Assembly (NCBI GenBank): GCA_965283655.1 | Contig: CBDIPJ010000001.1 | Span: forward strand, 114,987-178,986 | From: Limisphaerales bacterium | GTDB taxonomy: Bacteria; Verrucomicrobiota; Verrucomicrobiia; Limisphaerales; UBA9464 | Length of the DNA: 64,000 nucleotides | Direction: 5' to 3' | In this document: positions 1-64,000 of the stretch, piece after piece | Layout of the letters: each line of letters starts with the position of its first letter | How positions within the stretch are numbered: the first letter of the stretch is position 1 | Notes under the pieces: model-generated | The model's database searches: none | What the model was told of the DNA's origin: nothing | Seen by the model: the letters and a program-made list of their open reading frames with translations, nothing else | Made by a program: the position numbers and the translations under genes

Positions 1-25
1 AAGAGTCTGTTTGAGGCCTTCCGCC

Positions 26-1897
26 ATGGGTGAAGAATCTATCCGCCGCCGTTCCCGAAAGCGCCGCAGCCTGGGCTTCCTGCTCGCCGCTTCGCGTCGA
101 CGCGAAACCAGCATCCTCGGGATCCTCCGCGAGGACACCAAGTTCCGTTGGGTCTTCGGAGGCTTGGTGCTCGTTGCCTTAGGCCTCGGCCTGATGCTCC
201 CGAAGATCTGGATCACGACGGCCAAGGGCATCACACCGGTCGTCAAGGTCAGCGGCCTGGACCTGCTCCAGACCCGCTCCTTGATGCACACGGCACGCAA
301 CCAGCAGGAGGCTGGAAAGGTCACCGAATCACTCCAGGCGTGGACCTCCGCGATCGTCAACAACCCCGGAAGCATCGAAGCCGTCCGGGGATTCATCCAG
401 TTGCTGGCCTCCCAAAACCGCGTCGAAAGTCGCTGGAACAGCATGGGCATCGGACAATCGCTCTGGCTCCTCAACCTCACCCAGACCAACGCCGCCGACC
501 TGGACCTCGCCGCGCAATTCTACCGGAAGGCGGAACTCCACGAACTCACCATCCAGATCGTGGGCCAGACCAACGTCACATCGACGCCAACCACCGCCGC
601 GGCCCTCGCCCTTGCCTACTTCGAAACCGCCCGCACCACCGAGTTTGCCCACCTCTGGGAGACCCACGCCGCCGAGTTCTCCCAGGATCCCGAACTCCGA
701 CTGCGCCACGCCGCCTGGGCCGCGGTCTGGGGACCACCCGGTGAACTGGGTCGCGGCCTCCAGCAACTGACCGAGGCCTCACGCGAATCCGCCAACCAAG
801 TCCTCGCCCTCCGTCTCCTGCTGCTGGTCCAGTCCCAACGTCTCGACCTCGGTGGATTCAACACCACCTTTGCCGAACTGGCGGGGCTCCGGGGCGACCG
901 CCTGCAGGACCACGTCCGCCAATGGCTGCTCCTCGAATACCTCGGTCAGCACACCCTCGCGGTGGAGAAGGCGCGTGCCTACGCCATCCCTCCCCAGACC
1001 GTCACCGAGGCCGAGATCATGCTCGCCGCCTGGAACCGCCTCGGCATCCACGACCTCGCTATCGACTTCGCACGGCAGCAGATGCCCACCTTCCCAAGCG
1101 CCGCCCAATTGTGGATCCTGATCGGCCGGATGCTCGCCAGCGCCCAGCGCTGGGACGACCTCCGCGCCGTCGCCGTCGAAATGCGCAACAACCCGCGCGT
1201 CGCACGACTGCTTGGCGGCTACACCTTCTACCTCGAAGGCGTCGCGGAACATGGCATGACTCATCGCGCCCGGGCCGAAGATCTCTTCCGCCAACTGCTC
1301 GCGGATCCCCCCACCGAAACACGCCTCACCTACGAATGCGGCACCGCCCTCCAGGCGCTGGGGTACAACGAAATCGCCCAGACGCTCCTCAAGCGCCTCG
1401 AATCCGCCCTCGGTGGAAAACAGGAATTCTGGCAGCACATGGCCCAGGTGGCCCACACCACCCGTGACGCAGAACAACTGCTGCTGGCCTGTGAAAAGGC
1501 CTACCTCCTCTCCTCGAACAGCCCGGTCGCCGCCAACAACTACGCCGCTGCACTCCTCACCGCCCGCCAGAAACCTGCCGAAGCGGTCCGCCTCACCATC
1601 GATGTCGTGACAAAGTCTCCCAACTCCCGCATCGCACGCATCAACCACGCCCTCGCCCTCGCCCAGAACAGCCGCTTCACCGAGTCGCGCGCCGCCCTCG
1701 ATGGCATCAATCCAGACGCCCTCAACCCCATGGAACAAACCTACTGGCACATGGGCCAACTCGAATGCGCCATCGGTCAATCCGACCTGGACCTCGGCCG
1801 CCGCCACATCGACCAGATCCAGCAGCAGTTCCTGTTTCCGTCCCAGATCGACTGGCTCACCCGCCAACGCGCCAAGCTCCTCCAGAAACCCGGCTGA
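26..1897 (+). CDS. membrane-anchored helical-repeat (TPR-like) protein, hypothetical
   Basis: Long ORF; ATG at 26 preferred over TTG at 11. Arg-rich N-terminus, then one hydrophobic helix (FGGLVLVALGLGLML), then helical-repeat-like sequence. No specific family recognised. Confidence 0.6.
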   Translation: MGEESIRRRSRKRRSLGFLLAASRRRETSILGILREDTKFRWVFGGLVLVALGLGLMLPKIWITTAKGITPVVKVSGLDLLQTRSLMHTARNQQEAGKVTESLQAWTSAIVNNPGSIEAVRGFIQLLASQNRVESRWNSMGIGQSLWLLNLTQTNAADLDLAAQFYRKAELHELTIQIVGQTNVTSTPTTAAALALAYFETARTTEFAHLWETHAAEFSQDPELRLRHAAWAAVWGPPGELGRGLQQLTEASRESANQVLALRLLLLVQSQRLDLGGFNTTFAELAGLRGDRLQDHVRQWLLLEYLGQHTLAVEKARAYAIPPQTVTEAEIMLAAWNRLGIHDLAIDFARQQMPTFPSAAQLWILIGRMLASAQRWDDLRAVAVEMRNNPRVARLLGGYTFYLEGVAEHGMTHRARAEDLFRQLLADPPTETRLTYECGTALQALGYNEIAQTLLKRLESALGGKQEFWQHMAQVAHTTRDAEQLLLACEKAYLLSSNSPVAANNYAAALLTARQKPAEAVRLTIDVVTKSPNSRIARINHALALAQNSRFTESRAALDGINPDALNPMEQTYWHMGQLECAIGQSDLDLGRRHIDQIQQQFLFPSQIDWLTRQRAKLLQKPG

Positions 1898-1900
1898 ACC

Positions 1901-2392
1901 GTGCCCTCCGACACCACCGACAACCCGGGGCCTTCCGGTCTCGCCCGATTCTTCCTGCAGTGGGTAGCCACGACCGCCGCTGTGCTGGTTGCTGCCCACC
2001 TCGTTCCCGGCGTCGGGTACGACCGTTTCCAATCCCTCGCCGTCGCGGCCCTGATCCTCGGCCTGCTCAACGCCTTCGTCCGGCCGATCCTCGTCATCCT
2101 GTCGCTGCCGTTCGTCCTGATCACCCTCGGCTTCGGCATCGTGTTCGTGATCGGGTTCATCAACGCCCTTTTCCTCTGGCTGGCCGGCCGTTGGGTCAAT
2201 GGCTTCGACGTCCACGGATTCTGGCCCGCCCTGTTCGGCGGTCTCGTCGTGGGAGTGGTCAGTTCCCTCCTGAACCGCATGTTCGGCTCGAGTCCCGCCA
2301 AGACCCGCACATCCACGGATTCCAAGCCCCGCCCGGGGCGCAACCGTCGTTCCGGCCCCCCCGACGGCAACGGCCCGGTGATCGACGTCTGA
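1901..2392 (+). CDS. DUF360 / phage-holin-family-4-like (YvlD-like) membrane protein
   Basis: GTG start 3 nt after the upstream stop. Four hydrophobic helices; the pattern VRPILVILSLPFVLITLGFG...NALFLWLAG resembles DUF360 proteins. Confidence 0.6.
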   Translation: MPSDTTDNPGPSGLARFFLQWVATTAAVLVAAHLVPGVGYDRFQSLAVAALILGLLNAFVRPILVILSLPFVLITLGFGIVFVIGFINALFLWLAGRWVNGFDVHGFWPALFGGLVVGVVSSLLNRMFGSSPAKTRTSTDSKPRPGRNRRSGPPDGNGPVIDV

Positions 2393-2452
2393 GAACGCCC
2401 CGGAACCCGGGATGGATCCGTCCCTGCGGTTTACGCTAACGTTCCCCCCGCC

Positions 2453-3712
2453 GTGGCCAATCGTCGTCGCAAGTATTCCCTCCCGGGAGGCAAGGGATCG
2501 AAACGTCCCTCGGGGACGATCCTGCTCGGCGCGGCAGCAGCGGGCGTGGGAATCCTGCTCCTGATCTGGTGGCTGTGGCCGACACCTCCCCCGGCCCACC
2601 GGAACTTCGGGGCAAACCAAGGGAGGCCCTCCCTCCAGTCCGTCCTCCCTCCCTTGCCCCCAACACCGGGCACACAACCGACGATTGCTCCCGTCACTCC
2701 CACCCCGCCTGTTCAGGTCTCCACCCAGATGCTGCGCTGGGAGGTTCCACCGCCCCAACCCCGCGGTGTGCAGATCTCCACGCAGATCGTCGCCGCCCAC
2801 ACACCCCGCGTCGCCTCCACCCCCGTTTCCCAAGGACCTGCTCCGGGAACATGGATTCCCCGAGCCCCGACCAACGCCCTCGAAACCCAGATCGCCCTCT
2901 ACAGCCATGGAATCAATGGGGGATCCATCGACGGCGTCAGCGGCGCCCAGACCGCGGCCGCCCTGCGCGCCTTCCAGGTGAAGCAAGGCATCGAAGCCAC
3001 CGGCCGCCTCGATCGCGACACCCTCCGCGAACTCCAGATCACCCACTCTCCGATCACACGCCTCACCGTCACCGCCGAGGACATCGCCCGCATCCACACC
3101 ATTCCGCCAACCTGGCTGGCCAAATCCCAACTCGGGGTCCTCGACCACGAGTCCATCCTCGAACTCGTCGCCGAACGCACCCGCTCCCACCCCAACCTCC
3201 TCCGTAACCTCAACCCCGCCGTCGACTGGTCCCGCGTCGCGCCCGGTACCGAACTCGTCGTTCCCAATCCCCAGTGGCCACCCCCAAAACGCGCCGCCCG
3301 GGTCCGCGTCAGCCTGGCCGGCCGCCACCTGCGCGCCTTCGACGAACGGGGACGCCTGCTCTGCCACTTCCCCTGCAGCATCGGCCGCGTCGCTGCCAAA
3401 CGCCCCGTCGGCGACCTCCATGTCGCCGTCGCCGTCCGCGATCCAAACTACACCTTCGATCCCGCTGTCTTCCCCGAATCGGCGGAAGGCCGCGCCTTGA
3501 AGCGCAAGCTCCTGATCCCGCCCGGACCCAACAACCCCGTCGGTATCGCCTGGATCGGTCTCAGCCGACCCGGTTACGGAATCCACGGCACCCCCGTTCC
3601 CGAACAGGTCGGACGCACGGAAAGCCACGGATGCTTCCGCCTCGCCAACTGGAACGCCGACTACCTCCGCCAGATGGTCTGGGTCGGGATGCCCGTCAGC
3701 GTCGAACCCTGA
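2453..3712 (+). CDS. L,D-transpeptidase (YkuD domain) with peptidoglycan-binding domain
   Basis: N-terminal TM anchor. PG_binding_1-like segment (IDGVSGAQTAAALRAFQVKQGIEATGRLD). C-terminal YkuD motif GIHGTP...ESHGCFRL with catalytic Cys. Confidence 0.8.
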   Translation: MANRRRKYSLPGGKGSKRPSGTILLGAAAAGVGILLLIWWLWPTPPPAHRNFGANQGRPSLQSVLPPLPPTPGTQPTIAPVTPTPPVQVSTQMLRWEVPPPQPRGVQISTQIVAAHTPRVASTPVSQGPAPGTWIPRAPTNALETQIALYSHGINGGSIDGVSGAQTAAALRAFQVKQGIEATGRLDRDTLRELQITHSPITRLTVTAEDIARIHTIPPTWLAKSQLGVLDHESILELVAERTRSHPNLLRNLNPAVDWSRVAPGTELVVPNPQWPPPKRAARVRVSLAGRHLRAFDERGRLLCHFPCSIGRVAAKRPVGDLHVAVAVRDPNYTFDPAVFPESAEGRALKRKLLIPPGPNNPVGIAWIGLSRPGYGIHGTPVPEQVGRTESHGCFRLANWNADYLRQMVWVGMPVSVEP

Positions 3713-3734
3713 GGCCCCCTCGCGAACTCGGACC

Positions 3735-3840
3735 GGGGCGGCGACGTCCACGTCGCCCTCTCCCAGGCTCCTCCCCATGGCGATGAGGACATCACCTCCC
3801 CGTTCCAGGGCCGGGGTGGCGACGTCCACGTCGCCCTCTC
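3735..3840. repeat. REP-A array (+,-,+)
   Basis: GGCGACGTCCACGTCGCC at 3740-3757 and 3818-3835; inverted variant GGCGATGAGGACATCACC at 3779-3796. 39-nt spacing. Confidence 0.85.
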
Positions 3841-3909
3841 TCAAAGCCCCTCCCACCCCCGAAACCCAAGGCTGGATCCCTCCCACCCCAACGCGCCATC
3901 CTCCTGCCC

Positions 3910-4974
3910 ATGCTCCAGCGCTTCATGGATCGTCTGTCCGCAGGACAGGACCTCGCCCCCGGCGACATCGCCGAGGTCGTCGAATCCCTCGCCGGCGAGA
4001 CCGAGACGGTCGAGGCCAAGGCCGCCTTCCTGACGGCTCTTGCCACCAAGGGCGAGAGCCCCGCGGAAATCGCCGGGTTCGCCTCCGAACTCCGCGGCCG
4101 CGCCATCGGACTTCCCCTGCCTTCCTCCGTCCTTCACGGCGAGATCCTCGATGTCTGCGGCACCGGCGGTGACCGGCTCAACACCTTCAACATCTCAACC
4201 ACGGTCGCCCTCGTTTGTGCCGCTGCCGGCGTCACCGTCGCCAAGCACGGCAACCGCGCCGTCACCTCGCAGTCCGGATCCGCCGACGTGCTGGAAGCGC
4301 TTGGGATCCCCGTTGAACTGTCCCCAGAAGCCGCTGCGCACAGCCTCGCGGAGCACCGCTTCGCCTTCCTTTTCGCGCCCCGATTCCACCCCGCCTTCCG
4401 CAACATCGGCCCTGCCCGCCGTCTCTGCGCCGAACGCGGCCAACGCACCCTCTTCAATTTCCTCGGCCCCCTCCTCAACCCGGCTCGGCCCACCGCCCAG
4501 TTGATGGGGGTCGCCCGCCCCGAACTCACCGATCCCCTAGCGCGCACCCTCCAACACCTCGGCGTCCGCCGGGCGATGGTCGCCTCCGGAAGCGTCCCCG
4601 GCGGGGCCTTTCTCGACGAACTCTCGACCCTCGGCGACAACACCGTCTCCGAGTTCTACCAGGACCGTGGATTCAGCACCTCGACCTGGTCTCCCGCAGA
4701 CTTCCCGCTTCAACCCGCCACCCTGGCCGACCTCGCCGGTGGCGATCGCCACACCAACGCGGGCCTCATCGAAGGGATCCTGCGCGGGCGCGACACCGGC
4801 CCCCGCCGCGACGCCGTCCTGCTCAACGCGGGAGCCGCGCTCTTCATCGCCGGAGCCGCCCGAACCATCGTCGACGGTTGGGACAAGGCTTTGGAAATCC
4901 TCGCTTCCGGTGCCGCCTGGGACCGCGTGATCGCGCTGCGAAAAACGGCTACAACAACTCCGAAGGCCGGTTGA
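3910..4974 (+). CDS. trpD: anthranilate phosphoribosyltransferase
   Basis: Diagnostic motifs GTGGDRLNTFNIST and KHGNRAVTSQSGSADVLEALG over full length. Confidence 0.9.
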   Translation: MLQRFMDRLSAGQDLAPGDIAEVVESLAGETETVEAKAAFLTALATKGESPAEIAGFASELRGRAIGLPLPSSVLHGEILDVCGTGGDRLNTFNISTTVALVCAAAGVTVAKHGNRAVTSQSGSADVLEALGIPVELSPEAAAHSLAEHRFAFLFAPRFHPAFRNIGPARRLCAERGQRTLFNFLGPLLNPARPTAQLMGVARPELTDPLARTLQHLGVRRAMVASGSVPGGAFLDELSTLGDNTVSEFYQDRGFSTSTWSPADFPLQPATLADLAGGDRHTNAGLIEGILRGRDTGPRRDAVLLNAGAALFIAGAARTIVDGWDKALEILASGAAWDRVIALRKTATTTPKAG

Positions 4975-5818
4975 GAGGCGGTGGCTCCACCACCTGCGCC
5001 TGCTCCTGCGTCAATGGGGGAGGCGCATTCAGACTCCGATAGATCCACGCCTCCAACGGCCGCAGCGGCCGGAGCAACGGATAGATCGGCGAGTACAACA
5101 ACCGCAGCCGGACCAGTGACAACAGCATGTTGAGGGAGGTCCGGAAGTTGAAGGCCACCTTTGAACCGCTCTGATCCGTCCATACCGTCGGCAATTCACG
5201 GATGCTGAACCCCGCGCGCCGCAGCGAATACAGCAGGTTCACGTCGAAGGCCAGGTCCGCCAACCGCAACTGCCGCTGCACCCCTTCCACCGCCGCGCGC
5301 CGCATCACCTTCGCCCCGCATTGCGTGTCCTGGATTCCCATCCAGAAAAATCCCTCCACGAACGCGTGGAACAACCGGCTCGCCCGCCGCCGATCCGTCG
5401 TCTGCGCCACATTGATCTGCGATCCCTCCACCCACCGGGAGGCAATCACACAGTCCGCCACCCCGTTCCGACACGCTTCCACCAATTCCAGGAATGCCTC
5501 CGGCGGCGTCGCCCCGTCCGCATCCACATACCCGATAAGATCGGCGAGGGGCGCCAGCTTCAGTCCTTCGATCAAGGCCCCACCCTTCCCGATCGGCGCG
5601 GGAAAGTTCAGGTGCGAGATGCACAGGTACCGCTGCTCCGCCGCCCGGACCACGCCGATCGTGTTGTCCCGACACCCATTCAGGACCACCACCAACTGGA
5701 ACTTCCCCGGATAATGCCGGATGAAATGCTCCGCGTACGCGTGCAGCACAGGCGCGATCCGACCTTCCTCATTGTAGGCAGGAATCAACAACAACAGGCT
5801 GGGAGCAGTGATGGCCAC
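4949..5818 (-). CDS. family 2 glycosyltransferase (polyprenol-phosphate sugar transferase-like)
   Basis: LLLLIPAYNEEGRI, VVLNGCRDNT and VDADGATPP (DxD) motifs. GTG start at 5818 chosen because the longer ORF (to 6166) begins inside REP-A repeats. Confidence 0.75.
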   Translation of the reverse strand: MAITAPSLLLLIPAYNEEGRIAPVLHAYAEHFIRHYPGKFQLVVVLNGCRDNTIGVVRAAEQRYLCISHLNFPAPIGKGGALIEGLKLAPLADLIGYVDADGATPPEAFLELVEACRNGVADCVIASRWVEGSQINVAQTTDRRRASRLFHAFVEGFFWMGIQDTQCGAKVMRRAAVEGVQRQLRLADLAFDVNLLYSLRRAGFSIRELPTVWTDQSGSKVAFNFRTSLNMLLSLVRLRLLYSPIYPLLRPLRPLEAWIYRSLNAPPPLTQEQAQVVEPPPLNRPSELL

Positions 5819-5894
5819 GCGTCCGGTGGAGCTTGGTGACAAACCCGGCCCGCGAAAAGCGCGATTCCAGCCCACCGGAAAGTTGGAACAGGAT

Positions 5895-5954
5895 GGCGAC
5901 CTCCTCGTCGCCGCAACACAGCCTTTGCCGGGCGATGAGGACATCGCCGCCCCG
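5895..5954. repeat. REP-A pair (+,-)
   Basis: GGCGACCTCCTCGTCGCC (5895-5912) and GGCGATGAGGACATCGCCGCCCCG (5931-5954). Confidence 0.8.
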
Positions 5955-6068
5955 TCACAATCCTCAAGCAGGCCCGCGTCGAGAGGCACCCCCCATCGAT
6001 CCCAAAATCCGCCCGTGACAGATCCCGGACAACCGGGTCCAATCTGCGTGCAACCCCGCTCCGACCTG

Positions 6069-6632
6069 ATGGAACTGCCGCCGGACAGCGCGCCTGTTCC
6101 GCCGCCTCCCCCGGCGGTGGACTCCCTGCCTTCCGAATTCGCTGCCCTGTACGAAACGCACAGCAAGCAGGTGTTCTATCTGGCTTTGCGTCTACTCGGG
6201 GACCCAACGCTGGCGGAGGACGCCGCCCACGACGTCTTCCTCAAGGCCTGGCGAAACCTGGGAAACTTCCGCGGCGATGCCGACATCCGCACCTGGCTCT
6301 ACCGGATCACCCTCAATCATTGCTCCAACCTCCGGTCCAGCTGGCACGCACGGAACGTCCATACCCAATCCGATGACACCGTCATCGAGAACGCCGCCGG
6401 CGCCTCCGAAAGCCCCTTTCGCGATGTCGAGATGTCCGAACTCGGCCAGCGCATCCAGAAGGCCCTCGACGAACTTCCCGAGGAGTACCGCGTCCTCCTC
6501 CTCCTGATCGCCGATCAGGAACTCAGCTACGACGCTGTCGCCCAGATCACCCACCAAACCGCCGATGCCGTCCGCGGCAAGCTTCACCGCGCCCGCAAGG
6601 CCTTCGGCACCGCATTCCGGAAGACCGGCTGA
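6069..6632 (+). CDS. ECF-type RNA polymerase sigma-70 factor
   Basis: Region 2 (DAAHDVFLKAWRNLGNFRGDADIRTWLYRITLNHC) and region 4 (LPEEYRVLLLLIADQELSYDAVAQI). ATG at 6069 avoids the repeat-derived upstream extension. Confidence 0.85.
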   Translation: MELPPDSAPVPPPPPAVDSLPSEFAALYETHSKQVFYLALRLLGDPTLAEDAAHDVFLKAWRNLGNFRGDADIRTWLYRITLNHCSNLRSSWHARNVHTQSDDTVIENAAGASESPFRDVEMSELGQRIQKALDELPEEYRVLLLLIADQELSYDAVAQITHQTADAVRGKLHRARKAFGTAFRKTG

Positions 6633-6636
6633 CACC

Positions 6637-6861
6637 ATGAACACACGCCTCCAGCAACAACAGTCCGCCCAGGCCAGCCACTCCCAGCAGTCGGAAACTC
6701 GCCAGGTGGGATCGTTCGAGAACGCCGAGGACGCCCTCCGCGCCGATCGCAACCAGACCACCGTCCCCAACAGCCTCGGCGATCGCATCGCGGAATCCCT
6801 CGCCAGCGAACCCCAGCCCGCCGCACCCAAGAGTTGGTGGCAACGGCTCTTCGGCAGCTGA
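6637..6861 (+). CDS. small hypothetical protein downstream of the ECF sigma factor
   Basis: 74-aa ORF starting 5 nt after the sigma stop. Gln/Ser-rich with no TM segment. Position suggests co-transcription; function unknown. Confidence 0.35.
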   Translation: MNTRLQQQQSAQASHSQQSETRQVGSFENAEDALRADRNQTTVPNSLGDRIAESLASEPQPAAPKSWWQRLFGS

Positions 6862-6970
6862 CATCAAGCATCCAGCCCGGGCACCCCGCGCACACGAGGG
6901 GAATCATCGCGGAGTGCCCGGTGGATCACAGGCCCGGCCAAGAGGGAAAACCGGGCCCGAAAGCATTACC

Positions 6971-7148
6971 CTAGAAACGGCAGTTCATTGAACCGCAGAT
7001 GCCGCCGATTCCGCAGATGGAGGGGCAGAAATGCCAGCACCCAAGGCTCGTGCAGACGTCACCTTGCGGGTGAAGGGCGCGCCCGATCCAAGCTGCTGAC
7101 TCTCTGCGTCATCTGCGATCATCTGCGGTTCCAACTGCTGCTTTCAGG
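6971..7148 (+). repeat. ~170-nt structured element, copy 1 (candidate ncRNA or MITE)
   Basis: About 97% identical to copy 2. Closing inverted repeats AACCGCAGATG (6991-7001) / CATCTGCGGTT (7120-7130), and CGCAGATG / CATCTGCG nested inside. GNRA hairpin GGCA-GAAA-TGCC (7024-7035). Confidence 0.7.
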
Positions 7149-7154
7149 ATTACC

Positions 7155-7940
7155 TCACCCAGGCCTAGGACGCGGCGGCAACACGGGGCGCGCCACAGGT
7201 GCGGGTGGAGTCGTGGAATGGGTTCCACTGGATGCCACCCCCGCAGGGGACGCGTTTCCTCCCCCACCCCGAGGCGGCGGAGCCGGCGCCGATTCATGCG
7301 CGCTGCTCCATTTCCAATCCCGCGGGCGTCGGCAAAGTCCCGCATTCACTGCCCGGAACTCCACATTCCGGATCCGCCGCATCACCTCCGCCTCATCCTC
7401 GAGCGCCCGCAGATACGGCACCCGCTCCCACAATTCCACCGCACCGCGGTCGAGCGCGAGGTTCACCTGACTTGTCGTGTACGAGCGCCATTCCCGGACC
7501 ACCGCGCCTGCATCGACCCCTTCCGCTGTCGTGAAGATCACCTGCAGGTGGTTGGGCAGCACCGACCACGCCCGCAGCGTATACCGTCTTCCGTGACCCG
7601 CCTGCAGCGCTGATTGCACCAGCCGGGCCACCTGCTCATCCCGCAACCAACAGTCCCCGTGACCCGCGTTCAGTTCAGCTTCGATCCGTTGGGCAATCCG
7701 ACGACGCAGGGCCGCTTCATCCCCGCCGTCGGTCCGGTTGGCTTCTTCCTCCTCCGACCGCAACCGCGTCACCAACTCGGCCGGCATCGCATCCGTCAAC
7801 CGGAACACCGCCCAGTAGGTGGAGACGGGACTGACAGGTGTCGCCGGGTTGCTTCCGGATGCGGGCGCGGGCGGCAGCACGGGCGGGCGTCCAGGCGGAG
7901 GTCGATTGGCGGATCCTTTGGGAGAAGGCGTTGTCTGCAT
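7155..7940 (-). CDS. divergent Y1 (IS200/RAYT-like, COG1943-type) transposase homolog
   Basis: Core pattern YWAVFRLTD..., GRRYTLRAWSVLPNHLQVIF, ELWERVPYLRAL, VNAGLCRRPRDWKWSSA matches REP-associated tyrosine transposases. The HUH position reads H-L-Q. Single gene with no IS ends. Confidence 0.6.
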   Translation of the reverse strand: MQTTPSPKGSANRPPPGRPPVLPPAPASGSNPATPVSPVSTYWAVFRLTDAMPAELVTRLRSEEEEANRTDGGDEAALRRRIAQRIEAELNAGHGDCWLRDEQVARLVQSALQAGHGRRYTLRAWSVLPNHLQVIFTTAEGVDAGAVVREWRSYTTSQVNLALDRGAVELWERVPYLRALEDEAEVMRRIRNVEFRAVNAGLCRRPRDWKWSSAHESAPAPPPRGGGGNASPAGVASSGTHSTTPPAPVARPVLPPRPRPG

Positions 7941-8008
7941 GCGTTGATGTCGCCTGCTACAACTTCCACCTCCGGAAGGTTACCGACGCGTTCAAAGATT
8001 TTTCCCTC

Positions 8009-8032
8009 CGGGGCGCGATGTCCTCATCGCCC
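8009..8032 (+). repeat. REP-A single copy
   Basis: CGGGGCGCGATGTCCTCATCGCC. Confidence 0.7.
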
Positions 8033-8116
8033 TGAAGAAAAGCCCACCAACGACAACGGAGACGTCCCCACCCTGTTCAACACAGGAGCCACTTCCAAAG
8101 GCACTGCCTTCCCGGT

Positions 8117-8611
8117 TCAAACCCGCTTGGGCGCGTTCAACGAAAGTCGGCCAGCCTCCTGGATATAGGTCAGCGCGATTGCCAGCGCGTCGGCCGCGTC
8201 CGGCTCGGGAAGATCCGTCAATCCCAGCATCCGCTGCACCATCCGAGCCACCGCGATCTTGCGGGCCCCACCATGGCCAGCAACCGCCAGCTTCACCTTG
8301 CTCGGCGCCACCTCGTAGACCGCCAGTCCCGAAACCGCCACCGCCGCCATCGCCGCGCCGCGGGCTTCTCCCATGATGATCGCGGTCCGCAGGTTGCGTG
8401 CATGAAACAAACCTTCCACCGCGCACACCTCCGCCCGATGCGCCGTCAGCACCTCCCGGAAAACTTCGTGGATCCGCAACAGGCAGCGCGACCGCGCCCA
8501 GGAGGCCGGACATCGGATCGTTCCATGCGCGATCCCTTGCGGCCGTCCATCCTCCACCTTCACCACCCCCCACCCGGTTCCCCGCAACGATGGATCAATC
8601 CCCAACACCAT
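8117..8611 (-). CDS. ruvC: crossover junction endodeoxyribonuclease RuvC
   Basis: MVLGIDPSLRGTGWGVV start, plus ...GHGGARKIAVARMVQRMLGL...PDAADALAIAL. Upstream in-frame Met codons (8728, 8806) are possible but atypical. Confidence 0.85.
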   Translation of the reverse strand: MVLGIDPSLRGTGWGVVKVEDGRPQGIAHGTIRCPASWARSRCLLRIHEVFREVLTAHRAEVCAVEGLFHARNLRTAIIMGEARGAAMAAVAVSGLAVYEVAPSKVKLAVAGHGGARKIAVARMVQRMLGLTDLPEPDAADALAIALTYIQEAGRLSLNAPKRV

Positions 8612-8783
8612 CCGCACCACCGGCACTTCCACCCCAGGCAACGCCCGCTGCGCCGATCCCGCCTTCGACCCGCCCCCGGACTGCATCCGGCGCTGCAATT
8701 CCGCAAATTCCTTGGCTGAGATACCCATCGCCCACCGGCATACATTCCGGTCCGACCTCGCGCGAGCCCTTTGAGGAATCCTG

Positions 8784-9788
8784 TCAACGGACCGCCGCCA
8801 CCCCACGCTTTACCAGGATCGATCCCCCGCTCGTCCGCAACCGGACCGTCTCACCCCCACCATTGACCGGACCCGACAACTCGGTGCGCTTCGGCTTCCC
8901 ACTCGTTTCCACGGGGAGTTCCGACCGGACCCCACCCCCGGTGGAAGAAGCATCCAGGGTGAAGGCCGCATCTGGCGGAGCGGTCAGGCTCACGCTGCCG
9001 CCCGAAGTCGAGAGGTCCACCGCCCCGGGAAGCGTTGCCCCGGGGACGATCGCCTGGATGCTGCCTCCCGACGTATTCCCAACGATACGGCCAGCAATGC
9101 CCTCCAGCGTGATGCTGCCTCCACTGGTCTCCACCACCGCCGGCCCCGCGAATTGCGCCACCCGGATGGAGCCACCCGAGGTATCCGCATCCAGGGTTCC
9201 ACCACCGCCCTTGACCTCGATCCTTCCGCCCGAGGTATCGATATCGATCTTCCCGGTACAGTCGACCACCACGATCGTGCCTCCGGAGGTTTCGCCCCGG
9301 ATGTCTGCGCGCACACCGGTGAACTTCAAACCCCCGCCACTCGTATCCGCCACCACCGGGGCCGCCAGGCCGGTGACGTGAATGTGCCCGCCGGCGGTAT
9401 CGAGGTTCACCGAACAATCCGCCGGCACGGAAATCCTGTAGAGCCCCTCGGTCTTGATCCGGTTCCAGCTCCAACCCGTGATCGCTCCAGGCTTGATGGC
9501 CTTCACTTCCAACTCGGAGCCCGCCTGCTTCATCACCAGCGGACGCTCGGCCAGGAACGCTTTCTCCTTGGCAACCGTCCCGGCAGTGACCTTGCGGTAA
9601 GCCGAGACCACAATCTGCGAAGTTGCATTGGTCACCACCTCGATCGCCCCGAAATCAACGTCCACCTTCAACGTCATTCCTGGCGTCGCCGTGAAGCTAT
9701 GGTCCACCCGCTCTTCGGTCGCAGCCATCAGGACCGGAACACAGCCCAGCAGCACCCCCAGAAACCTGACATTGCATCGCGTCATCAT
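8784..9788 (-). CDS. DUF4097-family secreted beta-helix protein (putative adhesin)
   Basis: Signal peptide (MMTRCNVRFLGVLLGCVPVLMAA) followed by repeated [DE]TSGG.I.V motifs, more than 8 times. Confidence 0.7.
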   Translation of the reverse strand: MMTRCNVRFLGVLLGCVPVLMAATEERVDHSFTATPGMTLKVDVDFGAIEVVTNATSQIVVSAYRKVTAGTVAKEKAFLAERPLVMKQAGSELEVKAIKPGAITGWSWNRIKTEGLYRISVPADCSVNLDTAGGHIHVTGLAAPVVADTSGGGLKFTGVRADIRGETSGGTIVVVDCTGKIDIDTSGGRIEVKGGGGTLDADTSGGSIRVAQFAGPAVVETSGGSITLEGIAGRIVGNTSGGSIQAIVPGATLPGAVDLSTSGGSVSLTAPPDAAFTLDASSTGGGVRSELPVETSGKPKRTELSGPVNGGGETVRLRTSGGSILVKRGVAAVR

Positions 9789-9924
9789 GGCAGTACGGTC
9801 AGAAAGGAGCCGGAACACCGGTCGACATGGGATTGGGCCACACTCCGCTCCACAAGTTGACCGATGTCCGGCGCCGTGTGTTACCCTGGGTATTCACGCT
9901 TAGTTTCACCGGACCTGATTTTTT

Positions 9925-11028
9925 TCAAAGGGCGGGATAGTCCGTGTACCCCACCGGTCCGGAGGCATAAAAGGTGTTCTCATCCGGTGCGTTCAAGGGT
10001 GCACCCCGACGGAACCGCTCCGGCAGGTCCGGGTTCGCCAGAAAGGGCACCCCAAAGGCGATGGCGTCCGCCCACCCCTCCGCCAGTGCCCGTTGACCGC
10101 TCTCCGCGGTGAATCCACCAGCGCTAACGATCAACCCACGGTAGAACGGCCTCAATTCCCGCGGCCCCACCCCTTCCGTGGCTCCATGGGCAATGTCCTG
10201 CGCCGTCACCTGCGTCACGTGCGCATAGGCGAGGCGCAGCGACTCCAACTCCTTCAGCACATGCCCGAAGGTCGCCAACGGATCCGAATCCCGCATGTCG
10301 TTGAACACACCCCCCGGCGACAACCGGATGCCAACCCTCTCTGCACCCCACACCCCCACCACCGCCTCCGTCACCTCCAGCGTCAGGCGTGCCCGATTCT
10401 GGATCGGTCCGCCGTAGTCGTCGCCTCGATGGTTCGTCCCATCCCGCAGGAACTGATCCAGCAGATACCCGTTCGCGTTGTGGATCTCCACCCCATCGAA
10501 CCCGGCCGCCTTCGCCATCCGCGCCCCATGCACGTATTCCGCGATGATTCCCGGAATCTCGCCTCGGTCCAGTGCCCGCGGCACCAAGTAATCCTCCATC
10601 GCTTTTCCCGTGAAGATCTTCCCCTTCGGTCGGAGGGCCGAAGGTGCGACGGGAAGTTCGCCGCCGGGCTGATAGGAGGGATGCGAGATGCGTCCCACAT
10701 GCCACAATTGAAGAAAGATCCGGCCGCCTGCCCCATGCACCGCGTCCGTGACACCCCGCCAACCGGCCACTTGCGCCTCCGTGAAGATGCCCGGCGTGTT
10801 GGGATACCCGAATCCCCGCGGCGATACCGAGGTCGCCTCGCTGATGATCAGGCCAGCAGAAGCCCGTTGCCGGTAATACTGCGCATTCAACGCCACCGGA
10901 ACATTTCCCTCCCCCGCACGGCAGCGCGTCAACGGCGCCATCAGGATGCGATGCGGCAACAGGACCGCGCCCAACTGCAGTGGCTCGAACAGGGAAGGCA
11001 CCCCACTTGCCCCGGAATCAAAAGACAT
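9925..11028 (-). CDS. NADH:flavin oxidoreductase, Old Yellow Enzyme family (NemA-like)
   Basis: LFEPLQLGAVLLPHRILMAPLTRCRA, LQLWHVGRISHP and GFDGVEIHNANGYLLDQFL motifs. ATG at 11028; the longer ORF extends into REP-A repeats. Confidence 0.85.
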   Translation of the reverse strand: MSFDSGASGVPSLFEPLQLGAVLLPHRILMAPLTRCRAGEGNVPVALNAQYYRQRASAGLIISEATSVSPRGFGYPNTPGIFTEAQVAGWRGVTDAVHGAGGRIFLQLWHVGRISHPSYQPGGELPVAPSALRPKGKIFTGKAMEDYLVPRALDRGEIPGIIAEYVHGARMAKAAGFDGVEIHNANGYLLDQFLRDGTNHRGDDYGGPIQNRARLTLEVTEAVVGVWGAERVGIRLSPGGVFNDMRDSDPLATFGHVLKELESLRLAYAHVTQVTAQDIAHGATEGVGPRELRPFYRGLIVSAGGFTAESGQRALAEGWADAIAFGVPFLANPDLPERFRRGAPLNAPDENTFYASGPVGYTDYPAL

Positions 11029-11130
11029 GCACTCACCCTGACGCACGCGCTTCCCCATGGCAAAAGGGAGTTCAATGCGGATTCCGTCGGATGCCTGCCG
11101 CCGTGCGTTCTGAGACTGCCCCACCGTGAC

Positions 11131-11231
11131 CGGGGTGACGACGTCCTCGTCGCCCTTCCCCAAATCTCCTCTCCATGGCGATGAAGACTCGTCGCCCCGC
11201 CTACGGACGGGGCGGCGACGTCCTCGTCGCC
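11131..11231. repeat. REP-A array (+,-,+)
   Basis: CGGGGTGACGACGTCCTCGTCGCC (11131-11154), GGCGATGAAGACTCGTCGCCCCG (11177-11199), CGGGGCGGCGACGTCCTCGTCGCC (11208-11231). Confidence 0.85.
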
Positions 11232-11536
11232 CTCCAAAGCCATTCTCAAACGAGGGCCACGTTAAAAGCCCCCTTCTGCACAGGGCCCCTTGATTGAACG
11301 GAGGCAGCCGTTGCACTGTCGTTACAGGTCAGTCGCACCGGCGCCTTTTCCAAGGACCCGTCGCTTCCCTCGGTTCCATCGTGTCAGGACGTGTACCCTC
11401 CACCCCTCCTGCCATGTGGATGCCCCTCAGTCCCCACGGATGGTTCACGGCCCAATCTTGACGTTGGTTCGGAATGCAGGCGGATGCTCCGCCGGTTCCA
11501 TCGTACCCATCCGCCCACAAACCTCACCGCTCGCCC

Positions 11537-13627
11537 ATGTCCGCTGAAAACCCTCCCACCCCGACACCCGCCCATCGGTCGCTCCTCGCCTTTCCCTTTG
11601 CCATCGCCACGCTCGCCCTGCTCGCGTGGCAGACCCTTCGGATCGTCCTCTGGATCCGATTCGCTCCGGACAACCTGCCCTGGCGCCAAGCACTGGAAGT
11701 CCTGGGGAACGGTGTCTTCGGCGACGTCGCCTTCGCGATCCTCGGCAGTGGACTGCTGATCGGTCTGTCCGCACTTCTCGCCACGATCCTCTCGCTGCCT
11801 GCCCTGCTGGTGCAGGCCTTTGGTCCCGCGGCGTGGCGTCCTACATGGCGCTGGCTGTTCCGCGTCGCCATCTCGGTCGGCTTCATGGCGGGAATCTTCC
11901 TGCTGATCAGCGAATGGTACTTCTTCGCCGAGTTCGAAAGCCGCTTCAACACCGTGGCCATCGACTACCTCATCTATCCACACGAGGTGTTCACCAACCT
12001 GCGGGAGAGCTATCCGCTCCCGGCCATCGCGATCCTTTGCGCCGTTGGCGGCCTTGCCCTTTCCCTGCTCACCTTCCGCCGGTGGCCACCCGCCTGGGAA
12101 TCGGCGTCCCGCACCCGTCGCACGTTCGCCACCGCTGCCTGGATCGCGCTCGGCCTCGCTACAGCCACCGCCACCCAGTTCAGCCGCCCCCCCGCCAATC
12201 GCCCCAGAATCCTCAACGAACTGGCCTCCAATGGATGGGCCTCCGCCCTCCGCGCCGCATGGTCCCGCAACCTCTCGTATCCGGACTTCTATCCCGTGCT
12301 CGACCGGACCGAGGCCTTCCATCGGGCCCGGACGCTGCTGGCAGAGCCGGGTGCTGCCTTCACCGCACCGCCTGCTCCTCCTTTTCCAAACTCCGCATCC
12401 AACGCCGTCCCGGATCCTGCCGCCGTCGAACGTTGGCTTGATCAGGCGCGCGATTCGCTACGCCGTCGCATCGCCGGGGATCCTTCACGCCCCCGGCGAA
12501 ATGTCTGCATCATCACCGAGGAAAGCCTTGGATCCGAATTCTGGGGAAGCCTCGGGCGCACCGTCGACGGCCATCCCGACACCCTCACCCCGCGGATGGA
12601 TGCCCTCGCCGCCTCCGAGGCCCTCCTGTTCACGCACCTGCTGGCCGATGGCAACCGGACCATACGCGGCCTCGAAGCCGTCTATTCCAGTTTCCCGCCG
12701 CTTCCCGGGGACAGCATCCTGGCCCGCGACCACACCGAGAACGTCGAAACCATCGCGAAGGTCCTGAAGCGCGACGGCTACTCCACCCTCTTCCTGTATG
12801 CCGGCCACGGCACGTTCGACTACATCCGGAGCTATTCGCTGCGCAACGGCTGGGATCGTCTGGTGGAGGAATCGGACTTCGACAACCCCGCGTTCCGAAC
12901 CGCGTGGGGAGTCAGTGACGAAGACCTGCTGCAACGGGGAATCGAGGAGATGCGCGCACTCCACGCCGCCGGAAAGCCGTTCCTCACCAGCTTCATGACG
13001 GTCTCGAATCACCGTCCGTTCACGTACCCCAAAGGCCACATCACCGAGAACCCCGATGAACACCGTCGGAACAACGCGGTGAAGTACGCCGATTGGGTTC
13101 TCGGCGACTTCTTCGATCGCGCCCGGAAGGAACCGTTCTGGCAGGACACAATCTTCGTCGTCATCGCCGACCATGGCGCACGCGTCTACGGCAGCCAGAC
13201 CATCCCCCTCAAGAGTTACCAGATCCCCTGCCTCATCGTTGCTCCTGGCCTCGTGCAGTCTCCGGGCCGCATCGACGTCACTGGATCGCAACTGGACGTC
13301 ACCCCAACCGTGCTCGGCCTGATCGGTCGCCCGTACGAATCCCTGTTCTTCGGACATGACCTCCTCGCACCGGATGCGGGCTCACGGACCCGTTGCCTCA
13401 TGCACCACAACCGGTCCGTCGCCGTCTATCACGACCGACATCAGGTGGTCCTCGGACTCGGCAAGACCGTCGAGTATTGGTCGGGTGAACCCGGCTCCGG
13501 CACGATGTCCCGCAGTTCCATGCCTGATCCGTCTGTCGAGAGCCTGAGGGACGACGGCATCGCGCTGTTCCAGGTGGCCGACGAACTCTACACCGCCGGC
13601 CGCTTCAACCTTCCGCCCGTCCCGTAA
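11537..13627 (+). CDS. LTA synthase / sulfatase-family membrane protein (alkaline-phosphatase superfamily)
   Basis: Five or more N-terminal TM helices, then a sulfatase-like domain (ITEESLGSEFWG, MTVSNHRPFTYP, VIADHGARVYG). Confidence 0.8.
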   Translation: MSAENPPTPTPAHRSLLAFPFAIATLALLAWQTLRIVLWIRFAPDNLPWRQALEVLGNGVFGDVAFAILGSGLLIGLSALLATILSLPALLVQAFGPAAWRPTWRWLFRVAISVGFMAGIFLLISEWYFFAEFESRFNTVAIDYLIYPHEVFTNLRESYPLPAIAILCAVGGLALSLLTFRRWPPAWESASRTRRTFATAAWIALGLATATATQFSRPPANRPRILNELASNGWASALRAAWSRNLSYPDFYPVLDRTEAFHRARTLLAEPGAAFTAPPAPPFPNSASNAVPDPAAVERWLDQARDSLRRRIAGDPSRPRRNVCIITEESLGSEFWGSLGRTVDGHPDTLTPRMDALAASEALLFTHLLADGNRTIRGLEAVYSSFPPLPGDSILARDHTENVETIAKVLKRDGYSTLFLYAGHGTFDYIRSYSLRNGWDRLVEESDFDNPAFRTAWGVSDEDLLQRGIEEMRALHAAGKPFLTSFMTVSNHRPFTYPKGHITENPDEHRRNNAVKYADWVLGDFFDRARKEPFWQDTIFVVIADHGARVYGSQTIPLKSYQIPCLIVAPGLVQSPGRIDVTGSQLDVTPTVLGLIGRPYESLFFGHDLLAPDAGSRTRCLMHHNRSVAVYHDRHQVVLGLGKTVEYWSGEPGSGTMSRSSMPDPSVESLRDDGIALFQVADELYTAGRFNLPPVP

Positions 13628-13673
13628 CCACGTCGGAAGCGGGACGGCTCTGTGGAGACACCCACTTTGCCAA

Positions 13674-13697
13674 GGCGACGAGGACGTCGCCACCCCG
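13674..13697 (-). repeat. REP-A single copy
   Basis: GGCGACGAGGACGTCGCCACCCCG. Confidence 0.75.
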
Positions 13698-13785
13698 TGC
13701 CGTGCTTCCCCGTGTCGGGATTCACCCTCCTGCCCGGCCACGGCATTTTTGATTCCGAAATCCCCGATCAGGGCCATCCTCCGAC

Positions 13786-16700
13786 ATGCCATTCGGACGG
13801 GTCACGGCCACCTGCACGGCCTTCACCATCGCGCTGATCCTCAGCCCGCACGCTGCAGCGGACCCCGCTGCGGCATCCACCAACGCGGCCGCGAAGCCTG
13901 CCGATGACATCGCCAACGCCACCCGCCGGTTGCGCGTCCCCCAGGGATTGACCGTCGAAGCCTGGGCCACCGAACCCCTGGTCCAGAACATCACGTCCAT
14001 CGATTTCGACTCCAAGGGCCGCGCCTACGTCGTTGAAACCGGCCGTCGGCGCACCTCCGTCTTCGACATCCGCAACTTCAAGGAATGGGTCGATGACGAC
14101 CTCGCCCTCCGCACCGTCGAAGACCGCATCCGCTTCCTCACCGGCCAACTCGCCACCAACGCCGCCTTCCTGGACACCGCCACCCGCAACGCCAGCCGCG
14201 GTGGTTTCGGCGACTTCAACAAGGACGGCCGCATCGACGTGGCCGACCTCACCGTCGAGAGCGAACGCCTCCGCATCGTCTGGGACTCGGACAACGACGG
14301 CCGCGCCGACCGCAGCGCCATCCACGCCGACAACTTAAACTCGCCCGTCAGCGGTGTCGCCGCGGGTGTGCTCGTCTCCGGAGACAGTGTCTGGTTCGCC
14401 TGCATTCCCGACATCTGGAAACTGCCCGCTGCCGGCGCGGATCCCCGTCCCGTCGACAAGGGACAACCCCTCCTCTCCGGCTTCGGCGCACACGTCGCCT
14501 ACGGCGGCCACGACCTCCACGGCCTGACCCAGGGACCCGATGGCCGGATCTACTTCTCCATCGCCGATCGCGGCGCCGCCACCCGCGCCGCCGCCACCGT
14601 TGGAGCCTACGACCCGGACCAGCTCACCGATCCCGATACCGGCCTGATCTTCCGCTGCGATCCCGACGGCCTGAACCTCGAAGTCTACGCCCGCGGCCTC
14701 CGCAATCCCCAGGAACTCGCCTTCGACGACGACGGCCAACTCTGGACCGCCGACAACAACGGCGACGGCGGCGACAAGGCCCGCTGGACCCTCGTCCAAC
14801 CGGGCTCCGAACACGGCTGGACCATCGGATGGCAATGGCTGCCGAAGATGGGCGCGTGGAATTCCGAACGCCTCTGGCACACCCAGCCCTCCAACACCGC
14901 CCTGTTCATCCTCCCGCCCGTCGCCCACATCGGCCACGGCCCCGCCGGCATCGCGTACTATCCCGGCACGGGCCTTGGCGACCGCTTCAAGGGCTCCTTC
15001 TTCTACGCCGACTTCCCCGGCGGCGTCCGCCACTTCCGCGTCGAACCCGTTGGTGCCTTCTACCGCATCCCGGACGCCGGCCCGTGGATGGAGAACAACA
15101 AGTCGGACGACATGCAGGGGAAGCTGCTGTGGGACCTCTACCCGGTCGATGTCGCCTTCCCTCCCAGCGGCGGCGTGGTCGTCGCCGACTGGATCGAAGG
15201 CTGGGAAAAGACGGGCAAGGGCCGCCTCTGGAAGGTGTCCAACCCCTCGCTCAAGGACAACGCGCTCATTGCCGAGACGGCCCGATTCCTCCGCGAAGGC
15301 ATGTCCGGCCGCGCCGAGGGACAACTGCTGGTCCTGCTCGGGCACGCCGACCTGCGCGTCCGTCAGGAAGCCCAGTTCGAACTCGCGCGTCGGGACCTCC
15401 CCTCCTGGCCCGGTCTCGCCGAAACCGCCCGCAACGGCTCCACCACCGCAGCCCGCCGCCACGCCATCCGCGCCCTCACCCAGATCGTCCGCAACCACAC
15501 CCACCCCGAGGATCTCCACGACGAACTCACCCGCGCCATGCGCTGGCTCGATGACGCCGACGCCGGCGTTGTGGTCGAAGCCTGTCGTCTCATCGGTGAA
15601 GCCCGATTCGTCCCGGCCCAGGAACGCCTCCGGGCCCGCTTCAAGCATCCCGACAACCGCGTGGTGGCCGCCGCGATGCTCGCCAACAGCCGTTATTTCC
15701 ACAGCTTCCACGATCCCGGGACACCACTCCGCTTCAAGTCCACCCTGACTGAACAGGTCTACGAGAACACGCCCGCCTTCGCCAAAAGCTGGTTGCCCGC
15801 TCCCTCCCAGCAATCCGGCACCGTGACCTGGCCCATCAGTGATCTGCGCGACGCCCTCATCCGCATCGGAGGCCAGGATCCCGTGATCACCCACACCGCC
15901 ACCGTGCTGCTCGAGGAGATCGCATCCATCAGCCCCTCCAACGTCTTCCCGGGCCTCGCTGCGCTCATGCGCCACCCGGATCGCAACGTGCGCCTGCCGG
16001 TCCTCCTCGCCATCCGCCGCATGCGCCTGCCCGAGGTCGCCACCTTCCTCGAAGATCCCGATCCCCGCCTCGCCCTCGAAGCCGCCCGCGCCATCCATGA
16101 CCAGGCCATCACCGCCGCCTACAAGGATCTGATTCCGTACCTCGACACCGGCATGCCGAAGGCACCCACCGCCGCCTTCACTGCCGGCCATCCCTTCCCG
16201 TTCTCGATCACCGAATGGCGCTCGTTCTTCCTGCGCCGCTCCGTCAACGCCGCCTTCCGCCGCGGTTCCACCGACGACCTTCCCATCCTTTCCCGCGCCG
16301 CCGCCAACGCGGATCTGCCCGAGACCGTCCGCGTCGAAGCCCTCGACAGCCTCCGCGACTGGACCACACCGCCGCGTCGTGATCGCGTCACCGGACTCAT
16401 CCTTCCCCTCTCGCCCCGTGATCCCGGACCAGCGCGCAACGCACTCACCGACGCCTGGCGTTCGTGCACCACTCCCGAGTCCGCCGAACCCATCGTGCTC
16501 GCCGCGATCGAGGCTGCCCGCACCCTCGCGTTGCCGAACCTCGACGCCCGTCTCGCGGCCCTGGCCTCCCATCCATCGGCTGCCGTCCACAAGGCACTCA
16601 CCCCGCCGAAACCGGCCACGGATCCCCGGGACCTCGAAATGGTCGGTGCAAAACCCCACACCCTCGCCGCCCTGACCCAGGGCGGTGATGTCGTCCGCGG

Positions 16701-17094
16701 CCGGAAACTCTTCGCCGAACGCGCCGACTGGGCCTGCCAACGCTGTCACAAGCTCAACGGCGAAGGCGGTGACGTCGGACCCGACCTCACCGGCATCGGC
16801 AAGCGCATGACCCGCGCCCAGATCTTCGAGGCGATCCTGAACCCCAACGGCTCGATCGCCCCCGGTTACGAGACCGTCATCCTTGCCCTCAAGGACGGCG
16901 ACTCCAAGGTCGGTACCATCGTCTCCGAGGCCAATGGGGTCCTCACCCTGAACTCACCCGAGGACGGCCGCATCGAGATCCCGGTCGCGAACATCCGCAG
17001 CCGCGAGCGCGCCCCCTCGGCCATGCCCGAAGGCCTCACCGAGATGATCACCCGCGGCGAGATGCGCGACCTCATCGAGGCCCTCGCACGGTGA
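13786..17094 (+). CDS. PVC-type haem-binding CxxCH protein (dehydrogenase-like beta-propeller + HEAT repeats + cytochrome c domain)
   Basis: Signal peptide. N-terminal region typical of 'membrane-bound dehydrogenase domain' proteins, HEAT-like middle, and C-terminal CQRCHKLNGEGGDVGPDLTGIG cytochrome c motif. Confidence 0.8.
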   Translation: MPFGRVTATCTAFTIALILSPHAAADPAAASTNAAAKPADDIANATRRLRVPQGLTVEAWATEPLVQNITSIDFDSKGRAYVVETGRRRTSVFDIRNFKEWVDDDLALRTVEDRIRFLTGQLATNAAFLDTATRNASRGGFGDFNKDGRIDVADLTVESERLRIVWDSDNDGRADRSAIHADNLNSPVSGVAAGVLVSGDSVWFACIPDIWKLPAAGADPRPVDKGQPLLSGFGAHVAYGGHDLHGLTQGPDGRIYFSIADRGAATRAAATVGAYDPDQLTDPDTGLIFRCDPDGLNLEVYARGLRNPQELAFDDDGQLWTADNNGDGGDKARWTLVQPGSEHGWTIGWQWLPKMGAWNSERLWHTQPSNTALFILPPVAHIGHGPAGIAYYPGTGLGDRFKGSFFYADFPGGVRHFRVEPVGAFYRIPDAGPWMENNKSDDMQGKLLWDLYPVDVAFPPSGGVVVADWIEGWEKTGKGRLWKVSNPSLKDNALIAETARFLREGMSGRAEGQLLVLLGHADLRVRQEAQFELARRDLPSWPGLAETARNGSTTAARRHAIRALTQIVRNHTHPEDLHDELTRAMRWLDDADAGVVVEACRLIGEARFVPAQERLRARFKHPDNRVVAAAMLANSRYFHSFHDPGTPLRFKSTLTEQVYENTPAFAKSWLPAPSQQSGTVTWPISDLRDALIRIGGQDPVITHTATVLLEEIASISPSNVFPGLAALMRHPDRNVRLPVLLAIRRMRLPEVATFLEDPDPRLALEAARAIHDQAITAAYKDLIPYLDTGMPKAPTAAFTAGHPFPFSITEWRSFFLRRSVNAAFRRGSTDDLPILSRAAANADLPETVRVEALDSLRDWTTPPRRDRVTGLILPLSPRDPGPARNALTDAWRSCTTPESAEPIVLAAIEAARTLALPNLDARLAALASHPSAAVHKALTPPKPATDPRDLEMVGAKPHTLAALTQGGDVVRGRKLFAERADWACQRCHKLNGEGGDVGPDLTGIGKRMTRAQIFEAILNPNGSIAPGYETVILALKDGDSKVGTIVSEANGVLTLNSPEDGRIEIPVANIRSRERAPSAMPEGLTEMITRGEMRDLIEALAR

Positions 17095-17103
17095 TCCCGC
17101 GCC

Positions 17104-17670
17104 TCACGCGAAGTCGTGTTCCTCGTCGCGCACGACCAACACGGGACACGGCGCATGCCGGACGATCTTCTCCGTCACGCTGCCCAGCAGCACGTGCTTC
17201 AGTCCCGTGTAGCCGTGCGTCGACACGATGATGAGGTCGGTGTCCGACTCCTTCGCGAAGTCAACGACGCCCTGCCACGATCGACCCGAGATCACCAACG
17301 CCTCCGTCTCCACGCCACCGCCGACAGAGCGTCCCAGATCCTCGAGGTGCTTCGTCAACTCACGCAATCGCGGCCCCTCCGCATCCGGTGGCAGCAGCGG
17401 AACCACGGCGAAGTCCGGCGGGTAGCTCAGCGGTTCCACCACGTGCAACAGCGTGAGTCGCGCCCCGAACTGCTCCGCAAACGCCTTCGCGTAGCGCAGC
17501 GCCTTGCGTGACGGCTCCGAGAAATCCACCGGAACCAACACCTTCTTCAGGTGCAACCGCACCGGAGCCAACGGCGTCACCGGAGCCGTCGCGTGGCCAT
17601 GCCCATCCTTTCCGGTGACCACCAGCTTCACGCCGGAATCGCCCGCGCCGGGAGTTTTGCTCGTGTTCAT
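17104..17670 (-). CDS. universal stress protein (UspA family)
   Basis: VLVPVDFSEPSRKALRYA ... LIIVSTHGYTGLKHVLLGSVTEKIVRHAPCPVLVV. Confidence 0.85.
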   Translation of the reverse strand: MNTSKTPGAGDSGVKLVVTGKDGHGHATAPVTPLAPVRLHLKKVLVPVDFSEPSRKALRYAKAFAEQFGARLTLLHVVEPLSYPPDFAVVPLLPPDAEGPRLRELTKHLEDLGRSVGGGVETEALVISGRSWQGVVDFAKESDTDLIIVSTHGYTGLKHVLLGSVTEKIVRHAPCPVLVVRDEEHDFA

Positions 17671-17712
17671 GATCCGTTTCCTTTCCGTGGAGGTTGATGT
17701 CGCCGTGCGGGG

Positions 17713-18069
17713 TCATTCGACCCGGCGCACACAGTTCACACCGTCGAAGGGATTCGGGGTGGTTTCACCGCACTCCGGATCCGGCAGCCAGCGGCCGTCG
17801 GCGACGAACAGGTATTCGTAGGTTCCCGGTGGAAGCAGGATCTCCTTCTCCCACCGGCCCAGCCCCATGTCGACCATCGGCAGGGTCGTGGGATGCCAGT
17901 CGTTGAACGTTCCAGCGAGGTACACCTCGCGGGCACCGCCCAGATGCACGTCAAACAGCACCGTCCGTGTGCTCTCGGCAGGAGCGGAAACAACCGGAAC
18001 CGTCGTGTCCCCGCCCCCCGTCTCCGACGGCTTTGTGGCCGTCTTTCGCGAACTCATTTTGGGTTTCAT
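17713..18069 (-). CDS. glycogen-binding (CBM48/AMPK beta-like) domain protein
   Basis: VYLAGTFNDWHPTTLPM...GRWEKEILLPPGTYEYLFVADGRWLPDP pattern. ATG at 18069. Confidence 0.65.
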   Translation of the reverse strand: MKPKMSSRKTATKPSETGGGDTTVPVVSAPAESTRTVLFDVHLGGAREVYLAGTFNDWHPTTLPMVDMGLGRWEKEILLPPGTYEYLFVADGRWLPDPECGETTPNPFDGVNCVRRVE

Positions 18070-18209
18070 GGCAGTTCTTCCTGCGTCTTCCGTGATTGTT
18101 GAGAACACAAGGAACCTGCCAACAAATCCCCTCCTGTCGCGGCTCAGTGTGGCGAAATCGGACCGTTTCTTGCCGTGCCCGGGGCAACTTGCCATTGCCC
18201 AGCGTCGAT

Positions 18210-18276
18210 CGGGGTGGCGATTTCCTCATCGACTCGGGGATGACTTTGGAGCGGCGACGAGGACGTCGCCACCCCG
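18210..18276. repeat. REP-A pair (+ degenerate, -)
   Basis: CGGGGTGGCGATTTCCTCATCGAC (18210-18233) and GGCGACGAGGACGTCGCCACCCCG (18253-18276). Confidence 0.75.
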
Positions 18277-18396
18277 TTGCATGCGGGGGAAGTGTCCAGA
18301 TCCACCCGACCGTGCCCCCCGGCAAAAAATCCCCCTGTCCTTCCCAAGTCCCGCCGTTCAAACTCTCCGTCCACGTTCGTCGAGACTCGTTGTTCC

Positions 18397-19944
18397 ATGT
18401 CCAAGATTCATCGCGCACTGCTTTCCGTTTCCGACAAGACCGGCCTGGTTGACCTGGCCCGTACCCTCGTCACCGCCGGGGTCGAACTCCTTTCCACCGG
18501 CGGCACCGCCAAGGCCATCCGGGACGCCGGCCTGCCCGTGAAGGACATCTCGGAACACACTGGTTTCCCCGAGATGCTTGATGGACGGGTGAAGACGCTC
18601 CATCCGCTCGTGCATGGGGGCCTCCTCTACCTGCGCGGACATGCCGAACACGAACGCACCGTCGCTGAACACGGCATCGCTCCGATCGACCTCGTGGTCG
18701 TGAACCTCTATCCCTTCGAGGCCACGGTCGCCAAACCCGGCGTCACCCTCCACGACGCCATCGAGAACATCGACATCGGCGGCCCCTCCATGCTCCGCAG
18801 CGCGGCCAAGAACCACGAATCCGTCACCGTGATCGTGGACCCCACCGATTACGCCACCGTTGCCGAACACATCCGCACCCAGGGCAACACCACCCTCGAA
18901 CTGCGCCGCAACCTCGCCGCCAAGGTCTACGCCCGGACCGCCGCCTACGACGCCGCCATCGCCGCCCATCTCACGCGCGCCTTCACGCCGGCCATCGAAC
19001 ATGTTCCCGTCCTCTCCGTCGGCGCCCCATTGGTCCAGCCCTTGCGTTACGGCGAGAACCCGCACCAGCGCGCCGCCCTGTACGGCAAGTTCCGCGATTA
19101 CTTCGCGCAGCTCCATGGAAAGGAACTTTCCTACAACAACATCCTCGATCTCACCGCCGCCGCGGCCCTGATCAGCGAATTCCCGGCGAACGATCCAACC
19201 CTCGCCATCCTCAAGCACACCAACCCCTGCGGCGTCGGCCGGGGCTCATCCCTCCGCGAAGCCTGGGACCGCGCCTACGCCACCGATCGCCAGGCACCGT
19301 TCGGCGGAATCATCGCCGTCAACCAGACCCTCGACCTGCCGTGCGCCGAGGCCATCGCCGAGATCTTCAGTGAGGTGATCGTGGCGCCGGACTTCACCCC
19401 GGAAGCCCTCGCCCTCCTCCAGCAGAAGAAGAACCTGCGCCTCCTCAAGGTCCTCAAGAATCCTTCCCAGGTCGCGCCCGTCGACATCCGCTCCGTCGGT
19501 GCCGAATCCTGGCTCCTGCAGGAGCGCGACCTCCGCATCACCACGGCGGCCGATCTCAAGGTCGTGACCAAGCGGGCCCCCACGCCTTCCGAACTCGAAG
19601 CCCTCCTGTTCGGCTGGCACGTCGTGAAGCACGTGAAGTCCAACGCCATCGTCTACGCCAATGCCACCCAGACCCTCGGCATCGGCGCCGGTCAGATGAG
19701 CCGCGTGGATTCCTCACGCATCGCTGTCTGGAAGGCCGGGGAAGCCAAGCTCGCCCTCCAGGGGAGCGTCGTGTGTTCCGACGCCTTCTTCCCGTTCCCG
19801 GACGGTCTCATCGCCGCCGCCGAAGCCGGCGCCACCGCCGCCATCCAACCCGGTGGATCCATGCGCGACGCCGAAGTCATCAAGGCTGCCGACGAACGCA
19901 ACCTCGCCATGGTCTTCACCGGCCACCGCCACTTCCGGCATTGA
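18397..19944 (+). CDS. purH: bifunctional AICAR formyltransferase / IMP cyclohydrolase
   Basis: [31 protein letters not shown] and full-length PurH-like sequence ending ...[11 protein letters not shown]. Confidence 0.95.
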
Positions 19945-20126
19945 GGGGGAGGGAGTTCGAAGTTTTCAGTTTCAAGTTTCAAGCCGGTGGAACGCCGCGT
20001 GGGGGCACGCGGCCTACACCGTTCTGGCATCCGGAAACTTGGAACTCCTCCTGAAGGCCGGGTGCCCTCACCCGGCGAAATTCAGGCAGGCTTCAAACTT
20101 GAAACTTCAAACTTGAAACTCCCATC
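19945..20126. repeat. composite mosaic element filling the purH/pilin stop-to-stop gap
   Basis: Ends GGGAGTTCGAAGTTTTCAGTTTCAAG... and ...CTTCAAACTTGAAACTTCAAACTTGAAACTCCC are inverted heptad modules. REP-B at 19993-20017 (-, GTAGG head) and 20052-20077 (+). Confidence 0.8.
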
Positions 20127-20948
20127 TCACCTCGGCCGCGTGGCGGGCATCCGGTAGCCGGCGTGCCAGTTGTAGAACCACAGGCGCTCCAACGGCACCA
20201 ACTCGGCGTGACCATCCATCGCCGCCATGTTCACGCCACCGGGCAACTTCTCGCCCGGCGACAACCTTTTCGGGGCTGCCTTGCCCACGGGACCGGAACC
20301 ATGACGCCCGATCATGAACCGCCCCAACCCACCGGCGACCCCATCGCCCTCGTAGAGGTTCCGGGCTGGAATGTCGTTCGCCTCGGGCCATGAATCCACC
20401 CACATGCCGTCCCCGAACATGAAGCTCAGGGATGGCGTCTCGACGCTCGTCTCCTTGGTGAACGCCTTGGCCGGTTCAACGGGCGGCACCGAGTAAAACC
20501 ATGAATTGAAGCAGTACCCTCCCTGGAACCCACGCACGCCATTCGTCCGCCACAACCAGGTTTCGTCTGCCGTGCCATAATCCGCGTTCGCAGGATTCCG
20601 CGAAATGCGGCGGCGCGGCTCGGGAGCCATCGGACAGTACCGGATGAAATGAGCCTTCCCCTGATAGGCCAGCAGGCGGTTCATCCAGAGGCTTTGGGAC
20701 CCATCGTACGGCAGCATGACCCCGCGGTTGTCATCGAGGTACATGGTATGGGCGAGGCCCATCTGCTTCAGGTTCGACAGGCACTTGATCTGGTTCGCCT
20801 TCACCTTCGCCTTGCCAAGCGCCGGCAACAACATCCCCGCGAGGATCGCAATGATCGCGATCACGACCAGAAGCTCAATCAGGGTGAAAGCACTCCGTAC
20901 CTCCCCACGCGGGCTCCGATCCCAGTCACCACATCCAAGCCTGTTCAT
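20127..20948 (-). CDS. prepilin-type N-terminal cleavage/methylation domain protein (H-X9-DG-like class)
   Basis: [27 protein letters not shown]-terminus; C-terminal [15 protein letters not shown] motif. Confidence 0.8.
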
Positions 20949-21102
20949 CTCCAACACCAAAGCCAACCCAGCGTCGCCGGGAAAGCTCAAATCTGGGGTC
21001 TGGACCAAGTGACTGATCTCCATCCCCTCCTCCTCCGGCTGGGGAAGGCCCCAACCTCCTTTCAAACTCCGACGTCCAGCCTCAGGATACGAGGCGTTTC
21101 CC

Positions 21103-23031
21103 TCACCTTCCCCCGCCCGCACCGGCCCCCACCGGCACAGCCTCCGGCCGCAACAGCTCCTTCAAGTTGTATTGGAAGTACCGGCAGTGCGCCGCCGGGG
21201 TCTCCCCGTCCGAATTCGCCACCCAGAAATCCAATGTGTCCGGTGCGAACAGCACGCTGTGGATGTTGGATTTCATGCAGACCGGACGCGTCATCAGATC
21301 CCGAGCCGTGGCCGCATCAAACGTCCCGTGCTGCGCCTTCACGCGCCGGACCAGTTCCTCGTACCGATCGCCCGCGCTCAGGAGCACCGCGTTCGGCACG
21401 GCGTGTGGCAAACGCTCATGGGATGCTCCCGGTTCCACCACCTCGAAGGTCGTCGGGGTCGCCGCAATTCCCACCGCCTTCCCCGTCTTCCCGTCGGCGA
21501 TCACGTAATAGTATTCACAAGTCCGAGGCCCCTTCCGGAGGATCGCGACGGCCTCGTCCAGCGTCGTCGCCGACTCCATCACCTCGCGCAGCAGTTGGGC
21601 CATCGGCTTTCCGTCCCACTGCCCCTCGCCGCGGCCGCCCATCTCGCCAATGCTGATGTGCTGGTCGTTCATCGCCGTCACCGTCCCCACGAACCCGGCG
21701 TAGCTCACGTTCGCCCACGCGTGCCCCACATCCGGCCGATACACGATCACGACCGCATTCGGCTCGAGTCCGATACCCTTCATGTAATCGAGTACCCGAC
21801 CGTGGAAGATCCGTCCTCCCGCCGTCGCGCCCGGCAGCAGTGCGTAACCCGAGCAATGGAACAGTTCCGGGAAGAAATTCGCCAACCGGACCTCCTCACG
21901 ATCCAGGTTGGCAGCCATGGCGATGGCATCCATCTCCCGGATGTACCGGGCGTCCGTGAATCGACCAATCCGCGTCTGGCATTGCTCGATCTCACCGAGA
22001 AACCACCGCCCCTTCTCAAAACTGCTGCCCACGCCCACCCCGTAGAGCACCCGCTCGACCAGATCACGCACCTCACGCCGGAGCAGTGTCCCATGTTGCT
22101 CTCCCATTTCCTCCGGCGTGCCTTCCAGGAACAGGACCCGCGTTCCATCGTGCAACTCCAGACGCCCGCGACCATGACGGGCCACCACCTGACGCCCCTC
22201 ACCCTTGCGCGACGGAGTTGCCTTGGTGGTCACAACCCGCAGTGCCGTCGGCAGGAATTTCTGCAGATGCGAGATCGCCACCGGTTCCACAACCACACCC
22301 TCGGGAACCTGCATCCGCCAGCGTTCCTCCGGCCAGGCCGTCTCCAGGCGCAGACCGCGCACCTGCACCACCACGTCCGTCTTCAACCCGTCCGAGTATC
22401 CGATCCGGATCGGCAACCCATCGGAAGGACGCAGGGCCAGCGTCAGCACCATCGGCCCGGTCTTGAGCATCGCCTGGGCCTCACGCGCCAAGGTTGCACG
22501 GATCACCCGACAGACCGAACCATCCACCGTCTCCCCAGGCATCTCCTCGGCACGGAACATCAGCGGGATCACCGCCAACTGTTCCGGCGGGACGGGCAAG
22601 GTGAGGGGCCCCAGCCGTGATGTGTCCTTCACGTCCGGCGCCGTCGAAAACCGGGCGCGCCCGGGTGCCCCGTGCACCCCGAATCGCTTTCCGGGTTGGA
22701 GGATCCAGAACTCATCCCCCAGTCGCCCGATCTCGAGCGCTTCCTTCTTCAGTGAGCCCGACACCTTCGCGCGATCGGGGAACTGGACCGCGCCCACCCA
22801 CTTCATTCCAGCCAGTTCGTCGGGCAAGCCCTGCGCCCGTACCACCTCCACGGTTCCGGACAAGGTTTGCTGGTTCGTCGGGTTGAACAGGGCCACCAAT
22901 TGGTTCACCGAATCCGTCAACTGGATCTGCGGGGGCTTGGCCACCCCGGCCGCCCCAACCGCCGCAATCCAGATCCAGGAAAGCAACAGCCACACCCCAC
23001 CGCTCCTCCATCGCGACGCCCCGGTGAACAT
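21103..23031 (-). CDS. secreted protein with LolA-like N-terminal region and C45-family (acyl-CoA:6-APA acyltransferase-like) peptidase domain
   Basis: TM/signal ([17 protein letters not shown]). [27 protein letters not shown] resembles the C45 autoprocessing site. ATG at 23031; the upstream MKLETLEG extension is repeat-derived. Confidence 0.65.
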
Positions 23032-23055
23032 TCGCGGAAGACTACCGACCCATCC

Positions 23056-23245
23056 TTCGAGAGTTTCAAGTTTCAAGATTCAAGTTTGAAGACCACGACC
23101 CGCCGGATAAGGGCACCCACTGGAGGCCAGGTGCCCCCACCCGGCGCCATCCCTCATCCGACACGTGAGGACCCGTGGCCTTCAACGGGAGCACGCATCG
23201 CTTCAAACGTTGAAACTTCGATCTCCAAACTCTCCCTCCCCCACC
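23056..23245. repeat. mosaic repeat region (heptad modules + degenerate REP-B)
   Basis: GAGTTTCAAGTTTCAAGATTCAAGTTTGAAG (23056-23095), REP-B-like 23122-23146, heptad module 23199-23245. Confidence 0.7.
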
Positions 23246-23604
23246 CCACACAACCTGTGAGGGGCAACCCGACACGCTTTATACCAACGTGGGGTATTTT
23301 CCGGCAGCCTGACACCTTGCAGTCTGAAACCTTTTCCTAGATTTAGTTCCCGTCACCTGGGGGTGTGCAAGACTCCAAGGTGCGAAGAGGGGGATAGGGC
23401 TTCGAGAAACGGTCGACCACCGTGACCCGCAAGCATCACTCCAGAGGGCTTCAGGATCACTGCGTTGCAACAGTGCCCCGGTCGGCCCAAGGAGCAGATC
23501 CGGTCTAGGCCGGGCGTCCGGGCCTGCATCCGCAGGCTCAAGGGGACCCTTTGTCGCACCTCATAGGAAGTCTGCCTTTCAGGCGACCCAACACACGAGG
23601 TCCC

Positions 23605-26600
23605 ATGAAAACGCTGAAATCCATCCGGGCTGGACTGGCCCCGGGGCTCGCAGGAGCCCTAACCCTGCTGGCGCTGGCCGGCACCAGCACCAATGCTGCG
23701 CAGGTCTCCTACACCAGCACCCTCTCCATCAGGCCGACTGGTTGGACCAACACGGTGTCCCTACCCCAGTTTGATCCGGTCAACGGAACCCTCCTCGGGG
23801 TCACGCTCCGGGTCGACAGCACCTTCCGGAGCGTCTCCCGTGTCGAAAACACCACCCCTGTTCCGGCCCCGCAAACCGTTTCCGGTGCGCTCGGCTCCCT
23901 GGTGACCTTCAACCCGTCGGCCTTGCCCCTGATCTCGGTCGCTCCCGTGGTCAGGTTCACCAACAACCTGGCAGCCTACGACAGCCTCCCGGACTACGGC
24001 GGCAGCTCGGGTGTCTCGAACGCCCGACGCGTCGCCACGGCATCGGCCACGCAACCCCAGCTGCCTCCCTTCATCGATTTCGAAGGCACCGGCAATGTGA
24101 ACCTGACCCTGGCCGCCACGGCGACCGGCTTCTGCATCGGGCCCGCCAACTTCCTCCTGGCCGTCACCCCCGAGATGGGCGCGTCCGTCACGGTCATCTA
24201 TGATTACGAGGAACCGACGACCCCCACCGGCATCGGCGACTTCGTCTGGAATGACTTCAATGGAAACGGCGTTGCTGAACCCGGCGAACCCGGCCTCCCC
24301 GGCGTCACCGTCTCCCTGCTCGACGAGTTTGGCGTTCCCGTGGCCGGCATCTTCCCCACGGTCACCGATGCCAACGGCGCCTACAACTTCTCCGGAATGC
24401 CCGCCGGAAACTACTACGTCGTCATCGAGCCACCCGCCGGCTTCGTCCCCACCTATGACGTCGACGGCGTCGATGCCTCCAACTCCGCCCTGGTCAACAT
24501 CCTCGCCGGACAGTTCCGCGACGATGTCGACTTCGGCCTCGCCCAGCTGACCAGCACAGTCGGCGACCGCGTCTGGAACGACGCCAACGCCAACGGAATC
24601 CAGGACACCGACGAAACCGGCATCGCCGGCGTCACCGTCGACCTGAAGGACGCCACCGACGCGGTCATCGCCTCCACCTCCACGGATGCCAACGGCACCT
24701 ACGGCTTCTCCGGAATCGCTGCAGGCACCTACACCATCGCTGTCAGCGGCCTCCCCTCGGGCTACGTCGCCACCTTCGATGCCGACGGCCTTGGAACCCC
24801 GGCCACCACCTCCCTCTCCCTGAACGCCGGTGAGGTGATCGACACCATCGACTTCGGCTTCCAATCCCAGAACTCCGGTCTCGGTGACCGCGTCTGGCAG
24901 GACCGCAACGGAAACGGCGTCCAGGAATCGGGCGAACCCGGCCTCGCCGGCATCACCGTCGAACTCCGTTCGGCTTCCGACCTTTCCTTGATCGGTTCCG
25001 CCACCACCGACGCCACCGGCACCTACGGGTTCTCCGGCCTGCCTGCCGGCGATTACCTCGTCGTCGTCTCCGCTCCCGCCGGTTACCAACCGACACACGA
25101 TTTCGACGGCACCGGCTCCCCGAGCCAGACGCAGGTCCAACTCGCCAGCGATGAGGTCCGCAACGACGTCGACTTCGGTTACGCCGGCGGCACCCTGGGC
25201 GACCGTGTCTGGTCCGACGCCAATGCCGACGGCATCCAGGATTCCTCCGAATCCGGCATCCCCGGCGCAACGGTCACCCTTTCCACCGGTGCCACCACGA
25301 CCACCGATGCCAACGGTTACTACAGCTTCGGCGACCTTCCCGCTGGAACCTACACGATCAACGTGAGCGTGCCCGCCGGTTGGGTGGCCACCTTCGACAC
25401 CGACGGCATCGCTTCCGCCGGTTCCGCCATCGTGACCCTCGCCGCCGGGCAGACCCTCGACACCGTGGACTTCGGTTACCAGGAGCGCACCGCCAGCGTC
25501 GGCGACCGCGTCTGGCGCGATGACAACGGCGATGGAATCCAGGATGGCGGCGAACCCGGCCTCGAAGCCGTCGTCGTCGAACTCCGCAATGCCGCCGGTG
25601 ACATCCTGATCACCACCGCGACCACCGACGCCAACGGCTTCTACCAATTCTCCGACCTCGCCGCCGGCACCTACACCGTCTGCGCCATCCAGCCCAACCG
25701 CCACGTCCCGACCTTCGATGCCGACGGTTCCGCCGTCGCCAACTGCGCGGTCATCACCCTCGCCACCGGCGAGGCCCGCAATGACGCCGACTTCGGTTAC
25801 CAACCGCTCGGAACCATCGGTAACCTCGTCTGGCTCGACCTCGACGAAAGCGGGACCTTCGAAGCCGGCACCGAACCCGGCCTCGGTGGCGTCACCGTCA
25901 CCGTCTCCGGCACCGGCGGCACGTTCACGACCGTCACCGACGAGAACGGCGCCTACCTCTTCGACAGCCTGCCGCCCGGCACCTACACCGTCAGCGTCAC
26001 GCCTCCTGAAGGCGTCACCGCCGTGTACGACGTCGATGGCATCGCCACCCTCAATCTCGCCACCGTCACCCTCGCCGCCGGCGGCGAAGACCTCACCGTC
26101 GACTTCGGTTACAACGTCGGCGGCAATCTCCTCACCGCCGACATCTCCGGCCGCGTGTGGGATGACCTCGACGCCAACGGCATTCCGAACGGACCGGAAA
26201 CCGGCCTCCCCGGATTGCCCGTCGCGCTCGTCGACATGAACGGCATCGTGGTCGCCAGCCAGTTCACCGATGGCGCCGGATTCTACGCCTTCAACGCGAT
26301 TGCCGCCGGCACCTACCGCATCGCTGTCACCCCCGCCGCTTACTGGGGCCCGACCTTCGACATCGACGGCACCGGCACGCCCAACCAGGCCACCACCTCC
26401 GTCAATCCCGGCCAGGTCCTCAACGGCGTCGACTTCGGTTACCTCTACGCCCCTCCCGCCGGCAGCATCGGCGACCGCGTCTGGAACGACGCCAACGGCA
26501 ACGGAATCCAGGACCCCACGGAAACCGGTCTCGCCGACGTCTTCGTCGAGATCCGCGACGAACAGGGCACGTTCCTGACTTCCGCCACCACCGACGCCTC

Positions 26601-29199
26601 CGGGTACTACACCCTCTCCGACGTCGATGCCGGCGACTACGTCCTCTCGATCGTGCCCCCCGCCTACTACGAGGCGACCGGCGACCTCGACGGCGTCCTC
26701 ACCCCGAACATCGCCCTCGTCACCCTCGCCATCGGCCAGGAACGCACCGACGTCGACTTCGGACTGATCTACAACCCGCCGCCGGCCCTCGTCGGTGACC
26801 GCGTCTGGATCGATGAGAACTCCAACGGCGTCCAGGACCCCGGTGAATCCGGCCTCGCCGGCTTGACCGTCAACCTCCTCGACAACGCGGGCAGCATCGT
26901 TGCCACCGCCACCACCGATGGCGTCGGCGCCTATGCCTTCAGCGGCCTGCAGGCCGGAAGCTACACCGTCGCCGTCGCCTCGCCCCTCTACTACATCCCG
27001 ACGTTCGACTTCGACGGCATCGCCACCACGAACGCCGCCACCCTCACCCTCTCCATCGGTGAGACCAACACGACTGTCGACTTCGGCTTCGTCTACGCCC
27101 CGCCCCTCGGCCACATCGGTGACCGCGTCTGGATCGATGCGAATGCCGACGGCATCCAGGATCTCGCCGAAGCCGGCATGACGAACATCACCGTCACCCT
27201 CCGCGACGGCACCGGCCAGATCAGCGCCACCACCACGACCGACAGCACCGGCTACTACCACTTCAGCGGTCTCGCCGCCGGCAACTACTCCGTCGCCGTC
27301 ACCGTGGCCACCAACGCCCTCCCGACCTTCGACCTCGACGGCATCGCCACGACGAACGTCGCCGCCGTCACCCTCGCCATCGGTGAAGACAAGGACGACG
27401 TCGACTTCGGATTCCAGATCATCCTGCCGCCCGCCCTCGCCAGCATCGGTGACCGCGTCTGGATCGACAACGGCAATGGCCTCTTCGAACCCGGCGAGAA
27501 CGGCCTCACCAACGCGATCGTTGTGCTCCGCAACCTCCAGGGCACGCCCATCGCCACCAACATCGTCGGCGCCAACGGGGCCTACCTGTTCGAAGAACTC
27601 GAACCGGGCACCTACACCGTCACCGTCACGCCGCCCGCAAATTACTTCGCGACCTACGACCTCGACGGCCTCACCACGCCGGACAATACCACCGTCACTG
27701 TCGAGTACGGCGATGACCGTCGCGATGTCGACTTCGCCTACGCCTTCGTCGCTCCCGATCCCATGATCGGCCGCATCGGCGATCGCGTCTGGCTCGACGC
27801 CAACGGAAACGGCATCGCCGAATCGATCGAGACCGGCATCGCCGGGGTCACCGTCCGACTCCTCTCCCCCGCGGGAACGCAGCTCGACGTTGCCACCACC
27901 GACAGCACCGGATTCTACGAATTCGTCAACCTGGCCGGCGGCACCTACCAGGTCGTCGTGACCCCACCCGCCGGATTCTCGCCGACCTCCGACGCTGACG
28001 GCGTCGCCACGGCCAACTCCGCCGTCGTCATCCTCCCGGGTGGAGTCGAGATGCTCGACATCGACTTCGGCTACCTCCCGCCCGCCTTCGCCTGCATCGG
28101 TGACCGGGTGTGGATCGATGCCGACAGCAACGGAGTCCAGAACTCCTCCGAGGTCGGCCTCGCCAACGTCCGCGTCGTCCTCCTGAACTCGACGGGCACG
28201 CCGATCCGCACCAACACGACGTCCTCCACCGGCGCGTATCTCTTCAACAACGTTCCCGCCGGCACCTACACGGTGGTCGTCACGGCACCCGTCACGTTCG
28301 GGCCGACCTGGGACGTCGACGGCATCTCCACGCCGAACCGCAGCACGGTCACCGTCGCCGCCGGCGAAAACCGCCTGAACGTCGACTTCGGCTACGTCGC
28401 CTGCGCCGGCACCGGCCGCATCGGTGACCTCGTCTGGATCGACAGTGACGGAGATGGCACCCGCGACAGCAATGGTTGCCGCGGCACCGAGTCGGGCCTG
28501 CCCTGCGCCACCGTCCGGCTCTTCGATGCCAACGGATTCCTGATCGCAACCCGGCAAACCGACAACAATGGCCGTTACCAGTTCACCGGCCTCTTCGCCG
28601 GCCTCTACTCCGTGACGGTCACCCCGCCCTCCGGCTACACGCCGAGCTATGATCTCGACGGCCTCCTCACGCCCAACACCGCGACGCTCAGCCTCGCCAA
28701 TGGCCAGACCCGCAGCGACGTCGACTTCGGCTACATCCGCTACTGCCCGCGCATCACCACGGGCACCGGCTGCACGCCTGGCTTCTGGCGCAACCAGAAC
28801 GGCCAGTCACTCCTCCGTCCGTACGACTTCGCCGTCCTCACCTCGCTGAAGCTCGTCAATGACAACGGATCCGACCGCGACTTCACCTCGACCCTGAGCT
28901 CGAACAAGTCCGCCTTCGCCAGCTGGCTCCAGTCCAGCTCGGCCGTGAACATGTCCCGCCAGCTCTCGATCCATCTGGCGTGCTTCCAGCTCAACGTCCT
29001 CCACGGCTTCTACCAGCCGGGAACGTCCATCCCGACTCCGGGCATCGGCAGCGGTTCCATGACCGCCTCGAACCTGATCGCCGCGGCCAACGCTGCACTC
29101 ATCGCCGACGGCAACACACCGTCCGGTGACCCCAATCGCGCTTCTCAGGAAGTCCTGAAGAACGCCCTCGACGCCGCCAATCAGGCTGCCCGTCGATGA
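23605..29199 (+). CDS. giant secreted adhesin-like protein: N-terminal anchor-type domain + 14 SdrD-B/Cna-B-like repeats + Cys-containing C-terminal domain
   Basis: Signal peptide MKTLKSIRAGLAPGLAGALTLLALAGTSTNA. 14 units of about 105-115 aa, each starting G[DN][RLF]VW.D.[ND].[ND]G and containing TDANG.Y.F..L.AG.Y. Confidence 0.85.
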   Translation: MKTLKSIRAGLAPGLAGALTLLALAGTSTNAAQVSYTSTLSIRPTGWTNTVSLPQFDPVNGTLLGVTLRVDSTFRSVSRVENTTPVPAPQTVSGALGSLVTFNPSALPLISVAPVVRFTNNLAAYDSLPDYGGSSGVSNARRVATASATQPQLPPFIDFEGTGNVNLTLAATATGFCIGPANFLLAVTPEMGASVTVIYDYEEPTTPTGIGDFVWNDFNGNGVAEPGEPGLPGVTVSLLDEFGVPVAGIFPTVTDANGAYNFSGMPAGNYYVVIEPPAGFVPTYDVDGVDASNSALVNILAGQFRDDVDFGLAQLTSTVGDRVWNDANANGIQDTDETGIAGVTVDLKDATDAVIASTSTDANGTYGFSGIAAGTYTIAVSGLPSGYVATFDADGLGTPATTSLSLNAGEVIDTIDFGFQSQNSGLGDRVWQDRNGNGVQESGEPGLAGITVELRSASDLSLIGSATTDATGTYGFSGLPAGDYLVVVSAPAGYQPTHDFDGTGSPSQTQVQLASDEVRNDVDFGYAGGTLGDRVWSDANADGIQDSSESGIPGATVTLSTGATTTTDANGYYSFGDLPAGTYTINVSVPAGWVATFDTDGIASAGSAIVTLAAGQTLDTVDFGYQERTASVGDRVWRDDNGDGIQDGGEPGLEAVVVELRNAAGDILITTATTDANGFYQFSDLAAGTYTVCAIQPNRHVPTFDADGSAVANCAVITLATGEARNDADFGYQPLGTIGNLVWLDLDESGTFEAGTEPGLGGVTVTVSGTGGTFTTVTDENGAYLFDSLPPGTYTVSVTPPEGVTAVYDVDGIATLNLATVTLAAGGEDLTVDFGYNVGGNLLTADISGRVWDDLDANGIPNGPETGLPGLPVALVDMNGIVVASQFTDGAGFYAFNAIAAGTYRIAVTPAAYWGPTFDIDGTGTPNQATTSVNPGQVLNGVDFGYLYAPPAGSIGDRVWNDANGNGIQDPTETGLADVFVEIRDEQGTFLTSATTDASGYYTLSDVDAGDYVLSIVPPAYYEATGDLDGVLTPNIALVTLAIGQERTDVDFGLIYNPPPALVGDRVWIDENSNGVQDPGESGLAGLTVNLLDNAGSIVATATTDGVGAYAFSGLQAGSYTVAVASPLYYIPTFDFDGIATTNAATLTLSIGETNTTVDFGFVYAPPLGHIGDRVWIDANADGIQDLAEAGMTNITVTLRDGTGQISATTTTDSTGYYHFSGLAAGNYSVAVTVATNALPTFDLDGIATTNVAAVTLAIGEDKDDVDFGFQIILPPALASIGDRVWIDNGNGLFEPGENGLTNAIVVLRNLQGTPIATNIVGANGAYLFEELEPGTYTVTVTPPANYFATYDLDGLTTPDNTTVTVEYGDDRRDVDFAYAFVAPDPMIGRIGDRVWLDANGNGIAESIETGIAGVTVRLLSPAGTQLDVATTDSTGFYEFVNLAGGTYQVVVTPPAGFSPTSDADGVATANSAVVILPGGVEMLDIDFGYLPPAFACIGDRVWIDADSNGVQNSSEVGLANVRVVLLNSTGTPIRTNTTSSTGAYLFNNVPAGTYTVVVTAPVTFGPTWDVDGISTPNRSTVTVAAGENRLNVDFGYVACAGTGRIGDLVWIDSDGDGTRDSNGCRGTESGLPCATVRLFDANGFLIATRQTDNNGRYQFTGLFAGLYSVTVTPPSGYTPSYDLDGLLTPNTATLSLANGQTRSDVDFGYIRYCPRITTGTGCTPGFWRNQNGQSLLRPYDFAVLTSLKLVNDNGSDRDFTSTLSSNKSAFASWLQSSSAVNMSRQLSIHLACFQLNVLHGFYQPGTSIPTPGIGSGSMTASNLIAAANAALIADGNTPSGDPNRASQEVLKNALDAANQAARR

Positions 29200-29264
29200 C
29201 ACAAAACACGCTTTAGGCTGCGGCCAACCAAGCAGCCGTCCGCCGAAAGGCGGTCCCCCAACCA

Positions 29265-29300
29265 ACGCCCGGGAGTCTCCTCTCCCGGGCGTCTTTTTTT
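29265..29300 (+). terminator. rho-independent terminator of the giant adhesin gene
   Basis: ACGCCCGGGAG-tctcct-CTCCCGGGCGT followed by CTTTTTTT. Preceded by a small GNRA hairpin CCGCC-GAAA-GGCGG (29240-29253). Confidence 0.8.
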
Positions 29301-29302
29301 GT

Positions 29303-29502
29303 AAGTCCCCAGTTCCCAGCTCCCAGACGTAGCAGTCGACGTCAGGAGGCTGTGGAAGGAGTGCCAAGTTCGAAGTTTCAAGCCAACGTAGCAGTCGACG
29401 TCAGGAGGCTGTTCAACTGCCAACTCCCAACTGCCAACTCCCTTGAAGGCCGCGTGCCCCCACGCACATGGCTTGAAACTTGAAACTGAAAACTTCGAAC
29501 TC
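29303..29502. repeat. mosaic repeat region (2x REP-C, REP-B, heptad modules)
   Basis: REP-C at 29329-29352 and 29388-29411. (AACTGCC AACTCCC)x2 at 29413-29442. REP-B-like 29444-29467. CTTGAAACTTGAAACTGAAAACTTCGAACTC at 29471-29502. Confidence 0.85.
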
Positions 29503-29532
29503 GCGCCCCACTACCGTCACACTCCTCCACAC

Positions 29533-32514
29533 TTGAAGCTGTCCGCACAAAGCACCCTGTGGTCCCTCGCCGCCCATCCGGATCGCGCGCGCCACGTGTA
29601 CACGGAGCTCCAGCACCATCCCGCCTCCGCCTCCTTCCTCGCATCGATCCCTCCCAGATCGGCCGAAGCCCTCATCCGTGTCGCCGGCGGCTCCCGCCAC
29701 CTCGCCGCCCGCCTGCTCCGTGAACCCGGCTGGGTTCCCATCTGCTTCGCTCCTTCCGCGCTGTCCCAGCCGCGCCGGTTCGACAGCCTCCGTCTGGAGG
29801 CCGCCGCATTCCTCGATGACGCCATCCACCGCGCCGATCACGCCGCCGCACTACGCTCCCTCCGACGTTTCCGGGAACGGGAATCCCTGCGCATCGCCGC
29901 ACGCGATCTCGCCGGATTCACCGACGTCGAGACCCTCACCCGCGAACTCTCCGATCTCGCCGATGTCTGCCTCGCCGGGGTCCTCCGCATCGTCCGCGCC
30001 CAACTCGCTTCACGCATGGGCGAACCCTGGCATCAGGGGCCCGATGGTCGCTGGACCCCGACGCCCTTCTGCGTCCTCGGCCTCGGCAAGCTCGGCGGAC
30101 AGGAACTGAACTACAGCTCCGATGTCGACCTGCTCTTCGTGTACGGCGATGAAGGTCACGTCTTCCGGTCCCCGCCCACCGCCCGAACCACGCCACCTTC
30201 CGGAGGCGTCGCCAGCCACGCCTTCTTCCGACGTCTCGCCGAAGCCTTCACCACCGAAGTCGCCCAAGCCTCGCCCGACGGTCAACTCTACCGCGTCGAC
30301 CTCCGCCTCCGTCCCGAAGGCGATGCGGGCCCGCTCGCACGATCCCTCGACGCCTACGAATCCTACTATTCCGAATGGGGCCAGACCTGGGAGCGCCTCA
30401 TGCTCCTCAAGGCCCGCCCCCTCGCAGGCGATCGCCAGCTCGGCGCCGAGTTCCTCGAAACCATCCAGTCGTTCCGCTATCCCAGGTCACTCTCCGAAGG
30501 CCTGCTCGACGAAATCGCCGCCACCAAGACCCGCCTGGAAACCGAGGCCATCCAGGGCGATGCGGAACGCGATGTGAAACGCGGCCGTGGCGGCATCCGC
30601 GAAATCGAATTCATCACCCAGTCCCTTCAACTCCTCAACGCGGGCCGCCAACCCTTCCTTCAGGGAGGTTCCACCCTTCCCTCCCTCGCCAAGCTCGCCG
30701 AGTACTCCCTCCTCTCAGCCACCGAAGCGACCCAACTCGCCGAAAGCTACCGGTTCTGGCGCGACGTGGAACACCGTCTCCAGATGGAGGACAACCTCCA
30801 GACCCACACGCTTCCCACGGACGCTCCAGCCCTCGCACGGATCGCCCACCTCATGGGCTGCGGCTCCGTCAACGACTTCGAATCCAGACGCACCCTCCAC
30901 GCCTCCCGCGTCCGTTCCATCTATGACAAGTTCCTGGGAACGCGCACTCCGGCCGACCCAGCCCCACACCTCCCACCCACCGCCCGAACCCACGAATCCG
31001 ACTGGCTGCGGCTCCTCACCCGTCACGGCTTCCGGGATCCCGCCGACGGCGTCCGCAGGATCCGCGAATTCATCGAGGGACCTGGATGGTCCCACGTCTC
31101 CCGACGGACCGGGGACCTCGGCCGGGCCCTGCTTCCCCACTTCCTCTCCATCTGCCCCGGAAGCCCCTTCCAACGCCCAGCCTCCAGCCGCATCCACAGC
31201 GTCCTTTCCGATCCCGACCGCGTCCTCACCCGACTCGATCGTTTCATCCAGGCCTACGGCAGCCGGTCCACCCTCTACGAGGCGTGGTCCGCAACGCCGC
31301 CATTCTTCGAATTGCTGCTGTGGCTCTTCGACCGTTCCGAGGCCCTCGGAGAAGTCGCCATCCGCACTCCCGATCTCGTCGAGGAAATCGTTCAGGGCGC
31401 ACACCTCCGCCGACAGCGCTCCGTCGACGAAACCCTCGCCGACCTGCGGCATGGGCGCACCGACACCGATCAGACGCTATGGCTCCGACGCTACCAACAG
31501 GCCGAACAGCTGCGCATCGGCCTGCGAAGCCTGCTCGACCTGGCCGATCCCACCCAGACCCACGCCGAGCTGACAACCCTTGCCGAAGCATCCATCCGCT
31601 ATGCCCTCGAGATCATCCAGCACCGACACCGCCTGAAGTCCGCCCCGTTCGCTGTCATCGGTCTCGGTCGGCTCGGTGGCGCCGAACTCACCTTCGGCTC
31701 CGACCTCGACCTGCTCTTCGTCACTCAGGACCGGCAGCGGGACCTGCCGCGGATCATTCGTTACGCCACGGAGTTCATCGCCCTGCTTTCCGCCTCCACC
31801 GAGATCGGGGCCGCCTACGACATCGATACCCGACTCCGTCCGGACGGCGAAAAGGGACTGCTCGTCAACACCATCGCCGCGCATGCGGACTACTACCGCC
31901 GCCGCGCACGACTCTGGGAAATCCAGGCCCTGCTCCGTGCACGCCCGATTGCGGGCGACCCGACCACCGCCTCCCGTTTCATGGCGCTCCCAGACACCTT
32001 CTGCCGCTTCCACCTTCCACAACCTGACCTCGCCGCCTGGCATCCCGACTGGGAGTCCGACATCGACGCCATGCGACAACGCATCCATCGCGAGCGCACC
32101 ACGCCGGGTACCGAGGACCTCGCCTTCAAGACCGGAGAGGGCGGCATCATCGCCGCGGAATTCCTCGCCCAGAAATGGAGCCTTGCCGACGGCCACCCCG
32201 AACCCAATACCCGGACCGCATTGGCCCGGGAATCGCCGCCGGCCGGCTCGCCCCGGACCAGGGTTCTGCCCTCCTTCAATCCTTCGACCAACTCCGCCGC
32301 ATCGAACTCATCCTGCGGCGATGGAGCTGTCAGCCCGAGTCCCTGCTCCCTGCCGATCCCGCCGCCCTCGACCGCGTCGCCATCCGCTGCGGACTGCCAT
32401 CCGGCGCCGAACTCCTGGCCACCGTCCGACAGTCCCGAGCCGTCATCCACCAGGCCTGCTCGCCCCGTAGCTGACGAGGGCCGGGAGGAGTCTCCAGATT
32501 CCGACGGTAGCTGA
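29533..32514 (+). CDS. glnE: glutamine synthetase adenylyltransferase/adenylyl-removing enzyme, 3' end frameshifted
   Basis: Two nucleotidyltransferase cores (FCVLGLGKLGGQELNYSSDVDLLFVY; FAVIGLGRLGGAELTFGSDLDLLFV). TTG at 29533 is the first start downstream of repeat sequence. The authentic C-terminus continues in another frame to 32474. Confidence 0.85.
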   Translation: MKLSAQSTLWSLAAHPDRARHVYTELQHHPASASFLASIPPRSAEALIRVAGGSRHLAARLLREPGWVPICFAPSALSQPRRFDSLRLEAAAFLDDAIHRADHAAALRSLRRFRERESLRIAARDLAGFTDVETLTRELSDLADVCLAGVLRIVRAQLASRMGEPWHQGPDGRWTPTPFCVLGLGKLGGQELNYSSDVDLLFVYGDEGHVFRSPPTARTTPPSGGVASHAFFRRLAEAFTTEVAQASPDGQLYRVDLRLRPEGDAGPLARSLDAYESYYSEWGQTWERLMLLKARPLAGDRQLGAEFLETIQSFRYPRSLSEGLLDEIAATKTRLETEAIQGDAERDVKRGRGGIREIEFITQSLQLLNAGRQPFLQGGSTLPSLAKLAEYSLLSATEATQLAESYRFWRDVEHRLQMEDNLQTHTLPTDAPALARIAHLMGCGSVNDFESRRTLHASRVRSIYDKFLGTRTPADPAPHLPPTARTHESDWLRLLTRHGFRDPADGVRRIREFIEGPGWSHVSRRTGDLGRALLPHFLSICPGSPFQRPASSRIHSVLSDPDRVLTRLDRFIQAYGSRSTLYEAWSATPPFFELLLWLFDRSEALGEVAIRTPDLVEEIVQGAHLRRQRSVDETLADLRHGRTDTDQTLWLRRYQQAEQLRIGLRSLLDLADPTQTHAELTTLAEASIRYALEIIQHRHRLKSAPFAVIGLGRLGGAELTFGSDLDLLFVTQDRQRDLPRIIRYATEFIALLSASTEIGAAYDIDTRLRPDGEKGLLVNTIAAHADYYRRRARLWEIQALLRARPIAGDPTTASRFMALPDTFCRFHLPQPDLAAWHPDWESDIDAMRQRIHRERTTPGTEDLAFKTGEGGIIAAEFLAQKWSLADGHPEPNTRTALARESPPAGSPRTRVLPSFNPSTNSAASNSSCGDGAVSPSPCSLPIPPPSTASPSAADCHPAPNSWPPSDSPEPSSTRPARPVADEGREESPDSDGS

Positions 32515-32839
32515 CGAGGTCACGAGGCAGTGGAAGGAGAGTCCCAGGTTTTCAGTCTCAAGTTCCAGGCCGACCTCACACGTGAAACTCCCCGCTGGCA
32601 GGACGGGCTCAGACGTGTGCAACGAATCCCAACGGGATTCTGGCACCCAGCCCAGAAGGGTTGCCGAGCTTGCGAGGCTACCCTGGGTTACAAGCCTCAA
32701 CGCCCTTGGCGTTGCAAACACAGCGTCATGGCGCCGCCGTTCAAACCCGAATCTCCTCCCCCTTGCAGGCCGGGTGCCCCACCCGGCGCAACTCACTGGC
32801 TGGCTTCAAACTTGAATCTTCAAACTTGAAACTCGGATC
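32467..32839. repeat. mosaic repeat region downstream of glnE
   Basis: REP-C type-B-like units at 32467 and 32507-32532, heptad module 32533-32570, hairpin-dense GC unit 32590-32715, REP-B 32764-32788, heptad module 32795-32836. Confidence 0.75.
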
Positions 32840-33835
32840 TCACCCCCCGACTTCCGCCCGGGCTTCCGCCGCCAACGCCGTCGACAGGTACCGTTCGCCC
32901 GTGGAGCACCCGATCGTCACGATGGTCTTGCCCTTGTTCTCGGGACGCTTCGCCACCTGGATCGCGGCCCACACGTTCGCCCCGGTCGAAATCCCACCCA
33001 GGATCCCCTCCTCCTTCGCCAACCGACGCGCGATCGCGAACGCATCGTCATTGCTCACCGCAACCGCCTCCGCGATCTGGGTCTCACCCGACGCCGACTT
33101 CAGATGCAGGTTCCGCGGCACAAACCCTGCCCCCGTCCCCTGGATCTTGTGCGGCCCCGGCTTCACCACCTGACCCGCCAACGTCTGCGAGATCACCGGC
33201 GAATCCGCCGGCTCCACCGCGATCGCCTGGAACGACGGCTTCCGCGCGTGCAACACCTCGTAGCAGCCCGTGATCGTCCCACCCGTGCCCACCGCCGCCA
33301 CCAGGATATCCACCGCGCCGTCCGTATCCGACCAGATCTCCTCGGCCGTCGTCCGACGATGGATGTCGGGATTCGCCGGGTTCTCGAACTGCTGCGGAAT
33401 CCAGGAATTGGGCGTCTCCCGGGCCAACTGTTCCGCCCGGCTGATCGCACCCCGCATGCCCTCCGAACCCGGCGTCAAAACCAGCTTCGCACCCAGCAAC
33501 GCCAGCAGGGTCCGGCGCTCCAGCGACATCGTCTCCGGCATCGTCAGGATCAGCTTGTACCCCTTGGCCGCCGCCACGAACGCGAGCGCGATGCCCGTGT
33601 TGCCCGACGTCGGCTCAATGATCGTCGTGTCCGGCTTCAGCACGCCGCTCTTCTCCGCCTCGTCGATCATGTTCATCCCGATCCGGTCCTTCACCGAACC
33701 CAGCGGATTGAAGAACTCGCACTTCAACAGCACCGACGTGGACGGATCCACGCCGAAGGATGCCGGGATGCGGTTGAGTCGGACCAGCGGGGTATGCCCG
33801 ACGGTCTCCACGATATTGTTGTAGATGCGGCCCAT
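32840..33835 (-). CDS. cysK: cysteine synthase A (O-acetylserine sulfhydrylase)
   Basis: [29 protein letters not shown] (PLP Lys) and GTGGTITG motifs over full length. Confidence 0.95.
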
Positions 33836-33844
33836 GGCTCAAAA

Positions 33845-33885
33845 AGCGTTGCGTTCTGTATCGATGATGCCGCAACGCTGCGGAA
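33845..33885 (-). promoter_or_regulatory. terminator-like hairpin + U-run in the cysK leader (candidate attenuator)
   Basis: On the cysK strand: AGCGTTGCG-17 nt-CGCAACGCT followed by TTTTTGAGCC and then the ATG. No upstream same-strand gene for it to terminate. Confidence 0.4.
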
Positions 33886-33927
33886 CCCAATGCCACGACG
33901 CAAGCACCCAGATTTCCCCGCCGTAAC

Positions 33928-34112
33928 GTAGCAGTCGACGTCAGGAGGCTAGGGCGGGGGAGAGTTCCCAGTTCCAAGATCTGAAGGCCGGGTGCCCCCA
34001 CCCGGCGGACTTCGAAAGTCCCAGTCTGAAGCTTGAATCCCTTCCCCACTCGTAGCAGTCGACGTCAGGAGGCTGTGGATGAATCTTGAAACTGAAAACT
34101 TCGAACTCCCCG
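33928..34112. repeat. mosaic repeat region (2x REP-C, REP-B, heptad modules)
   Basis: REP-C 33928-33951 and 34052-34075, REP-B 33982-34007, CTTGAAACTGAAAACTTCGAACTCCCCGAACTCCC 34085-34119. Confidence 0.85.
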
Positions 34113-34206
34113 AACTCCCGCCCGTCTCCCCCCACGATTCCCGATTGCATCCCCCACAGGCCCAAGGCCATGTTCCAAAGGTCTGCACGCTGGCAACACC
34201 CCCCTC

Positions 34207-34836
34207 ATGAGCCCCCGCAGCAAACCGGAAGACGACACGCTGCTCACGAGCCCCACCCTCCTCGCGCGGCTTCGCGTCATGGACGATTCCGAAGCCTGGC
34301 GCGAGTTCCTCGTCCGCTACGAACGCATGGTCAAGGGCATGGCCCGCGCCCGCGGGCTGTCCGCTGAGGACTCCGAGGACATCGCGCAGGAAGTCTTCCA
34401 CCGCGTTGCCGAATCCATCCACACCTTCGAACACCAGAACCAGCAAGGAGCCTTCCGCAGCTGGCTCAGCCAGCTCGCCCGCTGGCGCGTGGGTGACCTC
34501 CAGCGCCAGCTTCGCCGGACCCCCACCGTTCCCATCCCCACCCCGGATCCCGAGGAGGACACCGACCCCATCGAACACCCGGGCGACTCGGATCCCGTGG
34601 CCGAGCTCGAAGCCGCCACCCGCGAGGAACTCGTCCGCGCCGCCCTCCGACGCCTCCAGAAACGGGTGAAGCCCGCCAGCATCCAGGCCTTCGAACTCCT
34701 CGTCATCGAAGGCCTCCCCATCTTCAAGGTCGCTTCCATGCTCCAGATGAGTCCCGGCACCCTCTACGTCACCAAGTTCCGCGTCGCCCGCCAACTCCGC
34801 GACGAACTCGCCCTCCTCCGCAAGGAACTGGAGTAA
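34207..34836 (+). CDS. ECF-type RNA polymerase sigma-70 factor
   Basis: LLARLRVMDDSEAWREFLVRYERMVKGMA, DIAQEVFHRV, FRSWLSQLARWRVGDLQR and a C-terminal HTH-like region. Confidence 0.8.
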   Translation: MSPRSKPEDDTLLTSPTLLARLRVMDDSEAWREFLVRYERMVKGMARARGLSAEDSEDIAQEVFHRVAESIHTFEHQNQQGAFRSWLSQLARWRVGDLQRQLRRTPTVPIPTPDPEEDTDPIEHPGDSDPVAELEAATREELVRAALRRLQKRVKPASIQAFELLVIEGLPIFKVASMLQMSPGTLYVTKFRVARQLRDELALLRKELE

Positions 34837-34844
34837 GCCCAGGG

Positions 34845-35165
34845 GAAGTTTGAAGTTTGAAGATTCAAGTTTGAAGCCTGGTAACTCCCCCCTTGAAGGC
34901 CGGGTGCCCCCACCCGGCGCATCCCAGTCTCCGCCGGGTGAGGGCACCCGGCCTTCAACCACCTTACTTGAAACTTGAAACTGAAAACTCGGAACTCCCC
35001 GCTGTAGGCCGCGTGCCCCCACGCGGCGCAATTTCCAGTTCTGGAAACTGGAATCTGGCCACTGGGAACTCCCACCCGGCCTTCAACCACGGATCTGGCA
35101 TCTGGCAACTGGCATCTGGCATCTGGCAACTTACTTGAAACTTGAAACTGAAATCTTGAACCTCC
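34845..35165. repeat. densest mosaic region (4 REP-B, at least 5 heptad modules)
   Basis: REP-B 34893-34919 (+), 34932-34958 (-), 35003-35028 (+, GTAGG head), truncated 35073-35086 (-). Heptad arrays include (ATCTGGC/AACTGGC)x5 at 35091-35131. Confidence 0.85.
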
Positions 35166-35173
35166 GTATCCCC

Positions 35174-36331
35174 ATGTCGCTGACCTCGTTCTCGTTTCCG
35201 ACCCGCACCCTGTACGGCGCGGGTTCCCTCCGTGAGCTTCCCGCCCACCTCGCCCGCCTCGGCATCCACCGCCCGTTGGTGGTCACCGATCCCGGCCTGG
35301 CAAAGACCGACGCCTTCAAGGCCCTCGAATCCGTCCTGGGCATCGCCAACCGCGGCGTCACCTGGTTCGTCTTCGACGGCGTCCACCCCAATCCGATCGA
35401 GGACGACGTCCGCCTTCCCGGGGCCATGATCCGCGACCACGCCTGCGATGGCGTCATCGCCATCGGCGGCGGCAGCCCCCTCGACGCCGGCAAGGCCGCC
35501 CGCCTCCTGGCGAAGAAGCCCGACCTCGACATGGCGAAGTTCTACGACGAACCCCATGACTGGTCCGGCCTCGTTCCCCTGATCGCCATTCCCACCACCG
35601 CCGGCACCGGCAGTGAAGTCGGCCGCAGCTCCGTCATCACCCTCGACTCCACCAAGCGCAAGGCCGTCCTCTTCCACCCGGAACTCCTCGCCAAGCTCGT
35701 CGTCCTCGACCCCGAACTGACCGTCGGCCTTCCTCCCAAGCTCACTGCCGCCACCGGCGCCGACGCCCTCACCCACTGCATCGAGAGTTATACCTGCCCA
35801 TCCTTCCATCCGATGTGCGATGGCATCGCGCTGGAAGGCATCCACCTCATCGTCGACGCCCTGCCGCGGGCCGTACGCAACGGCGCCGACCTCGACGCCC
35901 GCGGCCGCATGCTCGTCGCCGCCGCGATGGGAGCCATCGCCTTCCAGAAGGACCTCGGCGTGGTCCATTCGATGGCCCATCCGCTTTCCACCCTCTTCGG
36001 GATGCACCACGGCCTCGCCAACGCCCTGTGCCTGGTCGCCGCCATGAAGTTCTGTGCCGCCCGCAAGCCCGGCCTCTACCGCCGGGTCGGCATCGCCTGT
36101 GACCTTCCCGTCCTCGGCCTCCCGGACGCCGAAGCCGACGCCGCCACCATCGAATTCATCGCGAAGTTCCTGGCCGACCTCGGCCTCAACACCCGCCTCC
36201 GCGACCACGGCGTGAAACCCGAGGCCCTCGAAGCCCTCGTCGGCCAGGCCATGGACGATCCCTGCCACAAGACCAACGCCGTCCCTGTCACCGCCGATGA
36301 TTTCCGCGCGCTCTACACAGCGGTGATCTGA
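35174..36331 (+). CDS. iron-containing (class III) alcohol dehydrogenase
   Basis: RPLVVTDPGL, VIAIGGGSPLDAGKA, LIAIPTTAGTGSEV and HSMAHPLS...HGLANA motifs. ATG at 35174 follows the repeat module. Confidence 0.9.
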   Translation: MSLTSFSFPTRTLYGAGSLRELPAHLARLGIHRPLVVTDPGLAKTDAFKALESVLGIANRGVTWFVFDGVHPNPIEDDVRLPGAMIRDHACDGVIAIGGGSPLDAGKAARLLAKKPDLDMAKFYDEPHDWSGLVPLIAIPTTAGTGSEVGRSSVITLDSTKRKAVLFHPELLAKLVVLDPELTVGLPPKLTAATGADALTHCIESYTCPSFHPMCDGIALEGIHLIVDALPRAVRNGADLDARGRMLVAAAMGAIAFQKDLGVVHSMAHPLSTLFGMHHGLANALCLVAAMKFCAARKPGLYRRVGIACDLPVLGLPDAEADAATIEFIAKFLADLGLNTRLRDHGVKPEALEALVGQAMDDPCHKTNAVPVTADDFRALYTAVI

Positions 36332-36375
36332 CCCTGGGATCCAGAGGACTGTTCGTTGAGTCCGAGCCACGGATC

Positions 36376-36401
36376 AGTAGGCCGGGTGCCTTCACCCGGC
36401 G
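36376..36401 (+). repeat. REP-B single copy (GTAGG head)
   Basis: AGTAGGCCGGGTGCCTTCACCCGGCG. Confidence 0.7.
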
Positions 36402-36555
36402 TATGCACTAAAGACTGTAGACGAGGTGTGGACTGCCGGTTCATTGCTGCAAATACCGTTACTGTAGGGGGGCGTGTCTTCATGCCGCACGCGAAGCCGC
36501 GACGGCCGCGAAGAAAAGCCGGGCCCGCCCCTTCGTCGCTCGGAACCTTTCGCGT

Positions 36556-36993
36556 GAGCCGGTTTCCACGACGTCGTCGGACGGCGTCACCCACCTCTAC
36601 CGCCGCGACATTCGTTGGGAAGCTGACGGTAGCACTGGTACCGGAAGCGCTGATGGAACCCAGCCCGGACACGATGAGGGCGCAGTCGGTTCCAAGTGTG
36701 GCCGGCCTTCGGCCAACGACCTCGCCCAGGTTGACGTTCACCGTCAGATTCGTCGCGAGGCTCCCCGTCCGTTCGAATCGGATGTGGCCTTCCTGAACCC
36801 CACCCTCCCGGCGATCCTGCGCCACGGAGATGACCGGACGGACCGAGACCGCTGTGCCGATCGGAAGTGTTCCCCGGGCGTAGGCCACCCGATACTCCGA
36901 AAACTGACCGGAGGCCTGATTGGTTGCCGCAGGAGCGTGGGCGGTGGCGTCAGGGGGGATGGGCGTTGGGTTCGCATAACCGGCTATAACTCC
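36556..36993 (-). pseudogene. possible start-less remnant of a Calx-beta-like adhesin gene
   Basis: The frame reads ...VISVAQDRREGGVQEGHIRFERTGSLATNLTVNVNLGE...ATLGTDC..., like the Calx-beta unit of the 56032-58056 protein. No ATG; bounded by a stop upstream and repeats on both sides. Confidence 0.2.
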
Positions 36994-37129
36994 TCCCCAT
37001 GAACTTCAGATGACCCAACAAATCAACGACTCATTGGCGAATCAGGGAGCAATGGGGTGAAACGGCCAACAGGGCTGCGGTTCTGGAAAGGGCCGAACAA
37101 AGCGTGTCCGGCTGCGCTTTCCGTTCATC

Positions 37130-37298
37130 CTAGAAGCGGGAGTTCATTTAACCGCAGATGCCGCAGATGGAGGGGCAGAAATGCCAGCACCCAAGGCTCG
37201 TGCAGACGTCACCTTGCGGGTGAAGGGCACGCCCGATCCAAGCTACTGACTCTCTGCGTCATCTGCGATCATCTGCGGTTCCAACTGCTGCTTTCAGG
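37130..37298 (+). repeat. ~170-nt structured element, copy 2
   Basis: Near-identical to 6971-7148 apart from a 9-nt deletion in the 5' arm and 2 substitutions. Confidence 0.7.
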
Positions 37299-37337
37299 TT
37301 CATGGAAGGAGCAAAGTGCTTTCCCCGCCCAGCGGAC

Positions 37338-39140
37338 CTACTTCTCGATCACGAACTGGTCCCGGAGAACACCGTCGATGTCGAACGCGCGGTAGTTCAT
37401 CCGGGGCCCGCTGATCTGGATGTCGAGCACCTGATAGGTCGCCACGTTTGTCATCCCCACCTGCGTATAGTCGTGCTTCGCCTGCGGATAGAACTTCGTT
37501 CCCGACGTGGCCACGACATATACCGTTCCCTTGGCCGGCGTTTCCGCCCGTTGGCCGCCCTTCATCGGAAACGTCCGCAGGTACGCGTGGTCGTGTCCCT
37601 GCAGCACCAGGTCGACGTGGTATTGGTCGAACAGCGGTGTCCAATGCTGCACCACCGACTCGTTCTGCCGGCCTTCCGCGGACGAGTACGCCGGGTGGTG
37701 ATACGCCACGAACTTCCACGTCGCCTTCGTCGTCGACAACTCCTGCGCCAGCCAGTTCGTCTGCAACGACGGCGCGAGGTTCGAGTCCAGGATGATGAAC
37801 TGCGCGTCCGAATAGCGGAAGCTGTAGGCCCGCTCCGGCGGGATCTCCTTCGGCCCGTTCCGCATCAGCGCGAACTGTTGCAGGTACATCTTCGGCTCGC
37901 CCCCCTGGTACTCATGATTGCCCAGCACGGGCACCAGCGTCCGGCGATCGAAGATCGTCCGCGCATTGTGGAAGAAGCTGTCCCAATCGTCCCGCTGCGC
38001 CCCCCGGTTCACGAGGTCCCCCGCCATCAGGTAGAAGGCCGCGTCCGGACGGTTCCGAAATGCGGTCTGAACGAGTGATCCCCACCGGTCGAGCCCGTTC
38101 TGGGCATCGCCCATATAAATGAAGGAGAAGGGCACGTTGCCCGCCGGGGCCGTGATGAACTCCTGGTACTCCAGCCAACCATCCCGGCTGCCATCGCCCA
38201 CGGAGTAGAGATACCGCGTCCCCGGCTCGAGGCCGGTCAACGCCACCGTGTGCCGGTTCACCACCGGATCATTCAGCAACCGCTCGTCCTTCAACACCTC
38301 CGTCACCGCCTTCACCCGCTGCGGACGCCGGTCCCGCGGGGAATTCATGTCCACCGCACGCCCGAATTGCACATAACCGCTCCGCACCTTCGGACCCGTC
38401 CGCCACTGGATCGTCTGCGTCGTCTGCGGATCCCCGCTCCACGTCAGGACCACATGCTCCGGACGATCCTTCGACCGATGATCGGTCCATCGGAAGATCC
38501 CCAGCAACCGGCCATCCTCCCGTCGGTCCCGGAGCGTCCGCACGATCCGGGCACCCATGAACTCTGGAGGAAGGTTTGTCAGCGTCACATCCATGTCCGC
38601 ATACGGTGCGATCCCGTTGGTGAACTCCCCCACCCGCAAGGTCGCGGGGTATAACTCGTCGATTTCCAACCTCTGTCCCGCGACCGCCGGCTGCGCCAGC
38701 ACCAGATAATGTTCACCGCCCCCCGCCACCGAGTTCACGCCCAGACCCACCTCTCCCGCCGGAAACTCCTTCTGCCACGCCTCAAAGCGGACACTGCCCC
38801 GCGTCACCGCGTTCGTCCGCGCCACGAAGCCCCGTTCGGAAAGCCAATAGGGATCATTGGTGTTCCGCGCATCCTTCAGCACCGTCACCACCGCGGGAAC
38901 GCTCAGCCGGAACAGCACATGTTCACTCCCGAGGATCTCACGCTCCCGCGCGGTGATCAGCCCCAGCGCCTCCGCCACCTTCATCTGCTTCAGCTCATTG
39001 GTGGTCTTCGTCCGCTCAAACCGGTCCAGGATCCCGGCCACCGTGTCATGGATCGACGCATGCGTCCCCACGTGCGCCTGCGACGCCACTGATGCCACCC
39101 ACAACCCCAAAGCCACAACCACCCAACGCCACCTGTGCAT
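37338..39140 (-). CDS. secreted metallophosphoesterase (purple-acid-phosphatase-like)
   Basis: Signal peptide (MHRWRWVVVALGLWVASVASQA). FN3-like segment (VVLTWSGDPQTTQTIQWRT). Phosphoesterase motifs GDAQNG, MAGDLVNRG, GNHEY, QGHDHAY. Confidence 0.8.
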   Translation of the reverse strand: MHRWRWVVVALGLWVASVASQAHVGTHASIHDTVAGILDRFERTKTTNELKQMKVAEALGLITAREREILGSEHVLFRLSVPAVVTVLKDARNTNDPYWLSERGFVARTNAVTRGSVRFEAWQKEFPAGEVGLGVNSVAGGGEHYLVLAQPAVAGQRLEIDELYPATLRVGEFTNGIAPYADMDVTLTNLPPEFMGARIVRTLRDRREDGRLLGIFRWTDHRSKDRPEHVVLTWSGDPQTTQTIQWRTGPKVRSGYVQFGRAVDMNSPRDRRPQRVKAVTEVLKDERLLNDPVVNRHTVALTGLEPGTRYLYSVGDGSRDGWLEYQEFITAPAGNVPFSFIYMGDAQNGLDRWGSLVQTAFRNRPDAAFYLMAGDLVNRGAQRDDWDSFFHNARTIFDRRTLVPVLGNHEYQGGEPKMYLQQFALMRNGPKEIPPERAYSFRYSDAQFIILDSNLAPSLQTNWLAQELSTTKATWKFVAYHHPAYSSAEGRQNESVVQHWTPLFDQYHVDLVLQGHDHAYLRTFPMKGGQRAETPAKGTVYVVATSGTKFYPQAKHDYTQVGMTNVATYQVLDIQISGPRMNYRAFDIDGVLRDQFVIEK

Positions 39141-39194
39141 CCCCCATCCTGTACCGACCCCAAATCCCAAGGACATCCCCAATCTGAGTTCCCT

Positions 39195-39600
39195 TGTAGG
39201 CCGCGTGCCCCCACGCGGCGCATCTTCCCGAACATGCGTCCCGCGCCCGCCCTCGCCGCAACGCGGCGCACGGCGAAAGCCCGGGGTGGAGCGGAGCGGA
39301 ACCCTGGGTCACCCCACCCCAACGATACCTCGCCCCAACGGGGCGAACGGTGACCACATGCACCCTGTCCCGTGTGCCCTTTCAGGGCACGGAGGACGTT
39401 GTGTGGCTTGGTCCCCGGGGTTCCACCCCGGGCTTTCACCGGTTGCCCCTTCGGGGCAGGCAACTCGGAACTGGAGTCTGGGAACTGGGTGCTGGATCCG
39501 CCGGGTGAGGGCACCCGGCCTTCAATCGGGAATCCCCCTCCCCCTTGAAACTTGAAACTGAAATCTTCCAACTCGCTTTCAAACTTGAAACTCCCCACCC
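39195..39600. repeat. mosaic repeat region upstream of two divergent genes
   Basis: REP-B 39195-39220 (GTAGG head) and 39499-39525 (-). Hairpin-dense GC unit 39270-39460 (GTGCCCT-ttc-AGGGCAC; TGCCCC-TTCG-GGGCA). Heptad modules 39545-39598. Confidence 0.75.
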
Positions 39601-39618
39601 ACGCACTACGCACCCCTC

Positions 39619-40560
39619 GTGCTGTTCCGTCGCCACCTTCCTGCACTCCTCGCCCTCGTCGGCCTCCTCCTCTCGCGAGGCACCTGCCTCCGTGCCGACG
39701 ACCCCGGTTGGCTCGCACCCGTCCAGCGACTGGCCGACTGGCTCGACGCCTCTGAACCCAACCGGCCCTTCGTCCAGACCCAGCTCGAACTCGTCAGCAA
39801 GGGCTCACGCTCGCTCGGCTTCTCCAACCTCCACGCCCATCTCACCCTCCGGGTTCCCGACCGCCTGCATCTCACCTCCGGCACCAATCGCACCCGCGTC
39901 GAGTTCGGACGCCACGGCAACAAACTCTGGCTCTGGGAACCCGCCCTGAAACGCTGGACCCAGTCCCGCCTCCCCGACGGCGCGGATCCCATCGGCTTCC
40001 CCGTCGCCGGCACCCTGCTCGGCTGGGCCTCCAAAGGTTGTGAAACCGAGACCTTCAAAACCGTGGCGATCCAGGGCGAACCTTGCGCCCCCTACCGTGT
40101 CCGCCCCGGCCCGATGGCCAAGGAATACCTCGGCACCGCCGACTTCACACTGAGCCTCTGGATCCAGTCCCGCTCCCAGCTCCCCCTCGCCGCCCGTTGG
40201 CAGGACCCCGCCGCCACCACCGACCTCACCGCCTGGCTCCGTCGCGTCCGCGTCAGCCAGGCCCTGAATGAAGTTCATTGGGCCGAAAGGTCGCCGGGCG
40301 GCATCCGCGCCGAGGACGTCTCCCTCGACGTCCTCCGCCAACGCCTCCCGCGCGCCTTCCTCTTCGTCGCCCTCGAACTCAGCGCCCTCCCCCGCCCAAT
40401 TAAAGATCAGTCCGATCGGACTGATCGGACGGATCAGACTGATCCGCCGGCTCAGCTTGTGCCACCGGCCCCCGGTGCAGGATCTTGCAGGGCTCCGGGT
40501 CCTTGTAGTGCCGCTTCAACCCGCGGTCCGCCAGGGCCGCCGCCGGCACCCTCTGGATGA
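39619..40560 (+). CDS. secreted hypothetical protein (LolA-like fold suspected)
   Basis: GTG start, signal peptide LLALVGLLLSRGTCLRA. The last ~50 aa are low-complexity antisense of the convergent gene, so the true stop may be TAA at 40401-40403 (see findings). Confidence 0.5.
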   Translation: MLFRRHLPALLALVGLLLSRGTCLRADDPGWLAPVQRLADWLDASEPNRPFVQTQLELVSKGSRSLGFSNLHAHLTLRVPDRLHLTSGTNRTRVEFGRHGNKLWLWEPALKRWTQSRLPDGADPIGFPVAGTLLGWASKGCETETFKTVAIQGEPCAPYRVRPGPMAKEYLGTADFTLSLWIQSRSQLPLAARWQDPAATTDLTAWLRRVRVSQALNEVHWAERSPGGIRAEDVSLDVLRQRLPRAFLFVALELSALPRPIKDQSDRTDRTDQTDPPAQLVPPAPGAGSCRAPGPCSAASTRGPPGPPPAPSG

Positions 40561-41119
40561 ACTCCGCGAACGACTTCTCCACCCGGTCCTTCTGCGCCTT
40601 CTGTCCCGCCTTCGTCTCCCAGTACTCCTGCTCCACGTTCGACAGGAAGATCCCCGCCTCATCCGGCCCGATGTTCTCGCGCCGCGCCAGGATCCAGAAC
40701 AGCCCCGGATCCTCCGGGAGCGCCACCGGGAACGGCACGAACTTCGCCTTCACTTCCTCTTCCTCCTCCGACCCCGGCGGAATCACCTTCAGCTTGTTCG
40801 AGATCGTCCGGTCCGGCAGCACGATCTCCACCGCCACCGAATCGCCCTTCTCGCTCGGCTCCACCGTCACCTCCGCATTCGCGAAGTTCGTCGCGATCTG
40901 GTCCTTGAATCCCTCGACCGTCGCCGGCTCCAGATCGGGCAACGATCCCTCCGTGCAGAACTTCTCGAAGGACTTCACGTTGTTGATCAACCGGACCTCC
41001 TGCGCCACCTGCTCATAGATCGCCGAGGCCAGCCTCGGATCGGGGGTTGCCTTCGGAAGCACCTTCTCCAGCAGCGCCAGGAACTGCGCGTCGTTCATGC
41101 CCTTCGTCTTCGTCGCCAT
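40400..41119 (-). CDS. hypothetical acidic protein
   Basis: 239-aa ORF with coding-like composition and ATG start. No family recognised; C-terminal (D-Q/P/R-S/T-D) repeat. Confidence 0.6.
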   Translation of the reverse strand: MATKTKGMNDAQFLALLEKVLPKATPDPRLASAIYEQVAQEVRLINNVKSFEKFCTEGSLPDLEPATVEGFKDQIATNFANAEVTVEPSEKGDSVAVEIVLPDRTISNKLKVIPPGSEEEEEVKAKFVPFPVALPEDPGLFWILARRENIGPDEAGIFLSNVEQEYWETKAGQKAQKDRVEKSFAEFIQRVPAAALADRGLKRHYKDPEPCKILHRGPVAQAEPADQSDPSDQSDRTDL

Positions 41120-41215
41120 AATCAGGAAATCAGAATGCCGTCCCCGTGGTTTTCAGGGGGGCGGGTTTCTCTCCGACCCGACGCCATTCCGCAAGCATCC
41201 GCATCAACGAAGAAG

Positions 41216-41500
41216 GTAGCAGCCAACGTCAGGAGGCTGTCGGAGAGTTCGGAGTTTGAAGATTCAAGTTTGAAGCCCATCACCACTGCCTCGTGACCTC
41301 GTCAGCTACCCTCCGCGACGTAGCAGACGACGTCAGGAGGCTGGAGTAGGAGCCGCAAGTTTGAAGTTTCAAGACTCAAGCTCCCAAGCGTAGCAGACGA
41401 CGTCAGGAGGCTGAGGTCTGTCTTGAAACTTGAATCTGAAAACTTCGAACTCCGCCCCGAACTCCGTCCCCCCCTTGAATCTTCACTCTCCAAACTCCAG
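41216..41500. repeat. mosaic repeat region (REP-C A/B' unit + 2 further REP-C + heptad modules)
   Basis: REP-C 41216-41239, inverted type B 41284-41309, REP-C 41320-41343 and 41390-41413, heptad modules 41240-41280 and 41422-41455. 41216-41319 is about 88% identical to the 104-bp unit at 47255. Confidence 0.85.
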
Positions 41501-41542
41501 ACTCCCGCCCCCCGCCGGACTTCCAGCGGACTCCCCCACGCG

Positions 41543-42580
41543 TTGAAACAGGTGCTCATCATCAAGACGTCGTCCCTCGGCGATGTCGTCCACACCCTGC
41601 CGGCCGTCTCGGACGCCGCCGCCGCGCTTCCCGGGATCCGGTTCGACTGGGTGGTGGAAGAGGGCATCGCTGAAATCCCCTCCTGGCATCCCGCCATCGA
41701 TCGGGTAATCCCCGTCGCCCTCCGGCGGTGGCGCAAGGGTTGGTGGCAATCCGAAGTCCGCGAACAGCGCGCCGCCTTCAGACGCTCCCTTTCCGAACGT
41801 CACTACGACGCCATCATTGACGCCCAGGGCCTCCTCAAGAGCGCCTGGCTCTCCCTCCAGGCCCGCGGTCCCACCCACGGCCTGTCATGGTCCAGCGCCC
41901 GGGAACCCCTCGCCTCCCTCGCCTACCGCCACCGCCATCCGGTCGCCAAGGGGACCCACGCCATCCATCGCGTCCGACAACTCTTCGCCGACAGCCTCGG
42001 GTATCCCGTTCCGGAATCCGCCCCGCGCTACGGAATGGACCGTGGCCAACTCCAGCCCAACGCCCACGCCAACCCCACCACCCCTTACGTCGTCTTCCTG
42101 CACGGCACGACCTGGGCCACCAAGCATTGGCCCGAACCCTTCTGGATCCAGCTTGCGGGTCTCGCCACCGCTGCCGGCCAGCGCGTCCTGCTTCCCTGGG
42201 GATCGCCGTCCGAACACGAGCGCGCCCAACGCATCGCTGCCGCCCACCCCGCGGCCGCCATCACCATCCTCCCACGCCTGCCCCTGCGCGACCTCGCCAG
42301 CATCCTCGCCGGAGCCACCGGTGTGATCGCCGTCGATACCGGCCTGGCCCACGTGGCCGCCGCCCTCGACGTTCCCGCCGTCACCCTCTACGGCCCCACC
42401 GAACCCGGCCTCACCGGAACCCTCGGTTCCACCCAGACCCACCTCCGCGCCACCTTCCCCTGCGCCCCCTGCTTCCGCCGCACCTGCAACTTCCCCGGCC
42501 CGCATCCAGTCGAACCGCCCTGCTTCCAGTCCGTCCCACCCACCACCGTGTGGAATGCCCTCCGCGCCCTCACCGCATGA
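41543..42580 (+). CDS. waaC: lipopolysaccharide heptosyltransferase I-like (GT9)
   Basis: VLIIKTSSLGDVVHTLPAVS, WVVEEGIAEIPSWHPAIDRVIPV, FLHGTTWATKHWP, VDTGLAHVAAAL. TTG at 41543 follows repeat sequence. Confidence 0.75.
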   Translation: MKQVLIIKTSSLGDVVHTLPAVSDAAAALPGIRFDWVVEEGIAEIPSWHPAIDRVIPVALRRWRKGWWQSEVREQRAAFRRSLSERHYDAIIDAQGLLKSAWLSLQARGPTHGLSWSSAREPLASLAYRHRHPVAKGTHAIHRVRQLFADSLGYPVPESAPRYGMDRGQLQPNAHANPTTPYVVFLHGTTWATKHWPEPFWIQLAGLATAAGQRVLLPWGSPSEHERAQRIAAAHPAAAITILPRLPLRDLASILAGATGVIAVDTGLAHVAAALDVPAVTLYGPTEPGLTGTLGSTQTHLRATFPCAPCFRRTCNFPGPHPVEPPCFQSVPPTTVWNALRALTA

Positions 42581-42590
42581 ACGCCACGCC

Positions 42591-43547
42591 ATGAAGGAAA
42601 TCCTCGTCATCCGCTGGAAGAGCATCGGCGACGTCGCCTTCACCCTCCCCGCCGTCAACCACCTGCGCGCCCATCACCCCGACGCGCGCATCACCTTCCT
42701 CGTCTCCCGCGAGAACCGCTTCGTCGTCGAGGCCTTCCCCGGCATCGACGAGATCTGGACGATTGATCGCGCCCTGTTCCGTGGCTCTGGTGTCCTCAAG
42801 GGCCTCGCCAACATCGCGCGCCTCATCGGACAGATCCGCAGCCGACGCTTCTCCCTGGTCGTCGATCTCCAGGGCTACGGCGAAACCGCCGCCCTCACGC
42901 GCTGGAGTGGCGCACCCGAGCGTTGGGGATGCGCCCGACGCGGTTGGCGCCGGAATGCCTTCACCCGGAACTACGCCGAGAACCAGCACCTCCACCCCGC
43001 CGAACGCCACGTCCGGATGCTCGAAACCTTCGGCATCCAACCCGGGCCCATCCGGAACCGCCTCTCCCTCTCCGAAACCCGACTGAGCGAAGCCCGCGCC
43101 TTCCTCCAACGCGCCCAGATCCATCCCGACGGCAGCCCGATCGTCTATTTCCAACCCTGCACCAGCGCCGCGGAAAAGAACTGGCCCATCGATCGCTACA
43201 TTGCCGTCGCCAGCCACCTGCGCTCGCAGGGTGCCCAGATCATCTTTGGCGGCGGACCTGCCGACCAATCCATGTTCACCGCCGCACGCGCCGCCGGATT
43301 CGCCGTGACCGATGGCCTTCCCGCCGCCACGTCCCTCGCCCTCCTCAGCCTCGTCCAGCTTGTCGTTGGCGGAGACACCGGATTCCTCCATCTCGCCGTG
43401 GCCGTCGGGACCCGCGTCGTCATGGTTGCCCGCCGCGGTCCGCTGCCCCTCGGCCACCCCGAGTGGGCCCTGATCGCTCCGGACGCCCGCATCGAAACCC
43501 TCACGGTACCCGACGTCATCGCGCGCGCCACCGAAGCCCTCCGCTGA
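42591..43547 (+). CDS. GT9 glycosyltransferase (heptosyltransferase family)
   Basis: ILVIRWKSIGDVAFTLPAV and VVGGDTGFLHLAVAVG motifs. Starts 11 nt after the waaC stop. Confidence 0.8.
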   Translation: MKEILVIRWKSIGDVAFTLPAVNHLRAHHPDARITFLVSRENRFVVEAFPGIDEIWTIDRALFRGSGVLKGLANIARLIGQIRSRRFSLVVDLQGYGETAALTRWSGAPERWGCARRGWRRNAFTRNYAENQHLHPAERHVRMLETFGIQPGPIRNRLSLSETRLSEARAFLQRAQIHPDGSPIVYFQPCTSAAEKNWPIDRYIAVASHLRSQGAQIIFGGGPADQSMFTAARAAGFAVTDGLPAATSLALLSLVQLVVGGDTGFLHLAVAVGTRVVMVARRGPLPLGHPEWALIAPDARIETLTVPDVIARATEALR

Positions 43548-43589
43548 ACCCGTTCCCAACTGGCCGCATCCCGATACCCCCACTCGCGT

Positions 43590-43613
43590 CGGGGCGGCGA
43601 CGTCCACGTCGCC
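43590..43613 (+). repeat. REP-A single copy
   Basis: CGGGGCGGCGACGTCCACGTCGCC. Confidence 0.8.
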
Positions 43614-43699
43614 GTTCCAACGTGCTTCTCACTGCGATGGGAAATCCCCGCTCTGGACGCGTACGGATCGTCTGAAGCATGGACGCGGCGAAGGTCTTT

Positions 43700-43815
43700 C
43701 CTCGGAGCCGTGGCTCCAGGTGCGGAGCACCGGCAGATGATAGCCCACAGCGTCAGCTGTGGGTTTGGCTCCTAAACGGCTACAAGCCCCGGAGGGGCGA
43801 CAGATCCGGGGCTGC
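43700..43815. repeat. hairpin-dense GC-rich unit
   Basis: GGAGCC-gt-GGCTCC (43704-43717), CCCACAGC-GTCA-GCTGTGGG (43744-43763), AGCCCCGGA-11 nt-TCCGGGGCT (43785-43813). Confidence 0.5.
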
Positions 43816-43883
43816 TTCGCACCCCGAACCAGCCTTAAAGCCTCCGGCGCTCACCATCGCAGATTCAACCGCTGCTTTCGGGC

Positions 43884-44690
43884 TCAACCCTTCAACTCCA
43901 CCAGCACAGGTCGGTGATCGGACGCCACCGGTTCCTCCAACACCTGACTCTGGCGCCCCGTGTGCCACTTCCCCCGTGGCCGTAGCAGGACGTAATCGAT
44001 CCGCCCTTCTGGCTTCTCCGCGGGGATCGTCGGCAGTGGATTCGCAGCCGAAGCATCCTCCCAATCGGCCAGCATCCGCTGCATCACACGGCTCTCGGGA
44101 CGGTCGTTGAAATCGCCCGCCAGGAGAACGGGATCCGTGCCGGCACCGAACAACTCCTGCAAACGCGCCACCTGCAACCAGCGGTCGTCATCGCCCCGTG
44201 ATGCATCCAGATGGACGCCCACGAACCGGAACTCCCCCAACCGGGGAACCCGGACTCGCGCCGAGATCGCAATCCGTTGCTCGCGATTCGCCGGGTTGGG
44301 CAACAGATCCACCGTGAAATCCTCCATCGGCCAACGGCTCAGCAGCATTCCCCCGTACGCGCCACCCTGAAAATCAATGGCCTTCCCGAACTGCCCGAAC
44401 AACCCCGTCAACCGGATGTACTCGGCTGCCTGATCCACCCGACCCGTCCTTTGGGTCTTCACGTCCACCTCCTGCAACGCCACCAGATCCGCGTTGCTCG
44501 CCCGGATCACCCTCGCGATCCGTTCCAGGTCGACCTTCCCGTCCACGCCTTCGCCGTGGTGCAGGTTGTACGTCATCACCCGCAATGGGGCGAAGGGAAT
44601 GACTGGCTTTCCGGGCAATCCGGCGCATCCGGCAGCAACAACAGCAGTGGTGGCAACAGGCATCATCTGGAGGAACTCTCGGCGGCTCAT
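43884..44690 (-). CDS. endonuclease/exonuclease/phosphatase (EEP) family protein, Tat/Sec-exported
   Basis: MSRREFLQMMPVATTAVVAAGCAG leader; LRVMTYNLHHG and DLVALQEVD motifs. Confidence 0.8.
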   Translation of the reverse strand: MSRREFLQMMPVATTAVVAAGCAGLPGKPVIPFAPLRVMTYNLHHGEGVDGKVDLERIARVIRASNADLVALQEVDVKTQRTGRVDQAAEYIRLTGLFGQFGKAIDFQGGAYGGMLLSRWPMEDFTVDLLPNPANREQRIAISARVRVPRLGEFRFVGVHLDASRGDDDRWLQVARLQELFGAGTDPVLLAGDFNDRPESRVMQRMLADWEDASAANPLPTIPAEKPEGRIDYVLLRPRGKWHTGRQSQVLEEPVASDHRPVLVELKG

Positions 44691-44775
44691 CGCCCCGCCA
44701 ATAGAGCACCGCATCCCATCGGATTCCAGCACCGCGCACCATCACCCACCCCCCTCATTTGCCTCCGCACGAAAC

Positions 44776-44842
44776 CGGGGAGGCGACGTCCTCGTCGCCG
44801 TTCCGAAGCCTTTCCCAGGGCGATGAGGACCTCGCCGCCCCG
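44776..44842. repeat. REP-A pair (+,-)
   Basis: CGGGGAGGCGACGTCCTCGTCGCC (44776-44799) and GGGCGATGAGGACCTCGCCGCCCCG (44818-44842). Confidence 0.8.
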
Positions 44843-44902
44843 AAGCCACTCGAAAAGCAGGGCGGCATCGAGGTGCGCCCAGCACCCTTGCCAGCCACCC
44901 GG

Positions 44903-44946
44903 GGAACTGGCTTCAAACTTGAATCATGAATCTTCAGAGTCCCCCC
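44903..44946 (+). repeat. degenerate heptad module just upstream of rfbC
   Basis: GGAACTGGCTTCAAACTTGAATCATGAATCTTCAGAGTCCCCCC. Confidence 0.55.
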
Positions 44947-44947
44947 G

Positions 44948-45493
44948 ATGACGTTCACACCCGGTCCCCTGGACGGCCTCTGGGTCGTCGGCCTCGAACC
45001 CCGCCACGACAGCCGTGGTTGGTTTGTGCGTACCTGGTGCGAAGAGGAGTTCGCCCGACACGGCCTCAACACCCGCTGGCCCCAGTCCAACACCACCCGC
45101 ACCCTCCATCGCGGGATGCTCCGTGGCATGCACTGGCAGGCTGCCCCGCACCCGGAAACCAAGCTCATCCGCTGCACCCGCGGCGCCGTCTGGGATGTGG
45201 TCGTGGACGTCCGTCCGGCTTCACCCACCTTCGGTCGCTGGTCAGCCCTCGAGTTGTCCGAATCCAACGCCCGCCAAATCTACGTCCCCGCGGGATTCGC
45301 CCACGGCTTCCAATGCCTCACCGATGACGCCGAACTCCATTACCTGATGTCCGACGTCTACCACCCGGATCTCGCCCGGGGTTTCCGCTGGGACGATCCC
45401 GACGTCGCGATCCCGTGGCCCATCCCAGACCCCGTGATGTCGGATCGAGACCGATCCTTTGGTTTGCTACGCGGCAGCATGGAACCCATGTAG
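44948..45493 (+). CDS. rfbC: dTDP-4-dehydrorhamnose 3,5-epimerase
   Basis: HDSRGWFVRTW, LRGMHWQ, KLIRCTRGAVWDVVVDVR and VPAGFAHGFQCL motifs. Confidence 0.9.
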   Translation: MTFTPGPLDGLWVVGLEPRHDSRGWFVRTWCEEEFARHGLNTRWPQSNTTRTLHRGMLRGMHWQAAPHPETKLIRCTRGAVWDVVVDVRPASPTFGRWSALELSESNARQIYVPAGFAHGFQCLTDDAELHYLMSDVYHPDLARGFRWDDPDVAIPWPIPDPVMSDRDRSFGLLRGSMEPM

Positions 45494-45511
45494 CGACATC
45501 ACAGGGGGTGG

Positions 45512-46195
45512 TTACAGGATGCGCCCGATCCCAAGTCCTCCCGAAACTGCCGTACAGACGGGCCCGATCACCATCCCGCCATACTCCTTCAACTCCCGCG
45601 CCTTCAACCTCGGAAAGGCATGGATCCGCTCCGGCCCAAGGTATTCTCCGAGCAAAGCGCGGTTGCCGGCAACGGAAGCATCTGGTTGCCGGCTTTCCAT
45701 CAGGACCACCTGGGCCCGCTTGCGTGCCCGTTCGGAAAGGGCAGACCACACCAGACGCACCTGCCCAACCACACCCAACCGATCGACCGCCACCACCACC
45801 GGCACTGCCTCCAATCCCTCCAACAGTTCTGGAGCGTCCGCCCCCTCCAACAGAGGACTCAGCAACCCTCCAGCACCCTCGGTCACCGCCACGCGCATTC
45901 CCAGGGATGCGGCCCTCACGTGTTCAACGACCGCAGCCATCGCCACCCGTCGGCCCTCCATCCGCGCCGCCAGCAACGGAGCAATGGGTTCCGCGAAATG
46001 CCACGGATTGATGACGTCCAGCGGCACCTCCCCCGCCTGGACGTCGAACAGGGCCTCCGCATCCGTCCGCGGTCCGGACGCCAGTGGCTTGAACCCGATC
46101 GATGGCACCCCCTGCGCCCGGAGCCATCCCAGAAAACACGCCGTGAACACCGTCTTGCCGACATCGGTGTCCGTGCCCGTGACGAAAACCTGCAT
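45512..46195 (-). CDS. bioD: dethiobiotin synthase
   Basis: MQVFVTGTDTDVGKTVFT P-loop, then GFKPLASG and VTEGAGGLLSPL. Confidence 0.85.
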   Translation of the reverse strand: MQVFVTGTDTDVGKTVFTACFLGWLRAQGVPSIGFKPLASGPRTDAEALFDVQAGEVPLDVINPWHFAEPIAPLLAARMEGRRVAMAAVVEHVRAASLGMRVAVTEGAGGLLSPLLEGADAPELLEGLEAVPVVVAVDRLGVVGQVRLVWSALSERARKRAQVVLMESRQPDASVAGNRALLGEYLGPERIHAFPRLKARELKEYGGMVIGPVCTAVSGGLGIGRIL

Positions 46196-46221
46196 CGGAA
46201 CGCCCGCGGTTGATTTCGATT

Positions 46222-47115
46222 TCATGCTCTTCCAATTCCCACCGACGACGACCTTTGGCCCATCGCGGGCCTGAGTTCGATGGGCTGTGGGATGGCTGCT
46301 GCCGAGCCCACCCCGTTCGTGCTGCCCCGACGGTACCCCGCCAGATCCAGAGTCACATGCAAGTAGCCGATCTCCCGCAATCGGGCGGCCACCTCCGTGT
46401 GTTGCTCGCCACGGAAGAACCGGGACAACTCCTCGACACCCAATTCCACCCGCGCCAGCGCCCCGGTGCCCGTCTGGTGATGCCGCACACGCACATCGAA
46501 ATACCCAAGGCCGCGCAGGTAATGCTCCGCCTCCTCGATCATCCGCAGTTTCTCCGGCGTGACCGATTCACCGGTCGGGATGCGCGAACTCAGGCAGGCC
46601 ATCTGGGGCTTGTCGGCCGTGGGCAGGCCCAACCGTGCGCTCAGCGCGCGGATCTCGCCCTTGGTCAACCCAGCTTCCTTCAACGGCGCACGCACCGAGA
46701 ACTCAGCGGCGGCCTTCGCTCCCGGTCGATGGTCCCCGACATCACTGGCGTTCTCGCCATAGGCCAGGACCGCGAACCCCTCCGCCCGCGCCAACGGCTC
46801 AAGCTCCGTGAACAGGGCGTGCTTGCAGAAGTAACAGCGGTTCGTCGGGTTCGCGAGATAGGCGGGATTGTCGAACTCCGCCGTGTTCACCACGCGCACC
46901 GGAAATCCAAACTGCCGACCCAACTCCAGCGCCTCCGCCAGTTCCCGACGCGGCAACGATGGCGAATCCGCGATGGCCGCCAGCGAACGTTCCCCCAGCA
47001 CCTCGAACGCCACCTTCGCGAGGAACACCGAATCCACCCCACCTGAGTACGCTACCAGGCAGGAACCGTAGCTCCCGAGCAACTCCCGCAACCGCGCGTA
47101 CTTGGCGTCCAACAT
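46222..47115 (-). CDS. larE: PP-loop ATP-utilising enzyme, LarE/TIGR00268-like sulfur transferase
   Basis: LVAYSGGVDSVFLAKVA (SGGxDS PP-loop), NRCYFCKHALF and MACLSSRIP motifs. ATG at 47115; the longer ORF is repeat-derived. Confidence 0.75.
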   Translation of the reverse strand: MLDAKYARLRELLGSYGSCLVAYSGGVDSVFLAKVAFEVLGERSLAAIADSPSLPRRELAEALELGRQFGFPVRVVNTAEFDNPAYLANPTNRCYFCKHALFTELEPLARAEGFAVLAYGENASDVGDHRPGAKAAAEFSVRAPLKEAGLTKGEIRALSARLGLPTADKPQMACLSSRIPTGESVTPEKLRMIEEAEHYLRGLGYFDVRVRHHQTGTGALARVELGVEELSRFFRGEQHTEVAARLREIGYLHVTLDLAGYRRGSTNGVGSAAAIPQPIELRPAMGQRSSSVGIGRA

Positions 47116-47183
47116 CCCCACGACCCTAGGCAACCCACCCCCGGGTGTCCACGGGCCACCTGCCAATGAAGGAACTTCCCATC

Positions 47184-47580
47184 TGAAGGCCGGGTGCCCC
47201 CACCTGGCGCAGCCAAAATTCCCAGCCCATGACGTAGCACTCGACGTCAGAGGGGTAGCAGACGACGTCAGGAGGCTGTGGAAGGGAGTTCGAAGTTTGA
47301 AGCCAAGTTTGAAGCCCATCACCACTGCCTCGTGACCTCGTCAGCTACCTTCCATGACGTAGCAGACGACGTCAGGAGGCTGTGGAAGGGAGTTCGAAGT
47401 TTGAAGCCAAGTTTGAAGCCCATCACCACTGCCTCGTGACCTCGTCAGCTACCTTCCATGACGTAGCAGACGACGTCAGGAGGCTGTGGATCAGGTCCCC
47501 GTTTCCCGGAATCCGCCGGGTGAGGGCACCCGGCCTTCAAACCAGAGGCCAAACTTGAAACGGAAAACTTCGAACTCTTC
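47184..47580. repeat. mosaic repeat region between larE and the pseudopilin gene
   Basis: REP-B 47184-47209 (+) and 47514-47540 (-), degenerate REP-C 47234, the 104-bp tandem array, heptad module 47551-47578. Confidence 0.85.
47255..47488 (+). repeat. perfect 104-bp tandem repeat, 2.25 copies: [REP-C type A]-42 nt-[inverted REP-C type B]-10 nt
   Basis: Units 47255-47358 and 47359-47462 are identical by eye. A third REP-C type A lies at 47463-47488. Confidence 0.9.
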
Positions 47581-47583
47581 CCG

Positions 47584-48315
47584 TCACTTCCGGTGCCACG
47601 TCCGCACCATGTCCGACGAGGTCGAAATCCCCGTGTCCGTGAAAGCCACCGCTCCCAGCAACTGCAACGGTCGCCGATCGTCGCGGTCCAGCCGATAGAC
47701 CAACGCCAACCGCATGTAGACGTCGTGCGGATCCGTTGCCGCGCTCACCACAGGGGCCAGTGGGGCCTGCATCAACTCCGCATTCGCCCCCACCATCGAA
47801 CACCGGCTGCCAATCCCGAACACCACAAACGATTCGTTGGCCGTCCCCTTCCGTGTTCCCCGTCCGAACAACGTGTCGGGATCGATCCGGGAAGTGTCCA
47901 GGATCGCCACATCATCCGCAGCAAACCCACCTGCGTTCACATCCAGCGCCTTGGTTGTGGACACCGGCTGCCACGTGACCGCCTGACCATCCGTTGCTGC
48001 GTGCATCCACGCTGTCGTGATCCCGAACCCGCGCAAGACCACGCGGTCCGCATTGTCCAGATCCTTGGGCCGAAGCTGTCGCCGCGATGCCGCCGGTATC
48101 CCCGCATAAATCGTGTACGGCGCCCCGATCAAGGAATCATAGCCGTCCGGGAACCTGCCGTGCCTCGTCCGATGGCGGTCCACCGCCTTCATCACCTCCA
48201 TCAGTGAGGCCCCACCGATGGCACCGCCCGACTTCTGCACCATCCCGGAGCCGTACGAGGAAACCATCCCGGCGATGGCACAGAGGATGGCGATGACGAC
48301 GACCAACTCGATCAA
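47584..48315 (-). CDS. GspG-like pseudopilin; leader peptide displaced by a 1-nt frameshift
   Basis: (G)LTLIELVVVIAILCAIAGM pilin helix, and AVDRHRTRHGRFPDGYDSL resembling the GspG core. An ATG at 48352 is out of frame by one G in a G-run. Confidence 0.65.
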   Translation of the reverse strand: MIELVVVIAILCAIAGMVSSYGSGMVQKSGGAIGGASLMEVMKAVDRHRTRHGRFPDGYDSLIGAPYTIYAGIPAASRRQLRPKDLDNADRVVLRGFGITTAWMHAATDGQAVTWQPVSTTKALDVNAGGFAADDVAILDTSRIDPDTLFGRGTRKGTANESFVVFGIGSRCSMVGANAELMQAPLAPVVSAATDPHDVYMRLALVYRLDRDDRRPLQLLGAVAFTDTGISTSSDMVRTWHRK

Positions 48316-48445
48316 CGTGAGGCCGCGCTGAAGAAAGACCGGGCGGCCCCATGCCGCCCGGGTGATGTGTTCGATTGCATGGGTTACCGACTGCTACGCC
48401 GGCAACCCCCGAAAGGTTACTGCTCCGCCGAAAAAATCTTCCGGC

Positions 48446-49411
48446 TCACGACGCCAGCCGCGTCAGCAGGAATTTCTCCAGCTTGATCGCGTCCGCCGCA
48501 AACAGCCGGATGCCCTCCGAGAGCTTCTCCGTCGCCATGGCATCCTCGTTGTGCATCCAGCGGAAGGTCCGCTCGTCCATCACCACCCGTTCGAGATTGG
48601 CCGCGTTGGCCGCACCGGCATCCAATCGCTTGGGAACAGTCCCGGCATTCGAGTCGAGATCCTCCAGCAACTGCGGACTGATGGTCAGTAGGTCACAGCC
48701 CGCCAACTCCAGGATCTGGTCCCGGTTCCGGAAGGACGCCCCCATCACTTCCGTCGCATACCCGTACTTCTTGTAATACGTGAAGATCCGGGTGACCGAC
48801 TGCACCCCTGGATCTTCCGCCGGCGCATATCCCGCCACACCCGTCGACTTCTTGTACCAATCCAGAATCCGACCCACGAACGGCGAGATCAGCTGGACCC
48901 CGGCTTCCGCGCACGCGACCGCCTGCGCGAACGAAAAGAGCAACGTCAGGTTGCACCGGATTCCGTACTGACGCAGGTGCCGCGCCGCTTCGATGCCTTC
49001 CCACGTGGAAGCCAGCTTGATCAGGACCCGCTCCCGCGGGATCCCCGCCGCCTCGTACAAGGCGATCAGGCTCAAAGCCTTCTCAATGCTGGCCCGCGTG
49101 TCGAAGCTCAGCCGCGCGTCCACCTCCGTTGACACACGGTTCGGAACGATCTTCAGGATCTCGAGTCCGAAGGCGACCGCCAACCGGTCCATCGCCGCCG
49201 ACAAGGCCGCTGCCGTGGTCGCCGAGCCCTGCCGGGCCTCCGAGACCACCCGATCCACCACTGCGGCGTACTCCGGCATGGTTGCCGCCTTCAGGAGGAG
49301 GCTTGGGTTCGTGGTCGCATCCCGGGGTTGGTATTTCCGCATCGCGGCAAAGTCTCCCGTATCCGCCACCACAATCGAATGCTGCTTCAGGCCTGTCAGA
49401 AGTGTGCTCAT
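48446..49411 (-). CDS. tal: transaldolase
   Basis: [38 protein letters not shown] and [14 protein letters not shown] (Schiff-base Lys region). Confidence 0.9.
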
Positions 49412-49535
49412 GTGAGTCAAAGTCCGTTGTCGTTTCCGCCCCAAGCTAGCCACGTCACGCCCTTCGCCCAATCAAATCTCCAGCAGCCCCCCTGGGGGTT
49501 GCCGCACCCCGTACACGGTGGCACCTTCATCAGCC

Positions 49536-50354
49536 ATGTCGTTCCGAGATCCACTGCTGCTCCTCCGGTTGCCCAGGATGATCATGGTGATTTCGATCCT
49601 CCTGCTCACCCACCGGTCCGCCATTGCCCGGGAAACCCCGGACGCCGACACCATCATCCAGCGGTTCATCGCCCGCGCCAAGGCCGCCGCCGAGGTCGAG
49701 GCCCGCCAGATGATCAGTTACCAACGCCGTACCCGGATCGAGGAACTCGACGACGACGACTCCGTAAAGGAAACCCGTTCCAAGGAATACGCCGTCACCA
49801 ATCGCGCCGGACTCGTCCAGACCGTTCTCATCAAGGTCAACGACCGACCGCCCTCCGACGACGAACTCAAGTCGGACCGCCGGACCGAATCGGATGCCCG
49901 GCGGGAATCCGGTCGGCGTCGACGCGGCCCGGATTTCCTGGATGAAGCCCTCGTCCGACGATTCGAATACACTCTGGAAGGGGAGGAAACCATCGAGGGC
50001 CGTCGCGTGTTCCGCCTCGCCTATCAACCCACCCCGACGACGAACGCAGGCAAGGATGTCGACCGCATCCTGAGCCTGCTCCATGGTCAGATCTGGATCG
50101 ATGCGGAGGAGTACGAAATGGTGAAGGTCGAAGCCCGCCTCCGGTCCGCGCTGCGTTTGCTCGGCGGGATTGCAGGCGCCTTGAACCGCCTCGAATTTGC
50201 CATCGTCCGACGCCAGATCGAACCTGGCCATTGGGCCAATGTGCTGCTCACCACCCGCGCCGAGGGCCGGAAATTGCTCAGCTCATTCCGCGCCCGGGTG
50301 CAGGTGGATCAGGACGAGTTCCGCATCCAGCCCATCACGGCGGCGGCACCTTGA
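49536..50354 (+). CDS. secreted hypothetical protein (lipoprotein-sorting/LolA-like fold suspected)
   Basis: Signal-like N-terminus (LLLLRLPRMIMVISILLLTHRSAIA), a charged linker, then a beta-rich C-terminal half. No firm family. Confidence 0.55.
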   Translation: MSFRDPLLLLRLPRMIMVISILLLTHRSAIARETPDADTIIQRFIARAKAAAEVEARQMISYQRRTRIEELDDDDSVKETRSKEYAVTNRAGLVQTVLIKVNDRPPSDDELKSDRRTESDARRESGRRRRGPDFLDEALVRRFEYTLEGEETIEGRRVFRLAYQPTPTTNAGKDVDRILSLLHGQIWIDAEEYEMVKVEARLRSALRLLGGIAGALNRLEFAIVRRQIEPGHWANVLLTTRAEGRKLLSSFRARVQVDQDEFRIQPITAAAP

Positions 50355-50742
50355 GCGTCCGCAATCGCGCCCGGATGGGGCGGAAGGCGGGATGCGCCCG
50401 CAAATCCTCGAGGTCCGGATCGCTCTGCAACGACTGAACGTCCTCAAATCCGAGTTCCAGCGCCTTGGACAACTCCGCGGCGGCCTCCTCGAACTGACGG
50501 TTCAGGCTCAGGGAACACGCCAGGTTGTAGCGGATCTCCGGATCCGCCGGACGCAGGCCTTTCAACCGCTCATCCAACCGCAAGACCACCTCGACCCGTC
50601 CCAGCTGGAGTTCTATTTCGGCCAGTTCCTCGATGGCGTCCACATATCCCGGGTCACGCTCCACCAAGGCCCTGAGAAATCCTGCCTGGACCTCCAACGC
50701 CCGGCTCTGCACCCGATTCAGTCGTGTCTTGTTTCGCGCCAT
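50335..50742 (-). CDS. small TPR-repeat protein
   Basis: 135-aa ORF with TPR-like helices (IRYNLACSLSLNRQFEEAAAELSKALELGF). Confidence 0.6.
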   Translation of the reverse strand: MARNKTRLNRVQSRALEVQAGFLRALVERDPGYVDAIEELAEIELQLGRVEVVLRLDERLKGLRPADPEIRYNLACSLSLNRQFEEAAAELSKALELGFEDVQSLQSDPDLEDLRAHPAFRPIRARLRTLKVPPP

Positions 50743-50812
50743 CCGGCAAAAGCAATCTCCGGAAGTCCCTCTCCACCGTCAAGATCCCCGCTGCCCTGAA
50801 TCTAGGCCCCCC

Positions 50813-50879
50813 TTGAAGGCCGCGTGCCCTCACGCGGCGCATCCTTCAACCCCGCCGGGTGAGGTCACCCAGCCGTTCA
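50813..50879. repeat. REP-B pair (+,-), 40-nt spacing
   Basis: TTGAAGGCCGCGTGCCCTCACGCGGCG (50813-50839) and CGCCGGGTGAGGTCACCCAGCCGTTCA (50853-50879). Confidence 0.8.
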
Positions 50880-50897
50880 CCAACGGATCCCATCGCT

Positions 50898-51377
50898 TCA
50901 CACCTCCATCGCGAGGCTGTCCGCCGCCACCGCGCGTTCAAACCGGCGGGCCGATTCACCCCTCGGATCAAACCCCACCCTCGGCACCGCATCCAGTTGC
51001 CCCTGGATCCGGCTGATCAGGAACGCAAGCGACGACCGGACCAACGCCGCATGGTTCCGACGGAACTGGCGGAGCACCGACGCCTCCGGAGCCCGACGGC
51101 CAATCAGATACCGCAAACACCCATCCTCGGCGCACCTTGCTGCGATCTCATCGGCACCCACCCAACCCCGACCCATCGCGTACGCATAGACCGAAAGCAT
51201 CTGGGAAATGGTCACGCTTCCATCCTCGTTTCCCACGCGACCTGCGGGAGGTTCCGCGGCCTGCGCGGCCTCGATCGCCACGTGCATCAGCAGCACGGCT
51301 CCGCGCAATTCCGCCAGATCCTCCGGGACCAACGACACCCCGGTCCCCGGTGCGGCCTTCTGTTCAATCCAACCCAT
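50898..51377 (-). CDS. orphan transposase-N-terminal-like (DUF772-like) domain protein
   Basis: MLSVYAYAMGRGWVGADEIAARCAEDGCLRYLIGRRAPEASVLRQFRRNH resembles the N-terminal domain of IS5/IS1182 transposases. No DDE domain follows. Confidence 0.45.
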   Translation of the reverse strand: MGWIEQKAAPGTGVSLVPEDLAELRGAVLLMHVAIEAAQAAEPPAGRVGNEDGSVTISQMLSVYAYAMGRGWVGADEIAARCAEDGCLRYLIGRRAPEASVLRQFRRNHAALVRSSLAFLISRIQGQLDAVPRVGFDPRGESARRFERAVAADSLAMEV

Positions 51378-51446
51378 GCCCACACCCTGGCCGTCGCATG
51401 TCACGATCTGATGACAGACCCGTGAAGAACCGGAACCGCTTCACCT

Positions 51447-52688
51447 TCAGGGCGTCGCTGATTCCACCCACCCCGGGTCAAACTCCGCGTGCCGGATGTT
51501 GCCCCCTTCCTTCGTGCGCACGCTGTACGTGATGTGGATCCGGCCATTCCGGGTCTGGATGGCACTGGGATACCCAAAGGAATCCGTGTCGGGTGCTGCC
51601 TCCTCCAGCGCCTTCCGATGAGGCCACGTCCGGCCGCCATCCGGGGAGATCCACACGCCCAACCGATGCCGCCCCACTTCGGTGTCGTTCCCGACGTACA
51701 ACCATCGGCCATCCCGCAAATCGATCACGTCAGCCCCCGAACCCGGATTCGGGATCACGCTGTCACGGACCGCGCCCCACGTGGCTCCGTTGTCGGTCGA
51801 TTCCGCCATCAGCAACCGCTTCGGCGGCGGCCCATTGTCGCGCATGTAGGTCACCAGGGCACCATTGGCCCCTCGAACGACCGATGGCTGGATGTTCCCG
51901 CCGATCAGCGGAGCCGTCGTCTTCCACGTCGCGCCCTGATCGTCCGAGTACGAAAACAACGAGGTCGAGAAGCCGTCGTGGTAGAGCGGAACCAGGATCC
52001 GGCCGCCCGCCACCACCTGCGGATGCGCCCGCGTCATCCATCCCAACCGCAGGTATTGCTTGTTGGTGGAGTACAACCGGAAGGCATCCAGGTAATCCTG
52101 GACCTCACGCCGCGTCTGTGTCCCCCACGCAGAGGCCGCCGCCTCCTTCTCCAACGCGGGAACCGCCGCTGCCGCCGCCGCCTCGAACTCCGGGCCGGGT
52201 GTCACATGCAGGACTTCCTGATGCTCCCATCGTGGCACCCCGGACCGTCGATAGTCGCGACTGATGTGAACCTTCATCAGCGCGCTTTCCCACAGGTTCG
52301 CGAGGATCGTGGGGTACATCAGCCACAACCGCTCCTCCGCATCCACGAACAGGCACGGATTCGTGTCCGGGTAACCGGGCGTGTCCGCCATCACGAAACG
52401 GGACTGCCATGCCCCACCGCGCCGCGCCCGCCGGGCGCCCTCAATCCGGACATCGTCCGATTTCCGCTCGCCGGACCCATGAAACCACGTCGTCAGCAGC
52501 TGGCCGTCCGGCAACTCCACGATGCAGGAACCGTGGTTGTGCCAGCTTTCCGGCGGAAACAGGTCCTGCCGAACCGGAGCCAGCGGCTCCACCGCTCCGA
52601 GTTCCAGCCATCCAAGCACGCCCAGGACCAAGCACGCCGTCCGCTTCCACCGTGATTTCACAAAGGCATTCATGGTCACGGCGGACAT
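51447..52688 (-). CDS. BNR/Asp-box repeat sialidase-like glycosidase
   Basis: Signal peptide plus Asp-box motifs SDDQGATW, STDNGATW, SPDGGRTW. Confidence 0.75.
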   Translation of the reverse strand: MSAVTMNAFVKSRWKRTACLVLGVLGWLELGAVEPLAPVRQDLFPPESWHNHGSCIVELPDGQLLTTWFHGSGERKSDDVRIEGARRARRGGAWQSRFVMADTPGYPDTNPCLFVDAEERLWLMYPTILANLWESALMKVHISRDYRRSGVPRWEHQEVLHVTPGPEFEAAAAAAVPALEKEAAASAWGTQTRREVQDYLDAFRLYSTNKQYLRLGWMTRAHPQVVAGGRILVPLYHDGFSTSLFSYSDDQGATWKTTAPLIGGNIQPSVVRGANGALVTYMRDNGPPPKRLLMAESTDNGATWGAVRDSVIPNPGSGADVIDLRDGRWLYVGNDTEVGRHRLGVWISPDGGRTWPHRKALEEAAPDTDSFGYPSAIQTRNGRIHITYSVRTKEGGNIRHAEFDPGWVESATP

Positions 52689-52701
52689 TCCCCACCGATC
52701 C

Positions 52702-54102
52702 TTACCGCAACAACTGCTTCTCCAAGTAACTCACGGTCTGGCGCACATTCGCGTCGATCTCCATCCGGTCCTTCACCTGCCGGCACGCGTGCAGCACCGT
52801 GCCGTGGTCCCGCCCACCGAAAGCATCCCCGATCGAACTCAGGGACGACTCCGTCAACTGCCGCGCCAGGTACATCGCCACCTGACGGGGAAACGCGATG
52901 TTCTCAGGACGCCGCTTCGAGGTCATGTCGGCCAGGCGGATGTCGTAGTGCTCCGCCACGCGCTTCTGGATCGAATCGATCGTGATCGTCTGCCGCCCCT
53001 CCTCCTGAAGGATCTCGCGCAGCAATGACTCCACGGTTTCCAGTGTCAACGGACGTCCCGTCAACTGCGCGTACGCCGCCACACGGGTGAACGCTCCTTC
53101 CAGCCGACGCACGTTGGTCCGGATCCGCGCCGCCAGGAAATTCGTGATCTCCTGCGGGATGGGGAAGCCCAGGGCCTTCTCCTTCTTCCGAAGGATGGCC
53201 ATCCGCGTCTCCACATCGGGCGGCTGGACATCCGCGGTCTGGCCCCACTCAAAACGCGAGATCAACCGCTGTTCCAGTCCGCGGATCTCGTTCGCCGGCC
53301 GATCGCAGGACAGCACGATCTGCTTCCGCGCCTCATGCAGCGCGTTGAACGTATGGAAGAACTCCTCCTGGATCCGCTCCTTGCCGCCCAGGAACTGGAT
53401 GTCGTCCACCAGCAGTACATCCAGCATCCGGTACCGCCGCCGGAACTTCACCAGCGAGTTCGTCTGCAAGGCATCGATGAACTCGTTCATGAAACGCTCG
53501 CAGCTCAGATACGCCACCCGCGCACCCTTTCGCCCCTGGAGTACGTGATGCCCGATCGCGTGCAACAGGTGCGTCTTGCCAAGCCCAACGCCGCCGAACA
53601 GGAACAACGGATTGAAGGCCTTGCCCGGATTGTGGGCCACCGCCAACGCCGTGCTGTGCGCAAACTGGTTGTTGTCCCCGACCACGAACGTCTCGAACGT
53701 GTTGTTCGGGTTGAAGGGCGGCTCCCCGCGCGCTCCCGTCACCACTTCGGATTCAGCCTCCACCTTCGGCTTGGATTCCACCGGCGGGGCCTCCGCGGCC
53801 TCCACACCCAACCCGGGAAGCATCAGGCTCTCCGAGGCGGGCGCCCGGGTGCCCGCGTCCACCAGGAATTCCACCTGCATCGGACGTACCGCCGCCCGGC
53901 TCACGACCGAGCGCAGGAGATCGAGATAGTTGTCCCGGAGCCAGAGCTCGCAGAACTCGTCCGAAACCAGCAGCTGAAGCGAGTCTCCCTCGGTCTGGCC
54001 GGCGCGCACCGGAGCGAACCACAAGGCATAGATCTCTGCCTTCAACATGCCCCGCAGGAGTTCCTGCGCGGCGGACCAGATGACTTCTGCGTTGAGCGAC
54101 AT
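52702..54102 (-). CDS. dnaA: chromosomal replication initiator protein DnaA
   Basis: AAA+ core GGVGLGKTHLLHAIGH, LLVDDIQFLGGKERIQEEFFHTFN, and C-terminal DNA-binding domain (FPRQVAMYLARQLT...GGRDHGTVLHA). ATG at 54102; TTG at 54114 also possible. Confidence 0.95.
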   Translation of the reverse strand: MSLNAEVIWSAAQELLRGMLKAEIYALWFAPVRAGQTEGDSLQLLVSDEFCELWLRDNYLDLLRSVVSRAAVRPMQVEFLVDAGTRAPASESLMLPGLGVEAAEAPPVESKPKVEAESEVVTGARGEPPFNPNNTFETFVVGDNNQFAHSTALAVAHNPGKAFNPLFLFGGVGLGKTHLLHAIGHHVLQGRKGARVAYLSCERFMNEFIDALQTNSLVKFRRRYRMLDVLLVDDIQFLGGKERIQEEFFHTFNALHEARKQIVLSCDRPANEIRGLEQRLISRFEWGQTADVQPPDVETRMAILRKKEKALGFPIPQEITNFLAARIRTNVRRLEGAFTRVAAYAQLTGRPLTLETVESLLREILQEEGRQTITIDSIQKRVAEHYDIRLADMTSKRRPENIAFPRQVAMYLARQLTESSLSSIGDAFGGRDHGTVLHACRQVKDRMEIDANVRQTVSYLEKQLLR

Positions 54103-54114
54103 GAGGAGCGTCAA

Positions 54115-54835
54115 GAGTTGGCAGGATCAGAGCGAAAACAAGGGTTTATTCACCTGCCCGTGTTTCATGGCCGTAACAGGCATCCTTCCAGCGATTTGCA
54201 CCACCACGAAACCCATCGAACCCCACACGCCACGGCTCCCGGAACCCCGCACCACCCCCGGCAATTCAAATGCTAAATCGCTGATAAACATATACTTAAA
54301 TACATCCAAAACCACCGGCAACCGCCTCCGCCCGGACCCCGCCCGAAAAAGCAGGCCTCCACGGAGGGCGAGGCTTGTAGGTCACCCCCGCCGTTCGAAC
54401 GAGGGAAACATATTCGTCGTTGTTCCCAAGTTGTTCACATCCCCGTTTTACCCACGAAAAGCCCCAGTTTTTCGTTTTCGTGGCACGCCTCTTTCCACCC
54501 CGACCGTCCCCCTGCTTCCCCACTCTTCACAACCACTCCCCGTCAAGCATTCGATGCCCGGAATCCACCGGACAATCCCCGCCCCGCCACACCCACACCC
54601 ACCCGCCGCCGTCAAGCACGCCCCCAACTTCCGGCGTATCTGGTCACTGGCCCTCCGGAACCGGGCGGCGACGTCCACGTCACCCCCCAAAGTTCCTCCC
54701 CACGGCAATGAGGACATCGCCACCCCGCGGCCATGGTGGATCTGAAGGCAATGTCCAGAGGCGCCCCCAACCTTCCCATCCGCGTCTCGCCGCTTGCGGG
54801 AGCCGGTTCCTTTTGAAACGGTCGCCGGACTGCTT
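54115..54835. other. candidate oriC (dnaA-upstream non-coding region with AT-rich DUE-like segment)
   Basis: 720 bp without a credible ORF. Lowest-GC stretch of the window at 54263-54312. DnaA-box-like 9-mers TTATTCACC (54146) and TTGTTCACA (54431). Hairpin CCACGAAAA/TTTTCGTGG (54452-54483). Confidence 0.5.
54661..54727. repeat. REP-A pair (+,-) at the right edge of the oriC candidate
   Basis: CCGGGCGGCGACGTCCACGTCACC (54661-54684) and GGCAATGAGGACATCGCCACCCCG (54704-54727). Confidence 0.75.
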
Positions 54836-55923
54836 ATGGCACACGTCAAGCTTCACATCCCGGGACCCGTGGAGGTCAGCGCCAAGACCTACGAGGCCCT
54901 CTGCCGGCCGATGATCGGGCACCGCGGACAGGGGTTCAAAGACCTCTACGCAAAGATCCAGCCGCAGCTCCAGACCCTCCTCGGCACCCAACAGCTGGTG
55001 TACCTGTCCACCTCCAGCGCATGGGGCGTCATGGAAGGAGCCCTCCGCAACCTCGTTACCCGGAAGGTCCTGAACTGCATGTGCGGCGCCTTCTCGGACA
55101 AGTGGTTTGATGTCTCCAAGAAGTGCGGCAAGGAGGCCGAAGCCCTTCAGGTCCCCTGGGGTTCGCCCATCCGCGCCGCCGACATCGACGCCCGGCTCGC
55201 CACCGGCCAGTTCGACGCCCTGACCCTCATCCACAATGAGACCAGCTGCGGCGTCATGAGCCCCCTCGATGAGATCGCCGCCCTCAAGGCCAAGTACCCC
55301 GACGTCACCTTCATCGTCGATGCCGTCAGCTCGCTGACCGCACTGCCGATTCACTTCGACAGCCTTGGGATCGACGTCCTGCTCGCCGGCACCCAGAAGG
55401 CCTTCGCCCTGCCCCGGGACTTGCCGTGTTCACCGCATCGCCGGCAGCCCTCGCCAAGGCCGCCACCGTCAAGGACCGCGGCTACTACTTCGATTTCGTC
55501 GAGTTCGAGAAGAATGCCCGGGACAGCATGACCCCCAGCACACCGGCCATTCCGCACATCTACGCCCTGTCCTCCAAGCTGGACGAGTTCTTCACCGAAG
55601 GCCTCGAGGCCCGCTTTGCGCGCCACACCCGGACCAACACCATGCTGCGCGACTGGGCCGCACGCCACGGATTCACCCTGTTCCCCGAACCCGGCTTCGA
55701 GTCCCGCACCCTCGTGTGCGTGAACAATGGGGCCAAGCCCGGCGGCCGCACCATCGACGTCGCCAAGTTCGCGAAACTGGTCAAGGACCGCGGCATCCTC
55801 ATCGACGGCGGATACGGCAAGATCAAGGGCACCACCTTCCGCATCTCCAACATGGGCGACGAAACCCCCGAAACCATCGCCCACCTGATCGGCATCCTCG
55901 ACGAATCCATCGCGCTGCTCTGA
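54836..55923 (+). pseudogene. class V aminotransferase (serine-pyruvate/alanine-glyoxylate type), split by a 1-nt frameshift
   Basis: ORFs 54794-55531 and 55426-55923 together give a full AGXT-like protein. The junction is ...LLAGTQKAFALP | PGLAVFTASPAAL at C-run 55412-55415. Confidence 0.8.
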
Positions 55924-55963
55924 TCGACGGCACCCGCCGCATCGATTCGACGGGCAAAGCAAG

Positions 55964-55996
55964 ACGCCGTGCGGCACTGCCGCACGGCGTTTTCGT
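55964..55996. terminator. bidirectional rho-independent terminator between convergent genes
   Basis: ACGCCGTGCGGCA-c-TGCCGCACGGCGT (13-nt arms) followed by TTTCGTTT on the plus strand, with a T-containing tract on the minus strand. Confidence 0.75.
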
Positions 55997-56031
55997 TTCC
56001 TGGGACTGACCAATGCGTGCGTTCCAGCCCG

Positions 56032-58056
56032 TCACGGATTCCGCGGAACCGCCCGATAGAACCTCACCGGGGTATCCCCGGCGTCACCATCCACGGTGAC
56101 CATGGCTCCCGCTTCCGCAGCCGCTGTCCCACGCGCAATGCGCACCCACCGCACCAGATCGGTCGAGACCTCAACGTCCGTCTCCGTTCCCGCCGCGCCA
56201 CCCAGCACCACCAACTGCACGCCACCGTTGTCCATCGACTCCAGTGTCGCAATCCGCGGCACCGAACCCACAACCCCCGGCACCACCGGTGCCTGCGGAA
56301 TCGTTGCCGAAATCCCGTCGCGCCCATCAAACGATCCCGCCACCCGCATCTTGAACTCGCTGGCGGCCTTCAACGTCACGGTCATCCGACGCGCGGTGTC
56401 ATCCGGGAAGGGCCCCCATCGGATGACCCGGGGAGACGTGTCGTAGACCCCGTCGTCGGAGGCAGCGCTGAATTCCACGTCACCAAACAGATACAGTTCC
56501 ACCGCATGCGACCGGGTGTTCGCCATCGGCCCCGTCCGCACGCGGACCGTGTATTCACCGGGTTCGATGAAGCGGGGAATCTCGGCCAGCGCGTAACTCA
56601 ACGGCAGCCGTGGAGGAATGACGTTCGTTCCGAAGTCGATCATCCCTCCCGCGCCGAAGCGCGGCAGGAAATCAATCCCGGGCCGGGGTTCCGCCGCCGG
56701 ATTCGTGCTGACCCATGCCAGCGGCAGTGCGCCCCGGGTCGCGTCGAACAAATACCCAGCTCCGGCTTCCGAGAGGAATCCCGCTCGGGTCACGTATCCC
56801 ATCGGAATCAGGTCATAGCCAAACTTCCCTCCCGAACGCCACGCTTTGGCATACGCGGCCGCTTCATCTCCGGTCAGCACGCCATCCTGCGGGTCCGCAT
56901 CCGCCGGATGCCGGACGACCCGCGGCGGCTCAGCGGCGCCCTTCACCACGAACCGGATTGGCGGTGCCACCACCTTGCGCCCCTTCGAATCCACCGCCAC
57001 CGCGGTGACCTCGTATCCACCAAAATGGTTCTCTTCCCAATCAATCCCGTGACGCAGCACCGTTCCCGGCGGAGGAGCCTGGATGAAATCAATCCGCGAA
57101 ACCCCCGCCGAAACACCGTTCGTCAGGAACTCGACCTGCGGGATGTATCCCGCGGGATCCACCGCATCGAGTTCCAACCGTATGCGCGCGGGGGCCGTGA
57201 AGATCGCACCGCTCCGGGGCGAAACAATCCGCAACGTCGCCACCTCACGGTCGGTCACGCTGAAGATCGTCACGACCGCCGAGGATGCCGGTGACAACTG
57301 ATAGGCCGCATCCGGCAGCAGCTTCAGGATCACCGTTTCCGTCGGTTCCACTTCCTCATCGTCGATCGGCAACACCTGGATCTCACCGATCGCTTCTCCC
57401 GCTCCCAACGTCAGGTCTCCGTCGAGGAACTGGTAATCCACCCCATTCGCCGCCGTCCCGCCGATGGCATACCGGACCTTCAGGGGCTCCGAAAGGTCCC
57501 CTCGCCGCGTCACCGTGAAAAGACCGGGGGCAATCCGGATCAATGGACTCGGTTCCGAAGTCGCCGGCCGGGTGGGCATGAGGGCCACCACCGGACCGTT
57601 TGTGGGAGCCGGCGGGGGTGGCGGTTCCACGCCTTCGGCCACCACGATCCGCACCGACTCGGACTGCGCCACCACCCCGCGCTGCACCACGGCACGCGCC
57701 CGGATGACATGCACGCCCGCCGCCGCCTTTGGCCAGGCTGCCTTGTGGGGCACAGCCAATCCGATCACCGCCGGAAACACATCGCCCGATCGATCCGAAA
57801 CCGCCACCACCTCGTCGCCGGCGAGAAACTCCACCCGCGTCAGGGGACCCCCATCCGGATCCAAGGCGATCGCCTCGAAGTGAACGCCATCCGGACGAAA
57901 CGTCATTCCCGACAACGGATGCAGCAACCGGACGGAGGCGGGAATGCCGCCAGGCAGGGTCTGGGCCAGCATCGAGGTCCAGACCCCGAGCAGGAGCCCA
58001 AGCCAGGAAAGCAGGGGCCATCGATGTCTTCGACGGCATGGGGTCATGGTTTTCAT
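56032..58056 (-). CDS. secreted Ig-like/Calx-beta domain protein
   Basis: Signal peptide (WPLLSWLGLLLGVWTSMLAQ). Calx-beta unit VRYAIGGTAANGVDYQFLDGDLTLGAGEAIGEIQVLPIDDEEVEPTETVILKL. Confidence 0.7.
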   Translation of the reverse strand: MKTMTPCRRRHRWPLLSWLGLLLGVWTSMLAQTLPGGIPASVRLLHPLSGMTFRPDGVHFEAIALDPDGGPLTRVEFLAGDEVVAVSDRSGDVFPAVIGLAVPHKAAWPKAAAGVHVIRARAVVQRGVVAQSESVRIVVAEGVEPPPPPAPTNGPVVALMPTRPATSEPSPLIRIAPGLFTVTRRGDLSEPLKVRYAIGGTAANGVDYQFLDGDLTLGAGEAIGEIQVLPIDDEEVEPTETVILKLLPDAAYQLSPASSAVVTIFSVTDREVATLRIVSPRSGAIFTAPARIRLELDAVDPAGYIPQVEFLTNGVSAGVSRIDFIQAPPPGTVLRHGIDWEENHFGGYEVTAVAVDSKGRKVVAPPIRFVVKGAAEPPRVVRHPADADPQDGVLTGDEAAAYAKAWRSGGKFGYDLIPMGYVTRAGFLSEAGAGYLFDATRGALPLAWVSTNPAAEPRPGIDFLPRFGAGGMIDFGTNVIPPRLPLSYALAEIPRFIEPGEYTVRVRTGPMANTRSHAVELYLFGDVEFSAASDDGVYDTSPRVIRWGPFPDDTARRMTVTLKAASEFKMRVAGSFDGRDGISATIPQAPVVPGVVGSVPRIATLESMDNGGVQLVVLGGAAGTETDVEVSTDLVRWVRIARGTAAAEAGAMVTVDGDAGDTPVRFYRAVPRNP

Positions 58057-58152
58057 GGTGGTTCAGGGACGCTCCGGTTCGCAGCTTGCACCCGTGGAAG
58101 GTCCTTCATGACCAGTTGCCGTGAAAACACGTCCTTTGGCAAGGGGGCAACC

Positions 58153-58224
58153 ACCCATCCCCCACTGGAAACCGGACACCGGGAACTGGAATCTTCACAT
58201 GAAAGCCGGGTGCCCTCACCCGGC
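58153..58224 (+). repeat. heptad-like module + REP-B-like hairpin
   Basis: CACTGGAAACCGGACACCGGGAACTGGAATCTTCA, then TGAAAGCCGGGTGCCCTCACCCGGCA. Confidence 0.6.
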
Positions 58225-58326
58225 AGATCACACGCACAGCCACAGGGGCAAGCGGACTCAATGGCTGAGTGAAGGCACACCCCTTCACTGGCGTGACGCC
58301 CGGTTCCCGGTCCCCGCCAATCCGGA

Positions 58327-59214
58327 TCACCCTCGGAGCACATTCCAACCCGCCGCCTGGCAACGGCTCAACGCGCGCGCCGGATCCCGCGTTGCGAGAT
58401 AATTCGGAGGCAACCACTGCGGAAGCGTCGAACGTTCGTCCGGAGGCGTCAGCTTCGGTCCGCGAAACGAGCGGCCAATGAAGAACAGCGTGTATCCCGC
58501 ATCCAGCAGGATCCGTGTGGTCTCGGTCGGTGGAGTTCCATGCTCCTCGAACACGATGTCCCGGAACGTCCCATCCGTCAGCATCGACCCCGCTCCCTTC
58601 AAGACCGCTGGCTCATGCCCTTCGGTATCGATCTTCACCACACCGAACTTCCGCCCCCCGGGAACCAACCGTTCCAGACGGTCTGTCTGCACCCGGTGAC
58701 TGCTTCCACTCCCTGTTTGCTCAAGACTCGCCGAGCCCGCGTTGTTGTCGAAACTCTCCGGCTCGTACAGTTCCGCCTCACCGGCCTTGTCGCTGGCCGC
58801 AACCGGGATCAGCCGGATCTTCGCCATCGGAATCCCCATCCGCACCCACTCGCCCACATGCCGCGCCAACTCGGCATGAATCCGCGGATGCGGCTCCAGC
58901 GAGAACACTTCGCCGGAAGGACCCGCCCGACGCGCCAACAAACCGGAAAACACCCCGATGTTCGCGCCGACATCAATCGCGGTCTCGCCCGGTTCCAACA
59001 ACCGCCAGGCCACCTCGCACGCTGCCAGGTCCAACACCCCGAGGTGGTACATCGCATGCCCCACCGTCTCCGTGGGGCGGACCCGCATCGGCAGCCCCCA
59101 GGGACTCACGACTTCGGCAACCTCGGGCAGAGGGCCGCGCCGAAGGATTCGGCGCAACATCTGACCCGGCTGGTACCAATACTCCGGCTTCGCAATGCGT
59201 TCGATGATGCTCAT
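58327..59214 (-). CDS. FkbM-family methyltransferase
   Basis: AIDVGANIGVFSGLLA (SAM-binding) and VVKIDTEGHEPAVLKGA motifs. Confidence 0.8.
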   Translation of the reverse strand: MSIIERIAKPEYWYQPGQMLRRILRRGPLPEVAEVVSPWGLPMRVRPTETVGHAMYHLGVLDLAACEVAWRLLEPGETAIDVGANIGVFSGLLARRAGPSGEVFSLEPHPRIHAELARHVGEWVRMGIPMAKIRLIPVAASDKAGEAELYEPESFDNNAGSASLEQTGSGSSHRVQTDRLERLVPGGRKFGVVKIDTEGHEPAVLKGAGSMLTDGTFRDIVFEEHGTPPTETTRILLDAGYTLFFIGRSFRGPKLTPPDERSTLPQWLPPNYLATRDPARALSRCQAAGWNVLRG

Positions 59215-59359
59215 GGATGGGCTGACGCCCTGCAAAGCCTCCCATGCGCCCTCGCAGCCGTCGATATCCGGCTTGGGGCCTATCCCCTCCCAAAACACAC
59301 CCCTTTACCAATCCCGCAAATTCGGGAAGTTTCACCCCAACATCCAGCCCTTACCACCC

Positions 59360-59937
59360 ATGTCCGACGTCTATTCCGAAAACGAGTATCTGATCCGGCG
59401 CAAGGTCTTCACCCTTTTTGGCGCCCAGTTCCACGTCTTCAACCCTGCCGGCGAGGTCGTCATGTTCAGCAGGCAGAAAGCCTTCAAGCTCCGCGAGGAC
59501 ATCCGCATCTACACCGATGTCTCCGAGTCCCACGAGCGGATGCTCATCAAGGCCCGCCAGATCATCGACTTCAGCGCCGCCTACGACGTCTTCGATTCCG
59601 AATCCGGCACCAAGGTCGGATGCCTCCGACGCAAGGGCTGGTCCTCTCTCGTCCGGGACAACTGGGAACTCCTCGACCCCCACGACCAATCCATCGGCGT
59701 CATCAAGGAGGACAGCATGATGCTGGCCCTGTTCCGCCGCCTCCTCACCAACCTCATCCCCCAGGCCTTCTCCGTCACCGTCGGCGGCCAGCCCATCGCC
59801 CACTTCCGACAGAACTTCAATCCCTTCGTCTTCAAGCTCCGCGTCGAACTCCTTCCCGAGTCCCGCTCCGTCGTCCCCCCCAACTCCTCCTCGCCGCCGC
59901 CATCCTCCTCTCCGCCATCGAGGGAAGGCAGGCGTGA
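59360..59937 (+). pseudogene. LURP-one-related/scramblase-like (DUF567) protein, 3' end frameshifted
   Basis: YLIRRKVFTLFGAQFHVFNPAGEVVMFSRQKAFKLREDIRIY fits the family. After C-run 59875-59881 the conserved-looking tail (...QLLLAAAILLSAIEGRQA*) is in another frame and stops at 59937. Confidence 0.65.
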
Positions 59938-59953
59938 ACCCACCCTTCCAAGG

Positions 59954-59977
59954 GTAGCAGCGGACGTCAGGACGCTG
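59954..59977 (+). repeat. REP-C variant with a flipped 9/20 base pair
   Basis: GTAGCAGCGGACGTCAGGACGCTG. Confidence 0.6.
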
Positions 59978-60056
59978 GGCTCCCTCCCCTCGCATCCGCA
60001 AGATCTCCAAAATCTGTAGATGACCCAACCACCGCGTTCAGGGTAACCCACCCTGC

Positions 60057-60827
60057 ATGAACCTGTCGGGTCGTTGGATTGTCATCACGGGCGCTTCGAG
60101 TGGATTCGGCGCGGCGGCCGCGGTGGCCTTTGGCCAGGCCGGTTGCCATGTCGTCCTCGGGGCGCGTCGGCTCGACCGGTTGCAGCAGGTCGCCGCATCG
60201 GCCGTTGCCGCCGGAGCCGCGTCCGCCCACCCCCACGTCCTCGACGTCGCTTCCACCGAAAGCGTCGAAGCCTTTGCGACGTGGCTGTCCGGCGTGACCT
60301 CCGCCGTCGACGTCCTCATCAACAATGCCGGCGGGGCCCATGGATTCGACCCGGTCGCCACCGCCCGCGACACCGACGTGGAGGCGATGGTGCAATCGAA
60401 CTTCATCGGATTGATCCGCGTGACACGCGCGCTCCTGCCGCGCATCCCGCACCACGCGGGTGCCTGGATCCTCAATGTCGGGTCGATCGCTGGCCACGCC
60501 GCCTACGAGGGCGGCGCCGCCTATTGCGGGGTGAAGGCCGGTGAACGTTCGATCACCCAGGCCTTGCGGCTCGAACTCAACGGCACCGGCATCCGCGTGG
60601 GATCCATCGATCCCGGCATGGCCGAGACCGAGTTCTCCAGCGTGCGCTTCAAGGGCGACGACACCCGCGCCGCCAAGGTCTACGCCGGCGTCCATCCGCT
60701 CCAGGCGCAGGACGTCGCCGAGGCCATGGTCTGGATGGCCTCGCGTCCGGCCCACGTGTGCATCGACGAGATGGTGATCAAGCCCACCGACCAGGCCGCC
60801 TTCCACAAGGTATACCGGCGGGCATAA
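60057..60827 (+). CDS. short-chain dehydrogenase/reductase (YdfG-like)
   Basis: VITGASSGFGAA Rossmann motif, NNAG, and the YCGVKAG (YxxxK) catalytic motif. Confidence 0.9.
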   Translation: MNLSGRWIVITGASSGFGAAAAVAFGQAGCHVVLGARRLDRLQQVAASAVAAGAASAHPHVLDVASTESVEAFATWLSGVTSAVDVLINNAGGAHGFDPVATARDTDVEAMVQSNFIGLIRVTRALLPRIPHHAGAWILNVGSIAGHAAYEGGAAYCGVKAGERSITQALRLELNGTGIRVGSIDPGMAETEFSSVRFKGDDTRAAKVYAGVHPLQAQDVAEAMVWMASRPAHVCIDEMVIKPTDQAAFHKVYRRA

Positions 60828-60834
60828 GCCAGAG

Positions 60835-61764
60835 ATGCACCAGCCCCACAACATCTTCGCCGGAACCCAGGTCGTCTCCCTCGTCGAGGTTCGCGGCACG
60901 AACCATTCGCTGGTGCATCCACGCGGAGCCGTCGGCGTCGTCACCCGGACGCCTACCGGCACGGAGACCCGATTCCTCGTCCGGTTTCCGGACGGATTCG
61001 AGGCCTCGCTGGACCGGATCGAGGTCGAGGTGCTGAAGCACTTCAAGGATCGCCTGCCCTCCGCACCGACCCAGCCCGGTTTCGACCTCGACGACTACGT
61101 GATCTACCGCTGCACCGTCGGCTCACGCGCCTACGGTCTCGACGGCGAGGATTCGGACACGGACGTCCGCGGCGTCTACCTCGCTCCCGCCGAGATGCAA
61201 TGGTCGCTGTTCGGCGCGCCGGAACAGTTCGAGGACGACGCCTCGCAGAGCTGTTACTGGGAGTTGCAGAAGTTCCTCGGGATGGCGCTCAAGGCCAACC
61301 CCAACATCCTCGAGTGCCTCTACTCGCCGCTCGTCGACAAGCAGACCCAACTCGGCGCCGAACTCATCGCCCTGCGCAACTCGTTCCTGTCGCGCATGAT
61401 CTACCAGACCTTCAACGGCTACGCGATGTCCCAGTTCAAGAAGATCGAGCAGGACCTGCGCAACCACGGGCAGGTCCGCTGGAAGCACGCCATGCACCTG
61501 CTCCGCCTCCTGATCTCGGGCGCCACCGCGCTCCGTGAAGGACGCGTCCCCGTCCGTGTCGGACCACTTCGCGAACGCCTCCTCGAAGTGAAGGCCGGCG
61601 CCATCGCCTGGGACGACATCAACGCCTGGCGCCGCGAACTCCACGCCGACTTCGATCGCGCCCTCGTTGACTCCCCGCTCCCCGAACGCCCCGACTACGA
61701 GGCCGCCAACCGTTTCCTCATCCGCGCCCGCCGCTTCATGGCCAACGAATCCTCTACCTGCTGA
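60835..61764 (+). CDS. predicted nucleotidyltransferase (PF10127-like) with N-terminal extra domain
   Basis: GSRAYGLDGEDSDTDVRGVY and ELQKFLGMALKANPNILECLYSP match the Pol-beta-superfamily 'Nuc-transf' pattern. Confidence 0.65.
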   Translation: MHQPHNIFAGTQVVSLVEVRGTNHSLVHPRGAVGVVTRTPTGTETRFLVRFPDGFEASLDRIEVEVLKHFKDRLPSAPTQPGFDLDDYVIYRCTVGSRAYGLDGEDSDTDVRGVYLAPAEMQWSLFGAPEQFEDDASQSCYWELQKFLGMALKANPNILECLYSPLVDKQTQLGAELIALRNSFLSRMIYQTFNGYAMSQFKKIEQDLRNHGQVRWKHAMHLLRLLISGATALREGRVPVRVGPLRERLLEVKAGAIAWDDINAWRRELHADFDRALVDSPLPERPDYEAANRFLIRARRFMANESSTC

Positions 61765-61827
61765 TCCGCACCCGCCTGGCCGGCAGGGCTTGACCAACGA
61801 ACGCATCTTTACCCTGCCCCTCAGGAA

Positions 61828-61894
61828 CGGGGTGGCGACGTCCTCGTCGCCTCTGGAAAAGGCTAGTGAGGGCAACGAGGACGTTGCCGCCCCG
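61828..61894. repeat. REP-A pair (+,-)
   Basis: CGGGGTGGCGACGTCCTCGTCGCC (61828-61851) and GGGCAACGAGGACGTTGCCGCCCCG (61870-61894), whose stem change is compensatory. Confidence 0.8.
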
Positions 61895-62052
61895 TTTGAG
61901 CTGGGGTCAGCGTTGAGGTGCTCCCTTGATCCATCGCGGACCAACCTAGCGCTTGCCACCCAGCGGAGGTCTGTCGAACGTGAACGTGTGGCCACCGCTC
62001 GCATGCGGACGGCACACGTCCAAAACTGAGCCGGTTCAAGAAAGGTTATCCG

Positions 62053-62841
62053 ATGCCCGCGATGCACGAGATCGAATACGAGATCCACGGGAGCGAAATG
62101 CAGTTCGTCGAGATCATCCTCGACCCCATGGAGGCGGTGGTCGCCGAGGCGGGTGGCATGATGTACATGGAGGACGGCGTCGAGATGGAGACGATCTTCG
62201 GCGACGGCTCCCAGCAGCAGTCGGGTTTCATGGGGATGCTGACCGGCGGCGTGAAGCGCCTCCTGACCGGTGAGAGCCTGTTCATGACCATCTTCCAGAA
62301 TCGCTCACCCCGACGCGTGAAGGCCGCCTTCGGTGCCCCCTACCCCGGAAAGATCGTTCCCCTGCACCTCGCGCAGATGGGTGGCGAGGTCATCATGCAG
62401 AAGGACTCGTTCCTCTGCGCCGCCAAGGGCGTGTCCGTTGGCATCGCCTTCAACAAGAAGATCGGCGTCGGCCTCTTCGGTGGCGAGGGCTTCATCATGC
62501 AACGCCTCCAGGGCGACGGATGGGCCTTCATCCACGCCGGCGGCACCCTGCTCCAACGCGATCTCGCTCCCGGCGAACTGCTCCGCGTCGACACCGGTTG
62601 CGTCGTCGGATTCACCCCCGGCGTCGAGTTCGACATCCAATACGTGGGCAAGATCAAATCCGCCCTCTTCGGCGGCGAAGGCCTGTTCTTCGCCACCCTC
62701 CGTGGCCCCGGACGCGTCTGGCTCCAGTCGCTGCCCTTCAGCCGCCTCGCCGACCGCATCTTCGCCGCCGCACCCCAGAACGGCGGTGGCGGACGCGGCG
62801 AGGGCTCCATCCTCGGCGGATTCCTCGGCGGCGATGACTGA
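62053..62841 (+). CDS. TIGR00266/AIM24 (DUF124) family protein
   Basis: [48 protein letters not shown] and [21 protein letters not shown]. Confidence 0.8.
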
Positions 62842-62851
62842 GCCTGGATTC

Positions 62852-63010
62852 GGCAATTCATTCATCCGCAGATGACGCCGATGGCGCCGATGGAAGGGCA
62901 GAGATGCGAGCACCTGACACCGGTGAACAAATCACTTTGCAGGAGCACGGCCCGTCCGATCCAAGCTTCTAATTATCTGCGTCATGTGCGGACGCAACCG
63001 CCGCTTTCAG
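62852..63010 (+). repeat. ~170-nt structured element, copy 3 (diverged)
   Basis: Shares TTCATT, CCGCAGATG, GATGGARGGGCAGARATGCSAGCACC, GCCCGWCCGATCCAAGCT, TCTGCGTCAT, GCTTTCAG. Closing stem CCGCAGATGACGC/GCGTCATGTGCGG. Hairpin GCA-GAGA-TGC (62898-62907). Confidence 0.6.
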
Positions 63011-63022
63011 ACTGAACGCACG

Positions 63023-63325
63023 TCAGAACTTCGCCGGACGCAGCACGCGGATCTCCGTCTCGTACGCCACCATCGCGAACTTGGGGAACAGTTCACCCGA
63101 CAACCGTCGCAGAAAATTCTCTGCACCCGCAGGCGGGAGGATTGCCTCGACCTGGATGTTGGCGAACTCCGGGATGTCCCCCGTCCGCATACCCCACGAT
63201 CCGGAGCCCTCCACCTCCCACAGCGTCCATCCGTGGCCGCCGACCTCCGCCAGCAGTCGCAGCACCGGCTCACGCGCCAGCGCTTCACAGATCACCGTTA
63301 CCCGCTTCATCGGATGCGTATTCAT
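63023..63325 (-). CDS. sbtB: P-II-like signalling protein (SbtB-like)
   Basis: 100-aa ORF (MKRVTVICEALAREPVLRLLAEVGGHGWTLWEVEGSG...) with its start overlapping the upstream permease stop (ATGA). Typical SbtA-SbtB arrangement. Confidence 0.6.
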   Translation of the reverse strand: MNTHPMKRVTVICEALAREPVLRLLAEVGGHGWTLWEVEGSGSWGMRTGDIPEFANIQVEAILPPAGAENFLRRLSGELFPKFAMVAYETEIRVLRPAKF

Positions 63326-64000
63326 GGGGTCGTCGTGCAGATTCTCCGGGCCAGTTCGAAATAGATCGGCAACCCGATCGTGATGTTGAAGGGAAAGGTG
63401 ATCGCCAGCGAGGACGTCAGGTAGAGCGTGGGGTTCGCCTCCGGCAGGGACAAACGCATGGCCGCCGGGGCTGCGATGTAAGACGCCGACGCCGCCAGAA
63501 CGCCCATCAGCGTTCCGCCACCCGGTCCGAAACCAACCGCCCGGGCCAGCAACACCCCAAGCACCCCGTTCACCAGCGGGGCCACGATGCCGAAGGCCAC
63601 CAGGAACGGTCCCACCCGACGCAGGTCTCCGAACCGCCGGGCCGCCACCAATCCCATCTCCAGAAGGAACAGCGCCAACACCCCCTGGAACGGCGTCACG
63701 AAGAACCCAGCCGTCGCATCGCCCCCCTTCTTCCCACTCGCCCAACCCGCCACCAGCGCGCCCACCAACAGCAACACCGACCGTCCCGTCACCGCCTCGT
63801 GCAACGATCGCCGGATCACCGGTCCCACCGGACCCGTCCGCGGACCGGCCACCTTGCCCAGCACCACGCCCACCAGGATCGCCGGAGCCTCCATCACCGC
63901 GAGGAACGCCGACGCATACTCCGGAAAGGGCTCGTTCATCGCCTTCAGGTAGTTCGTCGCGGCAATGAAAGTCACCGCGCTCACCGATCCGTAATGCGCG
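63322..64000 (-). CDS. sbtA: sodium-dependent bicarbonate transporter family permease (SbtA/DUF897), 5' end outside the window
   Basis: ...AHYGSVSAVTFIAATNYL... plus multiple TM helices. The frame stays open to the window edge. Confidence 0.7.
   Translation of the reverse strand, partial: AHYGSVSAVTFIAATNYLKAMNEPFPEYASAFLAVMEAPAILVGVVLGKVAGPRTGPVGPVIRRSLHEAVTGRSVLLLVGALVAGWASGKKGGDATAGFFVTPFQGVLALFLLEMGLVAARRFGDLRRVGPFLVAFGIVAPLVNGVLGVLLARAVGFGPGGGTLMGVLAASASYIAAPAAMRLSLPEANPTLYLTSSLAITFPFNITIGLPIYFELARRICTTTP

Follow-up and report, generated by a model that had tools for sequence, protein, structure and literature searches.

Three repeats of about 170 nt lie in the 64,000-nucleotide stretch of Limisphaerales DNA analysed here (the window), and the question they raise is whether they are genes for a structured RNA or copies of a mobile element. 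Both had been offered as alternatives in an earlier note on this DNA, drawn up from the letters alone. The mobile element is the half that stands, on the evidence of terminal inverted repeats (TIRs), 5-bp target-site duplications (TSDs), dispersed copies and empty sites; the RNA is the half that is not supported. The repeats are almost certainly copies of a non-coding MITE in a Limisphaerales-type verrucomicrobial genome, and such an element is an ordinary, well-known kind of mobile DNA. The window has a G+C content of 65%, and the best matches of its proteins are to MAGs of the Verrucomicrobiota/Limisphaerales. The three plus-strand copies are present as described before, and their distances from the stop codons of the facing minus-strand genes, listed below, agree with the 6-40 nt first estimated. 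The copies, their parts and the facing genes are:

6965-6969, no strand: left TSD of copy 1, ATTAC, same as 7149-7153
6970-7148, plus strand: MITE copy 1, the focal element, 179 nt, defined by the 19-copy alignment and the empty sites
6970-7020, plus strand: left TIR of copy 1, terminus CCTAGAAACGGCAGTT and then 9-bp units; pairs with 7100-7148 (helices 1-3)
6994-7020, plus strand: the three 9-bp units of the left TIR of copy 1, CGCAGATGC, CGCCGATTC and CGCAGATGG
7021-7099, plus strand: non-coding interior of copy 1, containing the conserved block CCGATCCAAGCT and, at 7024-7035, the hairpin GGCAGAAATGCC
7100-7148, plus strand: right TIR of copy 1, three inverted 9-bp units at 7103-7129 and then terminus AACTGCTGCTTTCAGG
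7149-7153, no strand: right TSD of copy 1, ATTAC, same as 6965-6969
7155-7940, minus strand: RAYT-like gene facing copy 1, which ends 6 nt before its stop codon
37124-37128 and 37299-37303: TSD of copy 2, TTCAT
37129-37298, plus strand: MITE copy 2, 170 nt, left TIR one 9-bp unit short
37338-39182, minus strand: purple-acid-phosphatase-type metallophosphoesterase gene facing copy 2, which ends 39 nt before its stop codon
62838-62842 and 63012-63016: TSD of copy 3, CTGAG and CTGAA, the left one overlapping the TGA stop of an AIM24-family gene
62843-63011, plus strand: MITE copy 3, of a diverged subfamily, 169 nt
Ending at 63023, minus strand: P-II/SbtB-like gene facing copy 3, which ends 11 nt before its stop codon

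The ends of the copies were set from an alignment of 19 complete copies (3 from the window, 15 from the Limisphaerales chromosome OZ260084.1 and 1 from a second MAG), which places the element between CCTAGAAT... on the left and ...CTTTCAGG on the right. Copies 1 and 2, previously put at about 97% identity, match at 165 positions and differ at 5 (97.1%), with a single 9-nt indel. Copy 3 is 76.9% identical to copy 1. It had been recognised as a diverged copy at 62852-63010, with a 5' boundary that proves to be about 9 nt too short.

The TIRs are imperfect and extend over about 50 nt. In each, a 16-nt terminus, CCTAGAAnCGGCAGTT or CCTGAAAGCrGCAGTT, is followed by two or three units of the form CGCAGATnn; the termini measure 16-18 bp and begin 5'-CCT(A/G)(G/A)AA. 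When the left end is compared with the reverse complement of the right end, the two align over about 49 nt, with CCTAGAATCGGCAGTTCATTCATCCGCAGATGGCGCCGATTGCGCAGAT lying over CCTGAAAGCGGCAGT, a three-position gap and TGGATCCGCAGATGGCGCAGATGACGCAGAT. The tandem motifs CCGCAGATG and CATCTGCGG, first interpreted as nested closing stems, do pair with each other, and they are these long TIRs. Helices 1-3 are paired at 94-98% in 17 copies. The number of units changes in steps of 9 bp: copy 2 has one fewer on the left, and copy 3 and the copy at locus L007 have one fewer on the right. Between the TIRs lies an interior of about 80 nt that contains small hairpins. The motif CCGCAGATG occurs seven times in the window, every time within the copies (0.96 expected), and the interior block CCGATCCAAGCT occurs three times (0.49 expected). 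The open reading frames that cross the copies, two of which (6988-7470 and 37057-37395) had already been called spurious, are indeed so: they continue into the flanks, differ from copy to copy and have no Pfam match.

The flanks of the copies carry the signature of insertion. Perfect 5-bp duplications border 16 of the 19 complete copies; two more copies have one mismatch and one has two. At every non-zero offset between -4 and +4, flank identity was found in 0 of the 19 copies, and when flank partners were permuted the mean number of perfect pairs was 2.0 and the maximum 9, against the 16 of 19 observed. Copy 1 is flanked by ATTAC/ATTAC, copy 2 by TTCAT/TTCAT and copy 3 by CTGAG/CTGAA. As a consensus, the target reads nT(C/G)An. 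The A at position 4 is invariant, and so is the T at position 2, save for one mismatched flank of locus L008 (TCCAA/TTCAA). A 3-bp TNA duplication of the IS5/Harbinger type was ruled out, as positions 1 and 5 are duplicated too in 16 of the 19 copies.

Precise empty sites, with the 5-mer present once, were found for copies 1 and 3 in related metagenome contigs, which match the window at 91-96% nucleotide identity in their flanks. For copy 3, the JGI contig L087 (AIM24-family protein 97% identical) reads ...GGCGGCGATGA-CTGAA-CGAACGTCAGAACTTCGCC, that is, GATGA-CTGAA and then the sequence written CGAACGTCAGAAC / CGAACGTCAG, where the window has ...GATGA-CTGAG-[169 nt]-CTGAA-CGCACGTCAGAACTTCGCC. 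The same site is likewise empty in a second relative, L088. For copy 1, six contigs (L092, L093, L094, L095, L096 and L097) read ...CCCGAAAGC-ATCAC-C(C)TCA..., with GAAAGC before ATCAC and the element absent; all six keep the neighbourhood of sigma-factor gene, 74-aa ORF and RAYT-like gene. Empty sites and TSDs together mean that the copies arise by insertion. A clear TIR and TSD structure is what the earlier note had named as speaking against an RNA gene, and it is the structure that was found. As the insertions are polymorphic between relatives of about 92-96% nucleotide identity, they offer a handy marker of recent genome change in Limisphaerales.

A clean empty site was not found for copy 2, the nearest relative, L111, being without the entire 36334-37334 segment. 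This segment of about 1 kb, missing from L111 at 93% nucleotide identity, comprises copy 2, a REP-like hairpin at 36377 and, besides the MITE copy, about 800 nt. In L111 the stop codons of the Fe-ADH and phosphoesterase genes stand 1 nt apart.

The element is not confined to the window. One genome per species was scanned with the pattern GATCCAAGCT-N9-CTGCGTCAT, taken from a block conserved in all three copies. A single Limisphaerales chromosome of 7.9 Mb (OZ260084.1) accounts for 17 of the copies detected, and a second verrucomicrobial MAG for 4. Eight further matches, with different spacing and unrelated flanks, were taken as chance. Copies in OZ260084.1 lie on both strands; hence, the uniform plus-strand orientation remarked upon in the window is an accident of a small sample. 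An orthologous insertion was considered for loci L002 and L004, where the flanking genes are 74% identical. Judged by the coordinates, the orientation of the element relative to the gene is opposite in the two, so they look like independent events.

A second family of MITEs, about 178 bp long, has the same 18-nt terminus, CCTGAAAGCGGCAGTTGG, and 9-bp units of its own, CACnGATTT. It was found in OZ260084.1 and, among metagenomes, in about a dozen JGI/ENA contigs (L017:3940-4117, L005:5803-5982, L026:248-611, L057, L061, L072, L083 and others), with 5-bp TSDs such as ATCAC, GTGAA, CTAAA and TTCAC. The two families are sometimes nested one in the other, giving composites of about 360 bp, for example at L024:7495-7854. 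In a 92%-identical relative (L089:3299-3544, L090 and L091), the same convergent gap between the AIM24 and P-II genes is occupied by a different insert, about 240 nt long, that bears inverted GCGGAGAAG-type repeats, and a nested GCGGAGA-repeat element at L026:400-540 is similar to it. The L089-type insert is probably a third MITE type.

With these properties the element resembles known bacterial MITEs (Correia/CREE of Neisseria, ERIC/IRU, RUP and Nezha): it is small, non-coding, bounded by TIRs and flanked by TSDs, with many dispersed intergenic copies that are polymorphic between relatives and could fold into a long hairpin as DNA or RNA. It differs from them in its own sequence, in its host (Limisphaerales, Verrucomicrobiota) and in an unusually long TIR of about 50 bp with tandem 9-bp subterminal units. 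In contrast to the TA target of Correia, its target is 5 bp long, nTSAn. For annotation, the repeats should be masked as mobile DNA and not called as ORFs or RNA genes.

Which transposase moves the element is less clear-cut. The element would be a non-autonomous DNA transposon whose transposase is supplied in trans. This enzyme would bind the termini, and probably the 9-bp subterminal units too, cut the target with a 5-bp stagger and insert the element there. Such transposition would be of the DDE type, either cut-and-paste or copy-out/paste-in, and the enzyme would most likely belong to the IS1380 family, the bacterial relatives of piggyBac. Judging from the terminal sequences, mobilisation by an IS1380-type transposase is somewhat favoured.

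Ends starting 5'-CC combined with a duplication of 4-5 bp are the IS1380 signature in the ISfinder tables. The MITE ends read CCTAGAAT... and CCTGAAAG..., those of ISEcp1 CCTAGATT and CCTAAATT, and that of IS1678 CCTGAATA. Of the two hexamers of the MITE, CCTAGA opens ISEcp1 and CCTGAA opens IS1678, with only these 6 bases in common; against ISEcp1, the match is limited to the first 6 bases and a TC at positions 8-9. As read from an annotated plasmid (L086), ISEcp1 is TCATA|CCTAGATTCTACGT...ACGTGGAATTTAGG, with ends CCTAGA... and CCTAAA..., and its 5-bp duplication has been given as TATGA (PMC2887853). IS1678, read in the same way from another annotated plasmid entry (L110), is GATAG|CCTGAATAATTCAT...ATGAATTATTCAGG|GATAG, with a direct 5-bp duplication. 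The MITE shares with these two IS1380 members the CCTAGA or CCTGAA start and the 5-bp duplication; unlike them, it has no transposase gene, and whereas their IRs of about 14-22 bp are without 9-bp repeat arrays, the element has such arrays.

The eukaryotic transposon piggyBac has been paired with IS1380-like elements (PMC5718144), and its end reads TTAA|CCCTAGAAAGATA (PMC3078864). The terminus of piggyBac and its derived MITEs, CCCTAGAAAG, resembles that of copy 1, CCTAGAAAC. Both targets, TTAA and nTSAn, are short, palindromic and bounded by T and A; however, piggyBac uses an exact 4-bp TTAA, and the duplication here is 5 bp with a variable centre. At the level of terminal and target sequences, this resemblance may be taken as a lead only.

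No IS1380-like ORF was detected by tblastn in the roughly 670 kb of collected loci with four transposases as queries (ISEcp1, IS1678, ISKpn23-like and L. plantarum IS1380). The sole weak match, in L025, lies inside a 1392-aa helicase-like ORF and was taken as chance. In the same 670 kb, matching termini 1-3 kb apart were absent, and inverted termini 1-5 kb apart had only chance or other-MITE partners (L036, L064). An all-against-all blastn of the collected loci gave no IS-sized repeats. A metagenome scan with the terminal 18-mer returned 56 loci with no IS and no copy of the first family; they comprise second-family copies, a few further short elements that share the terminus (L033, L040, L050) and chance matches. 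All 10 matches of a 16-mer scan of viral contigs were chance, and blastn of the element consensus against plasmids gave no match.

These searches bear on the main alternative, that the MITE is moved by a transposase outside IS1380, for example of the IS701/ISAba11 group, ISH3, IS1634, Tn3-derived miniatures or an undescribed family. This has an appreciable chance of being correct, though we do not favour it. The cognate transposase was not found in the loci and metagenome matches searched, the match to IS1380 ends covers only 6 bases, and arrays of 9-bp subterminal repeats are not known as a feature of IS1380 elements, all of which count in its favour. On the other side, the 5'-CC ends and 5-bp duplication fit the IS1380 signature, and CCTAGA and CCTGAA are the actual starts of ISEcp1 and IS1678. 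For Tn3 in particular, the ends of the family start GGGG. Tn3-derived elements (TIMEs) would fit by TSD length, but the MITE ends begin CCT. Tn3-family IRs are 38 bp long (PMC2887853).

If mobilisation by IS1380 is nevertheless assumed, a broader proposal can be made, possible but rather doubtful. It would comprise an undescribed Limisphaerales MITE superfamily of at least three families with the CCTGAAAGCGGCAGTTGG terminus, moved by an IS1380/piggyBac-type transposase that reads 9-bp arrays (CGCAGATnn, CACnGATTT, CACAGAGGn) and uses a palindromic nT(C/G)An target, the five-base counterpart of the piggyBac TTAA; copies in convergent gaps might in addition act as hairpins at mRNA 3' ends. The candidate IS1380/piggyBac affinity, in combination with the 9-bp subterminal repeat arrays, is the one mildly interesting feature of the element. 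Should the link be true, the element would be a compact natural substrate for studying end recognition and target choice by bacterial relatives of piggyBac, with a defined terminus, 9-bp repeat arrays and an nTSAn target.

The position of the copies relative to genes is a further point. With crude ORF calling, about 11 of the 19 copies lie between convergent genes and, after a GC3 filter, none of the 19 lies inside a long high-GC3 ORF. An ORF ends within 0-5 nt of several copies. The target core T(C/G)A is itself the TGA stop codon or its complement, and placement in convergent gaps can be attributed to target preference together with selection against harmful insertions. In mechanistic terms, the placement would reflect an AT-richer target containing TCA or TGA in a genome of 65% GC, selection against insertions in promoters and genes would add to it, and an RNA hairpin in read-through transcripts would be a by-product.

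A second alternative gives this hairpin a role: the MITE would have been co-opted, its hairpin of about 50 bp serving in the 3' UTRs of convergent genes as a putative exonuclease barrier, RNase III site or read-through attenuator. RNA-level roles at 3' ends have been proposed for Correia, ERIC and REP elements. Here, convergent gene ends host most copies, often 0-40 nt from a stop codon, and the transcript of either strand would make a very stable hairpin. However, the placement is equally well explained by a preference for 5-mers containing TCA or TGA and by purifying selection, close relatives thrive without the insertions, and no U-run follows the stem. Co-option is hence considered unlikely, even if a secondary RNA-level effect of the putative 3' hairpin is possible.

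That the element is instead a gene for a plus-strand structured ncRNA, its helices and GNRA-capped hairpin kept by selection, is highly improbable. The element is intergenic and its fold is long and stable, at -81.7 kcal/mol (z = -4.2 for the plus strand against shuffles); yet the minus strand folds slightly better (z = -4.9), and a fold better than shuffles on both strands is expected of any long inverted repeat. The hairpin GGCA-GAAA-TGCC, at 7024-7035 in copy 1, is present as described in copies 1 and 2 and imperfect in copy 3 (GGCAGAGATGCG). Elsewhere its loop is not conserved: many copies have GATA, AATA or GAGA instead, and L001, L011 and copy 3 do not keep the 4-bp stem intact. The suggestion that a GNRA loop marks a plus-strand RNA finds no support here, the minus strand folding no worse.

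The checks that had been proposed for an RNA included an Rfam scan and covariation among further homologues. Rfam gave no match on the element, either at the gathering score over the whole window or at E<=1 over 6900-7220. In an alignment of 17 copies, the RNAalifold covariation term was +2.0 kcal/mol, and one of 56 pairs was compensatory, located in the TIR. The covariation score of 0.055 equals the shuffled mean of 0.055 and was reached by 238 of 500 shuffles, a comparison of limited power, given identities above 90% among most copies. Scans around copies 1 and 2 detected no promoter-like or terminator-like sites. The TSDs and empty sites, by which copies arise through insertion, are contrary to an RNA gene. 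The pattern among the copies is that of recent mobile-element copies and not of a structure held by selection. The sole Rfam match in the window is an Acido-Lenti-1 RNA (RF01687) at 43718-43763 on the minus strand, which scores 48.3 bits (E=7.5e-8), above the gathering score of 37.

The last alternative, that the element is a REP/REPIN- or TIR-type repeat moved by the adjacent RAYT-like tyrosine (HUH) transposase (a REPtron or TIRtron), can be virtually discounted. HUH/Y1 (tyrosine) transposition makes no target duplication, and the 5-bp TSDs in 16 of the 19 copies conflict with it. In its support, copy 1 abuts a gene (7155-7940) that matches NCBIfam REP_Tyr_transpos with E=1e-14, albeit at 54.5 bits, under the cutoff of 80, and distant homologues of which carry Pfam Y1_Tnp; RAYT-like genes with REPs or long TIR families on their flanks have been described (PMC3733652). 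The element resembles REP/REPIN sequences in being an intergenic palindromic repeat, such repeats often following genes, and in having this RAYT-like gene beside copy 1. However, it lies on only one side of the gene, and two of the three window copies are far from any RAYT-like gene. REPs are GTAG-tagged palindromes of 20-40 nt without TSD, whereas the element, with its 5-bp TSDs, has no such palindrome, is 170 nt long and starts CCTAGA. A separate REP-like palindrome in the window is also a better candidate partner for the gene.

The RAYT-like gene is conserved at a single locus in relatives (89-99% protein identity), and in the six contigs with an empty copy 1 site its orthologues stand without the element. 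The link to this gene hinted at in the earlier note is not borne out by this comparison, and the adjacency is incidental. By eye, the protein has NHLQ in place of the HUH motif and RRIRN at the expected catalytic-Tyr motif. From its sequence, the gene may be a domesticated or inactive copy. Directly downstream of its 3' end, at 6860-6965, are two conserved hairpins, CCGGGCACCCCGCG...CGCGGAGTGCCCGG and GGCCCGG...CCGGGCC, which are present in relatives too.

The REP-like palindrome, G(T/A)AGGCCGGGTGCCCYCACCCGGC, is 24 nt long and has 14 matches in the window with up to 3 mismatches, against 0 expected (at 19994, 20053, 23122, 33983, 34895, 34933, 35004, 36377, 39196, 39500, 47185, 47515, 50815 and 58201). 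The family is GTAG/GAAG-tagged, and its variants GCCGCGTG...CACGCGGC preserve the stem. It occurs also in loci of OZ260084.1 (L015, L017 and L026) and in L112, and the RAYT-like gene could plausibly be its partner. Repeats of another kind were seen at 26197-28444, where internal tandem-like units of about 330 nt are 71-73% identical; they are probably repeated domains in one large gene.

Follow-up and report, generated by a model that had tools for sequence, protein, structure and literature searches.

A likely domesticated, catalytically inactive descendant of the RAYT transposases encoded beside ruvC

A gene for a 261-aa protein was analysed in a 64,000-nucleotide stretch of Limisphaerales DNA, and that whole stretch is called the window below. 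The gene probably descends from a class-2 Y1 HUH transposase of the RAYT/TnpA_REP type and was domesticated with loss of catalytic activity. The protein kept the TnpA_REP fold and most of the structural and DNA-facing motifs. As read from the alignments, the tyrosine nucleophile and the asparagine metal ligand were lost in the ancestor of a Verrucomicrobiales clade, and the position of the second HUH histidine has come to vary since then, with Q, H, C or V. The gene was under strong purifying selection despite its catalytic inactivation, which argued for domestication and not for decay. The features of the region were as follows.

7155 to 7940, minus strand: gene for the RAYT-derived protein, a 261-aa ORF, assigned with NCBIfam, PDB 4er8, an AlphaFold model, Foldseek and core dN/dS
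7542 to 7550, minus strand: codons H131-L132-Q133, a degenerate HUH motif, aligned to H-M-H of E. coli and H-V-H of the outgroup
7350 to 7367, minus strand: codons N192-V-E-F-R196-A197 on the alpha-D helix, what is left of the class-2 Y---NP motif, from alignments and a predicted helix at 183-199
8117 to 8806, minus strand: ruvC, the Holliday-junction resolvase gene (Pfam PF02075, E=6e-35), immediately upstream and on the same strand
5808 to 6861, plus strand: ECF-type sigma factor (5808-6632; Pfam Sigma70_r2 and r4_2; start uncertain) with a small downstream ORF, possibly an anti-sigma factor, convergent with the gene
7957 to 7983, minus strand: promoter-like GTAAC-N17-TGTAG, ending 16 nt before the ATG and resembling an ECF-sigma promoter (-35 AAC, -10 CGT/TGT)
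6970 to 7148, no strand assigned: MITE of 179 bp with imperfect terminal inverted repeats (CCTRGAAAcGGCAGTT...), one of three copies in the window, folding with z=-3.2
8008 to 8034, no strand assigned: one degenerate REP hairpin of the D17 type (GGCGATGAGGACATCGCG-CCCCG), placed in the spacer between ruvC and the gene and conserved at the orthologous site in the loci L001 and L002

Homology was examined at the level of profiles, sequence and structure. The protein matched NCBIfam NF047646 (REP_Tyr_transpos, REP-associated tyrosine transposase) with 54.5 bits and E=1.1e-14 over profile positions 27-146 of 146. This was below the curated cut-off of 80 bits, so by its sequence score the protein is a significant homolog that falls short of the equivalog level. 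The sequence of PDB 4er8, E. coli TnpA_REP, was matched with E=8.5e-5. In the AlphaFold model, which was built on 23 sequences only and had a mean pLDDT of 77, the folded core covered approximately residues 40-220 with pLDDT 83-96. A loop at about residues 91-100 had a value of 64, and both proline-rich tails were disordered (below 50). The tails carried conserved motifs, NRPPPGRP at the N-terminus and PRPRPG at the C-terminus. Foldseek with this model gave 4er8_A as the top PDB match (E=5e-8, target-normalised TM 0.63), followed by the TnpA proteins of ISDra2, IS608 and IS200. The model thus showed the ferredoxin-like HUH fold of the HUH/Y1 transposase superfamily. The retained motifs were GHGDCWL, RAW..PNH, W-E and PV.A.LC..P.DW.WSSA. 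These results bore out the preliminary description of the product as having an IS200/RAYT-type core. The HMM search that it had proposed gave a divided answer; the NF047646 match was significant, if below its cut-off, and PF01797 (Y1_Tnp) gave no match to the window protein even at E<=1. Two other clade members (P0009 and P0033) also had no PF01797 match, a third (P0024) scored 16 bits against the cut-off of 23, and the outgroups P0031-P0037 passed the threshold. PADLOC returned nothing for the window protein. Neither a tnpB partner nor a second copy of the gene was found in the window, in agreement with the first account of a single gene without partner. The core had normal codon statistics and a host-like GC3 of 0.76. 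The raised GC2 of the proline-rich tails caused a GC3-based gene caller to miss the ORF.

The catalytic positions were assigned from sequence alignment and predicted secondary structure. The roles of the tyrosine, of HUH and of N119 in catalysis, and the definition of the class-2 Y---NP motif, were taken from PMC6006769. The catalytic tyrosine of E. coli TnpA_REP was placed by our own count at Y115 in VDYIYINP, which agreed with the N119 numbering in that paper. E. coli Y115 aligned to N192 of the window protein and N119 aligned to R196. The class-2 motif, in which the asparagine is the third metal ligand, therefore read N-V-E-F-R-A, with Tyr replaced by N192, Asn by R196 and Pro by A197. The alpha-D helix thus carried no catalytic tyrosine, and no tyrosine was present C-terminal of residue 176. 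The same was true of the whole family. Tyr was found at the N192 position in 0/32 members versus 146/150 outgroups, and Asn at the R196 position in 0/32 versus 145/150. The former Asn position was occupied by Arg in 30/32 members and by Leu in the other two, and R196 may fill the former metal site. In the case of the HUH motif, the window protein read H131-L132-Q133 and lacked the His-hydrophobic-His arrangement for metal binding. This reading had been given before and was confirmed by alignment against E. coli TnpA_REP and the outgroups. The alignment to E. coli did not support the accompanying claim that the Tyr-containing helix (PYLRAL) was kept. Y176 of PYLRAL aligned to RFWEHAI of E. coli and was located in a predicted beta strand (176-179), and the true tyrosine position was N192. 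The second HUH position of the 32 family members was Q (22), H (8), C (1) or V (1), and it switched between Q and H even in sequences about 93% identical, while H was found in 148/150 outgroups. The first histidine was kept in 30/32 members, with Arg in P0030 and P0033, and a complete H-u-H was present in 8/32. Taken together, about 97% of the nearest outgroup representatives (n = 150) retained HUH, Tyr and Asn. Judged from these residues, the protein would be incapable of the covalent 5'-phosphotyrosine cleavage and joining of RAYTs, and so would not have spread the REP families of this window. The first His, the Trp and many core residues were conserved, which makes a non-canonical activity a remote possibility.

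The family was a small, monophyletic one from Verrucomicrobiales. It consisted of 32 cluster representatives with 41-96% identity, all with an intact ORF, and many alignment columns were invariant. Its sister P0064 likewise lacked the catalytic residues. The alignments place the catalytic loss before the divergence of lineages that share only 41-46% identity. Core dN/dS values were 0.027 and 0.046 at dS of about 0.37-0.39, and 0.076 between L003 and L004. Core identity tracked RuvC identity, and synteny was conserved over 12 loci with one copy per contig. Single copy, vertical inheritance and a location outside mobile DNA, which are RAYT criteria of Bertels 2017, were all observed on the contigs. 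Since all relatives are MAG or metagenome contigs, single copy and absence of REPs refer to 5-20 kb around the gene. These results supported the fallback in the preliminary description, an inactivated or domesticated copy.

The gene was located directly downstream of ruvC in 8/12 loci (the window, L001, L002, L005, L081, L083, L085 and L087), which spanned three unrelated neighbourhoods. This adjacency was found in 0/75 outgroup loci. The subclade P0015-P0019 (loci L003, L004 and L089) and P0064 had the gene away from ruvC, which meant that the linkage was not obligatory. The sigma/anti-sigma arrangement was also present in L081 and L085 and was not present in L083 and L087. The promoter-like motif GTAAC-N16/17-YGTAG was found upstream of the ATG in 12/12 clade loci and in 0/75 outgroups, at a distance of 15-16 nt in 11/12 loci and of 8 nt in the sister P0064 (L091). 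The window contained two matches versus 0.02 expected, and the motif recurred upstream of an unrelated prepilin-like gene. A scan of 6600-8300 for sigma-70 promoters and terminators gave nothing. The GTAG just upstream of the ATG was considered as a REP head or self-binding site, and this was rejected in favour of a promoter element because of the fixed distance to the ATG, the GTAAC -35 partner and the recurrence at the prepilin-like gene. From the hallmarks of ECF promoters (PMC5758882), we infer that an ECF-sigma-type promoter drives the gene, and this would point to induction by stress. With its own promoter motif, the gene does not require co-transcription with ruvC. A link between this motif and the adjacent ECF sigma factor is speculative.

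The protein is probably a DNA-binding protein. It would act as a non-catalytic binder of ssDNA or hairpin DNA, the substrate class of ancestral RAYTs, and it may share the DNA-structure-processing context of RuvC, for instance through recognition of hairpins or cruciforms when these are extruded. A more specific proposal is that a RAYT was exapted into a nuclease-dead recogniser of DNA structure, genetically coupled to RuvC and driven by an ECF-sigma-type promoter; hairpins or cruciforms, such as those that REP/REPIN palindromes extrude, would be guarded by it from RuvC or marked for processing that depends on RuvC. We put this forward tentatively and hold it to be unlikely in this full form.

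The element at the 3' end of the gene had been described as a structured element of about 170 nt, and such an element was present. It was flanked by a 5-bp target duplication, ATTAC, at 6965-6969 and 7149-7153, 1 nt from the stop codon. The duplications at the three copies were ATTAC/ATTAC, TTCAT/TTCAT and CTGAG/CTGAA, and the site was empty in L001 and L002, the two closest relatives. Its terminal inverted repeats, its target duplication, the presence of further copies and the empty site in L001 and L002 identify it as a MITE, unrelated to the gene and no part of its system. A role as REPIN or RAYT substrate was rejected on the inverted repeats, the 5-bp duplication and the empty site. The earlier remark that the gene has no IS ends was half right, since terminal inverted repeats and a target-site duplication are present and belong to this MITE. 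Rfam gave nothing at either threshold for the element or the spacers.

The window was dense in short repeats, as had been noted. The GTAG heads ascribed to two of the hairpin families were found throughout D7 (15/15) and in only 4/15 of D13, where 8 had GAAG, and D17 had none. D13a read GTAG-GCCGCGTG... The families D7, D13, D17 and D5 were restricted to the window and to L001 and L002, its two closest relatives, which made them much younger than the loss of the tyrosine. In the 5-20 kb that surround the gene, more distant clade members lacked these REPs, and no repeats lay around it in L081, L083, L085, L087, L003, L004 and L005. The D17-type hairpin was also absent from the 55-70 nt spacers between ruvC and the gene in more distant relatives. 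D17 sites differed clearly in presence and absence between the window and L001, with junctions too rearranged to define a target duplication or target site. On window and contig sequence, as opposed to whole genomes, the gene was not flanked by the abundant REP/REPIN 16-mers by which Bertels 2017 recognises RAYTs; its best flanking 16-mer occurred twice in the window versus 8 times for the top 16-mers. Active outgroup loci were flanked by REPs in 49/75 cases, and these loci came from Verrucomicrobiota, Planctomycetota, Acidobacteriota and further phyla. GTAG REPs have also been reported in Verrucomicrobia, in Opitutus terrae (PMC3733652). To call RAYT/REP biology essentially undescribed in this lineage was therefore too strong.

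The alternative that fared best was a trans-acting regulator or inhibitor, which would bind REP hairpins uncut and limit the REP/REPIN mobility caused by an active RAYT elsewhere. The transposase-derived inhibitor Inh of Tn5 offers a comparison. A DNA-binding scaffold without catalysis would suit this role, as would the recent mobility of REPs in the lineage, seen in the differing D17 sites, and the presence of GTAG-headed REPs like those beside active relatives. However, the gene was conserved in relatives without REP families in the neighbourhood, the protein core was highly conserved while REP sequences vary between lineages, and no active RAYT paralog was located in the sequence examined. 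We consider this role rather improbable.

It is very doubtful that the protein is still a nuclease acting through non-canonical residues, by a hydrolytic mechanism or with another tyrosine (Y176, Y154 or Y120). Y120 was invariant in A1, an alignment of 23 sequences, Y176 was conserved in at least 90% of it, and the first histidine and the occasional complete H-u-H pointed in the same direction. However, Y120 and Y176 were located in core beta strands, and active relatives have aromatics at the Y176 position. In addition, every member had lost one or two positions of the metal triad, and even the first histidine was Arg in P0030 and P0033.

The main proposal of the preliminary description, that this gene could be the enzyme behind the hairpin families, was not supported. 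An active RAYT mobilising D7, D13 and D17 in this genome would fit the TnpA_REP homology, the REP-dense window and the single D17-type REP in the 5' spacer of the gene. This last point carried little weight, since D17 was present in roughly a quarter of the intergenic regions of the window (a rough estimate), so that one beside the gene was unremarkable. The absent nucleophile and Asn ligand, the Gln at the second His, a loss ancestral to a clade whose distant members lack these REPs in 5-20 kb, and flanking 16-mers that occurred at most twice made this explanation hardly credible. A decaying, functionless, pseudogene-like remnant would explain the missing catalytic residues, the Q/H toggling and the lack of a Pfam match, but is almost certainly wrong given a core dN/dS of 0.03-0.05, ORFs intact in 32/32 representatives at 41-96% identity with many invariant columns, and a conserved promoter motif and start codon position.

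The reading as a domesticated, inactive descendant bears on how RAYTs are understood. RAYTs serve as the standard example of transposase domestication in bacteria, and their benefit to the host is debated. All described RAYT classes keep the HUH and Tyr motifs (PMC6006769). A clade that dropped the chemistry and yet stays under strong selection separates DNA recognition from transposition, and thus provides a natural experiment on what the RAYT scaffold offers the host. Concrete hypotheses that can be tested follow from the conserved linkage to ruvC and from the specialised promoter motif. If the structure-recogniser proposal were true, a transposase that already counts as domesticated would have been domesticated a second time, giving a TnpA counterpart of nuclease-dead TnpB-derived regulators. 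JGI annotates at least P0002 and P0024 as 'REP element-mobilizing transposase RayT'. This label is misleading for the clade and would distort RAYT/REPIN censuses in Verrucomicrobiota.

Within the TnpA_Y1 superfamily, the nearest known system was class 2, RAYT/TnpA_REP (E. coli TnpA_REP, PDB 4er8; Quentin et al. 2018, PMC6006769; Bertels et al. 2017, PMC5581495). Both had the same fold (Foldseek E=5e-8), the NH-u- and W-E motifs, a C-terminal motif of the PV.AG...DW.WSSA type, a single copy on each contig, vertical inheritance and a chromosomal housekeeping context. In contrast to RAYTs, the window family had N/G/S/A/D---R(A/P) in place of Y---NP and usually Gln as the second HUH residue. The gene was below the curated NCBIfam and Pfam thresholds, was not flanked by abundant repeats, and had the ruvC linkage, the ECF-like promoter motif and conserved proline-rich tails. 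The nearest active RAYT relatives, with 30-41% identity, had GTAG- or GTGG-headed REPs on both sides, whereas the dead clade had none. In the case of TnpA of IS200/IS605 (IS608, ISDra2), the HUH/Y1 fold family was shared with Foldseek E of about 1e-4. Unlike these elements, the window gene had no tnpB, subterminal hairpin ends, multiple copies or Y---Q motif, and its protein had a long insertion between beta1 and alphaA. With ruvC and a sigma/anti-sigma pair as neighbours and no second copy, the locus did not have the character of an IS200/IS605 insertion sequence. TldR is a nuclease-dead regulator exapted from TnpB. The window protein differs from it in being TnpA-like HUH and not a RuvC-like TnpB, and in having no guide RNA. 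It resembles TldR in its origin in the IS200/IS605 world, in the loss of catalysis and in being kept by the host, presumably because of its specificity in nucleic-acid binding.

The gene at 7155-7940 (minus strand) encodes a protein of 261 aa, and its relationship to RAYT/TnpA_REP was borne out by profile, sequence and structure searches. The HMM result was divided. Pfam, including PF01797, gave no match even at E<=1, whereas NCBIfam REP_Tyr_transpos matched residues 100-212 (E=1.1e-14, 54.5 bits), although the curated cut-off of 80 was not reached. E. coli TnpA_REP (4er8) was found in the PDB by phmmer (E=8.5e-5). An AlphaFold model was built from 23 family sequences with a mean pLDDT of 77; core blocks scored 83-96, except for a loop block near residues 91-100 with 64, and the tails were disordered. 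The best PDB match of the model in Foldseek was 4er8_A (E=5e-8, TM 0.63 on target), followed by ISDra2, IS608 and IS200 TnpA. The family alignment contained the conserved blocks GHGDCWL, RYxLRAW..PNH, W..TT.Q.N, (L/F)W(E/D) and PVNAxLCRRPxDWxWSSA; the motif NRPPPGRP near the N-terminus and a C-terminus rich in Pro and Arg were conserved too. The protein is a member of the Y1/HUH superfamily by descent and fold.

The catalytic positions were compared with E. coli TnpA_REP. PNHLQVIF aligned with E. coli PEHMHCIW, giving H131-L132-Q133, in agreement with the H-L-Q of the preliminary description. However, the catalytic Tyr that it placed in PYLRAL was not there. PYLRAL aligned to E. coli RFWEHAI (4er8) and lay in beta strand 176-179 of the model; it is a W...aromatic structural motif and not the alpha-D helix. 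By our own count on the 4er8 alignment, TnpA_REP has its catalytic Tyr at Y115, within VDYIYINP, which agrees with the N119 numbering of PMC6006769. In this alignment, Y115 corresponded to N192 in IRNVEFRAVNAG, N119, the third metal ligand (PMC6006769), to R196, and the next Pro to A197. The class-2 signature Y---NP (PMC6006769, Table 1) was gone from the window protein, in which Tyr occurred only at 42, 120, 154 and 176.

Residues at the catalytic positions in the dead clade, the close family without the catalytic Tyr (n=32; 31 clade proteins and the window protein), and in the 150 best outgroup representatives, its nearest homologs outside, aligned to one profile
First His of HUH: dead clade H 30, R 2; outgroup, both His in 148
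Second His of HUH: dead clade Q 22, H 8, C 1, V 1; outgroup, both His in 148
Catalytic Tyr: dead clade N 18, G 6, S 4, A 3, D 1, Tyr 0; outgroup, Tyr 146
Asn of Y---NP: dead clade R 30, L 2, Asn 0; outgroup, Asn 145

The sister protein P0064 was dead too, with H-L-R, A and A at the three catalytic positions. Judged from these alignments, the catalytic loss is a family trait and not a one-off lesion. Outgroup proteins P0031-P0037 passed PF01797, while clade members failed. Because the protein lacks the defining catalytic features and falls short of the curated HMM thresholds, neither RAYT nor transposase is a suitable label for it.

The family was small. A search of 5.8 billion proteins gave only 32 clusters, and an exhaustive scan with HMMER, covering 1.84 billion representatives, gave 3238 relatives at E<=0.001, with E<=1e-30 in three only. 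The 32 dead-clade sequences were monophyletic in a neighbour-joining tree. The lineage was Verrucomicrobiales, with data from MAGs only: locus L001 (91% identity) came from a Verrucomicrobiales MAG, and L003-L005 came from Verrucomicrobiota and 'Akkermansia'-labelled MAGs. L002 (JBIKWS010000302.1) was labelled Cyanophyceae, yet it was collinear with the window and its encoded proteins were 92-96% identical; this contig was probably mis-binned. Selection was estimated on the core (residues 40-220) by the Nei-Gojobori method. The dN/dS of the window gene was 0.027 against L001 and 0.046 against L002 (dS ~0.37-0.39), and that of L003 against L004 was 0.076. The amino-acid identities of RuvC and of the window protein's core per relative were 98/98, 88/82, 85/79, 74/59 and 66/45.5%, and the two tracked each other. 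Core GC3 was 0.76, typical for the host. We showed that the gene was not decaying and was under strong purifying selection.

The neighbours in the window were housekeeping genes, in the order trpD-like, GT2, ECF sigma with a small ORF, the gene itself, ruvC, DUF4097, OYE reductase, tRNA-Tyr and sulfatase, and the window held no second copy of the gene. ruvC lay directly upstream on the same strand. This adjacency was found in eight loci, namely the window, L001, L002, L081 (P0009), L085 (P0010), L083 (P0024), L005 (P0029) and L087 (P0033, 41% identical to the window protein). These loci fell into three neighbourhoods that were unrelated apart from the adjacency: DUF4097-ruvC-X-sigma, hypothetical-ruvC-X-ftsH and thiG-ruvC-X-DLH, where X is the gene. 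The spacer was 55-70 nt in L081, L083, L085 and L087, 113 in L002, 159 in L001, 229 in L005 and 176 nt in the window, where it held a REP (the hairpin repeat typical of RAYTs) and other sequence. The linkage was absent from the P0015-P0019 subclade (L003, L004, L089) and P0064 (L091), and ruvC was within 10 kb in 0/75 outgroup loci. The ruvC linkage was shown to be conserved.

A promoter-like motif, GTAAC-N16/17-(C/T/G)(G/C)TA(G/C), was present upstream of the gene in all dead-clade loci and in 0/75 outgroups. It ended 15-16 nt before ATG in eleven dead-clade loci and 8 nt before it in L091. The stricter form GTAAC-N16/17-YGTAG matched twice in the window, against 0.02 expected by chance:
7957-7983, minus strand, upstream of the gene
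48394-48420, minus strand, GTAAC-N17-CGTAG, 13 nt before the ATG-CAA (ATG at 48378) of a prepilin-like ORF (MQSNTSPGRHGAARSFFSAASRLIELVVVIAIL...)

ECF-sigma promoters are typified by 'AAC' at -35 and 'CGT(A)' at -10 (PMC5758882). From the motif we infer a specialised promoter, probably of ECF type, with a very short leader. The second copy suggests a small regulon in common with the RAYT-derived gene. For the prepilin-like ORF, the ORF lister had a later start, 48315. The GTAG beside the gene was considered as a REP head and rejected, as it belongs to this motif. The head of repeat family D7 (CGTAGCAGTCG...) was identical to the -10-like box and downstream bases of the motif at 48394, also in L081 and L005, and D7 units might contain or imitate -10 elements:
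29327-29412, 33926-34076, 41214-41414 and 47232-47487, D7 heads like the -10 box

The structured element of ~170 nt at the 3' end of the gene, reported in the preliminary description, was present and folded well (z=-3.2). It was 179 bp long and ended in imperfect inverted repeats, CCTAGAAACGGCAGTT... / ...AACTGCTGCTTTCAGG, and Rfam gave no match to it. Members of its family were ~170-180 bp long, carried the terminal inverted repeats CCTRGAAnCGGnAGTTCATT... and lay between target duplications of 5 bp:
6970-7148, flanked by the direct duplication ATTAC (6965-6969 and 7149-7153)
37129-37298, further copy, duplication TTCAT
62843-63011, further, older copy, flanks CTGAG/CTGAA

One copy was 63% diverged, and no transposase for the family was found in the window. 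The orthologous site was empty in L001 and L002 (GAGGTGA|TGCTTTC). The element, a MITE, is a recent insertion just beyond the stop codon and is unrelated to the gene.

The window was rich in short repeats. D17 had ~19 units, mostly inverted doublets CGGGGyGGCGACGTCCwCGTCGCC-N19-GGCGATGAGGACATCGCCrCCCCG; the doublet (~70 nt, REPIN-like) folded (z=-5.3) and had no GTAG head. D13 had 15 hairpins with an 8-bp stem, headed by GTAG (4), GAAG (8) or other bases (3), and its GTAG heads occurred mainly with the GCCGCGTG stem. D7 had 15 units of GTAGCAGnCGACGTCAGGAGGCTG; a single unit did not fold (z=-0.6), but an inverted doublet with the variant GTAGCTGACGAGGTCACGAGGCAG did (z=-6.5). D5 was A-rich with ~13-15 copies of AAACTTGAAACTGAAAACTT. 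D7, D13 and D5 were clustered as BIME-like mosaics in intergenic DNA.
3730-3843, 5895-5948, 11127-11239, 44772-44836, 54657-54721 and 61824-61888, D17 inverted doublets in the window
8113-8320 and 11217-11403, D17 inverted doublets in L001, which has tandem expansions
20021-20134, 29450-29512, 32789-32844, 34056-34118, 34945-35174, 39538-39602, 41400-41462, 44905-44951 and 47551-47582, A-rich family

D17 sites 5876-5986 and 13615-13723 occurred only in the window and 8113-8320 only in L001. Because D17 positions differed between the two, these elements were gained or lost recently; the junctions were too rearranged for inferring the insertion mechanism. Several further features were observed. 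The A-rich family AAACTTGAAACTGAAAACTTCGAACTC (~13-15 copies) had an apparent ~7-nt periodicity, lay usually at REP-cluster edges directly beside gene starts or ends, and was unusual in composition for a 65% GC genome. The ORFs at 20127-21122(-) and 32840-33835(-), equal in length (331 aa) and each with a D5/D6 repeat directly at the 3' end, may be paralogs. The very large ORF at 23551-29199(+) (1882 aa, ~15 tandem units of ~324 nt, GDRVW.D.N.NG.QD-type motif) is probably a repetitive surface/adhesin-like protein. An Rfam match to Acido-Lenti-1 sRNA at 43718-43763(-) (48.3 bits, gathering 37) was ~100 nt from the D17 REP at 43596-43613. At L089 474-944, a tandem array of 3-4 units of 145 nt, every one containing a GACCCGCCAACTTCGGCGGGTC hairpin, lay ~800 nt upstream of the P0017 ortholog.

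The gene had been considered as the enzyme behind the hairpin families, but it is not tied to these repeats: its flanks, its catalytic loss and the repeat distribution all argue against this. Flanking 16-mers occurred at most twice in the window, compared with 8 times for the top 16-mers. The repeat beside the gene was one degenerate D17 half-site in the 5' spacer, kept in L001 and L002 and absent from the short ruvC spacers of more distant relatives. D7, D13, D17 and D5 were almost entirely confined to the window and L001; beyond these, L002 had two D17 units, and L004 and L081 had two D13-like matches each. Apart from those matches, none of the four families lay in the 5-20 kb surrounding the gene in L081, L085, L083, L087, L003, L004 and L005, and these seven loci had essentially no repeated 14-mers. 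By this comparison of loci, the Tyr loss is ancestral to all these lineages and therefore long predates the REP expansions. The active outgroup had the classical RAYT arrangement, unlike the dead clade. In 49 of its 75 loci, a 13-mer in the gene flanks recurred at least 3 times in the locus; many loci carried that word or its complement on each side of the gene, and many words were GTAG- or GTGG-headed (e.g. GTAGCGCCGGCGT, GTAGGGCAGGC). The parent family is therefore a genuine REP-associated RAYT family, a lifestyle that the dead clade has left. D7 and D13 are presumably moved by an intact RAYT elsewhere in the genome.

The protein has kept the fold and lost the catalytic residues. Its gene is under strong purifying selection, with conserved linkage to ruvC and a conserved promoter-like motif. 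We propose that the protein would bind ssDNA or hairpin DNA, the kind of substrate its ancestors acted on, without catalysing any reaction. It would be expressed from an ECF-type promoter and may work with RuvC on structured DNA, and Arg196 may sit in the former metal site. Alternatively, the protein may inhibit an active RAYT by binding REPs, or be a non-canonical nuclease. Two other readings, a remnant without function and the active RAYT of the preliminary description, are effectively excluded. The proposed binder belongs to a conserved, catalytically dead RAYT clade, of which no description was found in a literature search of incomplete coverage. The claim that RAYT/REP biology is essentially undescribed in this lineage is overstated, as GTAG REPs had been described earlier from Verrucomicrobia (PMC3733652). 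A survey of TnpA_Y1 found HuH and Y motifs in all sequences (PMC6006769), and the described RAYT groups are domesticated yet catalytically intact (PMC5581495). In contrast, this gene has lost its catalytic residues. The ruvC link is suggestive, and the gene offers a clean, testable case of second-stage domestication.

Follow-up and report, generated by a model that had tools for sequence, protein, structure and literature searches.

REP-C, a structure-constrained hairpin repeat of Verrucomicrobiota with sequence features of GTAG REPs and a candidate cognate RAYT family

The window, which is the whole 64-kb stretch of DNA that was analysed, contains 15 full copies and two remnants of a short repeat, GTAGCWGNCGASGTCASGAGGCWG, designated REP-C, for which 0 copies were expected from dinucleotide shuffles. 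A covariance model run with the filters off detected exactly 15 copies with scores of 34.5 to 42.4 bits, while the rest of the window did not exceed 13.7 bits. The GTAG head is present in all 15 of them. The copies are located in intergenic regions or at the ends of ORFs, and several follow directly after a gene or fall into a likely 5' leader. A 3' extension, TGGAAGG, is common to the window copies, which are clonal and represent only about five distinct sequences. Most of them belong to two types, A and B, arranged as follows (positions in the repeat are numbered 1 to 24):

29329 to 29352, + strand: type A with T at position 8; exact pattern match, 41.5 bits (model R1)
29388 to 29411, + strand: type A with T at position 8; direct repeat of the 29329 copy, 59 nt apart; pattern and covariance model
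32467 to 32483, + strand: remnant, cut off, reading GTAGCTGACGAGG and then unrelated sequence; 13.7 bits, alignment to the related contig L184
32507 to 32530, + strand: type B; pattern and covariance model
33928 to 33951, + strand: type A with G24 changed to A, pair 5/24 broken; pattern and covariance model
34052 to 34075, + strand: type A; pattern and covariance model
41216 to 41239, + strand: variant GTAGCAGCCAACGTCAGGAGGCTG, in which C8 pairs with G21 and G10 is changed to A; 34.5 bits
41286 to 41343, both strands: head-to-head heterodimer of type B (41286-41309, - strand), a 10-nt spacer and type A (41320-41343, + strand)
41390 to 41413, + strand: type A; pattern and covariance model
47234 to 47254, + strand: degenerate remnant GTAGCACTCGACGTCAGAGGG, adjoining the array; 11.3 bits
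47255 to 47490, both strands: BIME-like tandem array with a period of 104 nt, 2.3 copies, 100% identical (Tandem Repeats Finder)
59954 to 59977, + strand: variant GTAGCAGCGGACGTCAGGACGCTG, in which 8/21 is C-G and 9/20 is flipped to G-C; 38.4 bits

The copies at 29329 and 29388 are identical 24-mers, GTAGCAGTCGACGTCAGGAGGCTG, in the reading of 29200-29560, and the first begins 27 nt past an intrinsic-terminator-like site at 29265-29302. They form one direct pair of REP-C copies; another is 33928/34052. At 32507, the internal TGA of the type B copy serves as the stop codon of a glnE-like ORF (29443-32514), and the 59954 variant sits within the 3' end of ORF 59195-60019. Each unit of the array consists of type A on the + strand, a 46-nt spacer, type B on the - strand and a 10-nt spacer. 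Type A starts at 47255, 47359 and 47463; type B starts at 47325 and 47429 and occupies 47325-47348 and 47429-47452 on the - strand.

An earlier note on this DNA had listed type A copies at 29329, 29388, 33928, 34052, 41320, 41390, 47255, 47359 and 47463, all on the + strand, and these sites were all recovered by pattern search. The type B copies given there exist as well, and the one at 32507 on the + strand was placed exactly, but the minus-strand coordinates were 2 nt too low and are corrected here to 41286, 47325 and 47429. Every copy on that list is real; the variant at 41216 and the remnants at 32467-32483 and 47234-47254 had been missed.

Orthologous metagenome contigs from relatives (L184, L185 and L186), which are about 85-93% identical to the window, revealed that two window sites occupied by REP-C are empty elsewhere. 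The copies at 33928 and 34052 are absent from the orthologous PALP-sigma70 intergenic region of L184 and L185, and the whole cluster at 41209-41457, comprising four REP-C copies, spacers and the CTTGAATCTGAAAACTTCGAACTC motif, is reduced to 12 nt in L186. The type B copy at 32507 is also absent from L184 and L185. At the 3' end of glnE, an intact copy, GTAGCCAACGAGGTCACGAGGCGG, is found in L184 where the window has the remnant at 32467. The copies at 33928 and 34052 and the cluster at 41209-41457 are thus polymorphic by insertion or deletion between related genomes, a feature of GTAG-type REP systems.

Beyond the window, the exact REP-C motif occurs in at least 103 stretches when one genome per species is considered. 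The 80 listed loci of the genome scan represent at least 48 assemblies. Of these 80 loci, about 70 are labelled Verrucomicrobiota and include Opitutae, Limisphaerales, Verrucomicrobiales, Pedosphaera and Chthoniobacteraceae; the remaining ones, about 10 of 80, are MAGs bearing other labels, as deposited. Identical 24-mers are common to many species. The sequences flanking REP-C in other genomes are random save for a weak preference at -1 and +1, and because the flanks are not conserved, the 24-mer was taken as the repeat unit.

Types A and B had been described as differing at exactly four positions, 6, 12, 17 and 23, with the pair 6/23 changing from A-T to T-A and the pair 12/17 from C-G to G-C, and this is what the aligned copies show. 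The third variant, at 59954, likewise has the pair 9/20 flipped and 8/21 made C-G, as claimed. Since the window copies are nearly clonal, other genomes were examined for the hairpin. They were scanned, one genome per species, with the pattern GTAGCNGNCGANGTCANGAGGCNG, in which the variable positions were left free. The free positions turned out to be coordinated: the pair 6/23 is C-G, A-T, T-A or G-C, and the pair 12/17 is C-G, G-C or A-T, with recurrent G.G. When stem positions were relaxed in the genome search, G-C, T-A and A-T were also found at 5/24. Among 43 distinct copies outside the window, 91.6% of the cells are paired and four of five pairs, namely 5/24, 6/23, 9/20 and 12/17, covary with double changes. 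The covariation of these 43 copies was reached in 0 of 500 shuffles.

A further set was assembled blind to pairing by collecting GTAG-N8-GTNA-N8 sequences within 260 bp of RAYT genes, which yielded 112 distinct sequences. Double compensatory changes are present at all eight stem positions of this set, and C-G, G-C, A-T and T-A are found at every position. The covariation score of the 112 sequences was 0.568, compared to 0.151 +/- 0.013 after shuffling and at most 0.128 when the partners were slid. In 56 of the 112 sequences, the tandem G.A/A.G (10/19, 11/18) is replaced by G-C, A-T, T-A or C-G. Whether the step is of the G.A or the Watson-Crick type is mostly uniform per locus, with about 16 of the 80 loci also holding another type. 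The loop in the RAYT-proximal copies reads GTAA, GTGA, GTCA or GTTA.

From these data the proposed hairpin could be refined. Position 8/21 had been left outside the paired stem in types A and B; it is C-G in most of the REP-C family, and the stem therefore counts eight positions. The tandem G.A/A.G that had been proposed is present in half of the 112 sequences, but the other half has Watson-Crick pairs in its place. The proposed GTCA tetraloop is correct for the window, but the loop of the family is GTNA and not strictly GTCA. The main suggestion, that the hairpin is kept by selection, is borne out by the covariation at all eight stem positions in the 112 pairing-blind, RAYT-proximal copies together with that in the 43 outside copies. 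Independent variation of paired positions in larger alignments had been named as the observation that would speak against it; in the alignments obtained here, the variation is coordinated. The REP-C 24-mer is a real, structure-constrained hairpin.

Folding energies gave a more differentiated picture. With RNA parameters, the family consensus GTAGCCGCCGACGTCAGGAGGCGG adopts exactly the proposed fold on the GTAG strand (-11.0 kcal/mol, 93% of the ensemble, z -2.8), and in its complement the outer stem alone forms. With DNA parameters, just the outer 5 bp of the consensus are predicted. Types A and B of the window have A.G or T.G at 8/21, and by nearest-neighbour calculation their 24-mers are no better than shuffles (-1.0/-1.3 kcal/mol as DNA, -2.3/-3.9 kcal/mol as RNA). 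As the A and B units of the window are not predicted to be stable, the structural case for REP-C rests on covariation, not on energy. The outer stem of the 59954 variant has -4.5 kcal/mol as DNA. For a dimer equivalent to the B/A dimer at 41286-41343, a single long, imperfect hairpin is predicted (-16.9 kcal/mol, z -5.6), and its mismatches coincide exactly with the four flipped positions. In DNA, sheared G.A pairs stabilise hairpins rich in G.A as well as loops of the GNNA type. The complement of REP-C would carry tandem C.T/T.C mismatches, and the structure is therefore predicted to be confined to the GTAG strand only.

For the identification of a cognate enzyme, an E. coli RAYT sequence was used in tblastn searches, where it served as a probe only. 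Matches were obtained to an ORF in locus L015 that adjoins REP-C copies and to ORF 7155-7940 of the window. The L015 protein contains the sequences PDHFHLIW and CFYTLANPVR, matches NCBIfam REP_Tyr_transpos with an E value of 9.5e-14, and has E. coli TnpA_REP (4ER8) as its sole PDB match. REP-C variants flank its gene on both sides. At E <= 1e-5, the RAYT family to which it belongs comprises 1902 homologues, many of which bear the JGI name 'REP element-mobilizing transposase RayT'; the named NCBI homologues are verrucomicrobial. In an alignment of 21 RAYTs, both His residues of the HUH motif, the catalytic Tyr and N-P are invariant (PDHLHL, CFYTLANPVR). The family matches NCBIfam NF047646 (REP_Tyr_transpos) with E values of 1e-14 to 1e-17 and 57-63 bits, which is under the 80-bit equivalog cut-off, and the family profile retrieved from PDB only TnpA_REP 4ER8 (E 6e-10), not the TnpA proteins of IS608 or ISDra2. 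Neither the RAYT-like ORFs nor the family gave a significant match to Pfam including Y1_Tnp. Because Pfam Y1_Tnp was not significant and the NCBIfam scores are below the cut-off, these proteins are regarded as a divergent RAYT branch.

The association between repeat and enzyme was determined in 80 metagenomic loci encoding a RAYT of the cognate family. REP-C-like 24-mers with at most three mismatches are present within 220 bp of the RAYT gene in 57 of the 80 loci, and both flanks of the gene carry such copies in 35 of 63. Their density is 170 per 32 kb beside RAYT genes versus 32 per 190 kb farther off, a difference of about 30-fold. Hairpins of the form GTAG-N8-GTNA-N8 within 260 bp of RAYT genes number 276 in 38 kb versus about 5 expected and are found in 78 of the 80 loci, which supports the relation to REP and RAYT that had been suspected from the window. 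Both searches beyond the window were made with the GTAG head as a requirement; a few REP-C copies near RAYT genes are headed GTGG, GGAG or TTAG. With the REPtron anatomy of these loci and the covariation of their repeats, the question of structure is settled. No RAYT of the cognate family is encoded within the 64-kb window.

One of the homologues, P0058 from an NCBI verrucomicrobial MAG, has an in-frame insertion of 44 residues at alignment columns of about 160-203. The insertion encodes a REP-C dimer (…VAAEVTRR…SASSRRRLQ…) and represents an intragenic REP in the element's own enzyme.

ORF 7155-7940 of the window (- strand) specifies a protein of 261 aa with Pro-rich ends that matches REP_Tyr_transpos (E 1e-14) and 4ER8 (E 8.5e-5). 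Its HUH motif reads HLQ (NHLQV), and both Tyr residues of the catalytic segment are replaced. As a partner of REP-C it was rejected, the blastp E value to the cognate family being 0.05, the HUH motif degenerate and the catalytic Tyr absent, and the covariance-model scan of the window detected no full REP-C copy flanking it. Since it is degenerate, unrelated at the blastp level and not flanked by REP-C, ORF 7155-7940 is a poor candidate for REP-C binding. It is flanked instead by a 14-nt inverted repeat with 86% complementarity, GCAGCTGACATCAA / TTGATGTCGCCTGC (6851-6867, 7944-7961), and may derive from a TIR-type tyrosine transposase by decay or domestication. The outer end of this inverted repeat reads GTAGCAGGCGACATCAA and resembles the 5' half of REP-C. 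Another inverted repeat, 12 nt long and perfect, GAACCGCAGATG / CATCTGCGGTTC at 6990-7001 / 7120-7131, adjoins the ORF on its downstream side, and duplicated CCGCAGATG words are also present.

The earlier note could not assign the hairpin to any known element; it fits a known kind, the GTAG-tagged REP. Such REPs are present in many phyla, and a verrucomicrobium, Opitutus terrae, has been described as 'highly enriched in GTAG repeats' (PMC3733652). Subfamilies with alternative complementary stem residues, head-to-head and tail-to-tail homo- and heterodimers, intragenic copies and REPtrons have all been reported for them (PMC3733652), and GTAG-dependent binding and cleavage of single-stranded REPs has been shown, for the E. 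coli enzyme TnpA_REP only (PMC3479197, PMC8266576). REP-C was compared to the GTAG REP/RAYT systems E. coli REP-TnpA_REP, Pseudomonas GTAG-1, Stenotrophomonas SMAG and O. terrae GTAG-17 to GTAG-20 (PMC3733652, PMC2817692, PMC3479197). It shares with them the 5' GTAG head followed by a short imperfect hairpin (24 nt in total), the high number of mostly intergenic copies, the subfamilies with alternative complementary stem bases, and the head-to-head and tail-to-tail homo- and heterodimers. As in REPtrons, the RAYT gene is bracketed by REP-C hairpins in other genomes, and as in TnpA_REP, the RAYT has an HUH motif and a catalytic Tyr, in addition to its match to TnpA_REP itself. In contrast to known GTAG REPs, the REP-C stem has a conserved tandem G.A/A.G, which is Watson-Crick paired in sister lineages, and the loop is GTNA. 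REP classes of Pseudomonas and Stenotrophomonas have been analysed within species complexes (PMC3686654); unlike these, one 24-nt REP-C architecture spans dozens of species from several verrucomicrobial orders. In the text and supplements of PMC3733652, the REP-C consensus did not turn up, and peptides encoded by REP-C (for example VADDVRRL, PPDV) gave only unrelated R. baltica matches.

Similarities extend to two other systems. As in E. coli BIMEs with their Y and Z REPs, two REP-C subtypes alternate in orientation at 47255-47490, with spacers of 46 and 10 nt, and the partners differ in the stem, which is why the long inter-REP hairpin is mismatched. The dimer at 41286-41343 represents one isolated unit of this kind. 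Unlike in BIMEs, the REP-C subtypes differ by two flipped pairs and not by loop length, no IHF or gyrase sites are in evidence, and the spacers consist of low-complexity GTTYGAAG-like sequence. With the subterminal hairpins of IS200/IS605 elements and their TnpA, REP-C has in common the pairing of an HUH/Tyr enzyme with strand-specific imperfect DNA hairpins and an orientation that is biased relative to strand composition; in contrast to these elements, no transposase lies between the dispersed REP-C copies. Judged by sequence, REP-C shows every feature by which the GTAG REP class is recognised, and it appears to be a GTAG-type REP family for which a cognate RAYT clade has been identified. Particular to it are the tandem G.A step exchanged with Watson-Crick pairs, the GTNA loop and the breadth of its distribution.

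Taken together, REP-C is very probably a GTAG-tagged REP family, the predicted ssDNA substrate of a conserved verrucomicrobial RAYT, that has spread as singles, dimers and arrays. The unit consists of the 5' GTAG head, a stem of eight positions and a GTNA tetraloop, and in the subfamily of the window the stem positions 6-7 form a tandem G.A/A.G step in place of Watson-Crick pairs. The hairpin is likely to be the ssDNA recognition and cleavage substrate of an HUH/Tyr RAYT related to E. coli TnpA_REP, whose own gene is bracketed by REP-C hairpins. In intergenic DNA, REP-C spreads and persists in the form of single copies, of dimers joined head-to-head or tail-to-tail, and of BIME-like arrays. 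In heterodimers, type A is combined with type B; owing to the flipped pairs, each local hairpin stays intact, and four mismatches arise in the long inter-REP hairpin. Binding and cleavage of REP-C by the RAYT, action on ssDNA and effects on host expression are inferred.

Alternatively, REP-C might primarily be an RNA element, a transcribed hairpin, GNRA-like in its loop and with tandem G.A pairs, whose role would be to stabilise or regulate mRNAs or to bind a protein, with the link to RAYT being secondary. Among the classical RNA motifs are tandem G.A pairs and loops of the GUAA or GUGA type. The consensus, as outlined above, folds as proposed with RNA parameters at -11 kcal/mol and z -2.8, and the position of several window copies just past genes or in likely 5' leaders would also be compatible with a function in transcripts. 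Effects of REPs on mRNA stability have been reported in other bacteria (PMC3733652). Several observations speak against it. The copies show no clear bias relative to transcription: in co-directional intergenic regions, 36 sense and 24 antisense copies were counted, based on crude gene calls by GC3, and by the same calls REP-C is also located in convergent and divergent regions; within arrays, both strands are used. In Rfam 15, no family overlapped any REP-C copy at the gathering score, and for the array just chance miRNA-hairpin matches far under the threshold were obtained. There is no U-run after the hairpin, copies are missing at orthologous sites of close relatives, and the tight clustering around RAYT genes is left unexplained. 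A primary role as RNA is therefore considered improbable.

Known RNA classes were also inspected individually. An intrinsic terminator was rejected, as no T-run follows any window copy and the terminator-like hairpin at 29265-29302 is separate and upstream of the first copy. The same applies to a kink-turn: the arms are equal without a 3-nt bulge in gap-free alignments, and Watson-Crick pairs can take the place of the G.A step.

A stronger bias was detected relative to strand composition. Single copies are located on the C-rich strand in 40 cases versus 13 on the other (p 3e-4), and where |skew| exceeds 0.1 the ratio is 24 versus 4. In the window, the GC skew of the + strand is -0.14 to -0.23 in every 8-kb window, though genes are present on both strands, and all unpaired REP-C copies are on +. 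The C-rich strand is by convention the leading-strand template. On this convention, the favoured strand would not be the one predicted by a simple 'lagging-strand-template ssDNA' model. The strand bias, the lack of an Rfam match at the gathering score and the HUH enzyme favour a process at the DNA level that is linked to replication, and side effects at the RNA level are possible alongside. A |skew| of 0.14-0.20 was also noted in several loci of the verrucomicrobial MAG Ja1_bin-3224.

Symmetric covariation alone fits a hairpin and a two-fold duplex site alike, and REP-C could accordingly be read as a palindromic dsDNA site of a dimeric regulator or nucleoid protein, the mirror positions covarying as half-sites. 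E. coli BIMEs are known to bind IHF and gyrase. Protein binding is also mentioned in PMC2817692. Yet the G.A/A.G step and the GTNA loop break the duplex symmetry in a strand-specific manner, the GTAG head is one-sided, and the free turnover of stem identity at every position would not be expected for base-specific half-sites. As the copies in addition flank the gene of an ssDNA-type HUH enzyme, such a site is highly improbable. Least credible of all is that REP-C is a fragment of a single longer repeat, amplified recently and free of structural constraint, since the 100% identity of the 104-nt array, the few sequence types in the window with their shared 3' TGGAAGG extension and the weak folding are opposed by the conservation of only the 24-mer across other genomes, where the flanks are random, and by covariation throughout the stem, seen in hundreds of independent copies that represent dozens of species.

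A wider scenario can be drawn up, which we put forward tentatively and consider rather doubtful as a whole: one REP-RAYT pair may have persisted across much of Verrucomicrobiota with its architecture fixed, the switches between G.A and Watson-Crick pairs may track RAYT lineages as a specificity code, and the 3:1 bias for the C-rich strand may reflect replication-coupled gain or loss. To our knowledge, RAYT-REP recognition and the spread of REPs are poorly understood, and nearly all experiments concern one E. coli enzyme. REP-C offers a natural dataset of about 1900 RAYT homologues and hundreds of distinct cognate hairpins with complete turnover of the stem, along with a tandem G.A step that is on or off and clear presence/absence polymorphisms between close relatives. 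Rules of recognition and effects of the replication strand could be derived from this dataset and then be tested in vitro. For annotation, REP-C explains many short conserved 'motifs', small in-frame protein insertions and assembly breaks in verrucomicrobial MAGs.

Other repeats are interspersed with REP-C in the window. A second hairpin family, GGCCGGGTGCCC[CT]CACCCGGC, is represented by 15 window copies versus 0.02 expected, and a 24-nt motif, CTTGAAACTGAAAACTTCGAACTC, by seven copies versus 0 expected:

19994, 20056, 23125, 33986, 34898, 34933, 35007, 36380, 39199, 39500, 47188, 47515, 50818, 50854 and 58204: copies of the second hairpin family
19953 (- strand); 29479, 34085, 34974, 39551, 41429 and 47554 (+ strand): copies of the motif CTTGAAACTGAAAACTTCGAACTC

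The second family has a compensatory variant of its own (GGCCGCGTG...CACGCGGC). In L184, one of its copies reads tGTAGGCCGGGTG... and is headed by GTAG, and in the window GAAG precedes the copy at 33986. Two inverted copies of this family, 47188 (+) and 47515 (-), bracket the REP-C array. The motif CTTGAAACTGAAAACTTCGAACTC is mostly located 30-130 nt upstream of genes on the + strand, and four of its copies follow immediately after a REP-C copy. The motif is absent together with REP-C at both polymorphic sites in the relatives and is present in other verrucomicrobial loci as well. Its role may be that of a promoter or leader element, or it may belong to a composite mobile unit.

Low-complexity, AT-richer stretches of short degenerate repeats are found at 29414-29442, 32804-32830 and 34845-34876 and in the spacers between REP-C copies. 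They are built from words such as CAACTGCCAACTCC (twice), CTTCAAACTTGAAT (twice), GAAGTTT (4.6 times) and GTTCGAAGTTTGAAG-like runs, and the relatives carry similar words at equivalent positions in the opposite orientation (GGAAACTGGAATCC). An Acido-Lenti-1 sRNA match was detected at 43718-43763 on the - strand with 48.3 bits (gathering score 37), and a second, sub-threshold one at 39414-39458 on the + strand with 31.2 bits. The surrounding stretch, 39189-39488, is 84-90% identical to stretches in the verrucomicrobial loci L077, L039 and L087, which is unusually conserved for non-coding DNA.
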